IMG/VR virus record: IMGVR_UViG_3300046167_000387
Location: 1-58,918 of that record
Source: a virus
Lineage: Duplodnaviria; Caudoviricetes
Length of the DNA: 58,918 bases
Strand: one strand, 5' to 3'
Shown here: positions 1 through 58,918 of the stretch, piece by piece
Layout of the letters: each line of letters begins with the position of its first letter
How positions within the stretch are numbered: position 1 is the first letter of the stretch
Made by a program: the position numbers and the translations under genes
The notes under the pieces: generated by a model
Told to the model about the DNA's origin: nothing
The model's input: only the letters and a program-made list of their open reading frames with translations
The model's database searches: none

Positions 1-31
1 GTTTTACTCATAATGTTTAATTTTAAATTAG

Positions 32-102
32 TTGACTCACAAGGACTCGAACCTTGAATGACGGTACCAAAAACCGTAGTGTTACCATTACACCATGAGT
101 CA
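32..102 (-). tRNA. tRNA-Gln(TTG)
   Basis: Minus strand folds as a cloverleaf: acceptor TGACTCA/TGAGTCA, anticodon stem ACGGT-TTTTGGT-ACCGT, T-arm CAAGG-TTCGAGT-CCTTG; CCA not encoded. Confidence 0.93.
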
Positions 103-104
103 TT

Positions 105-211
105 TGTAACTAGCGAGGAATCGAACCTCGTACTCGTCAGTAGTAATGCCTCGTTAATTAGTTCGTGAAAACGGTTACTAATTCAAACGCACTGCATACC
201 ATACCTAGTTT
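105..211 (-). ncRNA. tRNA-like RNA (acceptor stem plus T-arm, long irregular central hairpin)
   Basis: AACTAG/CTAGTT stem, canonical T-arm CGAGG-TTCGATT-CCTCG, no normal D or anticodon arm; abuts tRNA-Gln. Confidence 0.6.
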
Positions 212-330
212 CCGGCTATTGTGTGATCGTTAATCGTATCTGTCGCCAATCGCTCACATTTATAACTAACTACCACCGCTGTGCCGCTGGGTTCGTAGAT
301 TATAACTTGTTGAGCTTTGTTATTATTCAA

Positions 331-552
331 TTATATTATCGATCCGCTATCGTGTTTAGTTTGTAAATACATTTGCTTGATTGCAAGGTGCATTACTTTA
401 GAGTGTATAGCACCGTATTCGTCGCCGTCTTGAGGGAAATCCGCTAGTTGCCAATCAACACTATCTTCCATTAATTCCAGTGTGACGTCGGCCACTCCTT
501 GCGCTATTTCTTCTAATTTGTTTTCCATGTTACTTACAGTTTTTAAGGTCAA
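331..552 (-). CDS. hypothetical early protein
   Basis: ORF track; co-oriented with the early cluster. Confidence 0.6.
   Translation of the reverse strand: MTLKTVSNMENKLEEIAQGVADVTLELMEDSVDWQLADFPQDGDEYGAIHSKVMHLAIKQMYLQTKHDSGSII
332..367 (-). promoter_or_regulatory. early promoter-like repeat, copy 1 (upstream of the RNA genes)
   Basis: TTTACAAACTAAACACG-N10-GATAATATA. Confidence 0.75.
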
Positions 553-808
553 AGTTCATTAAGTGTCGTATTCTTTCAGTGTGATTTGGTATTAAGTCTC
601 TAGTATAAAAATAGTTTTTACCACGATTTGTAGCGTTGTATCTCTGTTTATTGATTTGGTAAAATCTTTCTGGAGCACCACCTTTAGTGCTTACTCTTAC
701 GTAACCGCTTTCGTAAGTAATACCGATTCTGCCGTCGCTTAATTCAAAATGTAGTGACCCGTTTTTAGTAATTTTTAGTAATTTCATTTTATTAGTTTTT
801 AGGTACAT
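530..808 (-). CDS. hypothetical early protein
   Basis: ORF track; probable start at internal MKLLK. Confidence 0.65.
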   Translation of the reverse strand: MYLKTNKMKLLKITKNGSLHFELSDGRIGITYESGYVRVSTKGGAPERFYQINKQRYNATNRGKNYFYTRDLIPNHTERIRHLMNFDLKNCK

Positions 809-992
809 AAGTTAATCCTTTGTGGTTGAACCACTCTGTAATTCCGTCTTGTTCTTCGTTATCGTCGTAGATAAAAGCGAAGCGAGATGGTAATTCACCG
901 ACGTTATAACCTTTGTATTTTTTACCGCCTAATTTAATTTCGTTTGATTTTAGGTACTTGATGGTCGGGATGTCATTTGAGTATACTTTCAT
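792..992 (-). CDS. hypothetical early protein
   Basis: ATG about 25 nt downstream of promoter repeat copy 2. Confidence 0.7.
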   Translation of the reverse strand: MKVYSNDIPTIKYLKSNEIKLGGKKYKGYNVGELPSRFAFIYDDNEEQDGITEWFNHKGLTYVPKN

Positions 993-1016
993 ATCTTTTG
1001 TTATTTTAAGTTCATA

Positions 1017-1052
1017 TATATTATCAATCGGTGATCGTATTTAGTTTGTAAA
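1017..1052 (-). promoter_or_regulatory. early promoter-like repeat, copy 2
   Basis: TTTACAAACTAAATACG-N10-GATAATATA. Confidence 0.8.
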
Positions 1053-1268
1053 TTGTTTTACTGGTTCGTTGTAGTGATTCCATAGAGCGGTGTGTGAGTG
1101 CTTTCTACCGCGACTACCCGCACCTTTTGCTTTGGTCTTAATACTTTTGTACTGTTTTTCCGTTACTCCACTGCAAGCTCCGTCGATCGCTACAACATTA
1201 TTACGGTGTATAGCATTCGCTACTTTTTGGTTTGCGACGTATTCGCACGCTTCTTTCATTGTCATCAT
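1041..1268 (-). CDS. hypothetical early protein
   Basis: ORF track; its TAA stop lies inside the promoter repeat. Confidence 0.65.
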   Translation of the reverse strand: MMTMKEACEYVANQKVANAIHRNNVVAIDGACSGVTEKQYKSIKTKAKGAGSRGRKHSHTALWNHYNEPVKQFTN

Positions 1269-1278
1269 AGTGTTAGTT

Positions 1279-1362
1279 TTAATTGTTATTATTGATTAAC
1301 CACATTAACTGCGCATACTCTTCATACTCTGTTTCACTTGAAAATTCGTAAAATTCTTTCAT
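1279..1362 (-). CDS. 27-aa acidic micro-ORF
   Basis: Hand-translated MKEFYEFSSETEYEEYAQLMWLINNNN; tightly packed between neighbours. Confidence 0.4.
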   Translation of the reverse strand: MKEFYEFSSETEYEEYAQLMWLINNNN

Positions 1363-1368
1363 ATATAG

Positions 1369-1525
1369 TTATTTTATAAATCCTTCACTATTTTGGTCAA
1401 TAAATTGTTTTAACAATTCTTCTAGTTTTACGGTTTGATAAGGTGATATATCTCCGTGTTTTAGATCGAAATCTTCGGTTATTGATGTAAAATCAATATA
1501 TATAGTTTAGTAGGTTATCTTTCAT
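1369..1525 (-). pseudogene. small early gene frameshifted at a (TA)n tract
   Basis: MKDNLLNYIY* then continues in another frame as IDFTSITEDFDLKHGDISPYQTVKLEELLKQFIDQNSEGFIK*. Confidence 0.5.
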
Positions 1526-1547
1526 ATTTGTTATTATTCATTACATT

Positions 1548-1583
1548 TATATTATCAATTCGGTAACGTATTTAGTTTGTAAA
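1548..1583 (-). promoter_or_regulatory. early promoter-like repeat, copy 3
   Basis: Consensus match; same N10 spacer as copy 4. Confidence 0.8.
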
Positions 1584-1712
1584 TTTAAACTCACTTTTAG
1601 ATTCAGTGATTCCAGCGATTTCTTCGAATTCCGCATTGGTAATTTCACCCTTCATTAACTTTAAATAGTCGGTCGTTACATCTCTCCTAGTTATTCGGTT
1701 TAATACTATCAT
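1572..1712 (-). CDS. 46-aa hypothetical protein
   Basis: Hand-translated MIVLNRITRRDVTTDYLKLMKGEITNAEFEEIAG...KFTN*. Confidence 0.55.
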   Translation of the reverse strand: MIVLNRITRRDVTTDYLKLMKGEITNAEFEEIAGITESKSEFKFTN

Positions 1713-1741
1713 TTACTTTGTTTTTTTTGGTTACACGGTAT

Positions 1742-1816
1742 TTATCGTTTTATTTGGTGTATAGCTTTCGCTATTTTCTTTAGTAATTTTCTTAATTTTC
1801 TTAGTGTTTTCAACAT
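1742..1816 (-). CDS. 24-aa cationic amphipathic peptide A
   Basis: MLKTLRKLRKLLKKIAKAIHQIKR; first ORF after promoter copy 4; paralog at 2355-2429. Confidence 0.65.
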   Translation of the reverse strand: MLKTLRKLRKLLKKIAKAIHQIKR

Positions 1817-1839
1817 TATTACTTATTTTTAAATTCATA

Positions 1840-1875
1840 TATATTATCAATTCGGTAACGTATTTAGTATACAAA
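1840..1875 (-). promoter_or_regulatory. early promoter-like repeat, copy 4 (variant)
   Basis: TTTGTATACTAAATACG-N10-GATAATATA. Confidence 0.75.
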
Positions 1876-2154
1876 AAAGTAGGTACTTTGTTTTAAGGTA
1901 AAAATAGATTAGTGGGTATTACTCTACACCTCAATGTCTCTAACGCCTTGGTATCACTGACTTCGTCTAGTAAAATAGTGTGAGTTTGGTGACCGATTTG
2001 ATCGAATTTACCGACTTATTTGCTTTACTGAGATCTCACTCTTCACCTGTATAGCATTTCGAAACATTCGTGTAGGACGGAGTCTACTCTTCCGGTGTAT
2101 AGCAAAAATACCCAGGCTATTTCTTGCAACGGAACTACCAATTGCAGAGATTTG

Positions 2155-2211
2155 AAAAGTGTGACGTTAGCTTGTTATATTAATATAGTAGCAGGCTATT
2201 GTCGCACTTTT
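2155..2211 (+). repeat. long imperfect palindrome, copy A
   Basis: AAAAGTGTGACGTTAGC...GCTATTGTCGCACTTTT; homologous to 3427-3481 and 55095-55146. Confidence 0.8.
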
Positions 2212-2350
2212 ATGATGAGGTTCCGAACTGATCGATTGCTTTTTGCATCTGCTCTTGAGCTTCAGTCCATTGCAGATCAGCAACTGTTTTCCAGAAGTAT
2301 GATTCATATGTTGATCCGTCTTGTCTTGTTATAATCTTTTTTTCGTACAT
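2210..2350 (-). CDS. 46-aa hypothetical protein sharing [12 protein letters not shown] with the tail protein
   Basis: Hand-translated [46 protein letters not shown]. Confidence 0.6.
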   Translation of the reverse strand: MYEKKIITRQDGSTYESYFWKTVADLQWTEAQEQMQKAIDQFGTSS

Positions 2351-2354
2351 AGTA

Positions 2355-2429
2355 TTATTGTTTTATTGAATGAATTGCTTTAGCGATTAGTTTTAATTCG
2401 TTTATTACTTTCTTGATTACTTTTTTCAT
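2355..2429 (-). CDS. 24-aa cationic amphipathic peptide B
   Basis: MKKVIKKVINELKLIAKAIHSIKQ; first ORF after promoter copy 5. Confidence 0.65.
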   Translation of the reverse strand: MKKVIKKVINELKLIAKAIHSIKQ

Positions 2430-2452
2430 GTTATTATTATTTGTTATTCGTA

Positions 2453-2488
2453 TATATTATCAGTTACTATTCGTATTTAGTTTGTAAA
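2453..2488 (-). promoter_or_regulatory. early promoter-like repeat, copy 5
   Basis: Consensus match. Confidence 0.8.
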
Positions 2489-2522
2489 TGGTAGATGGAT
2501 TAGGGGGTTCCATCAAGGGAGG

Positions 2523-2843
2523 TTATTTAGTTACCTCAACCTCTTGGTCAACAATTTCCGCTAGATGTCTAACATTGGTTGGTAGGTTAGTTGATTGAGA
2601 CCAGTATCCTCTTTTGATCCAACAAGGCATTATGGATAATTTAGGTAACATCGCTTCAAGTATAGTATCGTGGTTGTATGTTACAACTTGATTTTTGTTG
2701 TTGACGAATTTGATTACTTGGTTTCGTCCTAACCATGACTTTCTTACTACAAAGTTCTTACGTTCGATTGGTGGGAAGATCTTTGATTTTTCTTCGTTAG
2801 TCATGTTCGCGATTGCCTGGGTCATTAATTCTTGATTTGTCAT
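2523..2843 (-). CDS. hypothetical early protein
   Basis: 106-aa ORF downstream of promoter copy 6. Confidence 0.75.
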   Translation of the reverse strand: MTNQELMTQAIANMTNEEKSKIFPPIERKNFVVRKSWLGRNQVIKFVNNKNQVVTYNHDTILEAMLPKLSIMPCWIKRGYWSQSTNLPTNVRHLAEIVDQEVEVTK

Positions 2844-2887
2844 AATTTAATTTATTTAGTTATTATTATTATTTACTTATTTACATT

Positions 2888-2923
2888 TATATTATCGAAG
2901 TTACTTCGTATTTAGTTTACAAA
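2888..2923 (-). promoter_or_regulatory. early promoter-like repeat, copy 6
   Basis: TTTGTAAACTAAATACG-N10-GATAATATA. Confidence 0.8.
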
Positions 2924-2959
2924 TTTTAGTTTGATTTCGATGGTTCCTCGAGGGGAGGT

Positions 2960-3124
2960 TTAATTGATTAGATCCATTTGGTTTTCAATTTCTTTGTTGA
3001 CTTCAGTTAGTGTTTTGAAGTGGTAATGTTCTAGAAATGTTGGAGGATCTGTTGAAATATCTTGAGTTAATAAGTCAAAGTATTGTTGATCTTTTGAAAA
3101 AGTAATTTGAAATTGTAAAGTCAT
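2960..3124 (-). CDS. 54-aa hypothetical protein
   Basis: Hand-translated MTLQFQITFSKDQQYFDLL...; downstream of promoter copy 7. Confidence 0.6.
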   Translation of the reverse strand: MTLQFQITFSKDQQYFDLLTQDISTDPPTFLEHYHFKTLTEVNKEIENQMDLIN

Positions 3125-3165
3125 TTTAATTATTTATTTAAGTTATTATTAATTCTTATTACACT

Positions 3166-3201
3166 TATATTATCCGAATATACTCGTATTTAGTTTACAA
3201 A
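3166..3201 (-). promoter_or_regulatory. early promoter-like repeat, copy 7
   Basis: TTTGTAAACTAAATACG-N10-GATAATATA. Confidence 0.8.
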
Positions 3202-3426
3202 TTTTCCAAAATATATATTAGAAAAAATAAAAAAATAGTTATATTAGTTACCGAGCATAACGCAGCAGAAGCTGAGATCTATCGCACAATCCGCAAAAAC
3301 ACTAAGGGGGCTGGTAAAAAATAAGTTAATTCCCGTTTTGGAAAAAAAAATTGTATAGCGTAGCGTAACCCAATAGTTCCCTGTATCTAAAAAAATTTTT
3401 AATATATTTTTTTCGGGTAAGGTAAT

Positions 3427-3481
3427 AAAGTGTGACATTAGCTAGTTATATATAATAGTAAGAGGCTATCGTCGCACTTTT
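3427..3481 (+). repeat. long imperfect palindrome, copy B (before the late arm)
   Basis: AAAGTGTGACATTAGC...TATAAT...GCTATCGTCGCACTTTT. Confidence 0.8.
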
Positions 3482-3514
3482 AACAAGTGTAAAAATAACG
3501 TAATCATACTTTGT

Positions 3515-3769
3515 ATGAGACAACAACTTTCACCCCAAGCAAGAAGAGATAAAGCTGCTAGAGATAAGCGGTATGCGATGACTCCTGAGAGGAAGGCTAA
3601 AAAAGCCCATGCTCAGAGAGAAAGAAGCGCTGCTAAGAAAAAAGGCATGAACCTAGAAGGGCGTGATTATGACCACAAGAGACAGGCTTTTGTATCTATT
3701 AGATCAAACAGAGGAAACGAGGGGCAAGGGACACAAAAAGAACGTGGAGCAAATTACAACACTAAATAA
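3515..3769 (+). CDS. basic protein, possible degenerate HNH nuclease
   Basis: DYDHK...SNRG motif; first gene of the + arm. Confidence 0.5.
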   Translation: MRQQLSPQARRDKAARDKRYAMTPERKAKKAHAQRERSAAKKKGMNLEGRDYDHKRQAFVSIRSNRGNEGQGTQKERGANYNTK

Positions 3770-3801
3770 CATAATATAACATAATACATATATAAAACAT
3801 T

Positions 3802-3892
3802 ATGATTAATTATAATTGGAGTTGCAAAACGGTGGATGCTTATCCGCAGATAGACGGTAACACCAACTAGTGTTACATTAAAGGTAGAATAA
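3802..3892 (+). pseudogene. internally deleted remnant of a small phage gene
   Basis: N-terminal MINYNWSCKTVDAYPQIDGN and out-of-frame C-terminal TPTSVTLKVE*. Confidence 0.5.
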
Positions 3893-3900
3893 TAGCTAAA

Positions 3901-4185
3901 ATGATAAAACAAATAATAAATAATATAGCTAAAGATAAAAAAGACCATGTACTATTAGGTATGTTTGTAGGTTATCCATTAATGATTTTTGGATATATTA
4001 TAGATTTGCTATCAGGATTAAACTTTATAATAATACTAGGTGGTATTTTAGGTATTGTTTTAGTAGGTCTTAAAGAAATAGCTCATGATTGGATAATGGG
4101 TTTAGGCAACCCTGAATGGTGGGATTTCATAGCCTCCGCGATACCTATTGTATTCCCTATGATAGTTTATTTATTAAACAGATAA
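3901..4185 (+). CDS. small membrane protein
   Basis: Three hydrophobic segments; DKxxH and KE...WxD motifs. Confidence 0.7.
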   Translation: MIKQIINNIAKDKKDHVLLGMFVGYPLMIFGYIIDLLSGLNFIIILGGILGIVLVGLKEIAHDWIMGLGNPEWWDFIASAIPIVFPMIVYLLNR

Positions 4186-4276
4186 TAATAAATTAAATAT
4201 ATCCTTAAAATAAGTGATAATACAAATATACCTAAATTACGGTATAAACCAAATGTCAAACTAAAAACCAAAACCA

Positions 4277-4570
4277 ATGACACTATTTTACCAGACCCAA
4301 ACGTGGTCTAACCGAGAAGAACAGAGTAAAGAACGTATTGAACTGTGGAAGCATGTAGCTGACAAAGAAAATTGGCGTATTGTACAGTTAAGTAACGGAT
4401 TTTACCAGACAGAGTATATCTGCAAGTATAATAAAGATTTGTGGAGAGACGTAACAAGACGAGAAACTGTTGAAGAAGCTGAAGAAGCTATAGACCAAAC
4501 GGTAGCTTATTACAAAAATAAACTAGAATTTATAGATGGACCTAAAGTAGTGAAATCATTCAAGCAATAA
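4277..4570 (+). CDS. hypothetical protein
   Basis: ORF track; A-rich leader. Confidence 0.75.
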   Translation: MTLFYQTQTWSNREEQSKERIELWKHVADKENWRIVQLSNGFYQTEYICKYNKDLWRDVTRRETVEEAEEAIDQTVAYYKNKLEFIDGPKVVKSFKQ

Positions 4571-4599
4571 ATATACTCAATTAAATCAAATTAAATTAA

Positions 4600-6153
4600 A
4601 TGGAATACAACAACCCAAGTGAGATTGTAAAAACACTCACATTCGGAAAAGAAGCAAATAGCCAAATAATAACAGGTGTTGAAAAATTAGCAAACGCAGT
4701 GAAGTCTACATTAGGAGCTTCAGGTAAATGCGTAATTTATGAAGACGCCTTAGGCAGACCGGTAATAACAAAAGACGGAGTAACCGTTGCAGAAAGCGTA
4801 GTCTTATTACACCCGGTCGAAAATATAGGGGCAACCTTAATAAAGCAAGCAGCGAGTAATACAGTTAGAGAAGCAGGGGACGGAACTACAACATCGACAG
4901 TCCTTGCTCATTCTCTATTAAAAGTTACAAACAAGCATTTAGATGAAGAAAAAATTAGAGACCTTAAATCAGGCATTATTAGCGGTGCTGACAAAGTTAA
5001 AGTATATCTTGATAAAACCAGTACTCCTGTTAAAGGTGAAATGTTACGAAATGTTGCTATCATTAGCTGCAACAACGACAAAGAGCTTGGGACCAAAATT
5101 GGTGAAGCTTATGAACAAGTTGGAAAAAATGGAGTTGTATTAATGGAACAATCTGAAACAAATGAAACTTATGTAGATTTTGTTGAAGGAGTACAATTTG
5201 ATAGTGGTTTAAAATCACCACACTTAATAACAGACAAGGAGAAGCATACAGCTGTTTTAAACGATCCTTACGTGCTTATTGTCTCTTCGCCTATAGTTAG
5301 CATTAGAAAGATTCAAAACGTCTTAGAACACGTTGTAAAGGCTAAAGGTAGTTTATTGATCGTAGCTGAAGTGGAGCAGCAACCATACGCAACTTTATTA
5401 TCAAACAAAGTTAAAGGTAATATAAAAGTAAACATTGTTGATGTACCTGGTTTTGGTTTAACAAAACAAGACACAATGGAAGACTTGGCTTTGTTAACTG
5501 GAGCTACTATAATAAATGAAGAATTGGGAGATGATCTAGATTTAATAGATCCACAAGTTTTAGGTAGAATTAAAAAATCAGTTACAGATGAAAAGTCAAC
5601 AGTATTACAAATTGGAGAAGACGTTGATGTAGCTACTAGAGTGGAAGAAGTTTCAAAGAGTATAGAAGAAGAAACAAATCCATTCTTTAAAAAGAAATTA
5701 GAACAACGTTTATCAATGCTTACTGGTAAAGTTGGTATTATATACGTAGGAGCTGATTCAGAGGTAGAGCTTAAAGAAAAGAAAGATAGAGTAGAAGACG
5801 CGATACACGCTACGAAAGCGGCTTACAAAGAAGGTATTGTTGCAGGTGGTGGAATTGCATTACTAAATGCAGCAAACAATTTAAAGCCATCCAATAAAGG
5901 TGAAGAGATATTGTTCGAGGCTATTAAAGCGCCATATTATACGATACTAGACAATGCTGACATTGTTGAAATAAAGAAACCGTCAATAAAAAACAGAGGT
6001 ATTGATGTAAGGACTGGTAAAGAAGTTAATATGATAAAATCCGGTATTATAGATCCAGTATTGGTTACTAAATCAGCTCTTAAGAATGCAGTAAGTGTTG
6101 TAACAACTATTGTTTCTGCAGATTGTGTAATTAGTAATAAAAGATTAGCATAA
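4600..6153 (+). CDS. groEL: chaperonin GroEL
   Basis: ITKDGVTVA, AGDGTTT, GIVAGGG and GIIDP motifs; lacks the GGM tail. Confidence 0.97.
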   Translation: MEYNNPSEIVKTLTFGKEANSQIITGVEKLANAVKSTLGASGKCVIYEDALGRPVITKDGVTVAESVVLLHPVENIGATLIKQAASNTVREAGDGTTTSTVLAHSLLKVTNKHLDEEKIRDLKSGIISGADKVKVYLDKTSTPVKGEMLRNVAIISCNNDKELGTKIGEAYEQVGKNGVVLMEQSETNETYVDFVEGVQFDSGLKSPHLITDKEKHTAVLNDPYVLIVSSPIVSIRKIQNVLEHVVKAKGSLLIVAEVEQQPYATLLSNKVKGNIKVNIVDVPGFGLTKQDTMEDLALLTGATIINEELGDDLDLIDPQVLGRIKKSVTDEKSTVLQIGEDVDVATRVEEVSKSIEEETNPFFKKKLEQRLSMLTGKVGIIYVGADSEVELKEKKDRVEDAIHATKAAYKEGIVAGGGIALLNAANNLKPSNKGEEILFEAIKAPYYTILDNADIVEIKKPSIKNRGIDVRTGKEVNMIKSGIIDPVLVTKSALKNAVSVVTTIVSADCVISNKRLA

Positions 6154-6410
6154 TGAAAGCAATTAATTATTATATAATTATAAAGAAGATTAAGGAAGCT
6201 CCGAAGAAAGTAGGTGGTATAGAATTAACAGAGAAACAAAATAGCGACGTTAGGTACTTAAAGGGAGACGTTATCAGTGTTGGTAATAAAGTAGAGGGTA
6301 TATCAGAAGGAGATACAATACGATACGACAAACATGCAGGACACGGAATAGAATGGGATGACTCTTTATATTATGTAATTACAGTTAACGATGTAGTTAT
6401 TGTGGAATGA
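6153..6410 (+). CDS. groES: co-chaperonin GroES
   Basis: GGIEL mobile loop, GDVISVG, EGDTIRY; adjacent to groEL. Confidence 0.88.
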   Translation: MKAINYYIIIKKIKEAPKKVGGIELTEKQNSDVRYLKGDVISVGNKVEGISEGDTIRYDKHAGHGIEWDDSLYYVITVNDVVIVE

Positions 6411-6847
6411 GATTATCTGCATCAGACTTAAAAGAAATAAACTTATTAAAGTATTACAGGCTCGTTAGAAGATGGGCCTGTAAAACTTATGATCTTAAAG
6501 ATGCAGACTTAGAATTATTAATTTACCTAGATTGCAAAGAGTTGTTTACACGTAATGATTTTATTAATGGAGTATACACCTATAGTTGGGATAAAGACCG
6601 GTGGGAACGCTTAAGAAGGAATGGTTGGATTGATGTTTTTAAAGAACGTAATAGAACCAGTTCTAAATACGCCGTATACAAAGTTGCAAACAAAGGAAAG
6701 CTTTTAATTAAAAGAATATACAGAATACTACTAGCAGAGGAAGATTTACCTACCTCATCTAGAAGTGTATTTTACAATAATAAAACATATACAGACAGAG
6801 TTTACAATAAAGCTATTGATGATATGATAAAAGATAAAGATAGATAA
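6407..6847 (+). CDS. hypothetical protein, possible winged-helix DNA-binding
   Basis: Helical pattern, LRRNGWI...YKVANKGK wing. Confidence 0.55.
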   Translation: MRLSASDLKEINLLKYYRLVRRWACKTYDLKDADLELLIYLDCKELFTRNDFINGVYTYSWDKDRWERLRRNGWIDVFKERNRTSSKYAVYKVANKGKLLIKRIYRILLAEEDLPTSSRSVFYNNKTYTDRVYNKAIDDMIKDKDR

Positions 6848-6850
6848 GAT

Positions 6851-7123
6851 ATGGGGAGTATACCAATTACTGCAAAAATTAAACAAAGAACAAATACTCA
6901 AAGTGAAGACTGTGGGTGTGGGAAAAAATCATCGCCTAATAAAATTGCTCCTGCTATTGTAGCTGCAGTAGGTCCTGCTCTTGTGAAAGGACTAATGGGG
7001 AGCGGCGGAAATAAAGAAAAAAGTTCAGGAGAGACTAAAGTAATTGTACAATCTCCAAAAAATGACAATACTGAAAGTCAAAAAAAGTTTAGCCAATCGT
7101 CTGAAGCCGTGGATCCTAAATAA
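6851..7123 (+). CDS. basic low-complexity protein (PITAK N-terminus)
   Basis: ORF track. Confidence 0.7.
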   Translation: MGSIPITAKIKQRTNTQSEDCGCGKKSSPNKIAPAIVAAVGPALVKGLMGSGGNKEKSSGETKVIVQSPKNDNTESQKKFSQSSEAVDPK

Positions 7124-7128
7124 AGAAT

Positions 7129-7510
7129 ATGGCATTTAATTTAAAACAATTTGCAGACCTTGTTGGTATAGACAAAGATACTTCAACTTATAATACGCCT
7201 GTCTTTAAGAAAACATTAGAAGGAGGTATTCTAGGTGAAGCTAATAACGATGGTACTATATTTATAGATAAGTCCTTAAAAGGCAAAGCTAAAGAAGAAG
7301 CTGTAAGTCATGAAAAAGTGCATTTAGAACAAATGGCACAAGGTAGACTGCATTACGATGATAATACAGTAACTTGGAAAAAAGATACAAAATCACCGGC
7401 TAGAGTTTACAAAAGACAAGGGGGCATGTTGATAGATAAGAAAACAGGTAAAAGCGCTCAGGAAGGGAGGAGATTTTGAATGGGAAAGAGAAGCTTATAA
7501 AAAACAATGA
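7129..7510 (+). CDS. HExxH zinc metallopeptidase, completed only by a +1 frameshift near 7465-7479
   Basis: SHEKVHLEQ; frame 0 stops at TTT TGA 7474-7479; +1 frame gives FEWEREAYKKQ*. Confidence 0.7.
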
Positions 7511-7511
7511 T

Positions 7512-7793
7512 ATGAGATATAAAGCAAAATCAATTACAAGTAAAGCATCTAGTGCGTGTAAAATTAACATGGGCTTGGTTATGGGGGAGGCTGATGTTCA
7601 AAACTCTAAGTCTTTTGTAGACTACAGTAGTCTTATGGCTAAGAAAATGAAAGCAGGTGGAGGAAAAACCTCTTCGACTGCTGTAGAAATAGATAACAGT
7701 GAAAATAACACTGATGATAACAGTGAAAATAACACTGATGATAACAGTGAAAATAACACTGATGATAACACATCTAACATTAATAACAATTAA
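7512..7793 (+). CDS. hypothetical protein with DNSENNTD repeats
   Basis: Likely start MRYKAK immediately after the corrected peptidase stop. Confidence 0.65.
   Translation: MRYKAKSITSKASSACKINMGLVMGEADVQNSKSFVDYSSLMAKKMKAGGGKTSSTAVEIDNSENNTDDNSENNTDDNSENNTDDNTSNINNN
7692..7770 (+). repeat. 24-bp tandem repeat x3.3
   Basis: GATAACAGTGAAAATAACACTGAT units at 7692, 7716 and 7740. Confidence 0.95.
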
Positions 7794-7815
7794 GATAAAA
7801 TAAAAAATAAATATT

Positions 7816-8541
7816 ATGGGAAGCATACCTGTTACAACTAGATTAAAACGCATTTCAGCAATTAAAAAAACTACTCAAGCTTTAGGAGCAATAGATCCAG
7901 AGAGCGGAACTGTAGAGGTAGGTGGTTCATTCCAAGGTAAAGACACTCCTCCAACTACTGAAGATGTAATGGGTGAAAAAACTGATTTTGTAGCCCCTAA
8001 AGATAAAAGAGAAAAAGACCCTGAAAAATGGGAAAAAAAACGAAAAGGCATTTGTGATGGATCTATAAAAGGCGATAAAAGTAAAGTTCACTGTGATGAT
8101 GTCGTTGTTGGGCAAAAAAGTGTTAAAGGTAAAAAAGGAGATAGCGGGGATTGGGAAGGTACTTTAAAAACAGGGACCACTGGAGATGTGCTTGACGCTT
8201 ATGATGCAAGAGTTCAGTCTAGAATTATTAAAAAACAACTAAGAGATATTCGAAGATCTAAAATTAGGGAAGCTAAAAATAAAGGTATTTTTACCGGGGA
8301 TTTGCGTAAACAATATAAAGCTGAGGAAAACAAGGCAAGAAGAGAAGCGTTTGAAAAAGCATATGAAAGAGGAGAAGCGGCTAGAGCTAGCGGAAGAAGA
8401 CCTGGCTCCTCAGGGGTAGACACCGGTCAGCGAGACATGCTTCAGTATGAACTCGGGGGTGTTAAAGAACAATCAAAATTCCTAGAAGACCGTGCGAAGC
8501 GGGGTTATAAACAAAAAGGATTTAGTTTTAATACTGACTAA
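7816..8541 (+). CDS. charged hypothetical (putative internal virion) protein
   Basis: ORF track; MGSIPVTTRLK N-terminus. Confidence 0.75.
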   Translation: MGSIPVTTRLKRISAIKKTTQALGAIDPESGTVEVGGSFQGKDTPPTTEDVMGEKTDFVAPKDKREKDPEKWEKKRKGICDGSIKGDKSKVHCDDVVVGQKSVKGKKGDSGDWEGTLKTGTTGDVLDAYDARVQSRIIKKQLRDIRRSKIREAKNKGIFTGDLRKQYKAEENKARREAFEKAYERGEAARASGRRPGSSGVDTGQRDMLQYELGGVKEQSKFLEDRAKRGYKQKGFSFNTD

Positions 8542-8583
8542 GCTATAAAAAATTCTATTAACAATCGTAAGAAATAAATAGAT

Positions 8584-8898
8584 ATGGCATATCTTCAACA
8601 AAATTCACCGTTTACAAAGAAAGGTGACGCGCCTTCTCGTAAAAAATCCAAAGGATATTACAACGAAGCAAATCCAACCGGCACAGGAGCGGCTGCTGGG
8701 GGGGGTATGTCTGAAAAAGGAACAGCAAAATATAGAAGAGATAACCCAGGTAGTAAGCTGCAAACAGCAGTAACTACTGAGCCGTCTAAATTAAAACAAG
8801 GTAGCAAAGCAGCTAAAAGAAGAAAGGCTTTTTGTGCAAGATCAAAAAGCTGGAAATCCGAAAGAGGTAGAGCTGCTAGAAGAAGGTGGAACTGTTAA
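8584..8898 (+). CDS. conserved basic phage protein
   Basis: RRKAFCARS...AARRRWNC motif, recalled as common in aquatic phages. Confidence 0.75.
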   Translation: MAYLQQNSPFTKKGDAPSRKKSKGYYNEANPTGTGAAAGGGMSEKGTAKYRRDNPGSKLQTAVTTEPSKLKQGSKAAKRRKAFCARSKSWKSERGRAARRRWNC

Positions 8899-8908
8899 TA
8901 TATAAATT

Positions 8909-9055
8909 ATGAAATCAAAAGGATTAGGCGATACAGTGGAAAAGTTTACTAAAGCTACTGGTATAAAAAAACTAGCAGATAAAATACCAGGAGGGTGTGG
9001 CTGTGGAAAAAGAAAAGAATCATTAAATAAATTATTTCCATATAAAAACAAGTAA
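8909..9055 (+). CDS. 48-aa conserved phage protein (GLGD...CGC...R...LN)
   Basis: Hand-translated MKSKGLGDTVEKFTKATGIKKLADKIPGGCGCGKRKESLNKLFPYKNK. Confidence 0.75.
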   Translation: MKSKGLGDTVEKFTKATGIKKLADKIPGGCGCGKRKESLNKLFPYKNK

Positions 9056-9143
9056 AATAGCTTTAAAAAAAACGGAAGGTTGAAAGCGTTGAGAATGCTA
9101 GCAATTTTTGTCAAATAAATAAATAAATAAATAAAACAAAACA

Positions 9144-10091
9144 ATGGCATACAAACAAAAAGGCTGTACTCCAATTACAGCAAAACTTAAGAGAACAACT
9201 AAAGGAGGGATGGTTCAACAGCCGTTACTTGATATGGGTGCTCCTGTAAATATGAAAGAGTCCTCACCGACTAAACAAGGAGGCAAGCGAGCTCAAGAAG
9301 CTAGAGCAAAAGCTAACGAAGCTAGAAGAAAACGCAACGAGGCACAACAAAGAAAAGAAGAAGGAGCTAAGTGGAAAAAAGAGCAAGATCTTAAAACAAA
9401 AAAGACTGTTAGAAACAGGAGAGGGCGTGAAGTAGCTAACCCTAAGTATGACGCTGAGTTTACTAAAACTAGAAAAGAAGGTGAAGCAGGATGGGCTGCA
9501 GACGACAAAGCTAGAAAAGACAAGACTGGTATATACGCTGAGAATAAAGACGAAAATACTACCACGCCACCACCACCACCTTCTGTTCAACCCGTAAATG
9601 ATAAAAAATTGTCCAACAAGAGAATTAAAGATTACCATGGGGGAGATGTAGCTAAACTTGGACCACAATCTAACAAAAAAACAACAAGCAATACTAAAAA
9701 TGTTAAAATAACAGGTAGAATTGGTTCTGATTTACGTAGAAAACAATACGACGCTAAGGGATGGGCTTATGATGATACCATAAAAAAACCTAAGTCAAAA
9801 CCTAAAGCTAAAGCTATTTTAGAAAATAATAAAAAAACAGAAAAAAAGCCTAAACTAGCCGTAGCTCCCTCTAAGCCAACAGCGAAGCCTACTAAAAAAC
9901 AAGTTAGAAAAGCTAAAAGCGTAGAAAGAAAAACTGAGAGAGCAGCTAAAGCAAGAAGAAAAAGTGTACAGGCTTTAGAATCTGGAAACCTTGCAAAATC
10001 AAGAAGATTAAAACGTAGAGAAACAAGGATTAACAAAAGAATTGAGAAAAAGAAATCCGGACAAGCCTCTAAAGCTATAGAGCCTAAATAA
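9144..10091 (+). CDS. very basic Lys/Arg-rich protein (possible DNA-condensing internal protein)
   Basis: ORF track; composition. Confidence 0.75.
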   Translation: MAYKQKGCTPITAKLKRTTKGGMVQQPLLDMGAPVNMKESSPTKQGGKRAQEARAKANEARRKRNEAQQRKEEGAKWKKEQDLKTKKTVRNRRGREVANPKYDAEFTKTRKEGEAGWAADDKARKDKTGIYAENKDENTTTPPPPPSVQPVNDKKLSNKRIKDYHGGDVAKLGPQSNKKTTSNTKNVKITGRIGSDLRRKQYDAKGWAYDDTIKKPKSKPKAKAILENNKKTEKKPKLAVAPSKPTAKPTKKQVRKAKSVERKTERAAKARRKSVQALESGNLAKSRRLKRRETRINKRIEKKKSGQASKAIEPK

Positions 10092-10480
10092 TGAAAAAGT
10101 TATTTCAATGGCTTACAGGTGGCGTTATCAAAGAAGTTGGTGATGTCATCGATAAGCTTACTACAACTAAAGAAGAAAAACTAGAGGCACAAAGACTAAT
10201 ACAAGAGATATTAGAAAAAGCTGATAGTGAAGCTCAAGAGCAAGTTACTGAAAGGTGGAAAGCTGATATGGCTTCTGATAGCTGGCTAGCTAAAAACATT
10301 AGACCTTTAGTTTTAGTATTTTTAACTTTTATATTTAGTATATTAGCATTTGCTGATGGTAATATAGGAGAATTTAAAATAACAAAAGAGTACATACCAA
10401 TATTTCAATCTTTACTCATAACTGTATATGGGGCTTACTTTGTAGGTAGAACTTGGGAAAAAGCAAAAAATAATAAATAA
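10091..10480 (+). CDS. 3TM-type holin (GTA holin-like)
   Basis: RWKADMASDSWLAKNIRP plus hydrophobic helices and YFVGRTWEK. Confidence 0.8.
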   Translation: MKKLFQWLTGGVIKEVGDVIDKLTTTKEEKLEAQRLIQEILEKADSEAQEQVTERWKADMASDSWLAKNIRPLVLVFLTFIFSILAFADGNIGEFKITKEYIPIFQSLLITVYGAYFVGRTWEKAKNNK

Positions 10481-10497
10481 ATAAATAAATAAAAAAA

Positions 10498-10743
10498 ATG
10501 GGACAATATTTTAATCAACCTGATTTTGCAACATCTGCAGAAGCTGTTGTAGTAGGAACAACTAATGTAAAGAACAGCGCTTTATACATAGGTTCCGGTG
10601 GAAACATTGAGGTTATTGTGGTAGGAGACTCTGCTTCAGTAGTATTTAAAAATATACCTGACGGTTCTTTTTTACCTGTTATAATTAGTTCTATTGTAGC
10701 AGGCGCAAACACGACTGTTTCGGACTTAGTAGCTATAAAGTAA
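10498..10743 (+). CDS. head spike base protein (RcGTA Rcc01079-like)
   Basis: ALYIGSGGNI.V....V.FKNIPDGSFLP...TT pattern. Confidence 0.65.
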   Translation: MGQYFNQPDFATSAEAVVVGTTNVKNSALYIGSGGNIEVIVVGDSASVVFKNIPDGSFLPVIISSIVAGANTTVSDLVAIK

Positions 10744-10744
10744 T

Positions 10745-12523
10745 ATGTGGAGTTTAGGAATAGGTGTTTGGTGGTCTACGGCAGCATCGCTCATATCTTC
10801 TTTACTTAGTAAGCTTAAAGCTAGGTCTACTTATTTTGAAAATCAAGTCTGTACTAAAGATACTTTAAAAGATTTAGACAGTGAAGATTTATTAGAAAAA
10901 GCGAGTATAGTAACAACACCAACTGCATATAGTGATGGGGTTTTACATAGTGTTAAGCCAGAGCAGGCTTTAGGAAGTGAATTAGCTGTTAATGGAGATT
11001 TTGCAACTGATAGTGATTGGAATAAAGCTGCAAGTTGGAGTATTAGTAATAATTCAGCTAATTCAGACGGAACACAATCAGTAGGAACGCTTACGCAAAA
11101 TACAACAAGTTTAGCTGGTAAGTATTTTATTGAATTTCAATTAAAAGAATATACACAAGGTAACGTTGGAATGTCTATAACTGGAACTGGTGGTCAAGAC
11201 ATTAGGGTTACAAATGGTGTTTTAGGTTTTTACAATACAACAATCACGACTCCAACAGATAATTTTCAAATTGAAATAAAAGGGGATAGTAATTTCATAG
11301 GCTCAATAGACAATGTATCAGTAAAAGAAGTAATAGGTGCTGATTTCACATTTACAAGAAACAATCCAGGAACAAGAGTAAATGCAAGTGGTAATATAGA
11401 AAGTGTAGGAGTTGATTTACCGAGAATAGATTATAGAGGTGGTAATGGTAGTTGGTTATTAGAACCACAAGCTACAAATACTGCAACTGATTCAAATGAT
11501 TTTACGACTGGTGATATATTTGAAGGAAGTAGTAACCCAAGTGCTACATATGCTATTTTAACATCTGCACAAGCTACTTCTCCTGACGGCACTAATAATG
11601 CGTGGAAGTTAGTTGATAATAATGATAGCGGTAGTGGTGTAACTGGATTTAAGTATGGAGGTACTCATTTAGTATCAAACAATTATAATACTTTATCTTT
11701 GTTTGTTAAGAAACAAGGGAATAACGATTTTATTTATATTAGTAGTAAAAACTATGATCCTGCGGCAGGTGGAACTACTTGGTTTAATATTTCAAACGGA
11801 ACTTTAGGAACTGTTGCAAGTGGTCATACTGCAAGTATTGATGATTATGGAAATGGTTGGTATAGAATATCAGTTACATTGCAAACAATAACAGATTTAT
11901 TAGGTCAATTTCAGATTTATTTAGCAACCTCTAATGGTAATGTTTCTATTACAAGAGATGGAACAAATGGAGTATACATATACGGACTACAAGCAGAATC
12001 ACACGCTGCAAGACAATACGCAACTTCATACATTCCTACAAGTGGTTACATACAAACAAGAGGAGTAGATTCAGCAACAAATGCAGGAAGTAGTGATTTA
12101 ATAAGCTCAACAGAAGGAGTTTTTTATTTAGAGGTTGCAGCTTTAAATTCAATAAATAGTTATGAATCTATTAGTTTATCTGATGGTAATATTCAAAATA
12201 GAATTAGATTTCAATTTTTAAACAACTTAAACGAGGGAGCGATGCAAGTTCAAGTTGGAGGTGTAAATCAAGCTTTCAAAAGCATTGATTTTACGGATAT
12301 TACTGATTTTAATAAAGTAGCTATAAAGTATAAACAAAATGATTTTTCTGTTTGGTTAAATGGAGTTAAAATTCATACTGATACTTCTGGACCAATTCCA
12401 ACTTTAAATCAACTTAATTTTTCTAGTGGTTCTAATTTCAATAATTTTAATGGAAAAGTAAAATGCGTAGCAGTATTCAAAGAAGCATTAACAGATGCAG
12501 AACTAACCGCTTTAACATCATAA
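10745..12523 (+). CDS. head spike/fibre protein with carbohydrate-binding and LamG-like domains
   Basis: FTFTRN...LPRIDY..G.G.WLLEPQATN, NGWYRIS and ATSYIPT motifs. Confidence 0.75.
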   Translation: MWSLGIGVWWSTAASLISSLLSKLKARSTYFENQVCTKDTLKDLDSEDLLEKASIVTTPTAYSDGVLHSVKPEQALGSELAVNGDFATDSDWNKAASWSISNNSANSDGTQSVGTLTQNTTSLAGKYFIEFQLKEYTQGNVGMSITGTGGQDIRVTNGVLGFYNTTITTPTDNFQIEIKGDSNFIGSIDNVSVKEVIGADFTFTRNNPGTRVNASGNIESVGVDLPRIDYRGGNGSWLLEPQATNTATDSNDFTTGDIFEGSSNPSATYAILTSAQATSPDGTNNAWKLVDNNDSGSGVTGFKYGGTHLVSNNYNTLSLFVKKQGNNDFIYISSKNYDPAAGGTTWFNISNGTLGTVASGHTASIDDYGNGWYRISVTLQTITDLLGQFQIYLATSNGNVSITRDGTNGVYIYGLQAESHAARQYATSYIPTSGYIQTRGVDSATNAGSSDLISSTEGVFYLEVAALNSINSYESISLSDGNIQNRIRFQFLNNLNEGAMQVQVGGVNQAFKSIDFTDITDFNKVAIKYKQNDFSVWLNGVKIHTDTSGPIPTLNQLNFSSGSNFNNFNGKVKCVAVFKEALTDAELTALTS

Positions 12524-12525
12524 TT

Positions 12526-12882
12526 ATGGGATTACATATAGGTAAATACAGATTTGGCTACGGAAGAGAACAAGCAGAATCTAAAATAGAAGCTTTAGGG
12601 ATAGCACAAGATGAAAACGGTAACAACTATCCAACACATAAACATACTATCACAAAACTTGGTTATGAGGTTTTAGAAGAAGCAGTTTATGATGGAGAAG
12701 AGGCAATATCTGAAACAGTATTCGGAGAAGGATATTTAGTAGATGTACTATGGAGAGATTTACAAGAAGATGAAGACGGTTTAGTGGATCACCCATATGG
12801 TTGGAAAACTTTTGAAGTTGATATAGACAATGAAGGGATACACGGATTTTTAGGCCTTAAATATCAAGATTTAAAATTTTAA
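12526..12882 (+). CDS. hypothetical protein (fibre-associated)
   Basis: Likely start MGLHIG; YLVDVLW motif. Confidence 0.7.
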   Translation: MGLHIGKYRFGYGREQAESKIEALGIAQDENGNNYPTHKHTITKLGYEVLEEAVYDGEEAISETVFGEGYLVDVLWRDLQEDEDGLVDHPYGWKTFEVDIDNEGIHGFLGLKYQDLKF

Positions 12883-12942
12883 TAAGTAATTAACGATAAT
12901 ACGTAATTAATAATACAAGTAATAATAATTAAATCAAATAAA

Positions 12943-13179
12943 ATGAGTAAAACTTTAAAAAAAGAAGAGCTGGCTAAATTACAAGAAGCGGTTACTAAAG
13001 TAAATCAAATTAAAAACGAGATAGGCAATATCGAGGTTCAAAAACACGAGCTATTACATTTAGCAGCAGACGCTAATAATGCGTTGTCTGAAGTGCAAAA
13101 AAAACTGGAAAAAGTTTATGGCAATGTCAACGTAGACATCACTACTGGTAAAATAACTGAACAAGAGTCTAATGATTAG
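12943..13179 (+). CDS. coiled-coil hypothetical protein
   Basis: ORF track. Confidence 0.75.
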   Translation: MSKTLKKEELAKLQEAVTKVNQIKNEIGNIEVQKHELLHLAADANNALSEVQKKLEKVYGNVNVDITTGKITEQESND

Positions 13180-13384
13180 GAAAATAAGTATTGGACGCGA
13201 TTACAAGACTGATGCGATGCACTACTCAGTTGGGCAAGAAGTTTACGGAGGTCACGTTATAAGGAATATAATAGAAGAAGACGATAAGTTTTCTATATAC
13301 ATTGAAAAAGGTAATGAGTTAATGCCTTGGAAAGACTTCAATAAAAACATGGCTGTAGCTGTTGAATACAATTTAGAATATTGA
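13172..13384 (+). CDS. hypothetical protein
   Basis: ORF track, overlapping neighbours. Confidence 0.75.
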   Translation: MIRKISIGRDYKTDAMHYSVGQEVYGGHVIRNIIEEDDKFSIYIEKGNELMPWKDFNKNMAVAVEYNLEY

Positions 13385-13974
13385 TGAAAGCTTTATATAA
13401 TTTTATCGTAAAACCTGTTGGTGAAAGATATAATAATGTAAAAAAAATTGACGGCAACACACTTCTATTAAACACTGAACTACAAAACCATAATTATTCA
13501 AATAGAATTGCTAAAGTAATAGCAGTTCCTTCTGCGATAAAAACAGATATAAAAGTCGGAGATGAGATTATAGTTCATCACAATGTGTTTAGAAGGTTTA
13601 AAGATATAAGAGGTGTTGAAAAAAACGGTAAATCATATTACGATGATGACATTTATTTTGTAAACGAAGACCAGGTGTTTGCTTACAAAAGAAACGAAGA
13701 CTGGCAGAGTTGCAGAGGTTTTAATTTTGTTAAACCTATAAAAGAAACTAAAGTTTTTTCGCTAGACTCAGAAAAACCAGCTATCGGTATATTATATTTT
13801 AAAGACCCAAGTCTTAAAGATTTAGACAAAGGTAATTTAGTAGGGTTTAGGCCTGGGGCAGAATATGAATTTGTTATTGGAAAGAACAGACTTTATAGAG
13901 TACCCACTAATTCAATCACAATTAAATATGAATATAAAGGAAACGAAGAGGAGTATAATCCAAGCTGGACATAA
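13381..13974 (+). CDS. GroES-like two-domain protein
   Basis: FIVKP...AKVIAVP...IKVGDEIIVHHN and second repeat FNFVKP...KGNLVGF. Confidence 0.55.
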   Translation: MMKALYNFIVKPVGERYNNVKKIDGNTLLLNTELQNHNYSNRIAKVIAVPSAIKTDIKVGDEIIVHHNVFRRFKDIRGVEKNGKSYYDDDIYFVNEDQVFAYKRNEDWQSCRGFNFVKPIKETKVFSLDSEKPAIGILYFKDPSLKDLDKGNLVGFRPGAEYEFVIGKNRLYRVPTNSITIKYEYKGNEEEYNPSWT

Positions 13975-14203
13975 AGCAGTTGAAGAACTAATTCAAGTCG
14001 CTAAAGAAAAAATAGTTGATTCAGATGATGATATATCTGCTGATAGATTAAAAAACGCAGCAGCTACAAAGAAGTTAGCTATATTTGATGCTTTTGAAAT
14101 TCTAAACAGAATAAAAGAAGAAGAAGATATGCTTGAAAACAAACCTAAGGAAGAAGAAGTTAAAAAAGCTTTTAAAGGGTTTGCTGAAAAAAGGTCTAAG
14201 TAA
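13928..14203 (+). CDS. putative terminase small subunit
   Basis: Helical protein directly upstream of TerL; likely start MNIKET. Confidence 0.55.
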   Translation: MNIKETKRSIIQAGHKAVEELIQVAKEKIVDSDDDISADRLKNAAATKKLAIFDAFEILNRIKEEEDMLENKPKEEEVKKAFKGFAEKRSK

Positions 14204-16416
14204 TGTACGAACAGACTTTATATAATGTTGTAACGCCTATAAGAAAAAACACTATATCTAGAATGAATAAATCTAGAAAGTGGAAGTACGGTTACGATAA
14301 AGAACACGATATTGTTGTCATTAGCAAAACAGGTCAAATAGGTGAAATATATAACATACAAAACCTAAAGATTGCTTTACCCAAAGCGCCTGCTAAAATA
14401 GACAAAACTAATAACAAGTGGAAAGTTGAAGAATATCCTAAAGAACTAAAATCAATAACTAGTATATTTGATTGGAGAGAATATCCTGAAGATTTTCAAA
14501 ATAAATGGGAGGGGTATATAGATGAACAATTTAAAAGAAGAGAAGAAGGTCATTGGTTCAATAACAAGAACGTGGCTACTTACATCACTGGTACTCATTT
14601 TATGTACCTGCAATGGTCTAAGATTGACGTTGGGAACGCAGACTTTAGAGAAGCGAACAGATTATTCTATATATTCTGGGAAGCTTGTAAAGCAGACAGT
14701 AGGTGTTACGGAATGTCTTACCTTAAAAACAGACGTTCAGGATTTTCATTTATGGCATCAGGAGAAACAGTTAACATGGCAACCATCTCGAGCGACGCTA
14801 GATTTGGAATACTATCAAAGTCTGGATCGGATGCAAAAAAAATGTTTACCGATAAAGTTGTACCAATCTCAGTTAACTACCCGTTTTTCTTCAAACCCAT
14901 ACAAGACGGTATGGATAGACCAAAAACCGAACTCGCGTACAGGATACCAGCGTCTAGGCTCACGAGAAAATCAATACAAGCTAAAAAGAGCACAGAGATA
15001 CTAGAGGGGTTAGATACTACTATTGATTGGAAAAATACAGGGGACAACTCTTACGATGGTGAGAAACTTAGATTATTAGTACACGATGAGAGTGGTAAAT
15101 GGGAAAGACCTGATAACATATTAAATAACTGGAGAGTTACAAAAACATGTTTAAGATTAGGTTCTAGAATTATCGGTAAGTGTATGATGGGTTCAACCTC
15201 AAACTCTTTAGATAAAGGAGGTTCTAATTTTAAAAAATTATATAACAACTCTAACGTTTTAAAAAGAAACAAAAACGGTCAAACAGCATCGGGTTTGTAT
15301 TCTTTATTTATTCCAATGGAATGGAATTACGAAGGTTTTATAGATGAATTTGGACACCCTGTATTTAATACGCCTAAAGAAGTTGTAACAGGTCCATTAG
15401 GAGACGTTATAGACGTCGGAGTTATAGAACACTGGGATAATGAAGCTGAAGGATTAAAAGGTGACCAGGATGCTTTAAATGAATTCTACAGACAATTTCC
15501 ACGCACAGAAGAACACGCTTTTAGAGACGAAGCTAAAAACAGTATATTTAATTTAGCAAAAATATACGAACAAATAGATTATAACGAAGATTTGAGTAAT
15601 ACTAACGTATTAACAACCGGCAGTTTTCAATGGGCTAACGGTATAAAAGATTCAACAGTTATATTCACACCTAATCCTAACGGAAGATTCAAAGTTTCTT
15701 GGGTACCTGGAACAGCTTTACAAAATAGACAAATTGTTAATAAAGGATTAAAAAGCCCAGGTAACGAACATATGGGTGCTTTTGGATGTGACAGTTACGA
15801 TATATCAGGTACAACAGATGGTCACGGCTCAAAGGGAGCTTTACACGGTTTAACTAAGTTTAGTATGGAAGATGCTCCTGCAAATACATTTTTTTTAGAA
15901 TATATCGCAAGACCTCAAACCGCTGAAATATTTTTTGAAGATGTATTAATGGCTTGCGTATTTTACGGAATGCCGATATTAGCAGAAAATAATAAACCTA
16001 GATTATTGTATTACTTTAAAAGAAGAGGTTACAGAGGTTACTCGATGAATAGGCCTGACAAAATATGGAACAAGTTATCTATTACAGAAAGGGAAATAGG
16101 TGGTATGCCTAACTCGAGCGAAGATATAAAACAAGCTCACGCAGCAGCTATAGAAACATATATAGATAAACACGTTGGGTTACTAGAAGATGGGCAATAC
16201 GGAGCGATGTATTTTAACACTACCCTAAATGATTGGGCTGGTTTTGATATAAACAAAAGAACAAAGTTTGATGCTGCTATAAGCTCAGGGTTGGCTATAA
16301 TGGCATGTAATAGACATTTATATCACCCGAAGCCTAATGTAGAAAAAAATAAAATAAGTTTAAAAATAGCTAAATACACTAATTCTGGTGGATTTTCAAA
16401 ATTAATAGAAAAATAA
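14203..16416 (+). CDS. terminase large subunit
   Basis: Walker A LKNRRSGFS, Walker B LLVHDESGK, RNase H-like FGCDSYD. Confidence 0.92.
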   Translation: MYEQTLYNVVTPIRKNTISRMNKSRKWKYGYDKEHDIVVISKTGQIGEIYNIQNLKIALPKAPAKIDKTNNKWKVEEYPKELKSITSIFDWREYPEDFQNKWEGYIDEQFKRREEGHWFNNKNVATYITGTHFMYLQWSKIDVGNADFREANRLFYIFWEACKADSRCYGMSYLKNRRSGFSFMASGETVNMATISSDARFGILSKSGSDAKKMFTDKVVPISVNYPFFFKPIQDGMDRPKTELAYRIPASRLTRKSIQAKKSTEILEGLDTTIDWKNTGDNSYDGEKLRLLVHDESGKWERPDNILNNWRVTKTCLRLGSRIIGKCMMGSTSNSLDKGGSNFKKLYNNSNVLKRNKNGQTASGLYSLFIPMEWNYEGFIDEFGHPVFNTPKEVVTGPLGDVIDVGVIEHWDNEAEGLKGDQDALNEFYRQFPRTEEHAFRDEAKNSIFNLAKIYEQIDYNEDLSNTNVLTTGSFQWANGIKDSTVIFTPNPNGRFKVSWVPGTALQNRQIVNKGLKSPGNEHMGAFGCDSYDISGTTDGHGSKGALHGLTKFSMEDAPANTFFLEYIARPQTAEIFFEDVLMACVFYGMPILAENNKPRLLYYFKRRGYRGYSMNRPDKIWNKLSITEREIGGMPNSSEDIKQAHAAAIETYIDKHVGLLEDGQYGAMYFNTTLNDWAGFDINKRTKFDAAISSGLAIMACNRHLYHPKPNVEKNKISLKIAKYTNSGGFSKLIEK

Positions 16417-16420
16417 AAAT

Positions 16421-18847
16421 ATGGCTGAGTCAGTTATAACAAGTTATTTTCCAAGTCAAATAGCTAGTGATCAAGAAAAGCAATCGCTAGAATACGGAAC
16501 AACAGTTGGTAGAGCTATCGAAAGAGAATGGTTTAATAATGATAATGGCAATAGCCGTTTTAAAAGTAACCAAGTTTCTTTTCACAACCTAAGACTGTAT
16601 GCTCGAGGAGAACAAAGTATTCAAAAATACAAAGATGAGTTATCTATAAACGGTGATTTATCTTATTTAAACTTAGACTGGAAACCAGTGCCTATTATAC
16701 CTAAGTTTGTAGACATAGTTGTTAACGGTATTTCAGATAGACAATTTGATATAAAAGCATATTCACAAGATCCTTATGGAGTAAACAAAAGGACTAGGTA
16801 TATGGAGTCTCTTATTAGAGATATGCAAACTAAAGAATTAAATGAATTCGCAGAAGCAGAATTTGGAGTTAATTTGTTTGAAAACGACCCAGAAACATTG
16901 CCAAAAAACAAAGAAGAGTTAGATGTGCATATGCAGCTTAGCTACAAGCAACAAGTTGAGTTAGCTGAAGAGCAAGCTTTAAATGTATTGTTAGACGGTA
17001 ATAAGTATGACCTCATAAAAAGAAGATGTAATTACGATATAACTACTATAGGTATAGGCGCTGTAAAAAATACTTTTACAAAAGCGGAAGGTGCTAAAGT
17101 AGAATATGTAGACCCAGTTAATTTAGTTTGGTCATATACTGATTCACCTTATTTTGACGATATATATTACGTAGGAGAAGTTAAGTCGGTGCACTTAAAT
17201 GAAATTAAGAAAGAATTCCCTTGGTTAACAAATGATGATTTAAAAGAAATAGCAAGCCAGTCTGTAAGTAATAGTGGTTTTTATAATAGAACTATAAATA
17301 ACAAAGACGAAGACGATTCTAATACTGTTCAAGTACTGTACTTTAATTACAAAACTTTCACAAACGAAGTTTACAAAGTAAAAGAAACAGCTACCGGGGC
17401 TTCTAAGATAATACCTAAAACAGATGAGTTTAATCCTCCTGAAGAAATGTACGAGGAATATGGTATATCAAAATTGTCTCAGTCGTTAGAAGTATTATAT
17501 GAAGGAGTAAAGATTGTAGGTGGTAAAATGCTTAAATGGGAACTTGCTAAAAACATGATACGTCCTAAGAGTGATTATACTAAAGCTAAAATGAATTACA
17601 GTATTGTTGCCCCTAGAATGTATAAAGGTAGAATAGAGAGTATCGTTTCGCGTATAACAGGTTTTGCTGATATGATTCAGTTAACGCATTTAAAATTACA
17701 GCAAGTAATGTCTAGAATGGTTCCTGATGGAGTATATCTTGACGCAGATGGTTTAGCTGAAGTTGATCTAGGTAATGGTACAAATTACAATCCACAAGAA
17801 GCATTAAATATGTTTTTTCAAACAGGTTCTGTAATTGGTAGATCATTTACGCAGGATGGGGATATGAATCCAGGTAAAGTGCCTATTCAAGAAATATCAA
17901 CTGGTTCAGGTGGTGGAAAAATGCAAAGCCTTATAAGCAACTATAATTACTACATGCAGATGATCCGTGATGTAACCGGTCTTAACGAAGCTAGAGATGG
18001 AAGTACTCCAGATTCTAGAGCATTGGTTGGTGTTCAAAAAATAGCTGCAGCAAATTCCAACGTAGCTACAAGACATATATTAGATGGTAGTTTGTTTTTA
18101 ACAGCTGACCTATGCGAGGGTTTATCTTTAAGAATTTCAGATATAATAGAGTACTCTCCAACTAGAGAAGCTTTCATTCACAAAATAGGTAACCAAAATG
18201 TCGCTGTATTAGAAGAAATGAAAAACCTTCACTTGTATGACTTTGGTATTTTTATAGAGCTACAACCAGATGAAGAAGAAAAAGCTGTATTAGAAAACAA
18301 TATTCAAGCAGCTGTTCAAAGTGGACTTATTGATTTATCAGATGCTATTGACCTTAGAGAGATTAAAAACTTAAAGCTAGCTAATCAATTACTAAAGATA
18401 AGAAGAGTAGAGAAACAAAAGCGTGACCAACAAATTCAACAGCAAAATATACAAGCACAAGCAGATGCAAACGCTCAAGCTCAACAGGTAGCTGCTCAAG
18501 CAGAGGTGCAAAAGAATCAAGCTCTTACACAACAAAAGATAGAATTAGAAAACGTTAAAGCTGGTATTGCTGATCAAAAACTAATGAAAGAAGCTACATT
18601 AAAGAAAGAGCTTATGCAATTAGAATTTGAAATGAATATGCAATTGAAAGGTATAGAAGTAAACAATCGTAAAGCAGAAGTAAGCGATAAAGAAGATCGA
18701 AAAGACGAAAGAACTAAATTACAAGCAACACAGCAAAGCGAATTAATAAATCAAAGACAAAACAGTTTACCGCCTAAAAACTTCGAATCCTCAGGAAACG
18801 ATATACTTAGCGGTGATTTCAGCTTAGGTTCCTTTGATCCTAAGTAA
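16421..18847 (+). CDS. portal protein
   Basis: 808 aa after TerL; PIIPKFVD, RDVTGLN, Q-rich C-terminal coiled-coil barrel. Confidence 0.88.
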   Translation: MAESVITSYFPSQIASDQEKQSLEYGTTVGRAIEREWFNNDNGNSRFKSNQVSFHNLRLYARGEQSIQKYKDELSINGDLSYLNLDWKPVPIIPKFVDIVVNGISDRQFDIKAYSQDPYGVNKRTRYMESLIRDMQTKELNEFAEAEFGVNLFENDPETLPKNKEELDVHMQLSYKQQVELAEEQALNVLLDGNKYDLIKRRCNYDITTIGIGAVKNTFTKAEGAKVEYVDPVNLVWSYTDSPYFDDIYYVGEVKSVHLNEIKKEFPWLTNDDLKEIASQSVSNSGFYNRTINNKDEDDSNTVQVLYFNYKTFTNEVYKVKETATGASKIIPKTDEFNPPEEMYEEYGISKLSQSLEVLYEGVKIVGGKMLKWELAKNMIRPKSDYTKAKMNYSIVAPRMYKGRIESIVSRITGFADMIQLTHLKLQQVMSRMVPDGVYLDADGLAEVDLGNGTNYNPQEALNMFFQTGSVIGRSFTQDGDMNPGKVPIQEISTGSGGGKMQSLISNYNYYMQMIRDVTGLNEARDGSTPDSRALVGVQKIAAANSNVATRHILDGSLFLTADLCEGLSLRISDIIEYSPTREAFIHKIGNQNVAVLEEMKNLHLYDFGIFIELQPDEEEKAVLENNIQAAVQSGLIDLSDAIDLREIKNLKLANQLLKIRRVEKQKRDQQIQQQNIQAQADANAQAQQVAAQAEVQKNQALTQQKIELENVKAGIADQKLMKEATLKKELMQLEFEMNMQLKGIEVNNRKAEVSDKEDRKDERTKLQATQQSELINQRQNSLPPKNFESSGNDILSGDFSLGSFDPK

Positions 18848-18879
18848 TAATAATAGTAACAATTATATAATATTTTATC

Positions 18880-20067
18880 ATGGAAGAACAATTAGAACAA
18901 GCTAACCCTGAATTAGAGGCAACTAAAATAGAAGACGCTAATCCTATGTCATTCGAAGAAGGGGTTATTAAGGTTAACTTAGATGACCTTAATAAACCTC
19001 AAGAGGAAAGTGTTCCAGAAGCACAACCAGAACCAGAAGCGATTATAAATGAAAAAGCTGAAACTGAAGAGGTAGCTGAAGCGCCAGAGGCACCGGTTCA
19101 AGAATTACAGCAAGAACCGGAATCATATATTGAAGAAGTAACAAACGAAGAAGCCCAGGAAGTTCAAGAAACTCAGGAAGTTGCTGAAGAATTAGAAGAA
19201 CAGGTAGAACAAGCATTAGTTGAGGCAGAGGCTGGTGGAGAATTACCTGAGAATATACAGAAGGTGGTTGAGTTCATGAATGAAACAGGCGGAAGCTTAG
19301 AGGATTACGTAAAACTAAATACAGATTACTCTTCTTTAAACGAAGATCAATTACTTAGAGAATACTACGAAAGCACAAGACCCCATTTGGATAAAGAGGA
19401 TATTGATTTTTTAATGGAAGATAATTTTTCATTTGATGAAGATATAGATGAAGAAAGAGATATACGTAGAAAGAAAATAAGCAAAAGAGAAGAGCTTTCA
19501 AAAGCTAAAAATCACCTAGACGGATTAAAAACTAGGTATTATGATGAAATAAAAACTGGGTCTAAATTAAATCCAGAGCAAGCAAAAGCGGTGGAATTCT
19601 TCAACCGTTATAAACAAGAAAATGAAGAAGCAACTAAAATAGCTGAAAGCCAGTTATCTACATTTAAAAACAAAACAGAAAGTCTGTTTTCTAATGATTT
19701 CAAAGGTTTTGATTTCAACGTTGGAGAAAAGAAATTTCGTTTTAAAGTAAACAATGTAGATCAGGTAAAAGACACCCAAAGCGACATCAATAATTTAGTC
19801 AAGAAGTTCTTGAACGATAAAAATGAAATGAATGACGCTGCAGGTTATCACAAGTCTTTATTTACAGCTATGAACGCAGATAAGATTGCCAATCACTTTT
19901 ATGAGCAAGGAAAATCCGATGCCATGAAGTCTAGTATACAGAAAGCAAAGAATATTGACATGAATCCTCGAGGGGCCCATGAAAATGTTAAACCGCCTAA
20001 TGGCTGGACAGTGAAGTCAATTAAGACTGGTAGTTCTTCTAAATTTGGAATAAAAACTAGAAAATAA
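18880..20067 (+). CDS. capsid scaffolding protein
   Basis: Acidic, helical, between portal and capsid. Confidence 0.7.
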   Translation: MEEQLEQANPELEATKIEDANPMSFEEGVIKVNLDDLNKPQEESVPEAQPEPEAIINEKAETEEVAEAPEAPVQELQQEPESYIEEVTNEEAQEVQETQEVAEELEEQVEQALVEAEAGGELPENIQKVVEFMNETGGSLEDYVKLNTDYSSLNEDQLLREYYESTRPHLDKEDIDFLMEDNFSFDEDIDEERDIRRKKISKREELSKAKNHLDGLKTRYYDEIKTGSKLNPEQAKAVEFFNRYKQENEEATKIAESQLSTFKNKTESLFSNDFKGFDFNVGEKKFRFKVNNVDQVKDTQSDINNLVKKFLNDKNEMNDAAGYHKSLFTAMNADKIANHFYEQGKSDAMKSSIQKAKNIDMNPRGAHENVKPPNGWTVKSIKTGSSSKFGIKTRK

Positions 20068-20086
20068 AACTTAAAAACTTAAAATT

Positions 20087-21508
20087 ATGGCATTCACAGG
20101 AAGTGCAGGAGCATTAGCACATTTGACTCCAAGACCAACACAAACTTTATTTAACGACAACTATCTCTCTTTAGCAGAGATGAACTTTACACAACAATTC
20201 TTACCAGAAGTATATGAGAAAGAAGTAGAAAGATACGGAAACCGTACTATCTCTGGATTCTTACGTATGGTAGGTGCTGAAATGCCTATGGCATCTGATC
20301 AAGTAGTTTGGTCTGAGCAAGGTAGATTACATATTGCTTACGACGATGTAACTGTTACAAACGGAACTACTATTTCCATCCCAGCAGAGGGTGGTGCTTC
20401 AAAAAACCTTATCGGAGCAGGAGCTACTATCGTAATAGCTAACGCAGCAGGAACAACTGTTGAAAAAGCATATGTAAAAACTGTATCTGTAGCGGGAAGT
20501 GGTGTTGCTACTCTTACTGTTGCTGGTTACGCAGGAGCTATTAGCTTTACTGCAACTGGAGACGCGAAAGTATTTGTATATGGATCTGAGTACGCAAAAG
20601 GGACTAGCAATGCTGGAACTTCAGTAGACGCTGCTTTTGAGCAATTCAGTAACCAACCAATTATACTTAGAGATAAGTACAATGTAAACGGTTCTGATAC
20701 AGCACAAATCGGATGGGTTGAAGTAACTACTGAGGCTGGAACTTCTGGATACTTATGGTACTTAAAATCTGAGCACGAAGCTAGAATCCGTTTTGAAGAC
20801 CAATTAGAAATGTCTATGATTGAAGCTGAAAAATCATCAGCAGGAATTACTGTAGATAACACTAACAACAACTTCGGAGGAGGAAGCACTATAAAAGGTT
20901 CTGACGGTTTATTCGCAGCTCTTGAAAATAGAGGTCTTGTTTACGCTTCAGCATCTTTCGCTGGCCCAGATGGATTATCAGATTTCGATACTATCTTACA
21001 AGAACTTGACAAGCAAGGAGCTATTGAGGAAAACATGATGTTTTTAGATAGAGCTTCTTCTTTAGCTATCGACAACATGCTAGCCTCACAAAATTCTTAC
21101 GGAACAGGTGGAACATCTTACGGTGTATTCGATAACTCTGAAGATATGGCTTTAAACTTAGGTTTCTCAGGATTCCGAAGAGGTTCTTATGACTTCTACA
21201 AAACTGACTGGAAATACTTAAACGATTCTACTACTCGTGGATTAGTTGGAGATATTGAAGGTGTTATTGTACCAGCTGGAACTTCTACAGTTTACGATCA
21301 GCAATTAGGTAAAAACATTTCAAGACCATTCTTACACGTACGTTATAGAGCTTCTGAAGCTGATGACAGAAAAATGAAATCTTGGATTACTGGATCTGTT
21401 GGTGGAAACTATACAAGTGACGAAGATGCAATGAATGTACACTTCTTATCTGAAAGATGTTTATGCGTACAAGGTGCTAACAACTTTGTATTATTGAAAA
21501 AAGCGTAG
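20087..21508 (+). CDS. major capsid protein
   Basis: Position, size, strongly biased codon usage, WSEQGRLH and GFSGFRRG motifs. Confidence 0.88.
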   Translation: MAFTGSAGALAHLTPRPTQTLFNDNYLSLAEMNFTQQFLPEVYEKEVERYGNRTISGFLRMVGAEMPMASDQVVWSEQGRLHIAYDDVTVTNGTTISIPAEGGASKNLIGAGATIVIANAAGTTVEKAYVKTVSVAGSGVATLTVAGYAGAISFTATGDAKVFVYGSEYAKGTSNAGTSVDAAFEQFSNQPIILRDKYNVNGSDTAQIGWVEVTTEAGTSGYLWYLKSEHEARIRFEDQLEMSMIEAEKSSAGITVDNTNNNFGGGSTIKGSDGLFAALENRGLVYASASFAGPDGLSDFDTILQELDKQGAIEENMMFLDRASSLAIDNMLASQNSYGTGGTSYGVFDNSEDMALNLGFSGFRRGSYDFYKTDWKYLNDSTTRGLVGDIEGVIVPAGTSTVYDQQLGKNISRPFLHVRYRASEADDRKMKSWITGSVGGNYTSDEDAMNVHFLSERCLCVQGANNFVLLKKA

Positions 21509-21520
21509 AGCTAAATTAAT

Positions 21521-21560
21521 GTAATTATTACCCTCGTTGAATCTACGGGGGTAATTATTA
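21521..21560 (+). terminator. hairpin after capsid gene
   Basis: ATTACCCTCGT-TGAATCT-ACGGGGGTAAT. Confidence 0.65.
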
Positions 21561-21591
21561 CTCTTATTAAACTATTAAATTATATTATATC

Positions 21592-22407
21592 ATGGCTAAA
21601 CAAGCTACAGCTAAGAAAGTTGAGGTTGCTCCTCAGCAAGCAGTTAAACCTGCTGTAAAAACACCTACTAAACCAGTATTTGAATTTAAAGACAGAACGT
21701 ACTATATAGCTACAGGTAAATCTCCTTTAGTTTACGCACTTAATTCAAGGCATTCTTCAAGAAAACCTTTATTGTATTTTGACAAAGAATCTGGTTACCA
21801 AAGAGAGTTAAGGTACGCTACTAATCAAAAATCTCCATTTGTAGATGAACAAAAAGGAGAAAGTACTTTAGGTAGAATTGTTTTTAGGAACGGTACATTA
21901 ACAGTAAAGAAAGAGGATGTTAATCTTCAGAAATTATTATCTTTATATCACCCATTAAAAGATAAGATATATAGAGAGCTTGATAAAGAAGCTGAATCTG
22001 TTAATGAATTAGATTGGATTGAATTAGAATTAGAGGCTCTTATGGCTGCTAAAAACATTGAAATCGATCATGCTGAAGCTATCTTAAGATCGGAATTGGG
22101 GGAAGAAGTTACAAGGCTATCTTCTAGTGAATTGAAAAGAGACTTAATGATATTTGCAAAAAGAAATCCTGCTTTATTTTTAGATTTAGCTAATGACGAT
22201 CATATTCAATTAAGAAATACTGGAGCAAAAGCTGTTGAAGCTGGTATCCTGAACCTATCTGCTGATCAACGTACATTTACTTACGGAGCCGGAGGTAGAA
22301 AATTAATGACAGTGCCTTTTGATGAACATCCTTATTCAGCATTAGCGTCTTACTTTAAGACCGATGATGGAATGGAAGTTTACAAAGCAATTTTAAAAAG
22401 ACTTTAA
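21592..22407 (+). CDS. conserved hypothetical protein of the head module
   Basis: ORF track; follows the capsid gene. Confidence 0.75.
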   Translation: MAKQATAKKVEVAPQQAVKPAVKTPTKPVFEFKDRTYYIATGKSPLVYALNSRHSSRKPLLYFDKESGYQRELRYATNQKSPFVDEQKGESTLGRIVFRNGTLTVKKEDVNLQKLLSLYHPLKDKIYRELDKEAESVNELDWIELELEALMAAKNIEIDHAEAILRSELGEEVTRLSSSELKRDLMIFAKRNPALFLDLANDDHIQLRNTGAKAVEAGILNLSADQRTFTYGAGGRKLMTVPFDEHPYSALASYFKTDDGMEVYKAILKRL

Positions 22408-22420
22408 TAGAGTCACTATA

Positions 22421-22457
22421 TAGTAGTTAGGCTGCTTTAATAGTGGCCTAATTATTA
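22421..22457 (+). terminator. hairpin
   Basis: TAGTAGTTAGGCTGCT-TTAAT-AGTGGCCTAATTATTA. Confidence 0.55.
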
Positions 22458-22479
22458 TAAATAAATAAAAAAATAAATT

Positions 22480-23211
22480 ATGGCTGTAAGCGTAGATGCT
22501 GTTTATCAGAAAGTATTAGCAATACTAAATAAAGAACAAAGAGGCTATGTAACTCCTCAAGAGTTTAACCTATTTGCTAATCAAGCACAAAGTGATCTTT
22601 TTGAGCAATACTTTTATGACATAAATCAATTTGGTAGAGTACCTGGAAACAGTACAGAGTATTCAGATATGTTAACTCTACTTAATGAAAAAATAAATAT
22701 TTTTGAAAATATAGCAGAACCTACTAGGTCTGGATTATATTTTATACCACCTAGTGATTTATATAGACTAGGTTCAGTAGTTTACAAAAATACAACAACC
22801 GATTCTTTCGGTACTTCTTCAACAGAAAGCGTCGAAGCAGAGCGTATAAATGCAAATGAATTTTTGTACATAAACGCATCACCTTTGACTAAACCAAAAA
22901 ACGTTAGACCTGTATTTGTATCTAATTCAAGTGGGATTAGAATTTATGGAAATTCAGAGATTACCGATACTACTAAGGTAGAGTTACAATATATAAAGAA
23001 ACCGGCTAAAGTTGAATGGAACTATCAAATGGTATTTGGAGAAGCTTTGTACGATTCATCGTCGTCTGTAGATTTTGAGTTACATACAGCGGAAGAAGTA
23101 GAGCTTGTTGTTAAAATACTAGAATTATGTGGTTTATTAATAAAAGACATTAACTTGTATCAGGTGATGAACCAAGAAGAACAAGAGACTATTCAACAAG
23201 AAAAAGCATAA
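22480..23211 (+). CDS. tail ring/adaptor protein
   Basis: NKEQRGYVTPQEFN, LQYIKKP; position. Confidence 0.7.
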   Translation: MAVSVDAVYQKVLAILNKEQRGYVTPQEFNLFANQAQSDLFEQYFYDINQFGRVPGNSTEYSDMLTLLNEKINIFENIAEPTRSGLYFIPPSDLYRLGSVVYKNTTTDSFGTSSTESVEAERINANEFLYINASPLTKPKNVRPVFVSNSSGIRIYGNSEITDTTKVELQYIKKPAKVEWNYQMVFGEALYDSSSSVDFELHTAEEVELVVKILELCGLLIKDINLYQVMNQEEQETIQQEKA

Positions 23212-23214
23212 TAT

Positions 23215-24126
23215 ATGGGTTTAATAAATAAAACAGACGAACAATATTACTTAGGCTCAGACGGTGTTTGGGATAGCTGGGATGAGAATTACGGTAGTTA
23301 TCAGTTTACTAGCATAAAAGATATTATAAACAACTTCATAATATCTTACACAGGAGAAGATAAAATTATAAGTAAAGTAAAAAGATCTGATGTAGCTTTC
23401 CATGCCCAACGCGGAATTCAAGAGTTTAGTTTTGACATTTTGCCTTCTATTAAATCACAAGAGATAGAGATAGGTGCTCGTTTAAATTTTGTACTACCTA
23501 AGGATTATGTAAATTATGTAAAGTTTACTTGGACAGATGATAACGGTATAGAAAGAGTTATATATCCAACTAATAAAACTAGTAACCCATCTGGCATTGT
23601 ACAAGATGAAGATGCTCAGTATCTTTTTGACGAACCGTCTAGCGAGATTATTTTATCCGAAAACTCACGTACTTTAGATAAGTTTCAATCCGAGAAATCT
23701 AGCAACAAAGGCGGCTTGGACAACGTGGATAATTTAGATTCGTTGTCTTCAAATCGTTTTGGTAGAAGATATGGGTTAACACCTGAAAACGCTCAATCAA
23801 ACGGAGTATTTTTTATAGATAAACTAAAGGGAGTTGCGTTTTTTGATTCTTCTTTCGTGGGTAAAATTGTTACGCTTAAGTATATTTCAGATGGTCTTGG
23901 TACAGACGAAGAAATGACTGTTCACAAATTCGCAGAGGAAGCATTGTATAAATATATTGCTTACGCTATTTTGTCTACTAGGTCAAATACACCTGAATAT
24001 GTAGTGTCAAGACTTAAAAAAGAAAGAGCAGCAGCGAAAAGAAATTCAAAAATAAGATTAGCTAATATTAAGATAGAGGAGATTGCGCAAGTAATGCGAA
24101 ATAAATCTAAGATTATAAAACACTAA
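23215..24126 (+). CDS. tail ring/structural protein
   Basis: LPKDYVNYVK, LKYISDG; position. Confidence 0.7.
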   Translation: MGLINKTDEQYYLGSDGVWDSWDENYGSYQFTSIKDIINNFIISYTGEDKIISKVKRSDVAFHAQRGIQEFSFDILPSIKSQEIEIGARLNFVLPKDYVNYVKFTWTDDNGIERVIYPTNKTSNPSGIVQDEDAQYLFDEPSSEIILSENSRTLDKFQSEKSSNKGGLDNVDNLDSLSSNRFGRRYGLTPENAQSNGVFFIDKLKGVAFFDSSFVGKIVTLKYISDGLGTDEEMTVHKFAEEALYKYIAYAILSTRSNTPEYVVSRLKKERAAAKRNSKIRLANIKIEEIAQVMRNKSKIIKH

Positions 24127-24129
24127 AAC

Positions 24130-27100
24130 ATGCCAGAATTATTGCACACGTTTACGTCAGGAAAAATGAATAAAGACCTTGACGAAAGGTTACTTCCTAA
24201 TGGCGAATATCGAGATGCTTTAAATTTAGAAGTAGCCTCATCTGATACTTCTCAGGTAGGCACATTTCAGAATTTAAAAGGTAATACTGAAAAATCATAT
24301 TCTAGCTACAATCCCACTACAAACCAATATACTGTATGGGATCCAGCTATATATATAAGCGCGTTAACTAACGCAGTATGTATAGGTTCCATTGCGGAGC
24401 CTAATTCAGATATGATATACTGGTTTATTACTTCAGACGAAGCAGATATAATAGCCAGCTATAACACGGTAACAAAAGTTACTTTACCTTTGATAGTAGA
24501 TGTTAAAAAGATTATAACAAGACAAGACGGATCAACATACAAAAATGGCGTTTTTAACTTCAATGCTGACCACCTAATTACGGGTGTAAACATAATAGAG
24601 GGTATATTGCTTTGGACAGATAACCAAACAGAACCTAAGCAAATATATATATCAGAATGGATTGGATCTACACCTGATTTCTTTACGCACTCACAATTTT
24701 ATAATAGAGATTTTATAGAGTCAGATACGACTGTTATAAAAAAGTTTCCGCTGCAGCCACCTACAATAACAGCTTATTCAACTTCAGCTGTTGATGATAA
24801 CGGCAACCCTGCGGTTGTAACTACTGCAACTTTATATTCATTTTATGTGCCAGACCCTTCGGGAGTACCTGGTCAAGCAATACCTATGACTCCGGATAGC
24901 GGGCCTCAGACTTTGCAGTGGCAAGGTAATAATTTACCTTTTTATAGGCCAGGTCAAATATTGTTATTAGTTAGTGCTTCCGCAGACTCCTTAGATCCAG
25001 CGTCTACTATCCGTGTTAGTATAGATAGCGTTATAGGATCAGGCGGTAATCAAACAGGAGCTGTGGTTACAGTTCTTTCAGTAGGTTTATCTGACGACGG
25101 AGGGCTAAATACACAAACTTTATATGACGTAACTTTAGAACAAGAAAAACCTTTTTTTGAATTTAGATTTGCTAGATTCGGCTACAGGTACAAATATAAA
25201 AACAACGAAGTATCAGCATATTCTCCTTTCACTAATCCAGCGTTTATTCCAGGAGAGTTTAACTACTCACCTAAGGAAGGTTACAACCTGGGTATGGTTA
25301 ATAATATAAGACAGCTTGAAATTTCAAACTTTATACCAACAGACGTGCCTGATGGTGTAGCAAGTGTGGATATCCTTTACAAAGCATCGAACAATTCTAA
25401 TGTCTATGTGGTTGATACTTTTAAAGAAACAGATTCAGAATGGATTTCCAATACATTCAATATATCAACCGAAATAATAAGTTCTGTTGTACAAAGCAAT
25501 CAGTTATTAAGACCTTACGATAATGTACCTAGATTCGCTTTAGGACAAGAAGTAATTGCTAACAGATTAATATTTGCGAATTACACGCAGAACTTTAACA
25601 TGTTAACGTCTAACTTAGACCCTCTTCAAGTTAATCTAAATGTATCTGCACTGTCGAGTCCAATACTAAGTACAGTAGGTGGCGTGGATATCGGTAAAGG
25701 TTTGGATGGTAAAAGCGTATATCCTTCTGTAAAAAGTATTAGAACCTATCAAATAGGTGTTGGTTACCAAGATGAATACGGTAGAACTACCCCGGTATTT
25801 ACAAGTAAAGATGCGTCTGTAGTGGTTGAAAAGTCGGAATCAGCATTTACAAATAGCTTGACAGCTCAGCTAGTTAATACAAAACCTTATTACGATCAAG
25901 GTAAGACTTTCTCTACTTTTAAATATTATGTAAAAGAAACTAGCCAGGAATATTATAATTTATGTTTAGACAGATTCTATGATGCCGAAGACGGTAATAT
26001 ATGGCTATCATTTCCATCTGCTGAAAGAAATAAAATAGATGAGGAAACTTTTCTTATATTAAAGAAAGAGCATGACAGCAATGAGGCGGTGACAGAGGAA
26101 GCAAGGTATAAAGTTATAGCTATTGAAAATGAAGCTCCTTTGTTTTTAAAAGAAACCAGACAGTCAATGGGAGTAATGCCTACGGAATTTTTTGCCGGGG
26201 GTGTACCTATAGAAGGCACTAATGAAGTGTGGGTAGAAAAAACAGGTACAACTCCAGCTGGATTTGATGAAATTTTTGGTGAAGACACGAGAACAGAATC
26301 TGGTTTACTTCTTAGAGTTATAAGTGCATCGAATCAAAGTGATTATTATAAGATTTCAACTTTTGGATTAGCAGGAGGTAATAATGAATATGTAAGAATA
26401 GTGTCTTCGAAACCATTTGAAGAGGATATGTTTTTTACAACCGTTAACCCAGACGGTTCTGGGGGTGTAGTTCCGGGTTTATCATTAGAGCTAGTAAGAA
26501 CTGAAACTTTGAACAAAGCAGAATTTACTGGTAGATTTTTTGTTAAAGTAAATGAAGACGCTTCTTTAAGAGAAAGAGTACTCGCTGCTAGTTCTACAGC
26601 TTCTAACAATTATGTAAGAAAAGCTTTTGAACCTGCCTACTATTTACAAGGGCAATATAGCACTTCAAATTGGTGGAGGAACAGGTGGCCCTACAATGAT
26701 GCGGTTAATGGTAGAAGCAGAATGTTTATAGACAACATGAGGACTACCTGTAGTAAGGATTTAAAAAACCTGACTGGGCAAGGTATTAAAAGCAACAGCA
26801 TGGATATATCTTATGCAGGAGGCTGGGGAAGAGGAGCTACTACATCTGGAATTTACAAGTCAAGGCCAGCTTTAGTGAAGCAATTAAGTTCAGTTGGCAC
26901 TTTGTTTAGATTTGTAGATGCTGGAAATGGAATATCAGACACAGATGGTACTATTTATAAGATAACAGCTTCGCACAAACAACTAGGTACTTGTTACCGC
27001 TGTAGCGGAGGTGGGCGTTTTAATGATGAATTAAATCAGTTTGTAAGATTTTCTATTGATTTTGTTCAATTAGATGATGGCTTTAGCGGATTGACTTGGA

Positions 27101-29637
27101 ATCCGGTAACAGCGTCTGACGGGATTATACCATATAGTGATTCAAGCAACAATAACTGGGCTACTTCTTATGTAGGTATTGAATTTATTGGAAGGGATTT
27201 AAGTAACAGTGATTTCACAACTAACAATCCGGCTATTTTTGAAACAGAACCCAAAGAAGCAACCGAGCTGGATATTTATCACGAAATAGCAGGAAACTAC
27301 CCTATGAGTGAACACGGTAACTTGCATACACTAGATTGGTTTAATTGTTATTCATTCGGTAACGGAGTAGAATCTGATAGGATTAGAGATGACTATAATG
27401 CACCTGTTGTAGGTAACGGTGTTAAAGCTTCTGCTACTTTAGATGAACCTTACGAGCAAGAAACAAGATCTAACGGTTTAATATTTTCACAAATATTTAA
27501 TTCAACATCAGGCGTGAATGGCTTAAATCAATTTATTCAAGCAGAAAATATAACAAAAGACGTTAATCCAGAATATGGTTCAATTCAAAAACTACACGCT
27601 AGAGACACTGATTTAATCACATTGTGTGAAAACAAGTCAATGAAGATTCTAGCTAATAAGGACGCTTTATTTAACGCTGATGGTAGCGCGAATGTAACCT
27701 CCAACAAAGCTGTTCTTGGTCAAACAGTAACATACCAAGGAGAATACGGCATCGGTACAAATCCAGAATCATTTGCTGAGTTCGGATTTAGAATGTATTT
27801 TGTAGATTCAAATAGAGGAACTGTTATAAGGTTATCTACTGATGGAATAACACCTATTTCAGAGTACGGCATGAGTGGCTTTTTTCAAGACAACTTACCT
27901 GTTAACAAGAAAATAATCGGATCTTGGGATGCGAATACAAGTAATTACAATGTAACTTTGAATACTCTTACTCCTTATTGGCAACAAACATTAGGAGCTG
28001 GTAAAACAGATAGACTTAATAAAGATTCTGAATGTGGAGCTTTTATTAATGAATATCCTACATATTCAACTACAATTTCTTTCAAGGATTCTTTAAATGG
28101 CTGGACGTCTAGGAAAGTGTATATACCTGAAAATGGGATTAGTCTAAATAATGTTTACTACACATTTAGTTCAGGTAAGATTTGGGAGATGAACTCGAAC
28201 ACATCGTATAATAACTTCTTCGGTATAGGTCCAGCGCATGTAAGTTTAGGTCCTTACTATGAAAGTTCTTTTACTGATATTTTTAACGAAAGCTCTGTGG
28301 CTATAAAGGATTTTAGAACTATTAATTACAACGGTACAGACTCTCGTAAATACATATACAAAACTACAGCAACAGGTGATAAGCACTTATCTTTGGCTCA
28401 ATTACAAGCGCAACAATTAATACCTACAGAGGTATCAACAACTGAAGGTTGGTATACTAATTCTATAGTGACAGACTTACAAGAAGGGGAGATTAAAGAG
28501 TTTGTAAATAAAGAAGGTAAATACTATAATTACATAAAAGGATTACCTACGTTTTTTGTGGATGATTGCGATAATAATGTAAACTCCAAAGAATTTAATG
28601 TCCAAGGTATCGGTAGAGCTTCTAGTATAACAGGTGCTGATGCTTCGGAATTTAATGTGAACGTAAGCACGCTTCAAAATTCAGAGTGCTATTTTATTAC
28701 AGATGATAATTTTTACCAGTTAGTAGGAGAGTCGCTCTCAGCAGATCCGATTAATGGCGGTAGTGTCCCAGTGTTTGGGTTGATGTCAACTTGGGACGTT
28801 AGCAGGGTTACGAACATGAGTAGTGCTTTTTATAATGCTTCTACTTTTAACGGAGATATTAGTGGTTGGGATACAAGTAATGTTGAAAGAATGGATGGTA
28901 TGTTTTATGGTGCATCATCTTTCAATCAAGATATTAGTAATTGGGATGTGAGTAGTGTGACTAATATGAGGTATATGTTTTATAAAGCAGATACTTTCAA
29001 TCAAGACATTGGTTCTTGGGATGTTAGTAATGTGATAGATATGGAATCTATGTTTTATTTTGCATCTACTTTTAACCGAGATATTGGTTCCTGGGATGTA
29101 GGTGCAGTCACTGATATGTATCTTATGTTTTCTCGAGCTGCTTCATTTAATCAAGACCTTAATTCTTGGGACACATCTTCTGTTACGAATATGTCTACTA
29201 TGTTTAATTATGCAACATCTTTCAATCAAGACCTAAATTCTTGGGATACATCTTCTGTTACGAATATGCAACAAATGTTTAATGGTGCTAGTGTATTTAA
29301 TGGTGATATAAGTTCTTGGGATGTGAGTAATGTTTGGAATATGTTTAGTATGTTTACTGGTGCAAGTGTATTCAATCAAAACCTAAATTCTTGGGATACA
29401 AGCAATGTTACAAATATGCATAAAATGTTTGAAGACGCAGAAGATTTCAACGGAGATATAAGTGACTGGAATACAAGTAGTGTTCTTGATATGGATGGTA
29501 TGTTTTTAGATGCATCCGACTTTAATCAAGATTTAACAGGTTGGTGTGTTACAAATATTACCTCAGAACCAACTGAATTTAGTTTAAATGCTCCTTTAAC
29601 TAGTGCTAACAAACCCGTTTGGGGTACTTGTCCATAG
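24130..29637 (+). CDS. tail stabilisation/muzzle protein with C-terminal DUF285 (BspA-like) repeats
   Basis: [23 protein letters not shown]-terminus, [11 protein letters not shown]; about 10 WDxSxVTNMxxMF repeats. Confidence 0.8.
28770..29560 (+). repeat. 75-bp (25-aa) DUF285-type coding repeats
   Basis: FNQD[IL]xxWD[VT]SxV.[ND]M..MF periodicity. Confidence 0.9.
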
Positions 29638-29664
29638 TGGGTTACACGTAATAATAAATAATAT

Positions 29665-31605
29665 ATGAGCACTCAATTTCAAAATTATTCTATTTCCGAA
29701 GTTAACTTCGTCGAGTCCGCGGGAAACGACTTAGGTAATTCAGGCAGTCATTTTCTACTTGTTATACCAGATACTGGATATACTGTAGGTGTTAATAATT
29801 TTACTGTTTCAAATGTTCCAACAGAAATTACTAACTATTCGTTAAATCAAGATGGCTTAAATTTAAGATTCAATTTTGATTTTACCAATGGGACCATAAT
29901 GCCTAGTAATGATATTGATTTTTCATTATGTATACAAGGATTTGCGGTTGAAGAGCAGTTTACAGTTCAAGGAAGCGTTGACATTACAACAACTAACTCT
30001 GTTCCATTACCTCAAATTATTACTTATTCGGAATCAGGTTCTTTTGGTTCATCTAAAACTGTATTTACGCAAACAATAACAGCGGACGCTGGATATTACT
30101 TTCCAACAGTACCTACTGCTTCTTTGGTTATTGGTTCATTAAGTAACTATTCAATTTCACAATCTATAGGTGTTGACCTTAACGGTAATATAACAGCGAT
30201 CACTTTTACTGTGGATTATGAGTTTCCAAATTACTCTGTAACAGGCGACAGTATAGTAATTACAGCAGATGCTGAAGAGCTATATAATCCAACTATAGAG
30301 ATACAATCTTATTCTATAAGTTCTTCTTACTTACTTATATCCGGAGAAACTAGGCCTATTACAATATATGGAATAACCGGAGCGGCTTGGCAATTGGAAG
30401 TTATAGAAAGTGTTGGAGGGATAACAATTGGTCAATTTTCAGGGACAATAGATAGTACTGGATCAGCCACAGAAGATATAATTTTCCCAGCATCATTAGT
30501 TGATGTAGAGTATATACTTATATTAACCGGAGATTTAGCGAGTACTTTTTGTCCAGGTTCTCCTTGTTTAACAGGTCAGCCATCTGTATGGTCATTATAT
30601 CAATACGCACAACAACAGGTTAGTTTTGCCTTAACTACTACCAGCCAGAATATAACAGTGAGTGCTTCAGACGATAAGTTCTTTAGCCCTGACTCTTCTC
30701 CGGGTTTTAGATCTTACAGCGTGTCGGCTTCTAAGTCAGCTAGTAGTTCTGATTTTATATTTGACACAACTCCTGTTGCTAGTAATTGGAGTAATCAAGG
30801 GTTAGGTATTCCTCAGACTGATCAAGTAGTGCAAAGTCCATTATCTATAACAGTAGATAACTCGTCAGATCCTAAGACTTTAGTAATAGATTTAGAAACA
30901 AATATTTATCAGGTAGGGACTCAATCTTTATTAAGTGAACTTAATCTTGATGACTTTTTACTGTCATACACCGAATTAACATTGTGTTATGCTTTAACGG
31001 AAGCAGATCTATGCTGCGGCACTTCAGAGTCTCGTACAGTATTTGTGTCAGGAGATGTAGCTAATTTAGCCAGTGTAACAGGGGATTTATATACGGATGC
31101 TACGCTTCAAACTAAAGCTGCCGATGGATATTACAGTGACGATGCCGGTATATCATGTACCTCCTCGTCTTTAACTGCTTTCAATACATCGGTAGGAAAC
31201 ACTACAGATAATTGTTCATTACCTCAAGTGACACCCTTATATTTTCAAGTAGTACCTCCGGCAACAAATCAATCTCCGTTAATTGGCGACGCTGTTTTTT
31301 CTGACCAAAACGGAACGATTCTAAACAATACAACAACTACTATGTACTACATAGCTTCGGCAACTGCTTACGGGGTTAATCAAGGCGTGGTTGTTTCTAT
31401 AGCACCTTGTACAATACCTCCTCCAGGTAGATCATATTTGCTTCAAAATGGAGGGCAATCTGATGCGTACTATAGCTACACTAATACTTCAGGCGGATTA
31501 GTTTCTGGTTTGTTAGGTGGGTTTGAGAGTGTTGATATTTGTGCGCAAACTGACACGGTATCGGCAGATACGAATATAAGTGTAAATCGGGGACCAGCTT
31601 GCTAA
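29665..31605 (+). CDS. beta-rich tail-associated structural protein
   Basis: S/T-rich, Ig-like strands, Cys pairs. Confidence 0.7.
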   Translation: MSTQFQNYSISEVNFVESAGNDLGNSGSHFLLVIPDTGYTVGVNNFTVSNVPTEITNYSLNQDGLNLRFNFDFTNGTIMPSNDIDFSLCIQGFAVEEQFTVQGSVDITTTNSVPLPQIITYSESGSFGSSKTVFTQTITADAGYYFPTVPTASLVIGSLSNYSISQSIGVDLNGNITAITFTVDYEFPNYSVTGDSIVITADAEELYNPTIEIQSYSISSSYLLISGETRPITIYGITGAAWQLEVIESVGGITIGQFSGTIDSTGSATEDIIFPASLVDVEYILILTGDLASTFCPGSPCLTGQPSVWSLYQYAQQQVSFALTTTSQNITVSASDDKFFSPDSSPGFRSYSVSASKSASSSDFIFDTTPVASNWSNQGLGIPQTDQVVQSPLSITVDNSSDPKTLVIDLETNIYQVGTQSLLSELNLDDFLLSYTELTLCYALTEADLCCGTSESRTVFVSGDVANLASVTGDLYTDATLQTKAADGYYSDDAGISCTSSSLTAFNTSVGNTTDNCSLPQVTPLYFQVVPPATNQSPLIGDAVFSDQNGTILNNTTTTMYYIASATAYGVNQGVVVSIAPCTIPPPGRSYLLQNGGQSDAYYSYTNTSGGLVSGLLGGFESVDICAQTDTVSADTNISVNRGPAC

Positions 31606-31626
31606 TTAATAAATAAATAAATAATC

Positions 31627-32748
31627 ATGCCAAATTATAGACAACAATCATCGGGAAGCTTATTAGCTGTAAATACCTGCGCCGCATGTATTGTCGCTCC
31701 TACTATTACAACTAAAGGTATTTCAAACGAAACCGGAACAGGAGCAGACAGTGGAGGTGAAAATATTACAAATGGAGGCGGTACAATATCTTCTAAAGGA
31801 ATTCAATGGTCTGAGTTTTCGGATTTTAATACTATATTAGGCGCCAACAACGAAGGTACCGGCACAGCAAGCTTTAGTTCAATTATAACTGGCCTTGCCT
31901 CTGGCAACACTTATTATGTTAGAGCTTATGCCCAAAATGAAGTTGGTATAGCTTACGGTCAAGTAGAAAGCTTCCAATCTTCAGCAGCGCCAACTATATC
32001 TACTGTTGCTGTTTCAGGAATATCGTGGGATGTGGCAACAAGCGGAGGTGAAAATATTTCTGATAATGGAAGTTCTATTGTAAGTAAAGGGGTGCAATGG
32101 TCTACCTCGTCTAGTTTCGCGACAATAGAGGGCAGCACAAATGACGGTTCCGGTACAGTGAATTTTGTTTCAAATCTTACGGGATTAACAGAAACCACTA
32201 CTTATTACGTTAGAGCTTATGCTACAAACGGAGTTGGAACTGGATATGGTCAAACAAAAACTTTCCAAACTGTTGCATTGCCCATAACGGGATTAAGCTG
32301 GGCTACAACGGTTAATAATCCTTGTAGTTCTACCCCTTGGGAAATAACCAATAATAACTCAAAAATAAAATATCATATTGAAAATTCTTTTAATTGCGGA
32401 GGTAGCTGCAGCGATACTCAAAGCGGAACAGCAACTGCTACTATAACAGTGGGGGCGTCGGATGTTGATATGGATCTAGACTTTCAGGGTATAGGTGAAC
32501 TCCAGGCTCCTGATTATGAAAAAATAGAATTTAAGTTAGATGGCGTCCAGGTAGCAAGAGCCCAGGCGGCTGGGGGTAATCAGGGTTGCGCCATGGGGCC
32601 TGTTGTTAAAACATTTGTAACACCACCTCCCTACAGATTAAATGCAAATACGTCGTATACATTTTTTATTGATTTTACAACAAATGATAGTGCATACCAC
32701 AACGGCGCTTATTATGAAGTGGATCTTTCATTTACTAATGTCTCATAA
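31627..32748 (+). CDS. fibronectin type III repeat virion protein
   Basis: Two L..xTYYVRAYA.N.VG..YG repeats. Confidence 0.8.
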   Translation: MPNYRQQSSGSLLAVNTCAACIVAPTITTKGISNETGTGADSGGENITNGGGTISSKGIQWSEFSDFNTILGANNEGTGTASFSSIITGLASGNTYYVRAYAQNEVGIAYGQVESFQSSAAPTISTVAVSGISWDVATSGGENISDNGSSIVSKGVQWSTSSSFATIEGSTNDGSGTVNFVSNLTGLTETTTYYVRAYATNGVGTGYGQTKTFQTVALPITGLSWATTVNNPCSSTPWEITNNNSKIKYHIENSFNCGGSCSDTQSGTATATITVGASDVDMDLDFQGIGELQAPDYEKIEFKLDGVQVARAQAAGGNQGCAMGPVVKTFVTPPPYRLNANTSYTFFIDFTTNDSAYHNGAYYEVDLSFTNVS

Positions 32749-32759
32749 TAAAATAAAAT

Positions 32760-33092
32760 ATGGATCAAATAACTTTAACATTTCCAAACCCTCTTAACGT
32801 TTCTGTTCAAGTAGGAGACACTTCTTATTACAGTAATGATGTCAACGGTACTGATATACAAGTTATGGGGCTAATTACAGAGGTTGACAGAGCTTTAAAT
32901 TCTGTAACTACAGAAATAGATCCAAATACACCAAGACCTACTCTAACTAGCTTTATACTGTTTAGTAAAACAGCTAGTGTGAATACTAGTGGCTTAAAAG
33001 GTTACTATGCTGAGATACAATTTAAAAACAATTCTACTGATTACGCTGAATTATTCTCTGTAGGGTCTGATATTGTTGTAAGCAGTAAATAA
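32760..33092 (+). CDS. small tail-associated protein
   Basis: NVSVQVGD, SGLKGYYAE, ELFSVGS. Confidence 0.7.
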   Translation: MDQITLTFPNPLNVSVQVGDTSYYSNDVNGTDIQVMGLITEVDRALNSVTTEIDPNTPRPTLTSFILFSKTASVNTSGLKGYYAEIQFKNNSTDYAELFSVGSDIVVSSK

Positions 33093-33124
33093 CACGTAAT
33101 AATAAACTATAAAAACTTAATAAA

Positions 33125-33760
33125 ATGGTAGGAAAAGTAATTGGCGGACTAACCGGTATAGCTAGCGGAATTATTGGGAGCGGAAAAAGAAAAAGGGAAC
33201 AAAGAGAGGCTAAAGCAGAATACGATAGAAATAAAGCTAGGCTTGAAGGATTAGATACTTCTAATGTTTACGCTAATATGGAAAACACAATGGAAGACCT
33301 GACTGTTAACCAAGAACAAGCTAGATTTCAAGCAGAGCAAGCGAATCAAGGTTTAGCTAACGTAATGAGCGGAATGCAAGGAGCAGCTGGTGGATCTGGT
33401 ATTGCAGCAATGGCTCAAGCATTAGCGGGCCAACAGCAGCAGCAAACAAGACAAGCTTCTTTAGATATAGGTAGGCAAGAACAAGCTAACCAAATGGCTG
33501 AAAGACAGCAAGCGGGAAAATTACAGCTATATGAGGCAAAGGGTGAATTAATATCTAGAGACGCCGAGAAAGATAAAGTGGAGACCATGTTTGGTATGTC
33601 TCAGCAAAGATTAAGCGCAGCTAACGCGGCTAGGCAAGAAGCTACCAGCGCTATAGTAGGTGGTGTTGGTGGAATTGTTGGGGGTGCAATTGGAGGCGGG
33701 GCTCTTGGGGAGGGGTTTAAAACTTTTACAGATGGAATGAAAAAAAACGCTGTAGTTTAA
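33125..33760 (+). CDS. putative DNA ejection/pilot protein
   Basis: Gly-rich amphipathic ends, Q/A-rich coiled coil. Confidence 0.65.
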   Translation: MVGKVIGGLTGIASGIIGSGKRKREQREAKAEYDRNKARLEGLDTSNVYANMENTMEDLTVNQEQARFQAEQANQGLANVMSGMQGAAGGSGIAAMAQALAGQQQQQTRQASLDIGRQEQANQMAERQQAGKLQLYEAKGELISRDAEKDKVETMFGMSQQRLSAANAARQEATSAIVGGVGGIVGGAIGGGALGEGFKTFTDGMKKNAVV

Positions 33761-33778
33761 TAAAAACATAGTAATAAC

Positions 33779-35206
33779 ATGAATAGAGGATTAGTAGCAG
33801 GAGAAGCTAAGCTTGGTCAAAGCAATCAACAAAACTGGGCGCAAAGCTTTCAAGAAGGTCTAAGTTCGGGTTTACAAGCTGGAGCTATTATTAAAGCAAG
33901 GAATATAGCGGAAAAAAAAGCTATTAACAACAAAGTAGGTAACTATATAAATAGTTTAAACTCTGATATTGATTTAACTGAGTTAACATCATCTCAGCAA
34001 GATGTAGTTTCAAATTATTTAGTTGATAATAGAAATAAATATGCAAATTATGCTTCAGAAATAGCTAGAATAGAAGATCCGTCAGACCCTAGATACCTTG
34101 ATCTTGTAGGTAAAATGAATGGGGTTAAGAGGTCTTTTGGGAATTTAGCATCACAAATTAAAAATTTTAAACAAGATAAAATATCGTATTTAAAAGACTT
34201 TGATGATAGGCGAATATCTGAAGGTAATAATATTGGATCTTTAAACGAAGCTGCCAACTTATATACTGATAAAGGAGAAATGGGAATTGGTCCAGGTGGA
34301 CAAGTGGTTTTTTGGAACGAAAACAATAGGGAATATGAAAATTACAGTACCATACAAAAACCTTTTCTAAAAGACTTTAAATCAGCTGATAATTTATTAA
34401 AATTAAACGAATCCGTATATGCAGCAGGGCAATCTTTAAGTGGTGCTCGAAGAAATATGCTCCGTAATAAACTAAAAAACATGATAAACTCCGGGGGTAG
34501 AGACACTTTACTTTCCTTAGCTTCTGATGATTTTCTTATTGAAGGCGGATTAAACTTACAAGATCCATCTATTTTTGAACCAGGCAATGAAGATTTACTT
34601 TCAGCAAAAGTATTAGATAGTTATATGGATGCTTTGTCTGATACAGCTGCTCAAGGAGCTGCGGATAAAAGGCCAGCTACAAAAGGAGGATCTAGTGGTT
34701 TTACAGGTGCTTTAAACGACGAAATAAGATTAGCTGAACCTGTTGTTGCTAGAGATGCTGTTAATTTTGCTTCTATAGCAAATATTAAAGCAACTAGCGA
34801 ACAAACAGAGCAAAAAACACAAGCTATAGTGCAAGCTATAAATAACATAGACCCTACATCTAACGAGAGACCTTATATATCTAGAGGTCAAATGTTTGAT
34901 TACTTTACAGAAGCAGGGGATTATGATAGCAGAGAAGAAGCTGTTGCTCAATTTAAGAAAAAGTACGGTAATACTCAAATATTTAAGTTTAATCCAACAT
35001 ACACAGGTGAATCTAGACCGTTATCTGTAAACGTAAATAACCCTAGAGAACTATATGATCTTTATATACAAAGCTCAGACCTATCTAGCAAAGCAGCTAA
35101 TTACTTTAGAGGGCAATACGATAACTACACCAAATCTTCAGAATCAAGCAAATCTAAAAATAACAAAAACTCTTCTACCGGAGGGGGTTCATTAGACAAT
35201 CTTTAA
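33779..35206 (+). CDS. putative internal/ejection protein
   Basis: Position between pilot and giant protein. Confidence 0.6.
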   Translation: MNRGLVAGEAKLGQSNQQNWAQSFQEGLSSGLQAGAIIKARNIAEKKAINNKVGNYINSLNSDIDLTELTSSQQDVVSNYLVDNRNKYANYASEIARIEDPSDPRYLDLVGKMNGVKRSFGNLASQIKNFKQDKISYLKDFDDRRISEGNNIGSLNEAANLYTDKGEMGIGPGGQVVFWNENNREYENYSTIQKPFLKDFKSADNLLKLNESVYAAGQSLSGARRNMLRNKLKNMINSGGRDTLLSLASDDFLIEGGLNLQDPSIFEPGNEDLLSAKVLDSYMDALSDTAAQGAADKRPATKGGSSGFTGALNDEIRLAEPVVARDAVNFASIANIKATSEQTEQKTQAIVQAINNIDPTSNERPYISRGQMFDYFTEAGDYDSREEAVAQFKKKYGNTQIFKFNPTYTGESRPLSVNVNNPRELYDLYIQSSDLSSKAANYFRGQYDNYTKSSESSKSKNNKNSSTGGGSLDNL

Positions 35207-35210
35207 TTAA

Positions 35211-38200
35211 ATGGAAAAATTATTCAAAGTACTTTCTGAACAAGGTAAATATACTAAATCTTTAGAAGATTTTCAAACACAGTTTGGATCTATAGAAGGA
35301 CAGAAAAAACTATACGGAGCGTTAGAAGGCGCAGGTGATTATACTAAATCTTTCGAAGACTTTAGTAACCAATTCTTTAGCAGCGATGTAGCAAAGATAA
35401 ACGACTCTGCGAGTGCGGATCCAACTGTGGAGTCAAGCGTTATGGGGTTCAAATCGGAAAATGGTTCTTCGGAATTACCAAATGAAAAGAACACTTGGTT
35501 AGAAAACTTTTTTGGAGAAGAAGAAGACGCTGAAGACAAACTTTTTGGCGCTGTAGATTTTGTTAGTGATCTATGGAGATCAGGTAAAGGTGGATGGGCT
35601 GTTGGTGCAAGTGTAGATGAATCTTTTGATCTATTTAAATCAGAGGGAGGTTTGTCTGAAGAAGATGCTGCTGCTTTGGTTGAAGCAGGAAGAAACGTTG
35701 AAAGCTACGGTTCCACTAACGAACAAATTGCAGCTTCCAATAAAATGAAAAAACTACAGGAAGAAGGTTATTCTGGAGTTGGAGCTTTTATTACCGCGTA
35801 TTGGGATAATCCTAGCGCTTTAGCTAGTACTATGACTAGTTCCTTAGCTATGATGGCTTCCAGTTTTTTCGATAGCGAAGAGGTTAGATATAGTGCTGCT
35901 GCAGGTTCAGGCGTAGGAGCCGCCACAGGAGCGGCTGGAGGAGCTGCTACAGGAGCAGTGTTTGGTGGAATAGGAGCTGTTCCGGGGGCTATAATAGGAG
36001 CAAAACTAGGTGCAGTCAGTGGAGCTATGAGTGGAATTACAGCGGCTATGGAAACGGGGCTTACCACAGCTCAGCTACTGGAAGAGCAAGCTATATCTAC
36101 AGGTTTAGATTGGGGGGTAATGACTGACAAACAAAGAATTAATTTTGTTATGAGTCTTACAAAGGATAAAGAACAATTTGACGACTTAAAAAATAAAGCT
36201 TTAGCTAGAGGTTTAACTATCGGAGGAGTTGATTTTGTGGTTAGCATGGCTACCTTTGGTGTAGGTAAACTTGTTTCAGGTAGAATAGCAGGAACAGCTG
36301 TAAGTGCTCTTACAAAGCCGATAACAGGTTTAGCTAGAGGGACAACAGAATCTGTTGGAGCGGGTGTAGGGGAGTATTTAGGGCAAAAAGCTGCTGGTCA
36401 AGAATTTAATTTTGAAGAAATTGCTTTAGAAGCTCTTGCGGATAAGCAAGCTACTGTTATTTCTGCTGTCAAAAACATAAGAAAAGGTAATCCATCATAC
36501 AAGCTTAACGGTGAGAAAATGAATGGTAAGAGATTTTCAGAGCAACTGAAGATCATGGATGACGTAGCTATAGTAGAAGCTAGAATAGAGGTAGAAAACT
36601 CTCCTGGTGTGCAAAAATTAGTAGATAATAGAAGGCAAAACATTTCGGCTGATCAAAAAGTTGACAGTTCGATAAACGGAGTAGAAGACAGAGCTGAGGC
36701 TATCAGATTAACAAAAGAAAAAAACAAACTTCAAAAAAACAAAGAAGGAAATAAATCTAAATTAGAGAAAGTCGATGCTGCACTTAATACTATAATAGAA
36801 AAGTACGCAGACTCCGACGCGGATGTTACCATACAAGAAAGACAAGAAGCTGTAGCAGCAGCTGTTGAAACTAAATTTGAAACAGAATTTAATAAAAACT
36901 ACAAAGCTCTTAAAGACAAGCAAAAAGAAACTGGCATTGAACCTATTATATTTGAAGATGACAATTTATTCGCTGAAACAGCAGCTAAGGATCTTAACGT
37001 TACCAAAGAGTATATACTTAAAGAAGCACCTGAGGGTGTTTTTGTAGGTGGAGGAAAAGTATATATAAATAAAAATCAAGCTAAAAGAAGTATTAATATA
37101 GCTACTGGAAATAATGGGGCAATATCAGTAACGAGTCACGAGGTTCTTCATCCAATATTTAATGCTTTAATAGGTGGAGCAAAATCGCAAGGTCAATTTG
37201 TTAAACAGTTTAAAAAACAAATGACTAGCAAACAAAAAGCTTATGTTAATAAAAGACTAAAGTCAAGCTATAAGAATAATCCTAGCGCAGAAGCTATAGA
37301 GCTTATGAATATTTTTTCTGATGGTATAATTAAAAATGATATTAGTTATGATCGAACTACATTTGAAAAATTAGGTGATTCTATAACTAGTCTTTTTAGG
37401 TCAGCTATTGGTTTAAAAACAAATGAAATTTCTTTTGAAGACGGTAGAGGCGTTTTTAACTTTCTAAAAGAATACAACACTAGTGTAAAAGCTGGTAAAT
37501 TAAGCGACAAGGCTATATCTGCTATTAAAGAAGCAGAAACAAAAAAGAAAACTACCGTAGCTAAAGCTAAGCTGCTAGGGCAAACACAATTTTCTATTTC
37601 CGTAGAACAAGCAGAAGCTAATCTACAAGCAGCAGAAGACGCTGATCCAAACGACCCTAGCTATCTTGATAACTTAGAAAAAGCGGAGATTGCATTAGAA
37701 GAAGCGGAAGAAGCGGCTAAAGCGCCAAAACCGGTTACTGAACCTGTTGTTAAAAAAGAAGTTAAGCCTAAAGCAAAAGTTGCAAGACCTGAAAAACCAA
37801 CAAGAACCACAGACTTAGGCCCTAGAGATCCTATATCTAAAAAAATAATGTCTACTTACAACGAAGACATGGAAGGCGTTGATAGACCTGAGTATAAAGC
37901 TAATAAACCTCTACCGTCTTCTTTAGAAAGAAAATTAATACCTTTATTTGAAGGTTATATTAATACTATTGTACAACAAAAATTTAAACAAGCAAGCCCT
38001 GAAGCTTTAGAATTTCAAGACGCTTTGTCTATATTAAGAGCTGAGGTAAGTAATGCTATACGTACATTTAATCCTGCTAAAAACAAAGACTTAGCTGGTT
38101 ACGTAAAGAAAATAGTTCAGACTAGGCAATCATTAATGTTTAAGGATGCTAGCAAAGAATTCACGTCGGATATAGAAGGAGATGCTGCTAAGGGTGTTGT

Positions 38201-41200
38201 TGCTACAGAAGATGAAGTAAGTGTTGATAGAAGTGGCGCTGTAGAAAGAGGCCAAGCTACTTTTGATCAATTAGAAGTTGTTGACGATGCTTTAATCGAA
38301 GATATATCCCAAGAGTTAGAAAAAGAGATAAGAGTAAGAACGCAAAAAGGAGCATTGTCAGAAGCTCGTAAAGTTACTCAAAAAATAAAAGGTAAATCAT
38401 ACGAAACTTTAGTGTCTTGGATTGAAGACTACGTTGAAAAAACATTGTTCAAAAAATTAAGTAAAAAGTTAGGTGCTGTTGGTCAAACAAAAGACAAGAT
38501 TACTGGAGAGCAGAAAACCCGTATACCAGGTCCATACATAGACTTTTTAAACGATAAAAATACTTTTGATATAATTACTAAAGCTTTGCCTATTAAGACT
38601 CTTAAAAGTAACTATAGCAAATTATTCAAAGTAACTAAAATAGGTAGAGAAAAAACAGCAGAAGGTAATCCTATATTCAAGGTAGAGCCTACAACCCCAA
38701 AAGCTTTTTTACAATACTTTTTAGATGGTAAATATGGAACGCTTTTAGCTAGACAAAAACAGTTGTTTAGGGAAATACTTAGACCTGTAGCAAAAGAAGT
38801 TGTTGCTGATTACGCTACTCCTGAAAATTTGATTGAATTAAAATCAATACAAGAGCTTGCTCCAGCGGAATCTATAGACGCTATAGAAAACATAGTTTTA
38901 GAAACTCAGTTAGCAAACCTTGAATCAAAGTTAGATAGATACAAAGGAGAAGAAAGAAGTTTTGACGTTATACAATTTAGTAAAGAAATAGATTCTAATG
39001 CTCCAAATGTAACTAATGAATTACTTTCTTTAGCTGGCCTTAATGCTGGTACTACTTTATTAAAAGACTCTAGTCAAGGTAAACAAAAGTTTTATATAGA
39101 TAGGTTAGAAAAATACTACGAAACAAGAGAAGAATTTATGAGATTTCTACCTCCTTCTATAACAAAATTTAGAACATTAGCAGCGTCTATACTTGGTTTT
39201 GTATATAGAGAAGATGGGTCTTATTACGATTTTTATAAATATGATTACAAGAAAGCAGTTAATGAAGAAGGAGAAACGATAATAGATAAAAAGCGGCTTA
39301 ACGATTTATTCGAAAGAGGGAAAGCTTCTTTTAGAAATAAACTTCTTGATTCCAAGGGCACCGTATCCGAATACTCTGATACTACAAAAAGCCTTATAGA
39401 AGAAGTAAATAAATTAATTGAAGAAGCAGATCTAGGAAGGCTAACACCTAACCTTCACTCAGGTAGAATTGCTGCAGCTAAAGCACAATTAAATAAAAAT
39501 ATAGTTATTGAGGCCTCATTAGCTCAAGAAGTGCTAAACCACTTAGGTAAAAACAATACGCTTAACACAAAAATAGCTGAGCTATATATAAGTCTTTTAA
39601 GAGATTTTGTCAAAGCATCGAAAAACAAAAAACAAGTTAAAGCATCTGTTGTTAATATGTTATTAGCTACAAATAATACCGTTAACGGGTGGAGATCTTT
39701 ATCTTTTATATCTAGTATAATATATAACAAAAACAAAGTTACTGATTACTATTTTGAACACAATGATTCAATGAAGTTCGTTCTCCCTATTATACTTGTT
39801 CAAGTATTAGGAAAAGGCCCTATATCATTTGAAGTAGATTCTTCTTTAATACCTGTAGATTTAGCTAATACAAAAAACAAAAAGCAAAAAACTAAAGTAG
39901 GTAGCAAATCAGTTACTTATGAATTTTATAAAAAAGAATTATCTAAAGATAAAAATTTAGAAATTGTGACTATACAAGCGTCTAAGAGCGAAAGACTTAG
40001 CGTTGATGTTTACCACGGCGGAAATATACAAAAAACAGGTGACATAAATGGTATAGTTTATTTTTCAGAAGATAAAGCTCAAGCTGCAGAATATGCTAAA
40101 GGTAATTACGGAGAAGTTAAAAACTTTGTGATAAAAGCAGAAAACGTTGTTTCAGAAGAAAAAGTATTTGAAGTAATAGAAAAGCTGGGTATTCAGCCTA
40201 AAACAAAAGGTTATAAAGTAGATGAACTTAATTTATATGAGTTAATTGACCCTAGATTTGAACAAGAATCATTTTCTAAAAAAGATTTAAGTAGATTAAC
40301 TAAAGCTCTTAAAAAGAAAGGTATAAAAGCCTCTAGGTTTACTGATACTGATTTGAAAACAGGCAAAGACACTACCAATATAGTAGTGTTTGATAAGTCT
40401 GTAATTCAAGAATCTGATATTCAGTTTTCTAAAGGAATGAACGAAGTGTTTAACGACATGATCGAAGGAGCTACCGGTATTGAAACCTATAAAAGATTTT
40501 CTAAAGCTAAAGGTAAAGTAAGAGGTAGAAATAAAGGTAGATTCAAATTCTTTATTCCACCTTCAGCTGATGATTTTGCTGGACTACTATATAGATTATT
40601 AGGTAAAAAAGAACAAGGAAATCTTGATGCGGCTTGGTTTAAAGAAAAACTTTTTGATCCTTTTGCTAAAGGCATTAGAGACTTTGAAGCTTATAAGCAA
40701 AGAGCAACTAAAATTGTAGCTAAACTAAAGAAAGATATAAAAAATATACCTTCAGGTTTATCTAAAATTAATGAAACAGGTTTTACGAATGAACAAGCTG
40801 TTAGAGTATATTTATGGGTTAAAAACGGTCATGACATAGATGGATTAACCGCTACTGATCAAAAGGAGTTAATAAAAATAGTTAATGACAACCCTGCTTT
40901 AAAAAGATTTGCAGAGGAAGTTGATATTGCTTTGCAAGGTTATCCAGAACCTAATAAAGAATGGCTTGCAGGTAGCATAACTACAGACGCTATAAATATG
41001 GTTAACACTGCTAAAAGAGCAGAGTTTCTTAAAGAATGGCAAGCTAATGCTGATTTAATATTTTCAGAGCAAAATTTAAACAAACTTAGAGCTGCTTACG
41101 GCGATAATTATGTTGAAGCCTTACAAGATATGTTATACCGAATGAAGACTGGTAGAAACAGGCCTTCTGGAGCTAACAAGCTTACTAATAAGTTTATGAA

Positions 41201-42449
41201 TTGGGTAAATGATTCCGTAGGAACTATCATGTTCTTTAACACTAGATCAGCGCTACTTCAGACATTGTCTATAGCTAACTTTATTAATTGGGGAGACAAC
41301 AATCCAGCTAAAGCAGCAATGGCTTTTGCAAATCAAAAACAATTTTGGGCTGATTTTGCAATGCTGTTTAATTCAGATTTCTTAAAACAAAGGAGATCCG
41401 GATTAAAAACCGATGTCAATGCTGATGATATTGCAAGTGCAGCTGAAACCTCTACTAATAAAGCAAAAGCAGTTTTAGCTTCGTTATTAAAAATGGGATT
41501 CTTACCTACGCAAATGGCAGATAGTTTCGCTATTGCAATGGGTGGGGCTTCATTTATAAGGAACAGGATCAACGCTCTTAAGAAAGAAGGCATGACAGAA
41601 GCAGAAGCTATGGATAAAGCGTTCTTAGATTTTCAAGAAATAGCAGAAGAGACACAACAGTCTTCAAGACCAGATAGAATATCTCAACAACAAGCTAGTC
41701 CATTAGGCCGTATTATATTAGCATTTGCGAATACTCCTATGCAATATATGAGATTAACTAAAAAAGCTTTCTTGGATCTTAAAAACGGACGTGGAGATAA
41801 AAGAACTAATATATCAAAGATAGCTTATTATATGTTTGTACAAAACATAATATTCTCCGCTCTACAAACAGCTTTATTTTCAGCCTTGTTTGACGACGAT
41901 GAAGAAGAGCTTGACAAAAAAGAAATAAGAATAGCTAATTCAATGCTTGACAGTATTCTTAGAGGAGTTGGGGTTTATGGAGCAATTGTATCTACAGGTA
42001 AAAACATATACTTAGAAATAGATAAGCAGTCTAAAAAACCTAAACCAGATTTTACTCAAGCAGCTATTAGATCTTTAGATTTATCACCACCTATATCTTC
42101 AAAGATTAGAAAACTTATGAGTGCAGGTAGGGCTTTTAGCTTTAAAACCACAAGAGAAAAGATGGTGGGATTCGATTTAGATAATCCAGCTATATATGCA
42201 GGAGGACAAGTTGTTTCTGCATTGACAAATATACCTTTAGATAGAGCTATTAAAAAAGCGGACAACTTAAGGACAGCTGTTGATAATGATACTAAATTTT
42301 GGCAATCTGTGGCTCTTACTTTGGGTTATAGTAAATGGGATTTAGGATTAGTAGAAACATCTAAAACTAAAGGTAAGAAAAGTAAATTTGGAGTAACAAG
42401 TAGCTGGAAACGACCGGTTAAAAAAAGAAAATTCAAAAGAGGGGAATAA
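35211..42449 (+). CDS. giant polyvalent (putative ejected) protein: Gly/Ala TM-like region, HExxH peptidase, sigma region-2-like and ART-like domains
   Basis: GA-rich segment, SHEVLH at 37134-37151, sigma-like 37935-38147, VYHG...YFS...IVVFD at 40008-40394. Confidence 0.75.
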   Translation: MEKLFKVLSEQGKYTKSLEDFQTQFGSIEGQKKLYGALEGAGDYTKSFEDFSNQFFSSDVAKINDSASADPTVESSVMGFKSENGSSELPNEKNTWLENFFGEEEDAEDKLFGAVDFVSDLWRSGKGGWAVGASVDESFDLFKSEGGLSEEDAAALVEAGRNVESYGSTNEQIAASNKMKKLQEEGYSGVGAFITAYWDNPSALASTMTSSLAMMASSFFDSEEVRYSAAAGSGVGAATGAAGGAATGAVFGGIGAVPGAIIGAKLGAVSGAMSGITAAMETGLTTAQLLEEQAISTGLDWGVMTDKQRINFVMSLTKDKEQFDDLKNKALARGLTIGGVDFVVSMATFGVGKLVSGRIAGTAVSALTKPITGLARGTTESVGAGVGEYLGQKAAGQEFNFEEIALEALADKQATVISAVKNIRKGNPSYKLNGEKMNGKRFSEQLKIMDDVAIVEARIEVENSPGVQKLVDNRRQNISADQKVDSSINGVEDRAEAIRLTKEKNKLQKNKEGNKSKLEKVDAALNTIIEKYADSDADVTIQERQEAVAAAVETKFETEFNKNYKALKDKQKETGIEPIIFEDDNLFAETAAKDLNVTKEYILKEAPEGVFVGGGKVYINKNQAKRSINIATGNNGAISVTSHEVLHPIFNALIGGAKSQGQFVKQFKKQMTSKQKAYVNKRLKSSYKNNPSAEAIELMNIFSDGIIKNDISYDRTTFEKLGDSITSLFRSAIGLKTNEISFEDGRGVFNFLKEYNTSVKAGKLSDKAISAIKEAETKKKTTVAKAKLLGQTQFSISVEQAEANLQAAEDADPNDPSYLDNLEKAEIALEEAEEAAKAPKPVTEPVVKKEVKPKAKVARPEKPTRTTDLGPRDPISKKIMSTYNEDMEGVDRPEYKANKPLPSSLERKLIPLFEGYINTIVQQKFKQASPEALEFQDALSILRAEVSNAIRTFNPAKNKDLAGYVKKIVQTRQSLMFKDASKEFTSDIEGDAAKGVVATEDEVSVDRSGAVERGQATFDQLEVVDDALIEDISQELEKEIRVRTQKGALSEARKVTQKIKGKSYETLVSWIEDYVEKTLFKKLSKKLGAVGQTKDKITGEQKTRIPGPYIDFLNDKNTFDIITKALPIKTLKSNYSKLFKVTKIGREKTAEGNPIFKVEPTTPKAFLQYFLDGKYGTLLARQKQLFREILRPVAKEVVADYATPENLIELKSIQELAPAESIDAIENIVLETQLANLESKLDRYKGEERSFDVIQFSKEIDSNAPNVTNELLSLAGLNAGTTLLKDSSQGKQKFYIDRLEKYYETREEFMRFLPPSITKFRTLAASILGFVYREDGSYYDFYKYDYKKAVNEEGETIIDKKRLNDLFERGKASFRNKLLDSKGTVSEYSDTTKSLIEEVNKLIEEADLGRLTPNLHSGRIAAAKAQLNKNIVIEASLAQEVLNHLGKNNTLNTKIAELYISLLRDFVKASKNKKQVKASVVNMLLATNNTVNGWRSLSFISSIIYNKNKVTDYYFEHNDSMKFVLPIILVQVLGKGPISFEVDSSLIPVDLANTKNKKQKTKVGSKSVTYEFYKKELSKDKNLEIVTIQASKSERLSVDVYHGGNIQKTGDINGIVYFSEDKAQAAEYAKGNYGEVKNFVIKAENVVSEEKVFEVIEKLGIQPKTKGYKVDELNLYELIDPRFEQESFSKKDLSRLTKALKKKGIKASRFTDTDLKTGKDTTNIVVFDKSVIQESDIQFSKGMNEVFNDMIEGATGIETYKRFSKAKGKVRGRNKGRFKFFIPPSADDFAGLLYRLLGKKEQGNLDAAWFKEKLFDPFAKGIRDFEAYKQRATKIVAKLKKDIKNIPSGLSKINETGFTNEQAVRVYLWVKNGHDIDGLTATDQKELIKIVNDNPALKRFAEEVDIALQGYPEPNKEWLAGSITTDAINMVNTAKRAEFLKEWQANADLIFSEQNLNKLRAAYGDNYVEALQDMLYRMKTGRNRPSGANKLTNKFMNWVNDSVGTIMFFNTRSALLQTLSIANFINWGDNNPAKAAMAFANQKQFWADFAMLFNSDFLKQRRSGLKTDVNADDIASAAETSTNKAKAVLASLLKMGFLPTQMADSFAIAMGGASFIRNRINALKKEGMTEAEAMDKAFLDFQEIAEETQQSSRPDRISQQQASPLGRIILAFANTPMQYMRLTKKAFLDLKNGRGDKRTNISKIAYYMFVQNIIFSALQTALFSALFDDDEEELDKKEIRIANSMLDSILRGVGVYGAIVSTGKNIYLEIDKQSKKPKPDFTQAAIRSLDLSPPISSKIRKLMSAGRAFSFKTTREKMVGFDLDNPAIYAGGQVVSALTNIPLDRAIKKADNLRTAVDNDTKFWQSVALTLGYSKWDLGLVETSKTKGKKSKFGVTSSWKRPVKKRKFKRGE

Positions 42450-42450
42450 T

Positions 42451-42612
42451 ATGAATGCAAGTGGATTAAGACTTTACATTATAAACGGCAGCGCGGTCAG
42501 TGTAGTTAATTTTTCACAAATAGAAGATTGGCTAAAAATAATATTATTAATAGTTACTATAGGCTACACCGTAACTAAGTGGTCTAGAATAAAAGACGAA
42601 GAAGATGAGTAA
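42451..42612 (+). CDS. putative holin (53 aa)
   Basis: Hand-translated; TM helix WLKIILLIVTIGYTVTKW, charged tail, overlaps endolysin start. Confidence 0.6.
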   Translation: MNASGLRLYIINGSAVSVVNFSQIEDWLKIILLIVTIGYTVTKWSRIKDEEDE

Positions 42613-42928
42613 ATATTTTAAAGACAAAGAAGAGAATATGAATGTAGATTTTCTTGCTAAATTAGACGAAGCAAGAGAATACGCTAATATACCTTTTATT
42701 ATTAACTCTGCTTACAGAAGTCCAGAACACCCTTTATCAATTAAAAATCCTTCATCAAGTCATATAAAAGGGTTAGCGGTAGATATTAGTGCAAAAGACA
42801 GTAGAACACGTTTTTTAATAGTGGACGCTTTATTAGCAGTAGGATTCAGCCGTATAGGAATAGCGGATAGCTTTATCCATGTTGATTCCGACCTAGATAA
42901 ATCTCAAAACGTAATTTGGACATACTAA
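42605..42928 (+). CDS. endolysin, peptidase M15 family
   Basis: SAYRS..H, SSHIKGLAVDI, FIHVD zinc motifs. Confidence 0.88.
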   Translation: MSKYFKDKEENMNVDFLAKLDEAREYANIPFIINSAYRSPEHPLSIKNPSSSHIKGLAVDISAKDSRTRFLIVDALLAVGFSRIGIADSFIHVDSDLDKSQNVIWTY

Positions 42929-42939
42929 AAAATAAAAAT

Positions 42940-43152
42940 ATGAGAACAAAAGGAACAGGACCCCAGGGATTAGGTGTAAAAGGCAACAACGGATACAAAA
43001 TAGGATCGGAAGATGCGCCTACAAAGAAAAAAGACGCTTGCTACTCAAAAGTAAAAAGTAGATATAAGAAATGGCCTTCAGCATACGCTAGTGGAGCTTT
43101 AGTTAAATGTAGAAAAATTGGTGCTGCTAATTGGGGAAATAAATCTAAATAA
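42940..43152 (+). CDS. small basic conserved phage protein
   Basis: DACYSKVKSRYKKWPSAYASGALVKCRK. Confidence 0.7.
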   Translation: MRTKGTGPQGLGVKGNNGYKIGSEDAPTKKKDACYSKVKSRYKKWPSAYASGALVKCRKIGAANWGNKSK

Positions 43153-43153
43153 T

Positions 43154-43378
43154 ATGGCTTATAAAAATAATACTCCATTTACAAACTTAAATCGCTGGTT
43201 TAAAGAAAAATGGGAAACACCTAGCGGTAAGAAAGATTATAGCGGAGGGGAAAATACTTTTAGACCTACAAGAAGAGTAAGTAGCAAAACTCCGAAAACC
43301 TGGAGCGAAGTTACACCAGCTTCTAAAGCTAAAGCGCAAAAAGAAAAAAATACTAAAGGTAGAGTTACTAAGTATTAA
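43154..43378 (+). CDS. small basic conserved phage protein
   Basis: LNRWFKEKW, RP..RVS.KTPKT. Confidence 0.7.
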   Translation: MAYKNNTPFTNLNRWFKEKWETPSGKKDYSGGENTFRPTRRVSSKTPKTWSEVTPASKAKAQKEKNTKGRVTKY

Positions 43379-43383
43379 AAATA

Positions 43384-43418
43384 AAAAAACGCCAGTAATT
43401 AATTTTACTGGCGTTTTT
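43384..43418. terminator. bidirectional intrinsic terminator between convergent arms
   Basis: AAAAAACGCCAGTAA-TTAATT-TTACTGGCGTTTTT. Confidence 0.88.
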
Positions 43419-43436
43419 AATTATATGTATAGCATA

Positions 43437-45161
43437 TTAGCCATCACAAGCTAAACAATCTTCATTCATAGCGTTAGCTGCAATGTCTCCACGTAAAACA
43501 CTTTCAGTTCTAGTGTAATATAAAGTTTTAACACCTTTTTTCCAAGCATCGAAATGAACTTTGTTCAACCACTTTGGAGTGGCTTCGGATGGAAAAGCTA
43601 GGTTTAAGCTTACGGCTTGATCTATGTACTGTTGACGTATTCCAGCTTGATTAACTAACTCTAGCTGATTGATCTCCTTAAACGTTTTAAAAACGTCTTT
43701 AATAAGCACATCGTGATCTCCAATTAGTACATTTTCAAGTTCATCAATACCTTGTATAGATCCACCATCTTCTAATATCTTATTCCATATTTTAGAAGTA
43801 TTAAGATTTATATCTTCAAGAGCTTTTTCTAATGTAGGATTTTTCCTAATAAAAGTACCATTAGCCCCTTGCTCTGTAAACACGTTAGCTGCCCAAGGTT
43901 CTATTCCTGGTGAAACATTCCCACTAAGCTTACTATTAGATACAGTGGGAGCAACAGCACGCAAGTGAGTATTACGCATACCAGTACCAGCACACCACAA
44001 AGGCTCACCATAATCTTCAGCAAGAGCCATAGAAGCCCTTTCACTCTCAATTTTAATTTGCGAAAATATTTTCCTAGTCGCAAACTGAGAAAGTAAACCT
44101 TCGAAAGAAATACCTCTGTCTTGGAGATACGTATGCCATCCGAGGACTCCCAGACCCAAAGCCCGTCCTTTTTGCGCGGACCTAATACTATTCTCAAATC
44201 CCCGTAAACCTTTTGCTCTCTGAATAAATTCTTCCATAACTCCGTCAAGAAAGTAAATAGAGTCATATATAAGGTTAGTGTCTTTCCATTCTTCATACTT
44301 TGCTAAATTTAATGATGATAAACAACATACAAAACTGTGTGTCTCATCGGTGTGTAATGCTATTTCGCTACATATATTAGTCATATGTACTTTTAATCCG
44401 TTTTCTTTATATGCTTTTGGATTTGCCTTGTTAACATTCCCTTTAAACATAATATACGGTTCTCCAGTTGCTTTTCGTTTTCTAAGAAGTTTACTCCATC
44501 TAGATCGAGCATTCTTATCTCCTTGTTCAAGGCGTCGCATAAACTTATCACCCACAACTGCACACTGATGTAGATTAAGCGATTGTCTGTTGACATCTCC
44601 TTTAGGTTCTCTAATTTCAAGCCACTCTTCAAAGTCATCGTGTTCAATGTTGATGTTAACCGATGCAGCTCCTCGTCTGACTGATCCTTGATTAGTCGCG
44701 AGTATTGTGCTATCATAGATTTTGCAAAAAGGGACAACTCCGTCTGATGTTCCATTACCTGTAATTTTAGCGCCAGCGGGTCTAATTTGATTTATTCCGA
44801 TACCCACTCCACCTCCGTGCTTAGCGAGTAGCATCATTTCTAGATTTTTTTGACCGATATCTTGTATGCTATCAGCGACATCAATACCGAAGCAGCTAAT
44901 AGGTAAGCCACGATCGGTCCCTGTGTTACTAAGAACCGGACTAGCAAGACATAGCCAACCGTTCCAAATATAATTAAAAAACGTTTCGGCCATTTCTGGT
45001 TTATCCAACCGCCTAGCAACTGCATTAGCGACCCTATAGTATGCTTCTTTAGGCGTCTCTCCGTTATATAAATATCCCCCGGATATTGTCTTCTTGTATA
45101 CGTCTGTATCACCCCACGTAGGGTAATCTTCTCCTTTAATCCAATTTTCATTCCAACTCAT
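43437..45161 (-). CDS. nrdA: ribonucleotide reductase class I alpha, no ATP cone
   Basis: PISCF, TNICSEI, APTVSNS, KTLYY, C-terminal CLAC. Confidence 0.95.
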   Translation of the reverse strand: MSWNENWIKGEDYPTWGDTDVYKKTISGGYLYNGETPKEAYYRVANAVARRLDKPEMAETFFNYIWNGWLCLASPVLSNTGTDRGLPISCFGIDVADSIQDIGQKNLEMMLLAKHGGGVGIGINQIRPAGAKITGNGTSDGVVPFCKIYDSTILATNQGSVRRGAASVNINIEHDDFEEWLEIREPKGDVNRQSLNLHQCAVVGDKFMRRLEQGDKNARSRWSKLLRKRKATGEPYIMFKGNVNKANPKAYKENGLKVHMTNICSEIALHTDETHSFVCCLSSLNLAKYEEWKDTNLIYDSIYFLDGVMEEFIQRAKGLRGFENSIRSAQKGRALGLGVLGWHTYLQDRGISFEGLLSQFATRKIFSQIKIESERASMALAEDYGEPLWCAGTGMRNTHLRAVAPTVSNSKLSGNVSPGIEPWAANVFTEQGANGTFIRKNPTLEKALEDINLNTSKIWNKILEDGGSIQGIDELENVLIGDHDVLIKDVFKTFKEINQLELVNQAGIRQQYIDQAVSLNLAFPSEATPKWLNKVHFDAWKKGVKTLYYTRTESVLRGDIAANAMNEDCLACDG

Positions 45162-45440
45162 TTACGTTAAATATAGTATTATGTAAGCTATTGCTACGTT
45201 TAAATTAACTGCGACTAAATTCCATTGCTTAGCCACAAACACTTGGGGTATTGATATTACACCTGCTATTACATATGTAATCATACCTATTTTATCGGGT
45301 AGTAAATGAGGACTCATCATCATAAATGAAGTCCCCATGTATCCTAGTCTACTCGAAAGTCTTTCCACTGGTGTCAGCTTCTTCTGCCTTACCAGATTCT
45401 GCAACCACTTTTTCTTTAAGTTTTTCGATAGCTTGCTCAT
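45162..45440 (-). CDS. small membrane protein
   Basis: Hydrophobic helices. Confidence 0.6.
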   Translation of the reverse strand: MSKLSKNLKKKWLQNLVRQKKLTPVERLSSRLGYMGTSFMMMSPHLLPDKIGMITYVIAGVISIPQVFVAKQWNLVAVNLNVAIAYIILYLT

Positions 45441-45588
45441 AGCCTTCCATATTTTTAATTGTTTCTAATGTACCTATTGATAGATCTTTTAAATAAGATA
45501 ATTCATTTATCATTTGCTGAATAACATTGGTTGTTGCAGCCATACGTTTTTCTAAATTATCTACTCTACTCTGTTTCTGTCCGTTCAT
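45349..45588 (-). CDS. coiled-coil hypothetical protein
   Basis: ORF track. Confidence 0.55.
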   Translation of the reverse strand: MNGQKQSRVDNLEKRMAATTNVIQQMINELSYLKDLSIGTLETIKNMEGYEQAIEKLKEKVVAESGKAEEADTSGKTFE

Positions 45589-45626
45589 ATAATTGTTTTT
45601 CTATTTCTTTTTGTGTTATATCTAAA

Positions 45627-46595
45627 TCACCAAATGTCCTCAAAGTTCTCTCCCTCGCTAGCTTTCGAATAATCCGTTGGCCTAAGTGCGAAAAAATCAG
45701 TATGAGTGACCCCGCCGGTAAGATGATAGAACCAATCAAGATTAGCCGCTGCCTTCTCGTCATAAGCGAAATAATTTCCAAGGTCGACGTAACCGAGTTC
45801 CACAAGTTTTTCATTTGTTCTCTTTTTTATAAAATGCTTTAGATCGTTAGCTGATATTCCTTCTATATCACCCATCTCAAACATTTTGTTAATATAATTT
45901 GTTTCTAAGGAAACCATTGTTTCTGCAGCTTTTATTATATCTTCTCGACATAAATGCAGTAGTTGATCATCTTCTTCGCACATATGACGAAATAATTGAC
46001 AACCCATTTTGCTGTGTAAAGATTCATCTCTTACTGACCACTTCATTTGTTGCCCAATACCTTTAAGCAGGTTTCTAAGCTGAAAAGAATAAAGTACCGC
46101 AAAAGCAGAATATAAAGAAACCCCTTCGGCAAATGCAGAAAAAACAGCAAGAGACTTAGCGATACCAGTTCTACTGTTGCCAGTATAAGATACAAGATTA
46201 TCAAATCTTTCCGCTGTAGCAGGCTCATGTAAAAACGCCTCATAATCTTCTAGTTTTAATGTTTCGTTTAAATAACTATATGCAACTGCATGTATTGTTT
46301 CTTGCGAACCAAACATCATTGCCATTTGCTGTATTTCGTGTTTAGGAAACCACGATACGACGTTCTGGGTCCAGTAATCTGAAACGGCACATTCGGTTTG
46401 CGCGAATCCAAGAAGTATGTTCCCAACAAGGTTTTTTTCTTTTTCATCTAATTTTTCTTTCCAATCTTTAATATCGCCTTGCATTGAGATTTCTGTGTGT
46501 AACCAAAATGCTTGAGCTTGTTTTAACCAGCCTTCTGTGTAGTACTCAGGGTACTCAAAAGGTTTATATGCTATTCTTTCATCGAATAATCCCAT
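45627..46595 (-). CDS. nrdB: ribonucleotide reductase class I beta
   Basis: QTECAV, ETIHAVAY, FAEG, RDESLH. Confidence 0.95.
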   Translation of the reverse strand: MGLFDERIAYKPFEYPEYYTEGWLKQAQAFWLHTEISMQGDIKDWKEKLDEKEKNLVGNILLGFAQTECAVSDYWTQNVVSWFPKHEIQQMAMMFGSQETIHAVAYSYLNETLKLEDYEAFLHEPATAERFDNLVSYTGNSRTGIAKSLAVFSAFAEGVSLYSAFAVLYSFQLRNLLKGIGQQMKWSVRDESLHSKMGCQLFRHMCEEDDQLLHLCREDIIKAAETMVSLETNYINKMFEMGDIEGISANDLKHFIKKRTNEKLVELGYVDLGNYFAYDEKAAANLDWFYHLTGGVTHTDFFALRPTDYSKASEGENFEDIW

Positions 46596-46596
46596 A

Positions 46597-46761
46597 TTAC
46601 TGTATCATAAATTTAATAGTTGATAATTCATTTTCCCAGGCGCTTATATAAGCTACCATATCTTTTTTAGAAGTCTTTAAGGACACTTGTTTTATTTCTG
46701 ATAGTACATTATCTAAAAATAAATTTATTACCTCAAACTTCATTCTAACTTCGTCATCCAT
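46597..46761 (-). CDS. 54-aa hypothetical protein
   Basis: Hand-translated MDDEVRMKFEV... Confidence 0.5.
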   Translation of the reverse strand: MDDEVRMKFEVINLFLDNVLSEIKQVSLKTSKKDMVAYISAWENELSTIKFMIQ

Positions 46762-46909
46762 AAATATAAAAAGCTATATCTATAAATGGTAAGTAAAGCA
46801 CATGGATATTTCTATCTTCTTGCTTATAGGTCCTAACACCGAACAATATACCGGGATACATACCGATTTCTATTGCCCATGCTTTTTTACTGTCATCTTG
46901 TTTGTCCAT
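46754..46909 (-). CDS. 51-aa hypothetical protein
   Basis: Hand-translated MDKQ...IGMYPGILFGVRTY...HVLYLPFIDI. Confidence 0.55.
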   Translation of the reverse strand: MDKQDDSKKAWAIEIGMYPGILFGVRTYKQEDRNIHVLYLPFIDIAFYIYG

Positions 46910-47075
46910 AACACTGTATATCGTATTTAGTTTGTAGTTCTTTTATATCTTTGTATTTAACTTTACCTTTAATTTCCCAACTCCATTTAACAAACTTATC
47001 AATCTGCCGCTCAGCGTATTTTTGTTTAGCTATCCTTTTTGCTTCTCTAGGATTAACCGTACCGTTTCGTCGCAT
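46893..47075 (-). CDS. hypothetical protein
   Basis: ORF track. Confidence 0.5.
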   Translation of the reverse strand: MRRNGTVNPREAKRIAKQKYAERQIDKFVKWSWEIKGKVKYKDIKELQTKYDIQCYGQTR

Positions 47076-47488
47076 TCTTTTTGGTTTTGAGGTTTGTATA
47101 ACGTGTGTCCAGGGAATTGTTTAGATACTAATAACTTAAACATTTTCCATCGCATCGGAAATGATTCATTTGCTCTACCTTTAGTTTCAATTATGAAATC
47201 ATCACCAATAAAATCGGGTGTATATTTAATAGGTAGTATTCTTTTACAACCTCTATTTTTGTAATCACCTTTACCATTAGCTTGTCTTTCATAAACTTCG
47301 TTTTCAAAATGGAAACCAGATAGCAGAACAAAAGTTTCTCCTTCGTACTTGGTTTTTATTTTAGCTTTTCTTAAAGCTATATACATATACTTTTCCAGCC
47401 CGGAAGCAAAGTCGATACCATCATATGATACCTTCTTCGCTCTCACTGGTCCGCGCTTGCCGCTTCTTCTTTTAAATTGTTTTTTCAT
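47030..47488 (-). CDS. PD-(D/E)xK endonuclease (T7 endonuclease I-like)
   Basis: FASGLE, YTPDF, IIETKG. Confidence 0.8.
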   Translation of the reverse strand: MKKQFKRRSGKRGPVRAKKVSYDGIDFASGLEKYMYIALRKAKIKTKYEGETFVLLSGFHFENEVYERQANGKGDYKNRGCKRILPIKYTPDFIGDDFIIETKGRANESFPMRWKMFKLLVSKQFPGHTLYKPQNQKECDETVRLILEKQKG

Positions 47489-47863
47489 TTACTTTAGTAT
47501 TTCTTTATACTCTTCAGTAGCATCTACCAAAGCTTTAGCAGGATTACCTGGGCTTTTAATTTCTTCTGCAATAACTTCAATATCTCTTTCTGACATTTTT
47601 ACATAGTTTGAAATCTTATAAGGATCCATATCTTCTATCATTTTATCTTGCATGTCGTCTGTATAAGTTTCTTTAGCTTTTTGTAAGTATAATACAGCAT
47701 CCATAAGCTCTTCTTGTAAATGATTAAGCCACTCAAACATTCTTGATGGATCGTCTTGAAGTGTTACGCCATACTTAGCAAAGCCTACATCAGATCTTGA
47801 TACAAACTTGTCAACAACACGTTCAACAACCGGGTCTCTAAATTCTATTTGTTTTTTCTTCAT
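47489..47863 (-). CDS. nucleotide pyrophosphohydrolase-like protein
   Basis: G.AKYGVTL, HLQEELMDAVLY. Confidence 0.6.
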   Translation of the reverse strand: MKKKQIEFRDPVVERVVDKFVSRSDVGFAKYGVTLQDDPSRMFEWLNHLQEELMDAVLYLQKAKETYTDDMQDKMIEDMDPYKISNYVKMSERDIEVIAEEIKSPGNPAKALVDATEEYKEILK

Positions 47864-47960
47864 TATGATTTGTATATTAATTTATGCGTTTATTAGGTTT
47901 ATGTACGTTTTTATATGCGTTATACACGGTTTTTGTATTTAACGTGTGTTTTTATGCACA

Positions 47961-48719
47961 TTATAATGTTTGTTTTACAAACGTTCCGTTAATCATTTTA
48001 CCTTTACGCTGTGCTATTACTTTGTAAGCTGAATCAATACAGTCTTCTACATTAAGATTTTCTAAAGCAGCTAAGTTTGTTAATACAACTATCATATCAC
48101 CAATAGCATCGATAACTTCTGGTTTATCTTTATTAAGTAATGCTTTAGCTAGTTCTCCAGCTTCTTCCATTAGTTTAACATATTGAGTATTAGAATCACC
48201 TTTGTCATATATACCTCTAACGTGAGCCCACTGTCTTATTAATTCAAATCTAGATGCTGCATCAGCTGGTAAATCAGAAAATGAATTAGCAAAAGCTTTG
48301 TTATATACATAACATCGGTTAGCATCGTACATAGACGTTCTAGCGTTAGACAATATCCACTGTATAGTTTTTTTAGTAATTTTAAAATTACCGTGTGATG
48401 TTTCCCAGCTTAAGTCTAAATTGTCCATTAATCTGCCTTTCAGCTTATTTAATGGACACGGAAATGTTGAGGTCTGCTCTGTAGCGTTAATTTTCATTTT
48501 ATTGTTTTTATTAATTAAATTTTTATAAGATTGTCTGTCGACTTTATAGCCGTAAGACTTTTGAAGTTCTATTTCCATGTCAGACACATAATTAATGTCA
48601 TCGCTAGTAAGTAGAACCTCGTATTCGTCTGGTGCATAGCCTTGTTGCTCCGTAACTCTTTTATTAATATTACGTGTAACACCAATTTTCTTACCAGGAA
48701 TGTGGTAGATTGTATACAT
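47961..48719 (-). CDS. GIY-YIG-like N-terminus fused to MazG-like pyrophosphohydrolase
   Basis: YTIY...KIGVT...R; KLMEEAGEL, DAIGD. Confidence 0.8.
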   Translation of the reverse strand: MYTIYHIPGKKIGVTRNINKRVTEQQGYAPDEYEVLLTSDDINYVSDMEIELQKSYGYKVDRQSYKNLINKNNKMKINATEQTSTFPCPLNKLKGRLMDNLDLSWETSHGNFKITKKTIQWILSNARTSMYDANRCYVYNKAFANSFSDLPADAASRFELIRQWAHVRGIYDKGDSNTQYVKLMEEAGELAKALLNKDKPEVIDAIGDMIVVLTNLAALENLNVEDCIDSAYKVIAQRKGKMINGTFVKQTL

Positions 48720-48727
48720 ATTTATTT

Positions 48728-49564
48728 TTATTTACCAACACTTAGTTCCGCTTTTATAGCAGGTAAAGGATTGTAGTTATTTAATTTAATTTCACTTTTT
48801 TCTGGAATTATTAACTTACCATAGGCGTCCATCTTTTTAGATACTCTAACGCCTTCTTCTAATGTTACATTAGGCAAAGCTCGCTTTGGTCTATCAAAAT
48901 ATAGTTTAGCTTGATCTAAATGGTTATTATACAAATGACAATCACCTAACTGACCTATTAATTGACCGGCTTTTAAACCAGCACCTTTAGCTAACATTTC
49001 TAGTAGTAAACCATACATTGTAATATCGTAAGGTAAACCTAAAAATACATCAGCCGAACGTTGTTGCCACATTAAATCTATAACACCGTTGTTAATATAA
49101 ACTTGAAAAGCGTAATGACAAGGAGGCAAAGCCATATCTTTCACCTCATGTGGAGCCCACGCACTAACTATAAGACGTCTAGAGTCTGGATTAGTATTGA
49201 TGCTATACACAAGATTTTTAAGCTGATCTACGCCGTTAAAATCGCGCCATTGTTTTCCATACACAGGACCTAGTGTTTCATCAGTTCTACCCGAACGTTC
49301 ATAATCTGGTCGCCAATACTTAACGCCATTATCTTCTAAGTATTTTAAATCAGTTCTACCTTGTAATATCCAAAGCAATTCAGTTCTCGCGGCATTAAAG
49401 CTTATCTTTTTTCCTGTAAGAATAGGGAACCCCAAAGACATATCGTGTCTAATCGTTCTGCCAAAGACAGACTTCGTCCCAGTTCCTGTTCTATCTGCTT
49501 TATCCAATCCTCTTCTGAGAATCTCGTCAATGAGTTCTTTGTATTCATTTTCTATGTTTATCAT
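48728..49564 (-). CDS. thyA: thymidylate synthase
   Basis: DRTGTGT, LGPVYGKQWR, ALPPCH, QRSAD.FLG.PY; likely start MINIEN. Confidence 0.95.
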   Translation of the reverse strand: MINIENEYKELIDEILRRGLDKADRTGTGTKSVFGRTIRHDMSLGFPILTGKKISFNAARTELLWILQGRTDLKYLEDNGVKYWRPDYERSGRTDETLGPVYGKQWRDFNGVDQLKNLVYSINTNPDSRRLIVSAWAPHEVKDMALPPCHYAFQVYINNGVIDLMWQQRSADVFLGLPYDITMYGLLLEMLAKGAGLKAGQLIGQLGDCHLYNNHLDQAKLYFDRPKRALPNVTLEEGVRVSKKMDAYGKLIIPEKSEIKLNNYNPLPAIKAELSVGK

Positions 49565-49793
49565 AATAGTATTTTGCGTATTCAAATATTTTTGTCCATA
49601 TTTCTGTTTTGCCATAAGTAATAGGGGTGGTGTTGACTTTTTCGTTGGTTTCAATAGTTATATACCAAGCTGTATCATTATGTGATTTTGGTCCTATTTT
49701 TATATTGTTTCTAATACACCAACGATAAGCTTCCCAAAGACTTTCATTAAATGGAACTTTACCCATATCACAACGTTTCTTTTTTACTCCCAT
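49545..49793 (-). CDS. hypothetical protein
   Basis: ORF track. Confidence 0.65.
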   Translation of the reverse strand: MGVKKKRCDMGKVPFNESLWEAYRWCIRNNIKIGPKSHNDTAWYITIETNEKVNTTPITYGKTEIWTKIFEYAKYYYDKHRK

Positions 49794-51506
49794 CTATGTT
49801 TCCCAAGGCATTGGCTCTCCATCTAAGTTAACAGGCTCATGAGGTAAAAAGCAACCAGACTTTGGCTCCCATTTAAAATGAGCTTCAGCTCCATTTTCAC
49901 CTAAGTTTTGAAACTTAACTTTAAGTACTTTACACTTAACAGTTTTATTTTCATAATCTCTATGAACTAATAACCCGTGATAAGAAGCATCGTACCATTC
50001 ACCACCACCTTTAATGTTATACATAGTTGGTTCTTCAATCTTACCGTCTTTGTCTTTATACATTTTAGTTGGGTGAGCAACAATAAACACTAATACATCA
50101 TACTTCTTAGCAAAGATTTCAATCTTGCTTAAGTACTCCATAGTATATCTATTAACATCTTCAGTCTTACAATCTACGTCTCTAACTTTATTAAATGGAT
50201 CAATAACTAGGCATTTAATACCTTTACGTTTAACTAACTCTGCCGCTTTCTTTAATACAGATTCTAAAGTATAACGTTCCATATCAATGTGAAAGTAATT
50301 ACTATTACAATGATCCGCTATTTGATTCCATCTATCGCCACCAATATCTTCTTTCGTTGGCATACCTTGCCAAGTCTTACGCATTAACTTATGAGCATGA
50401 AGATACGTTGGTACATTTTCTGGCGAAGCAAAAGCTGTTTTCCAACCATAGTTCGCATTATAGCCGACAACCATTTGATCGACAAAATCACTTTTACCGG
50501 AAGAAGGTATACCAGTGACAGTAATAAATTGACCGGTATAAGTTGAAAATATTTCATCAAAATTACTAAGCCCAACTTGAAATCCTTTTTTAAAGCCATT
50601 ACGAACAAAATCCGTAATCTCATCTTCGATGTCTCTGAAAGTAGTAACATTTTCGAGCGGTACCGGTTTTGCTCCTGTAATTCTTTCTGTAAGTTTATCT
50701 GCTCCATATTTTTGTAAGTATTCATTTGCATCTTTACAATCTTTAAAGGTTGTTAAAAAACAAACTTCAGATCCTAGTCTTCTTATTAGTTCTGTTTGTA
50801 ACGCTTGGCCTGCTTCATCTGAATCAACAGCTAGTATAATCTTTTCTTTATCTTCAAAGTAATCGATGCAACTATCTAAGTAATCTAGATTGTTAGAGTT
50901 AAGCGTCGCTCCATTTGGTACTGATATTGCATTTGTTATTCCAGCTTCGTGTAGTGCAAGCACATCCATTTCTCCTTCAACGATAACACAATATTCAAAA
51001 CCAACTGTGCTATCTATATTATAAAATACTTTCTCAGCACCTTTAAATAATTTAAAGTTCTTTCTTCCGTCTCGGTATTTAACATTAGTTAATTCACCGC
51101 CCATAAAATAGTTGAACTTTATTACATTCTCGGTTTTACCGGTCTGTGGCATCCATTCAGGACCCTCAGTAACTTTTAAATCACTGAGAGTCTGTTTGGA
51201 AATACCTCTTGTTTTAAACCATTCTTCAACTTTAGAACCAGGAGCTTGTATAGCAACAGGTTCAGGTTTCACATATACTTTTTCAGCTTTACCTTTACGC
51301 TTATAAGTATGTAGTTGAAAACTAGTATTACAATTGTGACAAGTACCGAGACCCCGTTCCCAATCATAAGAAGCGCATTTTGCTTTTTGATTTTTGGGTT
51401 TCCTTGTATGAGAACAAACAGGGCATGTACCCTGCTTTTTCCCTTCTTCAAGGCTATGCACATTGAATTCTTCAATCACAAATCCATTGATCTCTGTTGT
51501 CTGCAT
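49794..51506 (-). CDS. DNA primase-helicase (T7 gp4/Twinkle-like)
   Basis: CPVC...CHNC zinc finger, TOPRIM EGEMD/DSDEAG/KDANE, Walker A GIPSSGKS. Confidence 0.93.
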   Translation of the reverse strand: MQTTEINGFVIEEFNVHSLEEGKKQGTCPVCSHTRKPKNQKAKCASYDWERGLGTCHNCNTSFQLHTYKRKGKAEKVYVKPEPVAIQAPGSKVEEWFKTRGISKQTLSDLKVTEGPEWMPQTGKTENVIKFNYFMGGELTNVKYRDGRKNFKLFKGAEKVFYNIDSTVGFEYCVIVEGEMDVLALHEAGITNAISVPNGATLNSNNLDYLDSCIDYFEDKEKIILAVDSDEAGQALQTELIRRLGSEVCFLTTFKDCKDANEYLQKYGADKLTERITGAKPVPLENVTTFRDIEDEITDFVRNGFKKGFQVGLSNFDEIFSTYTGQFITVTGIPSSGKSDFVDQMVVGYNANYGWKTAFASPENVPTYLHAHKLMRKTWQGMPTKEDIGGDRWNQIADHCNSNYFHIDMERYTLESVLKKAAELVKRKGIKCLVIDPFNKVRDVDCKTEDVNRYTMEYLSKIEIFAKKYDVLVFIVAHPTKMYKDKDGKIEEPTMYNIKGGGEWYDASYHGLLVHRDYENKTVKCKVLKVKFQNLGENGAEAHFKWEPKSGCFLPHEPVNLDGEPMPWET

Positions 51507-51525
51507 TTAATTTAATTTAATTTAA

Positions 51526-51630
51526 TTATTCTCCGTCTAAGCACTCGGGACATATATCACAATAATCAAAGTCACACTTAGTCATGACTTCACCACACAT
51601 TTCACATTGATCACTAGAATGGTAAATCAT
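51526..51630 (-). CDS. 34-aa Cys-rich micro-protein
   Basis: MIYHSSDQCEMCGEVMTKCDFDYCDICPECLDGE. Confidence 0.45.
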   Translation of the reverse strand: MIYHSSDQCEMCGEVMTKCDFDYCDICPECLDGE

Positions 51631-51925
51631 CTGCTTGAGGCGCGATTGACTGAGCCGCTTGCTGAGGTTGCCCTTCTCTAGGAGCCGCTGCTACATTATC
51701 TCCATTTGTCCATACTACTTTAATGTTTCCTAAATAGACTTTAGCAACTTTAGCTTCACGCTCTTCTTTTGTTTGTTCTACTACTACTGGACCTTGATTA
51801 CCATAGTTATCAACCTCATCATTAATTGTGATTGTGATTGGTAAGTAAGATCCTTTTTTCCCTTTGTATATTTTATCCTTAGGGATCTCGTTTAGATTGA
51901 TGTTTGCTTTGATAATTGATGCCAT
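51614..51925 (-). CDS. single-stranded DNA-binding protein-like
   Basis: Beta-rich core, flexible linker, C-terminal DDLPF. Confidence 0.7.
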   Translation of the reverse strand: MASIIKANINLNEIPKDKIYKGKKGSYLPITITINDEVDNYGNQGPVVVEQTKEEREAKVAKVYLGNIKVVWTNGDNVAAAPREGQPQQAAQSIAPQADDLPF

Positions 51926-51927
51926 AA

Positions 51928-52095
51928 TTAGTACGCTGTTAATTGGTTAAACATTCTTGTTAATTGTTGTTTTGTTGCACCTGTAGTTCTTCTTAAATTG
52001 TCTACAGCTTTAACATGTGTTTGGTTTGTGTAGAAATTTTCAGGGCTTGTTTTTAATCCTGTTACACTACACGTTCTTTTTGTTGATTTTCTCAT
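51928..52095 (-). CDS. 55-aa hypothetical protein
   Basis: Hand-translated MRKSTKRTCSVTG...; follows promoter copy 8. Confidence 0.6.
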   Translation of the reverse strand: MRKSTKRTCSVTGLKTSPENFYTNQTHVKAVDNLRRTTGATKQQLTRMFNQLTAY

Positions 52096-52120
52096 AATTT
52101 AATTTGATTTAATTGTTATT

Positions 52121-52156
52121 AATATTATCGATTGTTATTCGTATTTAGTCTGCAAA
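52121..52156 (-). promoter_or_regulatory. early promoter-like repeat, copy 8 (variant)
   Basis: TTTGCAGACTAAATACG-N10-GATAATATT. Confidence 0.7.
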
Positions 52157-52159
52157 TAA

Positions 52160-52900
52160 TTACAGAGTTTTTGTTACTAGGTATTGAGCCGGATCAAAGT
52201 CTTTGTTTTTATAAAACAATCTGTATTGCTCTATAGCTTGTTCAACTTTGTCTTTGCCTCTTTCTAGAAACTGAGCAGAGCAATCAAATATTCCTATATT
52301 ACCAGTCATTTTATCTATTGCTACAAAAACCATATCCATATTAAAATATGTGGAATAAATGTATGCTTGACTGTCATAGTTATATTCTTTTGCACTATAA
52401 GAGAATTTATCTAAATTAGAGGTTGTTTTAAGATCAACTATTAATTGCTGTGTGTTGTTCTTAATATCGCCTTTCAATTTCCACCACTCTCCACTTAACT
52501 CTAATACTCCAGGTACTTCATACTCAACGTCAATGTCTTGTATTAATTCCTGGCATACTTTGTTAGCCATCAGTTTGTCACGCAACAACTGCAGTTCATC
52601 TGCTTCTTTTTGTAACAAACACATTTCACCGCCAGATAGTTCTTTATAAACCTTAGAGTTTCTAGTAGCGGCTTCTATTATTTTGTATCGCTCTAACTTG
52701 TCTGGCTCAAGAACTAGCGTGTGAAAATAACCTCCTTTTATTAAGTTTGGATTTCCAACTATAGGTTTTTTAAAACTAAGTGGATCTCTTAGTAAGGATC
52801 TTATGTCTGAATTGCTTAAGTACTGTTTTCCAAAATCGCCATAATAATCTTCATCACTTTCTAATCTTTTTAAGATTTCTTTTTTTTCTTTACTTGTCAT
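52160..52900 (-). CDS. PD-(D/E)xK exonuclease (RecE/DUF3799-like)
   Basis: YLSNS, G..FH..VLEP, KGD, DLKTT, YDSQAYIY. Confidence 0.8.
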   Translation of the reverse strand: MTSKEKKEILKRLESDEDYYGDFGKQYLSNSDIRSLLRDPLSFKKPIVGNPNLIKGGYFHTLVLEPDKLERYKIIEAATRNSKVYKELSGGEMCLLQKEADELQLLRDKLMANKVCQELIQDIDVEYEVPGVLELSGEWWKLKGDIKNNTQQLIVDLKTTSNLDKFSYSAKEYNYDSQAYIYSTYFNMDMVFVAIDKMTGNIGIFDCSAQFLERGKDKVEQAIEQYRLFYKNKDFDPAQYLVTKTL

Positions 52901-53412
52901 AAGGTCTTTAAAGTTGCAGCAGGTATTTCATATTTACCTTTAATAGCGTCTAAACTTCCCCCTGCTTTTAGGAAAGCTTTAGCTTTTTCTAGAGCTTGGC
53001 CTTCTAACTTAGGCTTAGCCTTTTCAGCTTTACCGTGATCAGCATCTTGAGTGTCGTCAATTAGAAATAAATTTCCAAGTGCATACTTTTTTCCGTAACT
53101 AGAAGCGCTACCGAATTTTTGAGGCATTTGCATACCTTTTTGAACTAAGTCAATTCCGACAATAGATGTTGCGTGTATAGCATTTTTGCCGTCTGATACA
53201 GTAGCCTTAGATTCTAGAATAGGAAAGTCTTGATTAGACTCTAATAATCTCTCACTAATTGTTACTGATACTCCTAGCTCTAATAGATAGGGTTTTGTTG
53301 CTTCTAGTATGTCTTCGGCTGATCTGAAGTTGTATTTGCCGAATGAATTAAATCTACTTTTTTTCGATTTAAACTTTGTCTGGATAGTAGCCAGTTTGTC
53401 ATTTAAGGTCAT
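52897..53412 (-). CDS. ERF-family ssDNA annealing protein
   Basis: NSFGKYNFRSAEDI, GSASSYGKKYAL..LF.IDD..DAD. Confidence 0.88.
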   Translation of the reverse strand: MTLNDKLATIQTKFKSKKSRFNSFGKYNFRSAEDILEATKPYLLELGVSVTISERLLESNQDFPILESKATVSDGKNAIHATSIVGIDLVQKGMQMPQKFGSASSYGKKYALGNLFLIDDTQDADHGKAEKAKPKLEGQALEKAKAFLKAGGSLDAIKGKYEIPAATLKTL

Positions 53413-53461
53413 TGGTTTATGGTTTGTTGTTATTAATATAATTACGTATTTTTAATATAAA

Positions 53462-54220
53462 CTAAAGATAATCAATCACTTGGGTGGGATCGGTGTTTGC
53501 TATTAAGTGATCAATTGCTTCTTTTTTAATCTGAACGATCCTTGTTGCAGCAGAAGGAACTGTTAGCCCTATATAGGCCGCCACGTCTTTTGCTGATAAC
53601 TTATCGCAATCTAATCCATAAGAAAGCCTTAACACGTTGTACTGCTTGGTAGTTAAGTGTTGTTTCATTAAACTTAATAGATAAGTGTTTAACATTCCTA
53701 TATTATAATCTTCAGATTCATCTGCTATTTTGAAAGCAAAATTATCATCGCTCTCATTGACAGGTATATCATAACTTAAAAATATACTATTAAAAAATAG
53801 AGCTACCATTTTATCATCATCTGGGTTTTTTCTGATTTGTATTAGTTTGTTCTCAGGGATTTTTATATTACCTCTATTGATGTCTATTGCTCTTCTTATA
53901 GCGCCTTTAATTCTTTTGCTAAAGAAAGATTTTAAAGTTTTTTCTATATCAGGTGATTCATTTAACATTTCCCAGTTTAGTTTATCCACAGCTTTTATTA
54001 AACCTAAGTTGCCTTCTTGTATTAAATCATTAATACTCATAACACCTATAGCTTGTTGAGATGTTGGAAATTTTCTAGCTAAGTTTTCTACTAAAGGTAA
54101 AAATCTTATTATTAGTTCGTCTCTAGTATGTTCATCATAAAACTTACCCCCTAGATTACGTATAGAGGTCTTTAAATCTTCTTTGTACCTTACATAGTTT
54201 TGTATATTATAATTCTTCAT
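53462..54220 (-). CDS. phage sigma-70 family factor
   Basis: Region 2 LVENLARKF...DLIQEGNLGLIKAVDK; region 4 LRLSYGL...AKDVA...RIVQIK. Confidence 0.9.
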   Translation of the reverse strand: MKNYNIQNYVRYKEDLKTSIRNLGGKFYDEHTRDELIIRFLPLVENLARKFPTSQQAIGVMSINDLIQEGNLGLIKAVDKLNWEMLNESPDIEKTLKSFFSKRIKGAIRRAIDINRGNIKIPENKLIQIRKNPDDDKMVALFFNSIFLSYDIPVNESDDNFAFKIADESEDYNIGMLNTYLLSLMKQHLTTKQYNVLRLSYGLDCDKLSAKDVAAYIGLTVPSAATRIVQIKKEAIDHLIANTDPTQVIDYL

Positions 54221-54330
54221 GTTCTTCTATTCTATTAAATGCTTTTGCCATTAAATTGTCATTAGCGTAGTGTATATTGCCTATCTTCGCCATCCATTCG
54301 TTGAATTCTTGTGTCATATTTGTTGTTATT

Positions 54331-54480
54331 TTAGTTAGTGTTTACTTCATAACAAACTTCTGTGTATGTTGTTTTTCCTGTGTACAGATCTGTTTGTCTT
54401 TCTGTGTAACACTCCCAGTAAGTGTCTTCACACGAAGTGAATATACCTATTAATATTAATCCTATTAATAATTTTTTCAT
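54331..54480 (-). CDS. 49-aa lipoprotein
   Basis: MKKLLIGLILIGIFTS-C-EDT signal peptide II. Confidence 0.65.
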   Translation of the reverse strand: MKKLLIGLILIGIFTSCEDTYWECYTERQTDLYTGKTTYTEVCYEVNTN

Positions 54481-54483
54481 TTT

Positions 54484-55104
54484 CTATAATTGCTGGTTTA
54501 ATAATTCTTTTTCTTTTTTAAGTTCGTTGTTCATGTTTCTATATATAGTCCTAGTAGAGCAATCTAAAACATTCGACAGCTTTGTCATAGTTATTTTTTC
54601 GTCAGCGTGATTAATCAAAATCATTGCATCGTATATTTCACTATTAGATATTTTAGATCTTCCAACTAACGTACCTACTATAGCAAGCTTTTGTCGCATT
54701 TCAAGACCTGTATTGTCTTTAAATATTACTTTACGTAGCTTATTAGGAGGAGGTAACTCTAAATCCATTAAAGACACATCGTATATCATGCTTTGCAATA
54801 GCTGATCAGAAACTGTAAAAGTAACAAATCCACATTTCTTGTTACATATATACTTACAAAGCGCTTCAAAACCTTCTTGATCCATTTGAGGATTCAAGTA
54901 CCATAATACATACAAATGCCATTTAAGCCCTTTATATGTGTTTATTTTAGCTTTAGAATTAAACAGTGTATAGCACTCTCGTGTTCCTTGCTCGTAATAA
55001 TATCCCCACTCAAATATATCTGTAGGTTTATCCGTAATTGGATCACGCCTATATATTACTTTATGGCGATTTAAGTACGATGTATCTCTTATATAGTGCG
55101 ACAT
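54484..55104 (-). CDS. DNA-binding protein with C-terminal HTH
   Basis: ITMTKLSNVLDCSTRTIYRNM; start codon lies inside palindrome C. Confidence 0.7.
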   Translation of the reverse strand: MSHYIRDTSYLNRHKVIYRRDPITDKPTDIFEWGYYYEQGTRECYTLFNSKAKINTYKGLKWHLYVLWYLNPQMDQEGFEALCKYICNKKCGFVTFTVSDQLLQSMIYDVSLMDLELPPPNKLRKVIFKDNTGLEMRQKLAIVGTLVGRSKISNSEIYDAMILINHADEKITMTKLSNVLDCSTRTIYRNMNNELKKEKELLNQQL

Positions 55105-55146
55105 TAGCTTCTTACTATTATAATTAACAAGCTAGTGTCACATTTT
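55095..55146 (-). repeat. long imperfect palindrome, copy C
   Basis: Reverse complement AAAATGTGACACTAGC...TATAAT...GCTAATGTCGCACT. Confidence 0.8.
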
Positions 55147-55218
55147 TGTAATCAATGCTTATTAATTGGTTTTTGGTTTCAGGTTTTTTAGATATTTATT
55201 AAAAATAAATATTTTTTT

Positions 55219-55497
55219 TTACAGGTTATATAATTCTTTTTCTAGTTTGATTAGATCTGCTTCTACATCAGACAATAATTCGTATTTTTCATTCATTATA
55301 TATGAATTTCGTAATGCTTTCAGTTCTTTTATTTTTAACTCTAGCTTTGCTTTTTTATTCAGAGGAGGTTCAAAACTTTTAGCTTCTTCAAATTGTTCGT
55401 AAAATTGCTTATCCCACTCTTGTTGTTTAGCCACTAGTTTGTCCATAACTTTTACAGCTATGATCTCAGCTAACTTATTTATTTGGTCTTCAGTCAT
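55219..55497 (-). CDS. coiled-coil hypothetical protein (UVR-like C-terminus)
   Basis: ORF track. Confidence 0.6.
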   Translation of the reverse strand: MTEDQINKLAEIIAVKVMDKLVAKQQEWDKQFYEQFEEAKSFEPPLNKKAKLELKIKELKALRNSYIMNEKYELLSDVEADLIKLEKELYNL

Positions 55498-55962
55498 TTA
55501 TGATCTTGTTATTAGTTGTTCGTTACTATTTCGCACTGTGTGCTTTTCGTTTTCATAATAATTCCAGTAGGCATCAACGCTACATTCAGCTTTATATTCA
55601 TCAGGCATACACTGAGGGGGTTGAGCAAATGCATCGTCAGATATACCATTAGGTAAAGTGTATAGCACTTCACGGCATTTAGCGATAGTCAAATGTTCTT
55701 TGCCATAACGTTTAGTATACTCGGCCCCTAGAGCTAACATATGTTCGTATGCCCACATATATGCTTCGGCAGATGACCTAACCCATATAGCTGACGGATG
55801 ATTTTTATGTGTAGCTTTATAAGGTATATCAATAGACGTACCAAGTTCGTGATGCGCAGTACATAACAATTGTGCAGTTTCAAGAATCATTTTGACTACA
55901 TGCTTGTTGTATTGTACTTGTGCTGCTTTTTTAGGGCAGTGTGATAAATAAAATATATTCAT
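55498..55962 (-). CDS. pyrimidine-dimer DNA glycosylase/endonuclease V family protein
   Basis: MNIFYL...KHVVKMILETAQLL, HKNHPSAIWVR. Confidence 0.8.
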   Translation of the reverse strand: MNIFYLSHCPKKAAQVQYNKHVVKMILETAQLLCTAHHELGTSIDIPYKATHKNHPSAIWVRSSAEAYMWAYEHMLALGAEYTKRYGKEHLTIAKCREVLYTLPNGISDDAFAQPPQCMPDEYKAECSVDAYWNYYENEKHTVRNSNEQLITRS

Positions 55963-55963
55963 A

Positions 55964-56185
55964 TTATTTTTTGAATTTAAAGTTATTCTTAATAAACTTG
56001 TTAAAGAATTTACCTTTAGATCTAGCTTCAACTAAACCGCTAAATGTATGATAAGGTACATTGGCATAGTTGTATATACCACTTAAAGATACATCAATTG
56101 ATAAGTTTTGAGTTTCATAGTTGTATTCAGCATAAGCTATTACACTTGAGTCGAATTCGTAAGTTGCTTTAAAATTGTTGTTCAT
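55964..56185 (-). CDS. KTSC domain protein
   Basis: SSVI..AEY...Y.Y.NVP...A.SKGKFFNKFIK. Confidence 0.85.
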   Translation of the reverse strand: MNNNFKATYEFDSSVIAYAEYNYETQNLSIDVSLSGIYNYANVPYHTFSGLVEARSKGKFFNKFIKNNFKFKK

Positions 56186-56205
56186 AAGTTTTTGTTTTTG
56201 TTTAT

Positions 56206-56241
56206 TATATTATCGTTTATTGTTCGTATTTAGTTTGTAAA
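56206..56241 (-). promoter_or_regulatory. early promoter-like repeat, copy 9
   Basis: Consensus match. Confidence 0.8.
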
Positions 56242-56244
56242 TTA

Positions 56245-56409
56245 TTACTCATAAAATTCTTTTATTGTTTTATGGTGGTAACCCATAGATCTAACTACAT
56301 CTAGCCATAGCTCATGAAGCTCTTCAAGTGTTAAATCTGAATGATCTACTTGAGTAGATATTTTTTTGTTGTAATACTTTAGTGTTATTTTTAACGGTTG
56401 CTTATGCAT
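56245..56409 (-). CDS. 54-aa hypothetical protein
   Basis: Hand-translated MHKQPLKITLKYY... Confidence 0.55.
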   Translation of the reverse strand: MHKQPLKITLKYYNKKISTQVDHSDLTLEELHELWLDVVRSMGYHHKTIKEFYE

Positions 56410-56420
56410 AATTTATTATT

Positions 56421-57026
56421 TTAGTGAAATATTAATCCTACTTTATTTGTTTCATTAAACCATCTAGTAGCCATTAGATCAGTAGATGAAGCGTCAGTAT
56501 AACCAGCAGAAATAAGATCGCTATGACTAGAAAATATTTTGGTGTGTCTATGTTGTCTTTCATCTATTAAATGTTTTTGCTTTCCTGAATCAGAAAATAT
56601 TATATCGTAATTATCTGGTAATGAGGCTTTTAACATCATATCAACCATATTGGTGTAACTGTAAAACCGCACGTCAGGATTGTCTTTTGCAATCTTGATC
56701 CACTTTTTTAGATATGCAGTAGAGTAATAATCTCCACTATCGTGGACTCTCACGTAGTCAGGTTTCTTCTTACGTATTTCGTTATTCATAGCATCGACAA
56801 AATCATCTGTCTTGCTAAGTTCATAACGATTTTCAAACGCCGGTTTTACATTACTCCAGATGTAGGCTCCTTTCTTGGCGTAACAGAATTTTATGCATCC
56901 GTCAGCCATTGGGCACGTTAGTTTCCCACTTGACGATTTGTAGGCAGGAATACCAAAGTTAAAGACCCGAAGCCCGAGTACTTTTGATGTTTTTTTAAGT
57001 TTAGAGTTTTGTGTTAGTAAGCTCAT
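56421..57026 (-). CDS. Gp88-family (radical-SAM-like CxxxxxCxxxCY) protein
   Basis: NSKLKK, TCPMADGCIKFCYA, VRVHDSGD, FYSYT. Confidence 0.75.
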   Translation of the reverse strand: MSLLTQNSKLKKTSKVLGLRVFNFGIPAYKSSSGKLTCPMADGCIKFCYAKKGAYIWSNVKPAFENRYELSKTDDFVDAMNNEIRKKKPDYVRVHDSGDYYSTAYLKKWIKIAKDNPDVRFYSYTNMVDMMLKASLPDNYDIIFSDSGKQKHLIDERQHRHTKIFSSHSDLISAGYTDASSTDLMATRWFNETNKVGLIFH

Positions 57027-57041
57027 TGTATATTAGTTTAT

Positions 57042-57077
57042 TATATTATCAACTAGTGATCGTATTTAGTTTGTAAA
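57042..57077 (-). promoter_or_regulatory. early promoter-like repeat, copy 10
   Basis: Consensus match. Confidence 0.8.
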
Positions 57078-57356
57078 TTAATCAAGTAGCACCATATATG
57101 CTTCAGCATTATTTTTACGAAACCAACTTAAAGCTTTGTTAAAGTCAGTTACCTGCTTAGGTGTCACTGATTTAGGTGCAACTTCCATTACGTATTGCGA
57201 CCCGAGAATAAAGTCGTACATAGACAACTCGATACCGGTAAGTGTATAGCATTGACCGCTAAAAGGGTTTGTAACTTCTTCACCTTGATCGTAGATCATA
57301 CCTTTAAACCATTTAGGTACTGTTTGTTCTTTAGTCTTGTTGCTCATAACCTTCAT
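57078..57356 (-). CDS. conserved hypothetical phage protein
   Basis: VTNPFSG...ELSMYD...WFRKNNAEAYMVLLD. Confidence 0.75.
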   Translation of the reverse strand: MKVMSNKTKEQTVPKWFKGMIYDQGEEVTNPFSGQCYTLTGIELSMYDFILGSQYVMEVAPKSVTPKQVTDFNKALSWFRKNNAEAYMVLLD

Positions 57357-57792
57357 CTATTAATTCGTCAATAATTTCTTCTTCAAACTTTTCGGATAAG
57401 TATATAAATAAATTCTCAATAGCGCCGTCAATAAAGTCTTGGTAAAGATCATCTACATATATTATCTCAGGGTAATCTTCATCACCGTTGGAATACTTGA
57501 TTTGTTCTTCAAGTATATTGGCGAGATCACTATCATAGTAGTATATATCTTCACATACACTTATGTTGTCAGGATCGTCGGTAGCTACATACACAGAGTA
57601 ACCGTCTTTAGTAGTTTCTTCATATATATAATATGATGCTCTATTAGGGTAGTTGCTAGTTAGCTCAACACCGTAATGGTTTAATACGTTTGTTTTAGCA
57701 ACCTCGTCGTCTTCTGTTTGTTTATCACCGAAACCTTTAGCTTCTAAACGTTCGTTGATTAATTCTTCTGTTATATATTTAGTTTTATTCAT
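57331..57792 (-). CDS. highly acidic early protein
   Basis: About 40 D/E versus about 10 K/R in 153 aa (hand count). Confidence 0.75.
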   Translation of the reverse strand: MNKTKYITEELINERLEAKGFGDKQTEDDEVAKTNVLNHYGVELTSNYPNRASYYIYEETTKDGYSVYVATDDPDNISVCEDIYYYDSDLANILEEQIKYSNGDEDYPEIIYVDDLYQDFIDGAIENLFIYLSEKFEEEIIDELIDEGYEQQD

Positions 57793-58003
57793 TTTTTTCT
57801 ATTAATTCAGCAATGTAATTCCACACTTTTAATTCTACTTTATTACTATCTAAGATCATTCTCATTTCTTCTTCAGTTATATCGCCGCCGTAGTTGCCGG
57901 TCATTAACGATGTTTTGTTGTCGGTTATTTCAAATGTAAGCATAGACATTTTAGCGAAAGCTTTATCACTTGCTCGGTTATGTATATCTTGTTTAGTCAT
58001 CAT
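57785..58003 (-). CDS. hypothetical early protein
   Basis: ORF track. Confidence 0.65.
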   Translation of the reverse strand: MMTKQDIHNRASDKAFAKMSMLTFEITDNKTSLMTGNYGGDITEEEMRMILDSNKVELKVWNYIAELIEKNE

Positions 58004-58235
58004 ATTCTGTTATAAATAGGTTATCGCCGTGTTTTAGATCCCATATAGACGTTTTCAATAACGTTATGTCAGAGAACGTGTATAGCGTACTTATTTCACT
58101 CATAGTTAGATCTTGATAAAAAACTTTTGATGAAAGGTTTTCAAAGATATTATCAATAGTACTAGTGTATTGAGAAGTGTTTGCTTCTAATCTTAATTTA
58201 ATTTCAGGCCTAAGGCGTTCTAGTAATGTTTTCAT
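57993..58235 (-). CDS. hypothetical early protein
   Basis: Follows promoter copy 11. Confidence 0.7.
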   Translation of the reverse strand: MKTLLERLRPEIKLRLEANTSQYTSTIDNIFENLSSKVFYQDLTMSEISTLYTFSDITLLKTSIWDLKHGDNLFITEYDD

Positions 58236-58260
58236 GTTATTATATTTAGTTTGTTACAAT

Positions 58261-58296
58261 TATATTATCAATAGTTGTTCGTGTTTAGTTTGTAAA
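58261..58296 (-). promoter_or_regulatory. early promoter-like repeat, copy 11
   Basis: TTTACAAACTAAACACG-N10-GATAATATA. Confidence 0.8.
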
Positions 58297-58467
58297 TTAT
58301 ATTATATCAAAAATGTAGTCAGGTTCTAATCGGTACTCTTCGAATAATATTGTTTCAGGGTTTTCACCTTCAAACACTCTAGATCGTATGTCTTTGATCT
58401 CTTGAGTTGCTTCAACGCCGGTCATACCGTCGCGTTCCATTAATACTTGTTTAAGTTCGTTTCTCAT
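58297..58467 (-). CDS. 56-aa hypothetical protein
   Basis: Hand-translated MRNELKQVLMERDG...LEPDYIFDII. Confidence 0.6.
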   Translation of the reverse strand: MRNELKQVLMERDGMTGVEATQEIKDIRSRVFEGENPETILFEEYRLEPDYIFDII

Positions 58468-58474
58468 AATTATT

Positions 58475-58726
58475 TTATATAGTTGTTAATTCTATTTCTT
58501 CGTTTATTAAGTCAGCTATTTCTTTATAGTTAGGTAATGCTAAAAATACTCTAGCATAATCTTCTATATAATGTGATCCTTGCTTCATCTCATAGTTATC
58601 AAACACTATTTCTGTTGCCATTTCTATTAAATCGTCAGGAGTAACGGGTTCTGTAAATTCTATATTACTAAATAGATCGCTCATTATTCTCCATGTAGCG
58701 TAATCGGTATATCCGTTATAACTCAT
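58475..58726 (-). CDS. hypothetical early protein
   Basis: MSYNGYTDYATW. Confidence 0.7.
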   Translation of the reverse strand: MSYNGYTDYATWRIMSDLFSNIEFTEPVTPDDLIEMATEIVFDNYEMKQGSHYIEDYARVFLALPNYKEIADLINEEIELTTI

Positions 58727-58918
58727 TAGTCTTGGTATTTTTTAAGTGTCATACTATTTACTTTGTCAATGATCTCATTACCCACCATAGTAAAATAACC
58801 CGGTGCATATATAGATCTTTTACCGTCAGCTTCGGCAGCTAACACATCTTTTTCTGCTTCTTCAATAGCGTGTCTCAACGCTGTTTGAATGAAATACTTT
58901 TCGAATCCGTTAAATTTA
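58726..58918 (-). CDS. 67-aa protein spanning the window junction (ATG at 9-11)
   Basis: Joining 11..1 to 58918..58726 gives MSKTKFNGFEKYFIQ...KKYQD*, ending in a TAATG overlap with the next gene. Confidence 0.8.
   Translation of the reverse strand, partial: KFNGFEKYFIQTALRHAIEEAEKDVLAAEADGKRSIYAPGYFTMVGNEIIDKVNSMTLKKYQD

Follow-up and report, generated by a model that had tools for sequence, protein, structure and literature searches.

To our knowledge, the early transcription of known phages starts either from promoters that are read by the host holoenzyme or with a whole RNA polymerase injected by the phage, as in the N4-like, crAss-like and phiKZ-like groups. The late sigma factor gp55 of phage T4 is a free protein synthesised in the course of infection, which reads a single -10-type element and requires gp33 and the sliding clamp, while T4 Alt is an injected polymerase modifier. 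Every sigma-2 domain that we know of docks on the beta-prime clamp helices of RNA polymerase. A further class of proteins from phages and conjugative elements, the polyvalent proteins, combines conserved blocks with swappable effector cassettes, including metallopeptidase-type HExxH (MPTase-PolyVal) and ART-PolyVal domains (PMC5512222; Iyer et al. 2017). In the main text of that paper neither the word "sigma" nor the Greek letter occurs (0 occurrences), and the sigma-2 module described below thus seems to lie outside the domains described in that text.

The window, i.e. the whole stretch of 58,918 nucleotides analysed here, belongs to a flavobacterial-type podovirus with a giant protein at the end of its particle-gene arm. 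Like the RNA polymerases carried in the virions of N4-like and crAss-like phages (gp50; phi14:2 gp66), this protein is giant and encoded with the particle genes, and a similar role has been proposed for it, namely to enter the cell along with the DNA and to start transcription from early promoters specific to the phage. However, gp50 and gp66 are complete polymerases, whereas the giant protein contains neither a DFDxD-type motif nor a polymerase family match; as it has only a sigma-like domain for specificity or docking, it would still depend on the core polymerase of the host. Canonical sigmas are free subunits of 20-70 kDa, while the domain here lies inside a 2412-aa protein in which no sigma-3 or sigma-4 was found. 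The domain shares its minimal architecture with the sigma-2-only gp55, but is fused into a particle-arm giant protein and would act before phage gene expression. With free phage sigmas, both the phage's own and those of the phiEco32 gp36 type, it shares its family as far as region 2 is concerned. The layout of conserved blocks and swappable cassettes is shared with the polyvalent proteins, the HExxH motif being invariant here and the ART match remaining below its cut-off. The features of the window are listed in Table 1.

Table 1. Features of the window (nucleotide positions; residue numbers refer to the giant ORF).
Feature	Position	Strand	Basis and remarks
Seven promoter-like repeats	333..3194	-	Repeat family D2; exact pattern matches
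Repeat cores 1-4 of seven	333-360, 1018-1045, 1549-1576, 1841-1868	-	
Repeat cores 5-7 of seven	2454-2481, 2889-2916, 3167-3194	-	
Four further copies of the repeat (cores 52122-52149, 56207-56234, 57043-57070, 58262-58289)	52122..58289	-	Exact pattern matches
Giant ORF, 2412 aa	35211..42449	+	Multi-domain, polyvalent-type; last large gene of particle-gene arm; ORF list, translation
HEVLH motif, residues 643-647; possible zinc metallopeptidase	37137..37151	+	Regex match
Lys/Pro/Ala/Glu-rich linker, residues ~835-884	37713..37862	+	Between HExxH block and sigma-like domain; read from sequence
Full sigma-2-like helical domain, residues ~903-989	37917..38177	+	AlphaFold model, structure matches, profile matches
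Sigma-2-like core, residues 909-979, 71 aa	37935..38147	+	Inside the 2412-aa ORF; exact translation
Module 2, residues ~1026-1219; alpha/beta	38286..38867	+	Preceded by disordered linker; model 2 secondary structure
Weak ADP-ribosyltransferase (ART-PolyVal) likeness, residues ~1599-1702	40005..40316	+	PF18760; within variable cassette
Conserved C-terminal block, residues ~1720-2400	40368..42410	+	Covered by ~120/133 homologues
Free phage sigma factor gene, 252 aa	53462..54220	-	Pfam, phrog_351

The giant protein and its modules

By gene order, the giant gene lies downstream of the terminase, portal and virion-protein genes. Its product has 145 giant homologues at E<=0.001 out of 2325 candidates, and a coverage map of 133 homologues shows that residues ~600-1260 and ~1720-2400 are conserved and separated by a variable cassette (~1270-1720). 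The modules are separable from one another across homologues, and this includes the sigma-like module and module 2. The preliminary description of this DNA had placed a sigma-70 region-2-like domain in this protein together with an HExxH motif, and both are confirmed: the protein is a multi-domain ORF at the end of the particle-gene arm, the DNA given for the domain encodes exactly the 71-residue peptide that had been quoted, and an invariant HExxH...E lies upstream of it. A conserved Glu follows 53 residues past the motif Glu of HEVLH; in alignment numbering, H54, E55, H58 and E108 are invariant in all ten aligned sequences, and the H-E-x-x-H plus downstream E is near-invariant across 32 sequences. 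This region gave no Pfam family match and no PDB sequence match, and it is the motif that names the putative peptidase.

In several homologues (P0008, P0071, P0125 and P0061) the gene calls begin no more than ~40 residues upstream of the sigma-like domain. Module 2 had no PDB sequence match, no lead in the atlas (score 0.83) and no sigma-3/sigma-4 match, with the structure search barely probing this module. Further downstream, the ART-like cassette matches PF18760 at E 0.0019 and 19.4 bits, against a cut-off of 31.2 bits (Pfam on tiles of the giant protein), and is present in only ~11-17 of the 133 compared homologues. The Pfam matches on the giant protein include no Sigma70_r3/r4, and no polymerase family was found among those obtained with the whole protein and ten overlapping tiles. 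The possibility that the giant protein conceals an RNA polymerase was considered and rejected, no DFDxD/DxDGD-type motif being present in the five largest proteins; as had been noted from the sequence earlier, no polymerase is recognised.

No counterpart of the giant protein family turned up in records of cultured phages. A tblastn search of 50,697 phage records returned no match to the C-terminal block, and the 290-aa region and a 20-kb stretch likewise had no match in these records. In a syntenic relative (MW202828) the first 1826 residues encoded by the giant gene contain no sigma-like module, and no relatives were found in 185,579 species genomes.

A divergent sigma-2 domain

Residues ~903-989 are identified, from sequence profiles and predicted structure, as a genuine, very divergent sigma-2 domain of the sigma-70 family, comprising regions 2.1-2.4 in a new context, as part of a conserved block of the giant protein. 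Single-sequence evidence falls below the usual thresholds: the Pfam Sigma70_r2 model matches the isolated 71-aa piece at E 0.077 and 13.2 bits, the gathering cut-off being 24 bits, and gives no sigma match with the whole giant protein or a 290-aa piece as query. When all six frames of the entire 58.9-kb record were scanned with the same model, it matched at two places only, in the gene for the free sigma (E 4.9e-8) and at positions 38001-38117 within the domain (E 0.014, 11.5 bits against the 24-bit cut-off).

Profiles were more informative. When a profile of 16 homologues (A1) and a more diverse 16-sequence profile (A2) were compared with 177,635 PDB sequences, a sigma factor (8b3z_A) ranked first with A1 at E 4.4e-4, and A2 matched the same SigE N-terminal domain at E 1.8e-6 and 31.1 bits and pro-sigma-K (8vjl_B) at E 4.5e-4, with RpoH fourth of the five rows listed at E<=10. 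The significance thus rose once more distant homologues had joined, while a control profile built from the neighbouring peptidase region gave no sigma match in the PDB. The A2 alignment spans profile positions 21-99 in register with sigma-2, and the Asp, Pro and Tyr that are conserved in the profile fall on those of ...EDLISIG...FNP...TYA... in the solved sigmas. Sigma70_r2 itself matches four of the 16 A1 members (best E 0.0035) and six of the 16 A2 members (best E 2.3e-4), the 121-aa piece of the studied phage being in neither set. Language-model neighbours point the same way, with Sigma70_r2 clusters making up 27 of the 30 named matches (top score 0.96).

In the diverse alignment only V921, D937, P955, Y964, V965 and R972 are invariant or near-invariant, three of these six positions being located on the helix that corresponds to regions 2.3/2.4. 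The Asp of region 2.2 (D937) is invariant and the Tyr of region 2.3 (Y964) near-invariant in the 16 diverse members, and both align with SigE and SigK. Compared to the closest sigma-2 structures (PF04542; SigE and SigK, 8b3z and 8vjl), the order and length of the helices are the same, and the Asp, the F/Y-N/D-P turn and the Tyr are matched with regions 2.1-2.4 in register. The paired Trp residues of the housekeeping sigmas are missing from the domain.

The fold evidence taken alone gives moderate support to a sigma-2 helical fold. An AlphaFold model of residues 885-1005 is a helical bundle (pLDDT 73.5, pTM 0.64; just 57.8-61.6 pLDDT for the remaining four of the five models), in which the predicted helices at positions 19-28, 30-43, 51-68 and 77-105 of the piece follow the sigma-2 pattern. 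A VIA structure search of 48,161 chains returned pro-sigma-K at the top (Z 9.4, rmsd 2.3, 85 residues aligned), followed by sigma-28 (9.3), SigE (8.9) and sigma-70 (8.4), although Z values of this size lie within the range that chance helical bundles can reach according to the tool's note. Ranks 1-23 are all sigma-related, the sigmas just named together with sigma-B and sigma-32 spanning Z 9.4-7, and the first clearly unrelated row appears at rank 24 (Z 6.3); with a second, longer model, ranks 1-27 are sigma-related. T4 gp55 (7d7d chain F) is matched at Z 7.0 and rmsd 2.8 A with 92 of 137 residues aligned, and at Z 6.7 with the second model. All 49 rows listed by Foldseek are sigma or holoenzyme entries, with E>=0.045 and none <=0.001. 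Identity to canonical sigmas in the structural alignments is 9-20%. As the sequence profile, the language-model features and the structure rankings all name sigma-2, a chance likeness is disfavoured.

Distribution of the domain

The sigma-like module is present in ~105 of the 133 homologues, and conservation of the domain extends to more than 100 giant proteins of marine metagenomes. No stand-alone sigma-like module was found among 29 matches from 1.84 billion representatives. Five short free-standing relatives were detected, which are fragments or members of a distant branch and gave no Pfam sigma match. An exhaustive library search yielded one true sigma match (P0139, E 9.2e-4), an E-value that depends on adding up the scores of two duplicated stretches (19.3 and 14.1 bits). 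In homologues P0088-P0122 a different module occupies the sigma-like position, scoring at most 8.4 bits with the sigma-like profile in local alignment.

Early-arm repeats and the free sigma factor

The 11 early-arm repeats of the preliminary description were recovered as 11 exact matches, compared to 0.04 expected from shuffles, and the free sigma gene was found where it had been placed, on the minus strand. The repeats have identical cores and read TTTACAAACTAAAYACG-N10-GATAATAT on that strand. They carry a long conserved upstream element and precede early genes of the minus strand, small minus-strand ORFs following downstream of the seven copies at 333-3194. Bacteroidota housekeeping promoters have the consensus TTTG / TAnnTTTG, and judged by eye, the repeats of the studied phage appear to lack it. 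The free sigma matches Sigma70_r2 at E 1.3e-6 and 28.5 bits (cut-off 24), Sigma70_r4 at 0.13 and the sigma factor family phrog_351 at 2.9e-21, and has at least 8000 relatives (8000 of the 8000 scored candidates at E<=0.001). Its gene lies downstream of repeats, and in one relative (G001) a repeat is located 6 nt upstream of the free sigma gene. As the free sigma gene is itself behind repeats, these seem to need a factor that predates the free sigma.

The domain and the free sigma are not recent duplicates, since no profile-profile similarity was detectable: hhalign gave no match to the single free sigma sequence and a probability of 0.16 with a 13-sequence, low-diversity family alignment. A local HMM alignment of the two was in the right register at 6.1 bits, which is not significant.

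The preliminary description had also called for a check of co-variation between domain and promoter motif across related phages. The promoter core ATATTATC-N10-CGT occurs in four copies in one relative (G006), compared to none in the control, and the module at the sigma-like position of the giant protein of this relative is not recognised by the sigma-like profile (<=8 bits). Both motif-bearing relatives, G006 included, have kept the free sigma (75% and 66% identity), so that this co-variation is not seen. The variant module of P0088-P0122 may itself be sigma-like, which weakens the co-variation argument in both directions.

Possible roles of the sigma-2 domain

The best explanation for the data as a whole, which we put forward tentatively and as possible rather than probable, is that an injected sigma-2 domain seeds early phage transcription. 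From the gene order we infer that the giant protein would be packaged and leave the particle together with the DNA. The sigma-2 domain, situated between flexible linkers (residues 835-884 and 985-1024), may then be released by the upstream HExxH module and would dock on the host RNA polymerase at the clamp helices of beta-prime. A complex prediction for the A2 module and residues 200-400 of RPOC_FLAJ1 scored 0.02 against a mark of 0.32, with the fold of the partner uncertain and the beta-prime being that of a stand-in host, folded without an alignment; this score speaks neither for nor against binding. Acting as a minimal, gp55-like specificity factor, the domain would seed the first round of transcription at the phage early promoters, with GATAATAT as the putative promoter-proximal element, until the free sigma, made later, takes over. 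The most specific form of this proposal, a pre-made, particle-borne factor consisting of sigma-2 only that would capture the core RNA polymerase of the host where the DNA comes in and fire private GATAATAT-type promoters before any phage gene, we regard as rather doubtful. Despite the long upstream element of the repeats, the sequence and structure searches of module 2 revealed no sigma-4 or other part that could read a -35 element.

This absence of a sigma-4 partner would also suit a domain that docks on the polymerase but confers no promoter specificity, a reading to which we give a modest chance. The domain could then be a decoy competing with the host sigma (host shut-off), or an address tag that brings effectors such as the HExxH peptidase and the ART-like cassette to the polymerase, in a manner analogous to the injected T4 Alt. 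The sigma-2 identity would be accounted for equally, and the polyvalent layout, with its swappable cassettes, weak ART-PolyVal match (E 0.0019) and invariant HExxH...E, is in line with such roles, as is the persistence of the promoter core in G006 despite the unrecognisable module there. However, the cassette is so much rarer (~11-17/133) than the sigma-like module (~105) that the module cannot exist only for the cassette, and the helix that corresponds to regions 2.3/2.4, which read DNA, is as conserved as the core-binding helix, a feature that would be superfluous in a pure decoy.

With a similarly modest chance, the domain may be a sigma-2 descendant that no longer contacts RNA polymerase and has become part of an ejection or internal protein, either as a helical building block or as a piece that binds DNA ends. 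Reading of the early repeats would then fall to the host holoenzyme or to the phage's free sigma. The high conservation of the free sigma in the two motif-bearing relatives, the lack of module-promoter co-variation, the very low identity to canonical sigmas and the fact that the domain was never found free-standing are all consistent with such a role. Against it, the region 2.2 Asp and the region 2.3 Tyr (near-invariant) are kept across the 16 diverse members, the position of the free sigma gene behind repeats calls for another starter, and the repeats presumably lack the Bacteroidota consensus. That a bundle of three to four helices resembles sigma-2 by chance, which the sub-threshold Pfam scores, the Foldseek E-values, the middling Z values that helical bundles may reach by accident and the missing hhalign match to the free sigma family would permit, is very improbable given that three independent kinds of evidence agree (the profile, the language model and the structure rankings in two models), that the profile gained significance with more distant homologues and that the control profile found no sigma.

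Implications for early transcription

No packaged or injected sigma was found in the portions of the literature covered, which include parts of PMC12282133, PMC7318152 and PMC5335546. If the injected sigma-2 domain does seed early transcription, it would constitute a third bootstrapping route, in addition to promoters of the host holoenzyme and to the injection of complete polymerases. A particle protein that carries a sigma-type domain would stand between these two solutions, an arrangement which, as far as we know, is undescribed so far. The host core enzyme would be reprogrammed from the first second of the infection, and the mechanism would be at work in a large and abundant group of phages of marine Flavobacteriia. 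As the domain occurs in such a number of giant proteins and the free sigma has so many relatives, any function of the domain bears on a common marine virus-host system. Even as a mere decoy or address tag, it would add a new type of module to the polyvalent-protein repertoire.

Sequence evidence for a sigma-70 region 2 domain

The peptide that the preliminary description likened to sigma-70 region 2 is translated identically from the plus strand as part of one giant ORF, and the likeness is supported by homologue profiles, language-model features and the predicted fold. Single-sequence evidence for it is weak. No Pfam sigma match was obtained on the whole giant protein or on a 290-aa piece, the 71-aa piece alone stays below the Sigma70_r2 cut-off (E 0.077, 13.2 bits vs 24 bits), and a six-frame Sigma70_r2 scan of the whole record finds two places only, the separate free sigma factor gene of the phage and a segment of the module (see the table). 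Two results speak against the sigma reading: comparison of the module with the free sigma by hhalign gave nothing, whether the free sigma was entered alone or as a family of 13 sequences, and a local HMM alignment against 120 free-sigma relatives reached <=6.1 bits, although the register was right.

Of 2325 candidates, 145 are homologous to the region at E<=0.001, and these are all giant proteins. A 16-sequence profile of the module (A1), run against 177,635 distinct PDB sequences, gave three rows at E<=10, the best being the sigma factor 8b3z_A (E 4.4e-4). An exhaustive A1 search of 1.84 billion representatives returned 29 proteins at E<=0.001, and with the distant members that it supplied (profile A2, also 16 sequences) the significance of the 8b3z_A match rose to E 1.8e-6 (31.1 bits), accompanied by pro-sigma-K (8vjl_B, E 4.5e-4, profile positions 21-99) and RpoH (row 4/5 at E<=10). 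The A2 register places the conserved Asp of the profile on the Asp of EDLISIG, its Pro on that of FNP and its Tyr on that of TYA. Sigma70_r2 is the most frequent Pfam family among the alignment members (4/16 in A1, 6/16 in A2; best E 2.3e-4), and a language-model feature search with residues 900-990 assigned 27 of 30 named matches to Sigma70_r2 clusters (top score 0.96), several of these being small viral proteins of about 118 aa with region 2 only. No sigma match was obtained with a control profile of the adjoining residues 590-860. A further result against the sigma reading is that the sole bona fide sigma among the exhaustive-search matches, P0139 (Sigma70_r2 at 1e-29), reached its E of 9.2e-4 only by summing two duplicated stretches (19.3 + 14.1 bits).

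Predicted fold of the module

For residues 885-1005, the best AlphaFold model (made from alignment A1) has a mean pLDDT of 73.5 and a pTM of 0.64 (pLDDT 57.8-61.6 for the remaining four), with helices at positions 19-28, 30-43, 51-68 and 77-105 of the piece and a disordered tail. Foldseek gave no PDB match at E<=0.001; among the matches listed, 49 of 49 rows are sigma factors or holoenzyme/initiation complexes, as judged by the title and chain letter of each entry. Best among them are pro-sigma-K (E 0.045) and the SigE N-terminal domain (probability 1.00, target-normalised TM-score 0.75, rmsd 2.3 A, 79 columns). VIA-align, which is independent of Foldseek and was run against 48,161 chains, ranks pro-sigma-K first (Z 9.4, rmsd 2.3, 85 aligned), followed by sigma-28 (9.3), SigE (8.9), sigma-70 (8.4), sigma-B (8.3) and sigma-32 (8.2); T4 gp55 scores Z 7.0 (rmsd 2.8, 92 of 137). 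Ranks 1-23 are sigma-related, rank 20 perhaps excepted; rank 18 is an epitope scaffold whose alignment spans the residues also matched by a sigma domain-2 entry, and clearly unrelated rows begin at rank 24 (Z 6.3). The sigma ranking recurs with a second, longer model (residues 880-1265, pLDDT 65.6), for which ranks 1-27 are sigma-related. Since helical bundles may reach such Z values by chance, as the tool itself cautions, the predicted fold by itself is moderate evidence; its weight comes from its agreement with the sequence evidence. The module is very probably a true sigma-2 domain.

Architecture of the giant protein

When coverage is mapped over 133 stored homologues, two blocks stand out as conserved, residues about 600-1260 and about 1720-2400, with a variable cassette between them (about 1270-1720). 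Near the start of the first block is the motif HEVLH (residue 643), whose H, E and H, together with a downstream E, are invariant in 10/10 sequences and near-invariant in 32. As this region has no Pfam or PDB match, it is a candidate peptidase at the level of the motif. A Lys/Pro-rich linker (residues about 835-884) lies just ahead of the sigma-like domain. Four gene calls on other contigs (P0008, P0071, P0125 and P0061; 1371-1526 aa) begin at most about 40 residues upstream of the module; such starts hint at a natural boundary there, and the genes may represent either fragments or a split form of the giant gene. Downstream follow a disordered stretch and a second module, separable in homologues and predicted to be alpha/beta, for which neither PDB sequences nor the atlas gave a lead and which, as far as tested, does not resemble sigma-3 or sigma-4. 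Most homologues carry other sequence in place of the cassette with the weak ADP-ribosyltransferase likeness. The sole strongly hydrophobic segment near the N-terminus is the glycine-zipper-like stretch. The preliminary description had recognised no RNA polymerase, and searches of the giant protein turned up neither a polymerase motif nor a polymerase family.

In homologues P0088-P0122 (locus L020 3001-4089) the position of the sigma-like module is taken by a different conserved module, roughly ...IVTNRTKALYDPIA...REEF.ES...EYD..KQ.LEKF.V.RSYLRANNLAKRLG, with a loosely similar helix pattern. The giant protein of relative G006, P0103, carries a different module at that position too, one that the sigma-like profile scores at <=8 bits.

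The giant protein shares the architecture of polyvalent proteins (Iyer et al. 2017), in whose main text (PMC5512222) the word 'sigma' has 0 occurrences.

Genome context and promoter-like repeats

The 58.9-kb record (estimated completeness 92%) carries on its plus-strand arm a GroEL-like chaperonin, large terminase, portal, virion proteins, an 1835-aa virion protein and then the giant ORF, and on its minus-strand arm ribonucleotide reductase, thymidylate synthase, primase-helicase, exonuclease, an Erf-like protein and the free sigma factor. MW202828, a syntenic relative, likewise encodes groEL, together with a GroES-like gene. Among 50,697 phage records, 87 portal relatives were found, all at <60% identity and named after Flavobacterium (68), Cellulophaga (15), Tenacibaculum (2) and Maribacter (1), with one unnamed podovirus; the earlier guess of a Flavobacteriia podovirus therefore fits. 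The D11/D12 half-site elements, one of which lies at the border of the two divergent arms, may be operators or terminators.

Features of the record and their coordinates
Feature	Position	Location	Details
D11/D12 elements	2185-2212, 3425-3481, 55091-55147		Related, 28-57 nt, GTGCGACA/TGTCGCAC-type half-sites
GroEL-like chaperonin	4600-6153	Plus-strand arm	phrog_5725, E 2.5e-137
D3 repeat	7692-7770	Small plus-strand ORF	12-nt period (GATAACAGTGAAAATAACACTGATGATAACA), five overlapping copies
1835-aa virion protein gene	24130-29637	Plus-strand arm	
D1 repeat	28806-29555	Inside 1835-aa virion protein gene	75-nt unit, nine tandem copies, 61-72% identity to reference copy; implies 25-residue repeat near C-terminus
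Giant ORF	35211-42449 (+)	Plus-strand arm	2412 aa
Glycine-zipper-like stretch	35900-36040	Giant protein, residues about 230-275	Both sub-threshold: DUF6861 (25.2 bits vs 28) and Gly-zipper matches
Sigma-like peptide	37935-38147 (+)	Giant protein, residues 909-979	
Sigma70_r2, six-frame scan	38001-38117	Giant ORF	E 0.014
ADP-ribosyltransferase (ART-PolyVal) likeness, weak	40005-40316	Variable cassette	E 0.0019, 19.4 bits vs 31.2
Free sigma factor gene	53462-54220 (-)	Minus-strand arm	252 aa; Sigma70_r2 E 4.9e-8

The 11 early-arm repeats noted earlier are real, with 11 exact matches to ATATTATC-N10-CGTRTTTAGT vs 0.04 expected. Every copy falls within one of the two minus-strand regions and sits upstream of small minus-strand ORFs, its GATAATAT end closest to the genes. 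On the coding strand the repeat reads TTTACAAACTAAAYACG-N10-GATAATAT; by eye it lacks the Bacteroidota consensus, TTTG / TAnnTTTG. G001, a complete 60.6-kb relative whose module is 79% identical, has nine matches at <=3 mismatches (control 0), one of which (G001:C1:30706-30733) ends 6 nt upstream of the start of its free sigma gene (29948-30700), suggesting a leaderless or near-leaderless transcript. Among fragments, G003 has three matches and G004 one (control 1), and G002 and G005 have none. The core ATATTATC-N10-CGT occurs four times in G006 (control 0) and not in the four other records searched alongside it, all fragments.

The preliminary description had proposed a virion-injected sigma serving private early promoters. 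Of this proposal, the sigma-2 domain is supported; co-variation of domain and promoter was not seen, since the core persists in G006 despite a module that the profile does not recognise, and the free sigma is kept in both G001 (75% identity) and G006 (66% identity).

Possible roles of the domain

The reading preferred here, tentatively and as a reduced form of the earlier model, is that a pre-made sigma-2 domain, delivered with the DNA, serves as a minimal specificity factor at early promoters. It would enter the host cell together with the DNA, dock on the beta-prime clamp helices of the host core polymerase and act, like T4 gp55, at GATAATAT-type early promoters; we infer its place in the virion, its delivery, the polymerase binding and the promoter recognition. 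Two points beyond domain identity would favour it. The few positions kept throughout the diverse family include Y964, V965 and R972, on the helix that corresponds to the DNA-reading regions 2.3/2.4, and D937, on the core-binding helix. In addition, because the free sigma gene sits behind the repeats, a starter would be needed ahead of it.

It is unlikely that the domain is instead a polymerase decoy, or an address tag for neighbouring effectors. Equally doubtful is an exapted bundle with no polymerase role, the repeats being read by the host holoenzyme or the free sigma. A chance resemblance to sigma-2, of the kind that helical bundles can produce, is very improbable given the agreement of fold and sequence.

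No stand-alone form of the module was found, including in the exhaustive search, and the literature, covered mainly at abstract level, yielded no description of a sigma that is packaged or injected. The sigma-2 family is already known; what seems new is its position inside a giant protein of the particle arm.
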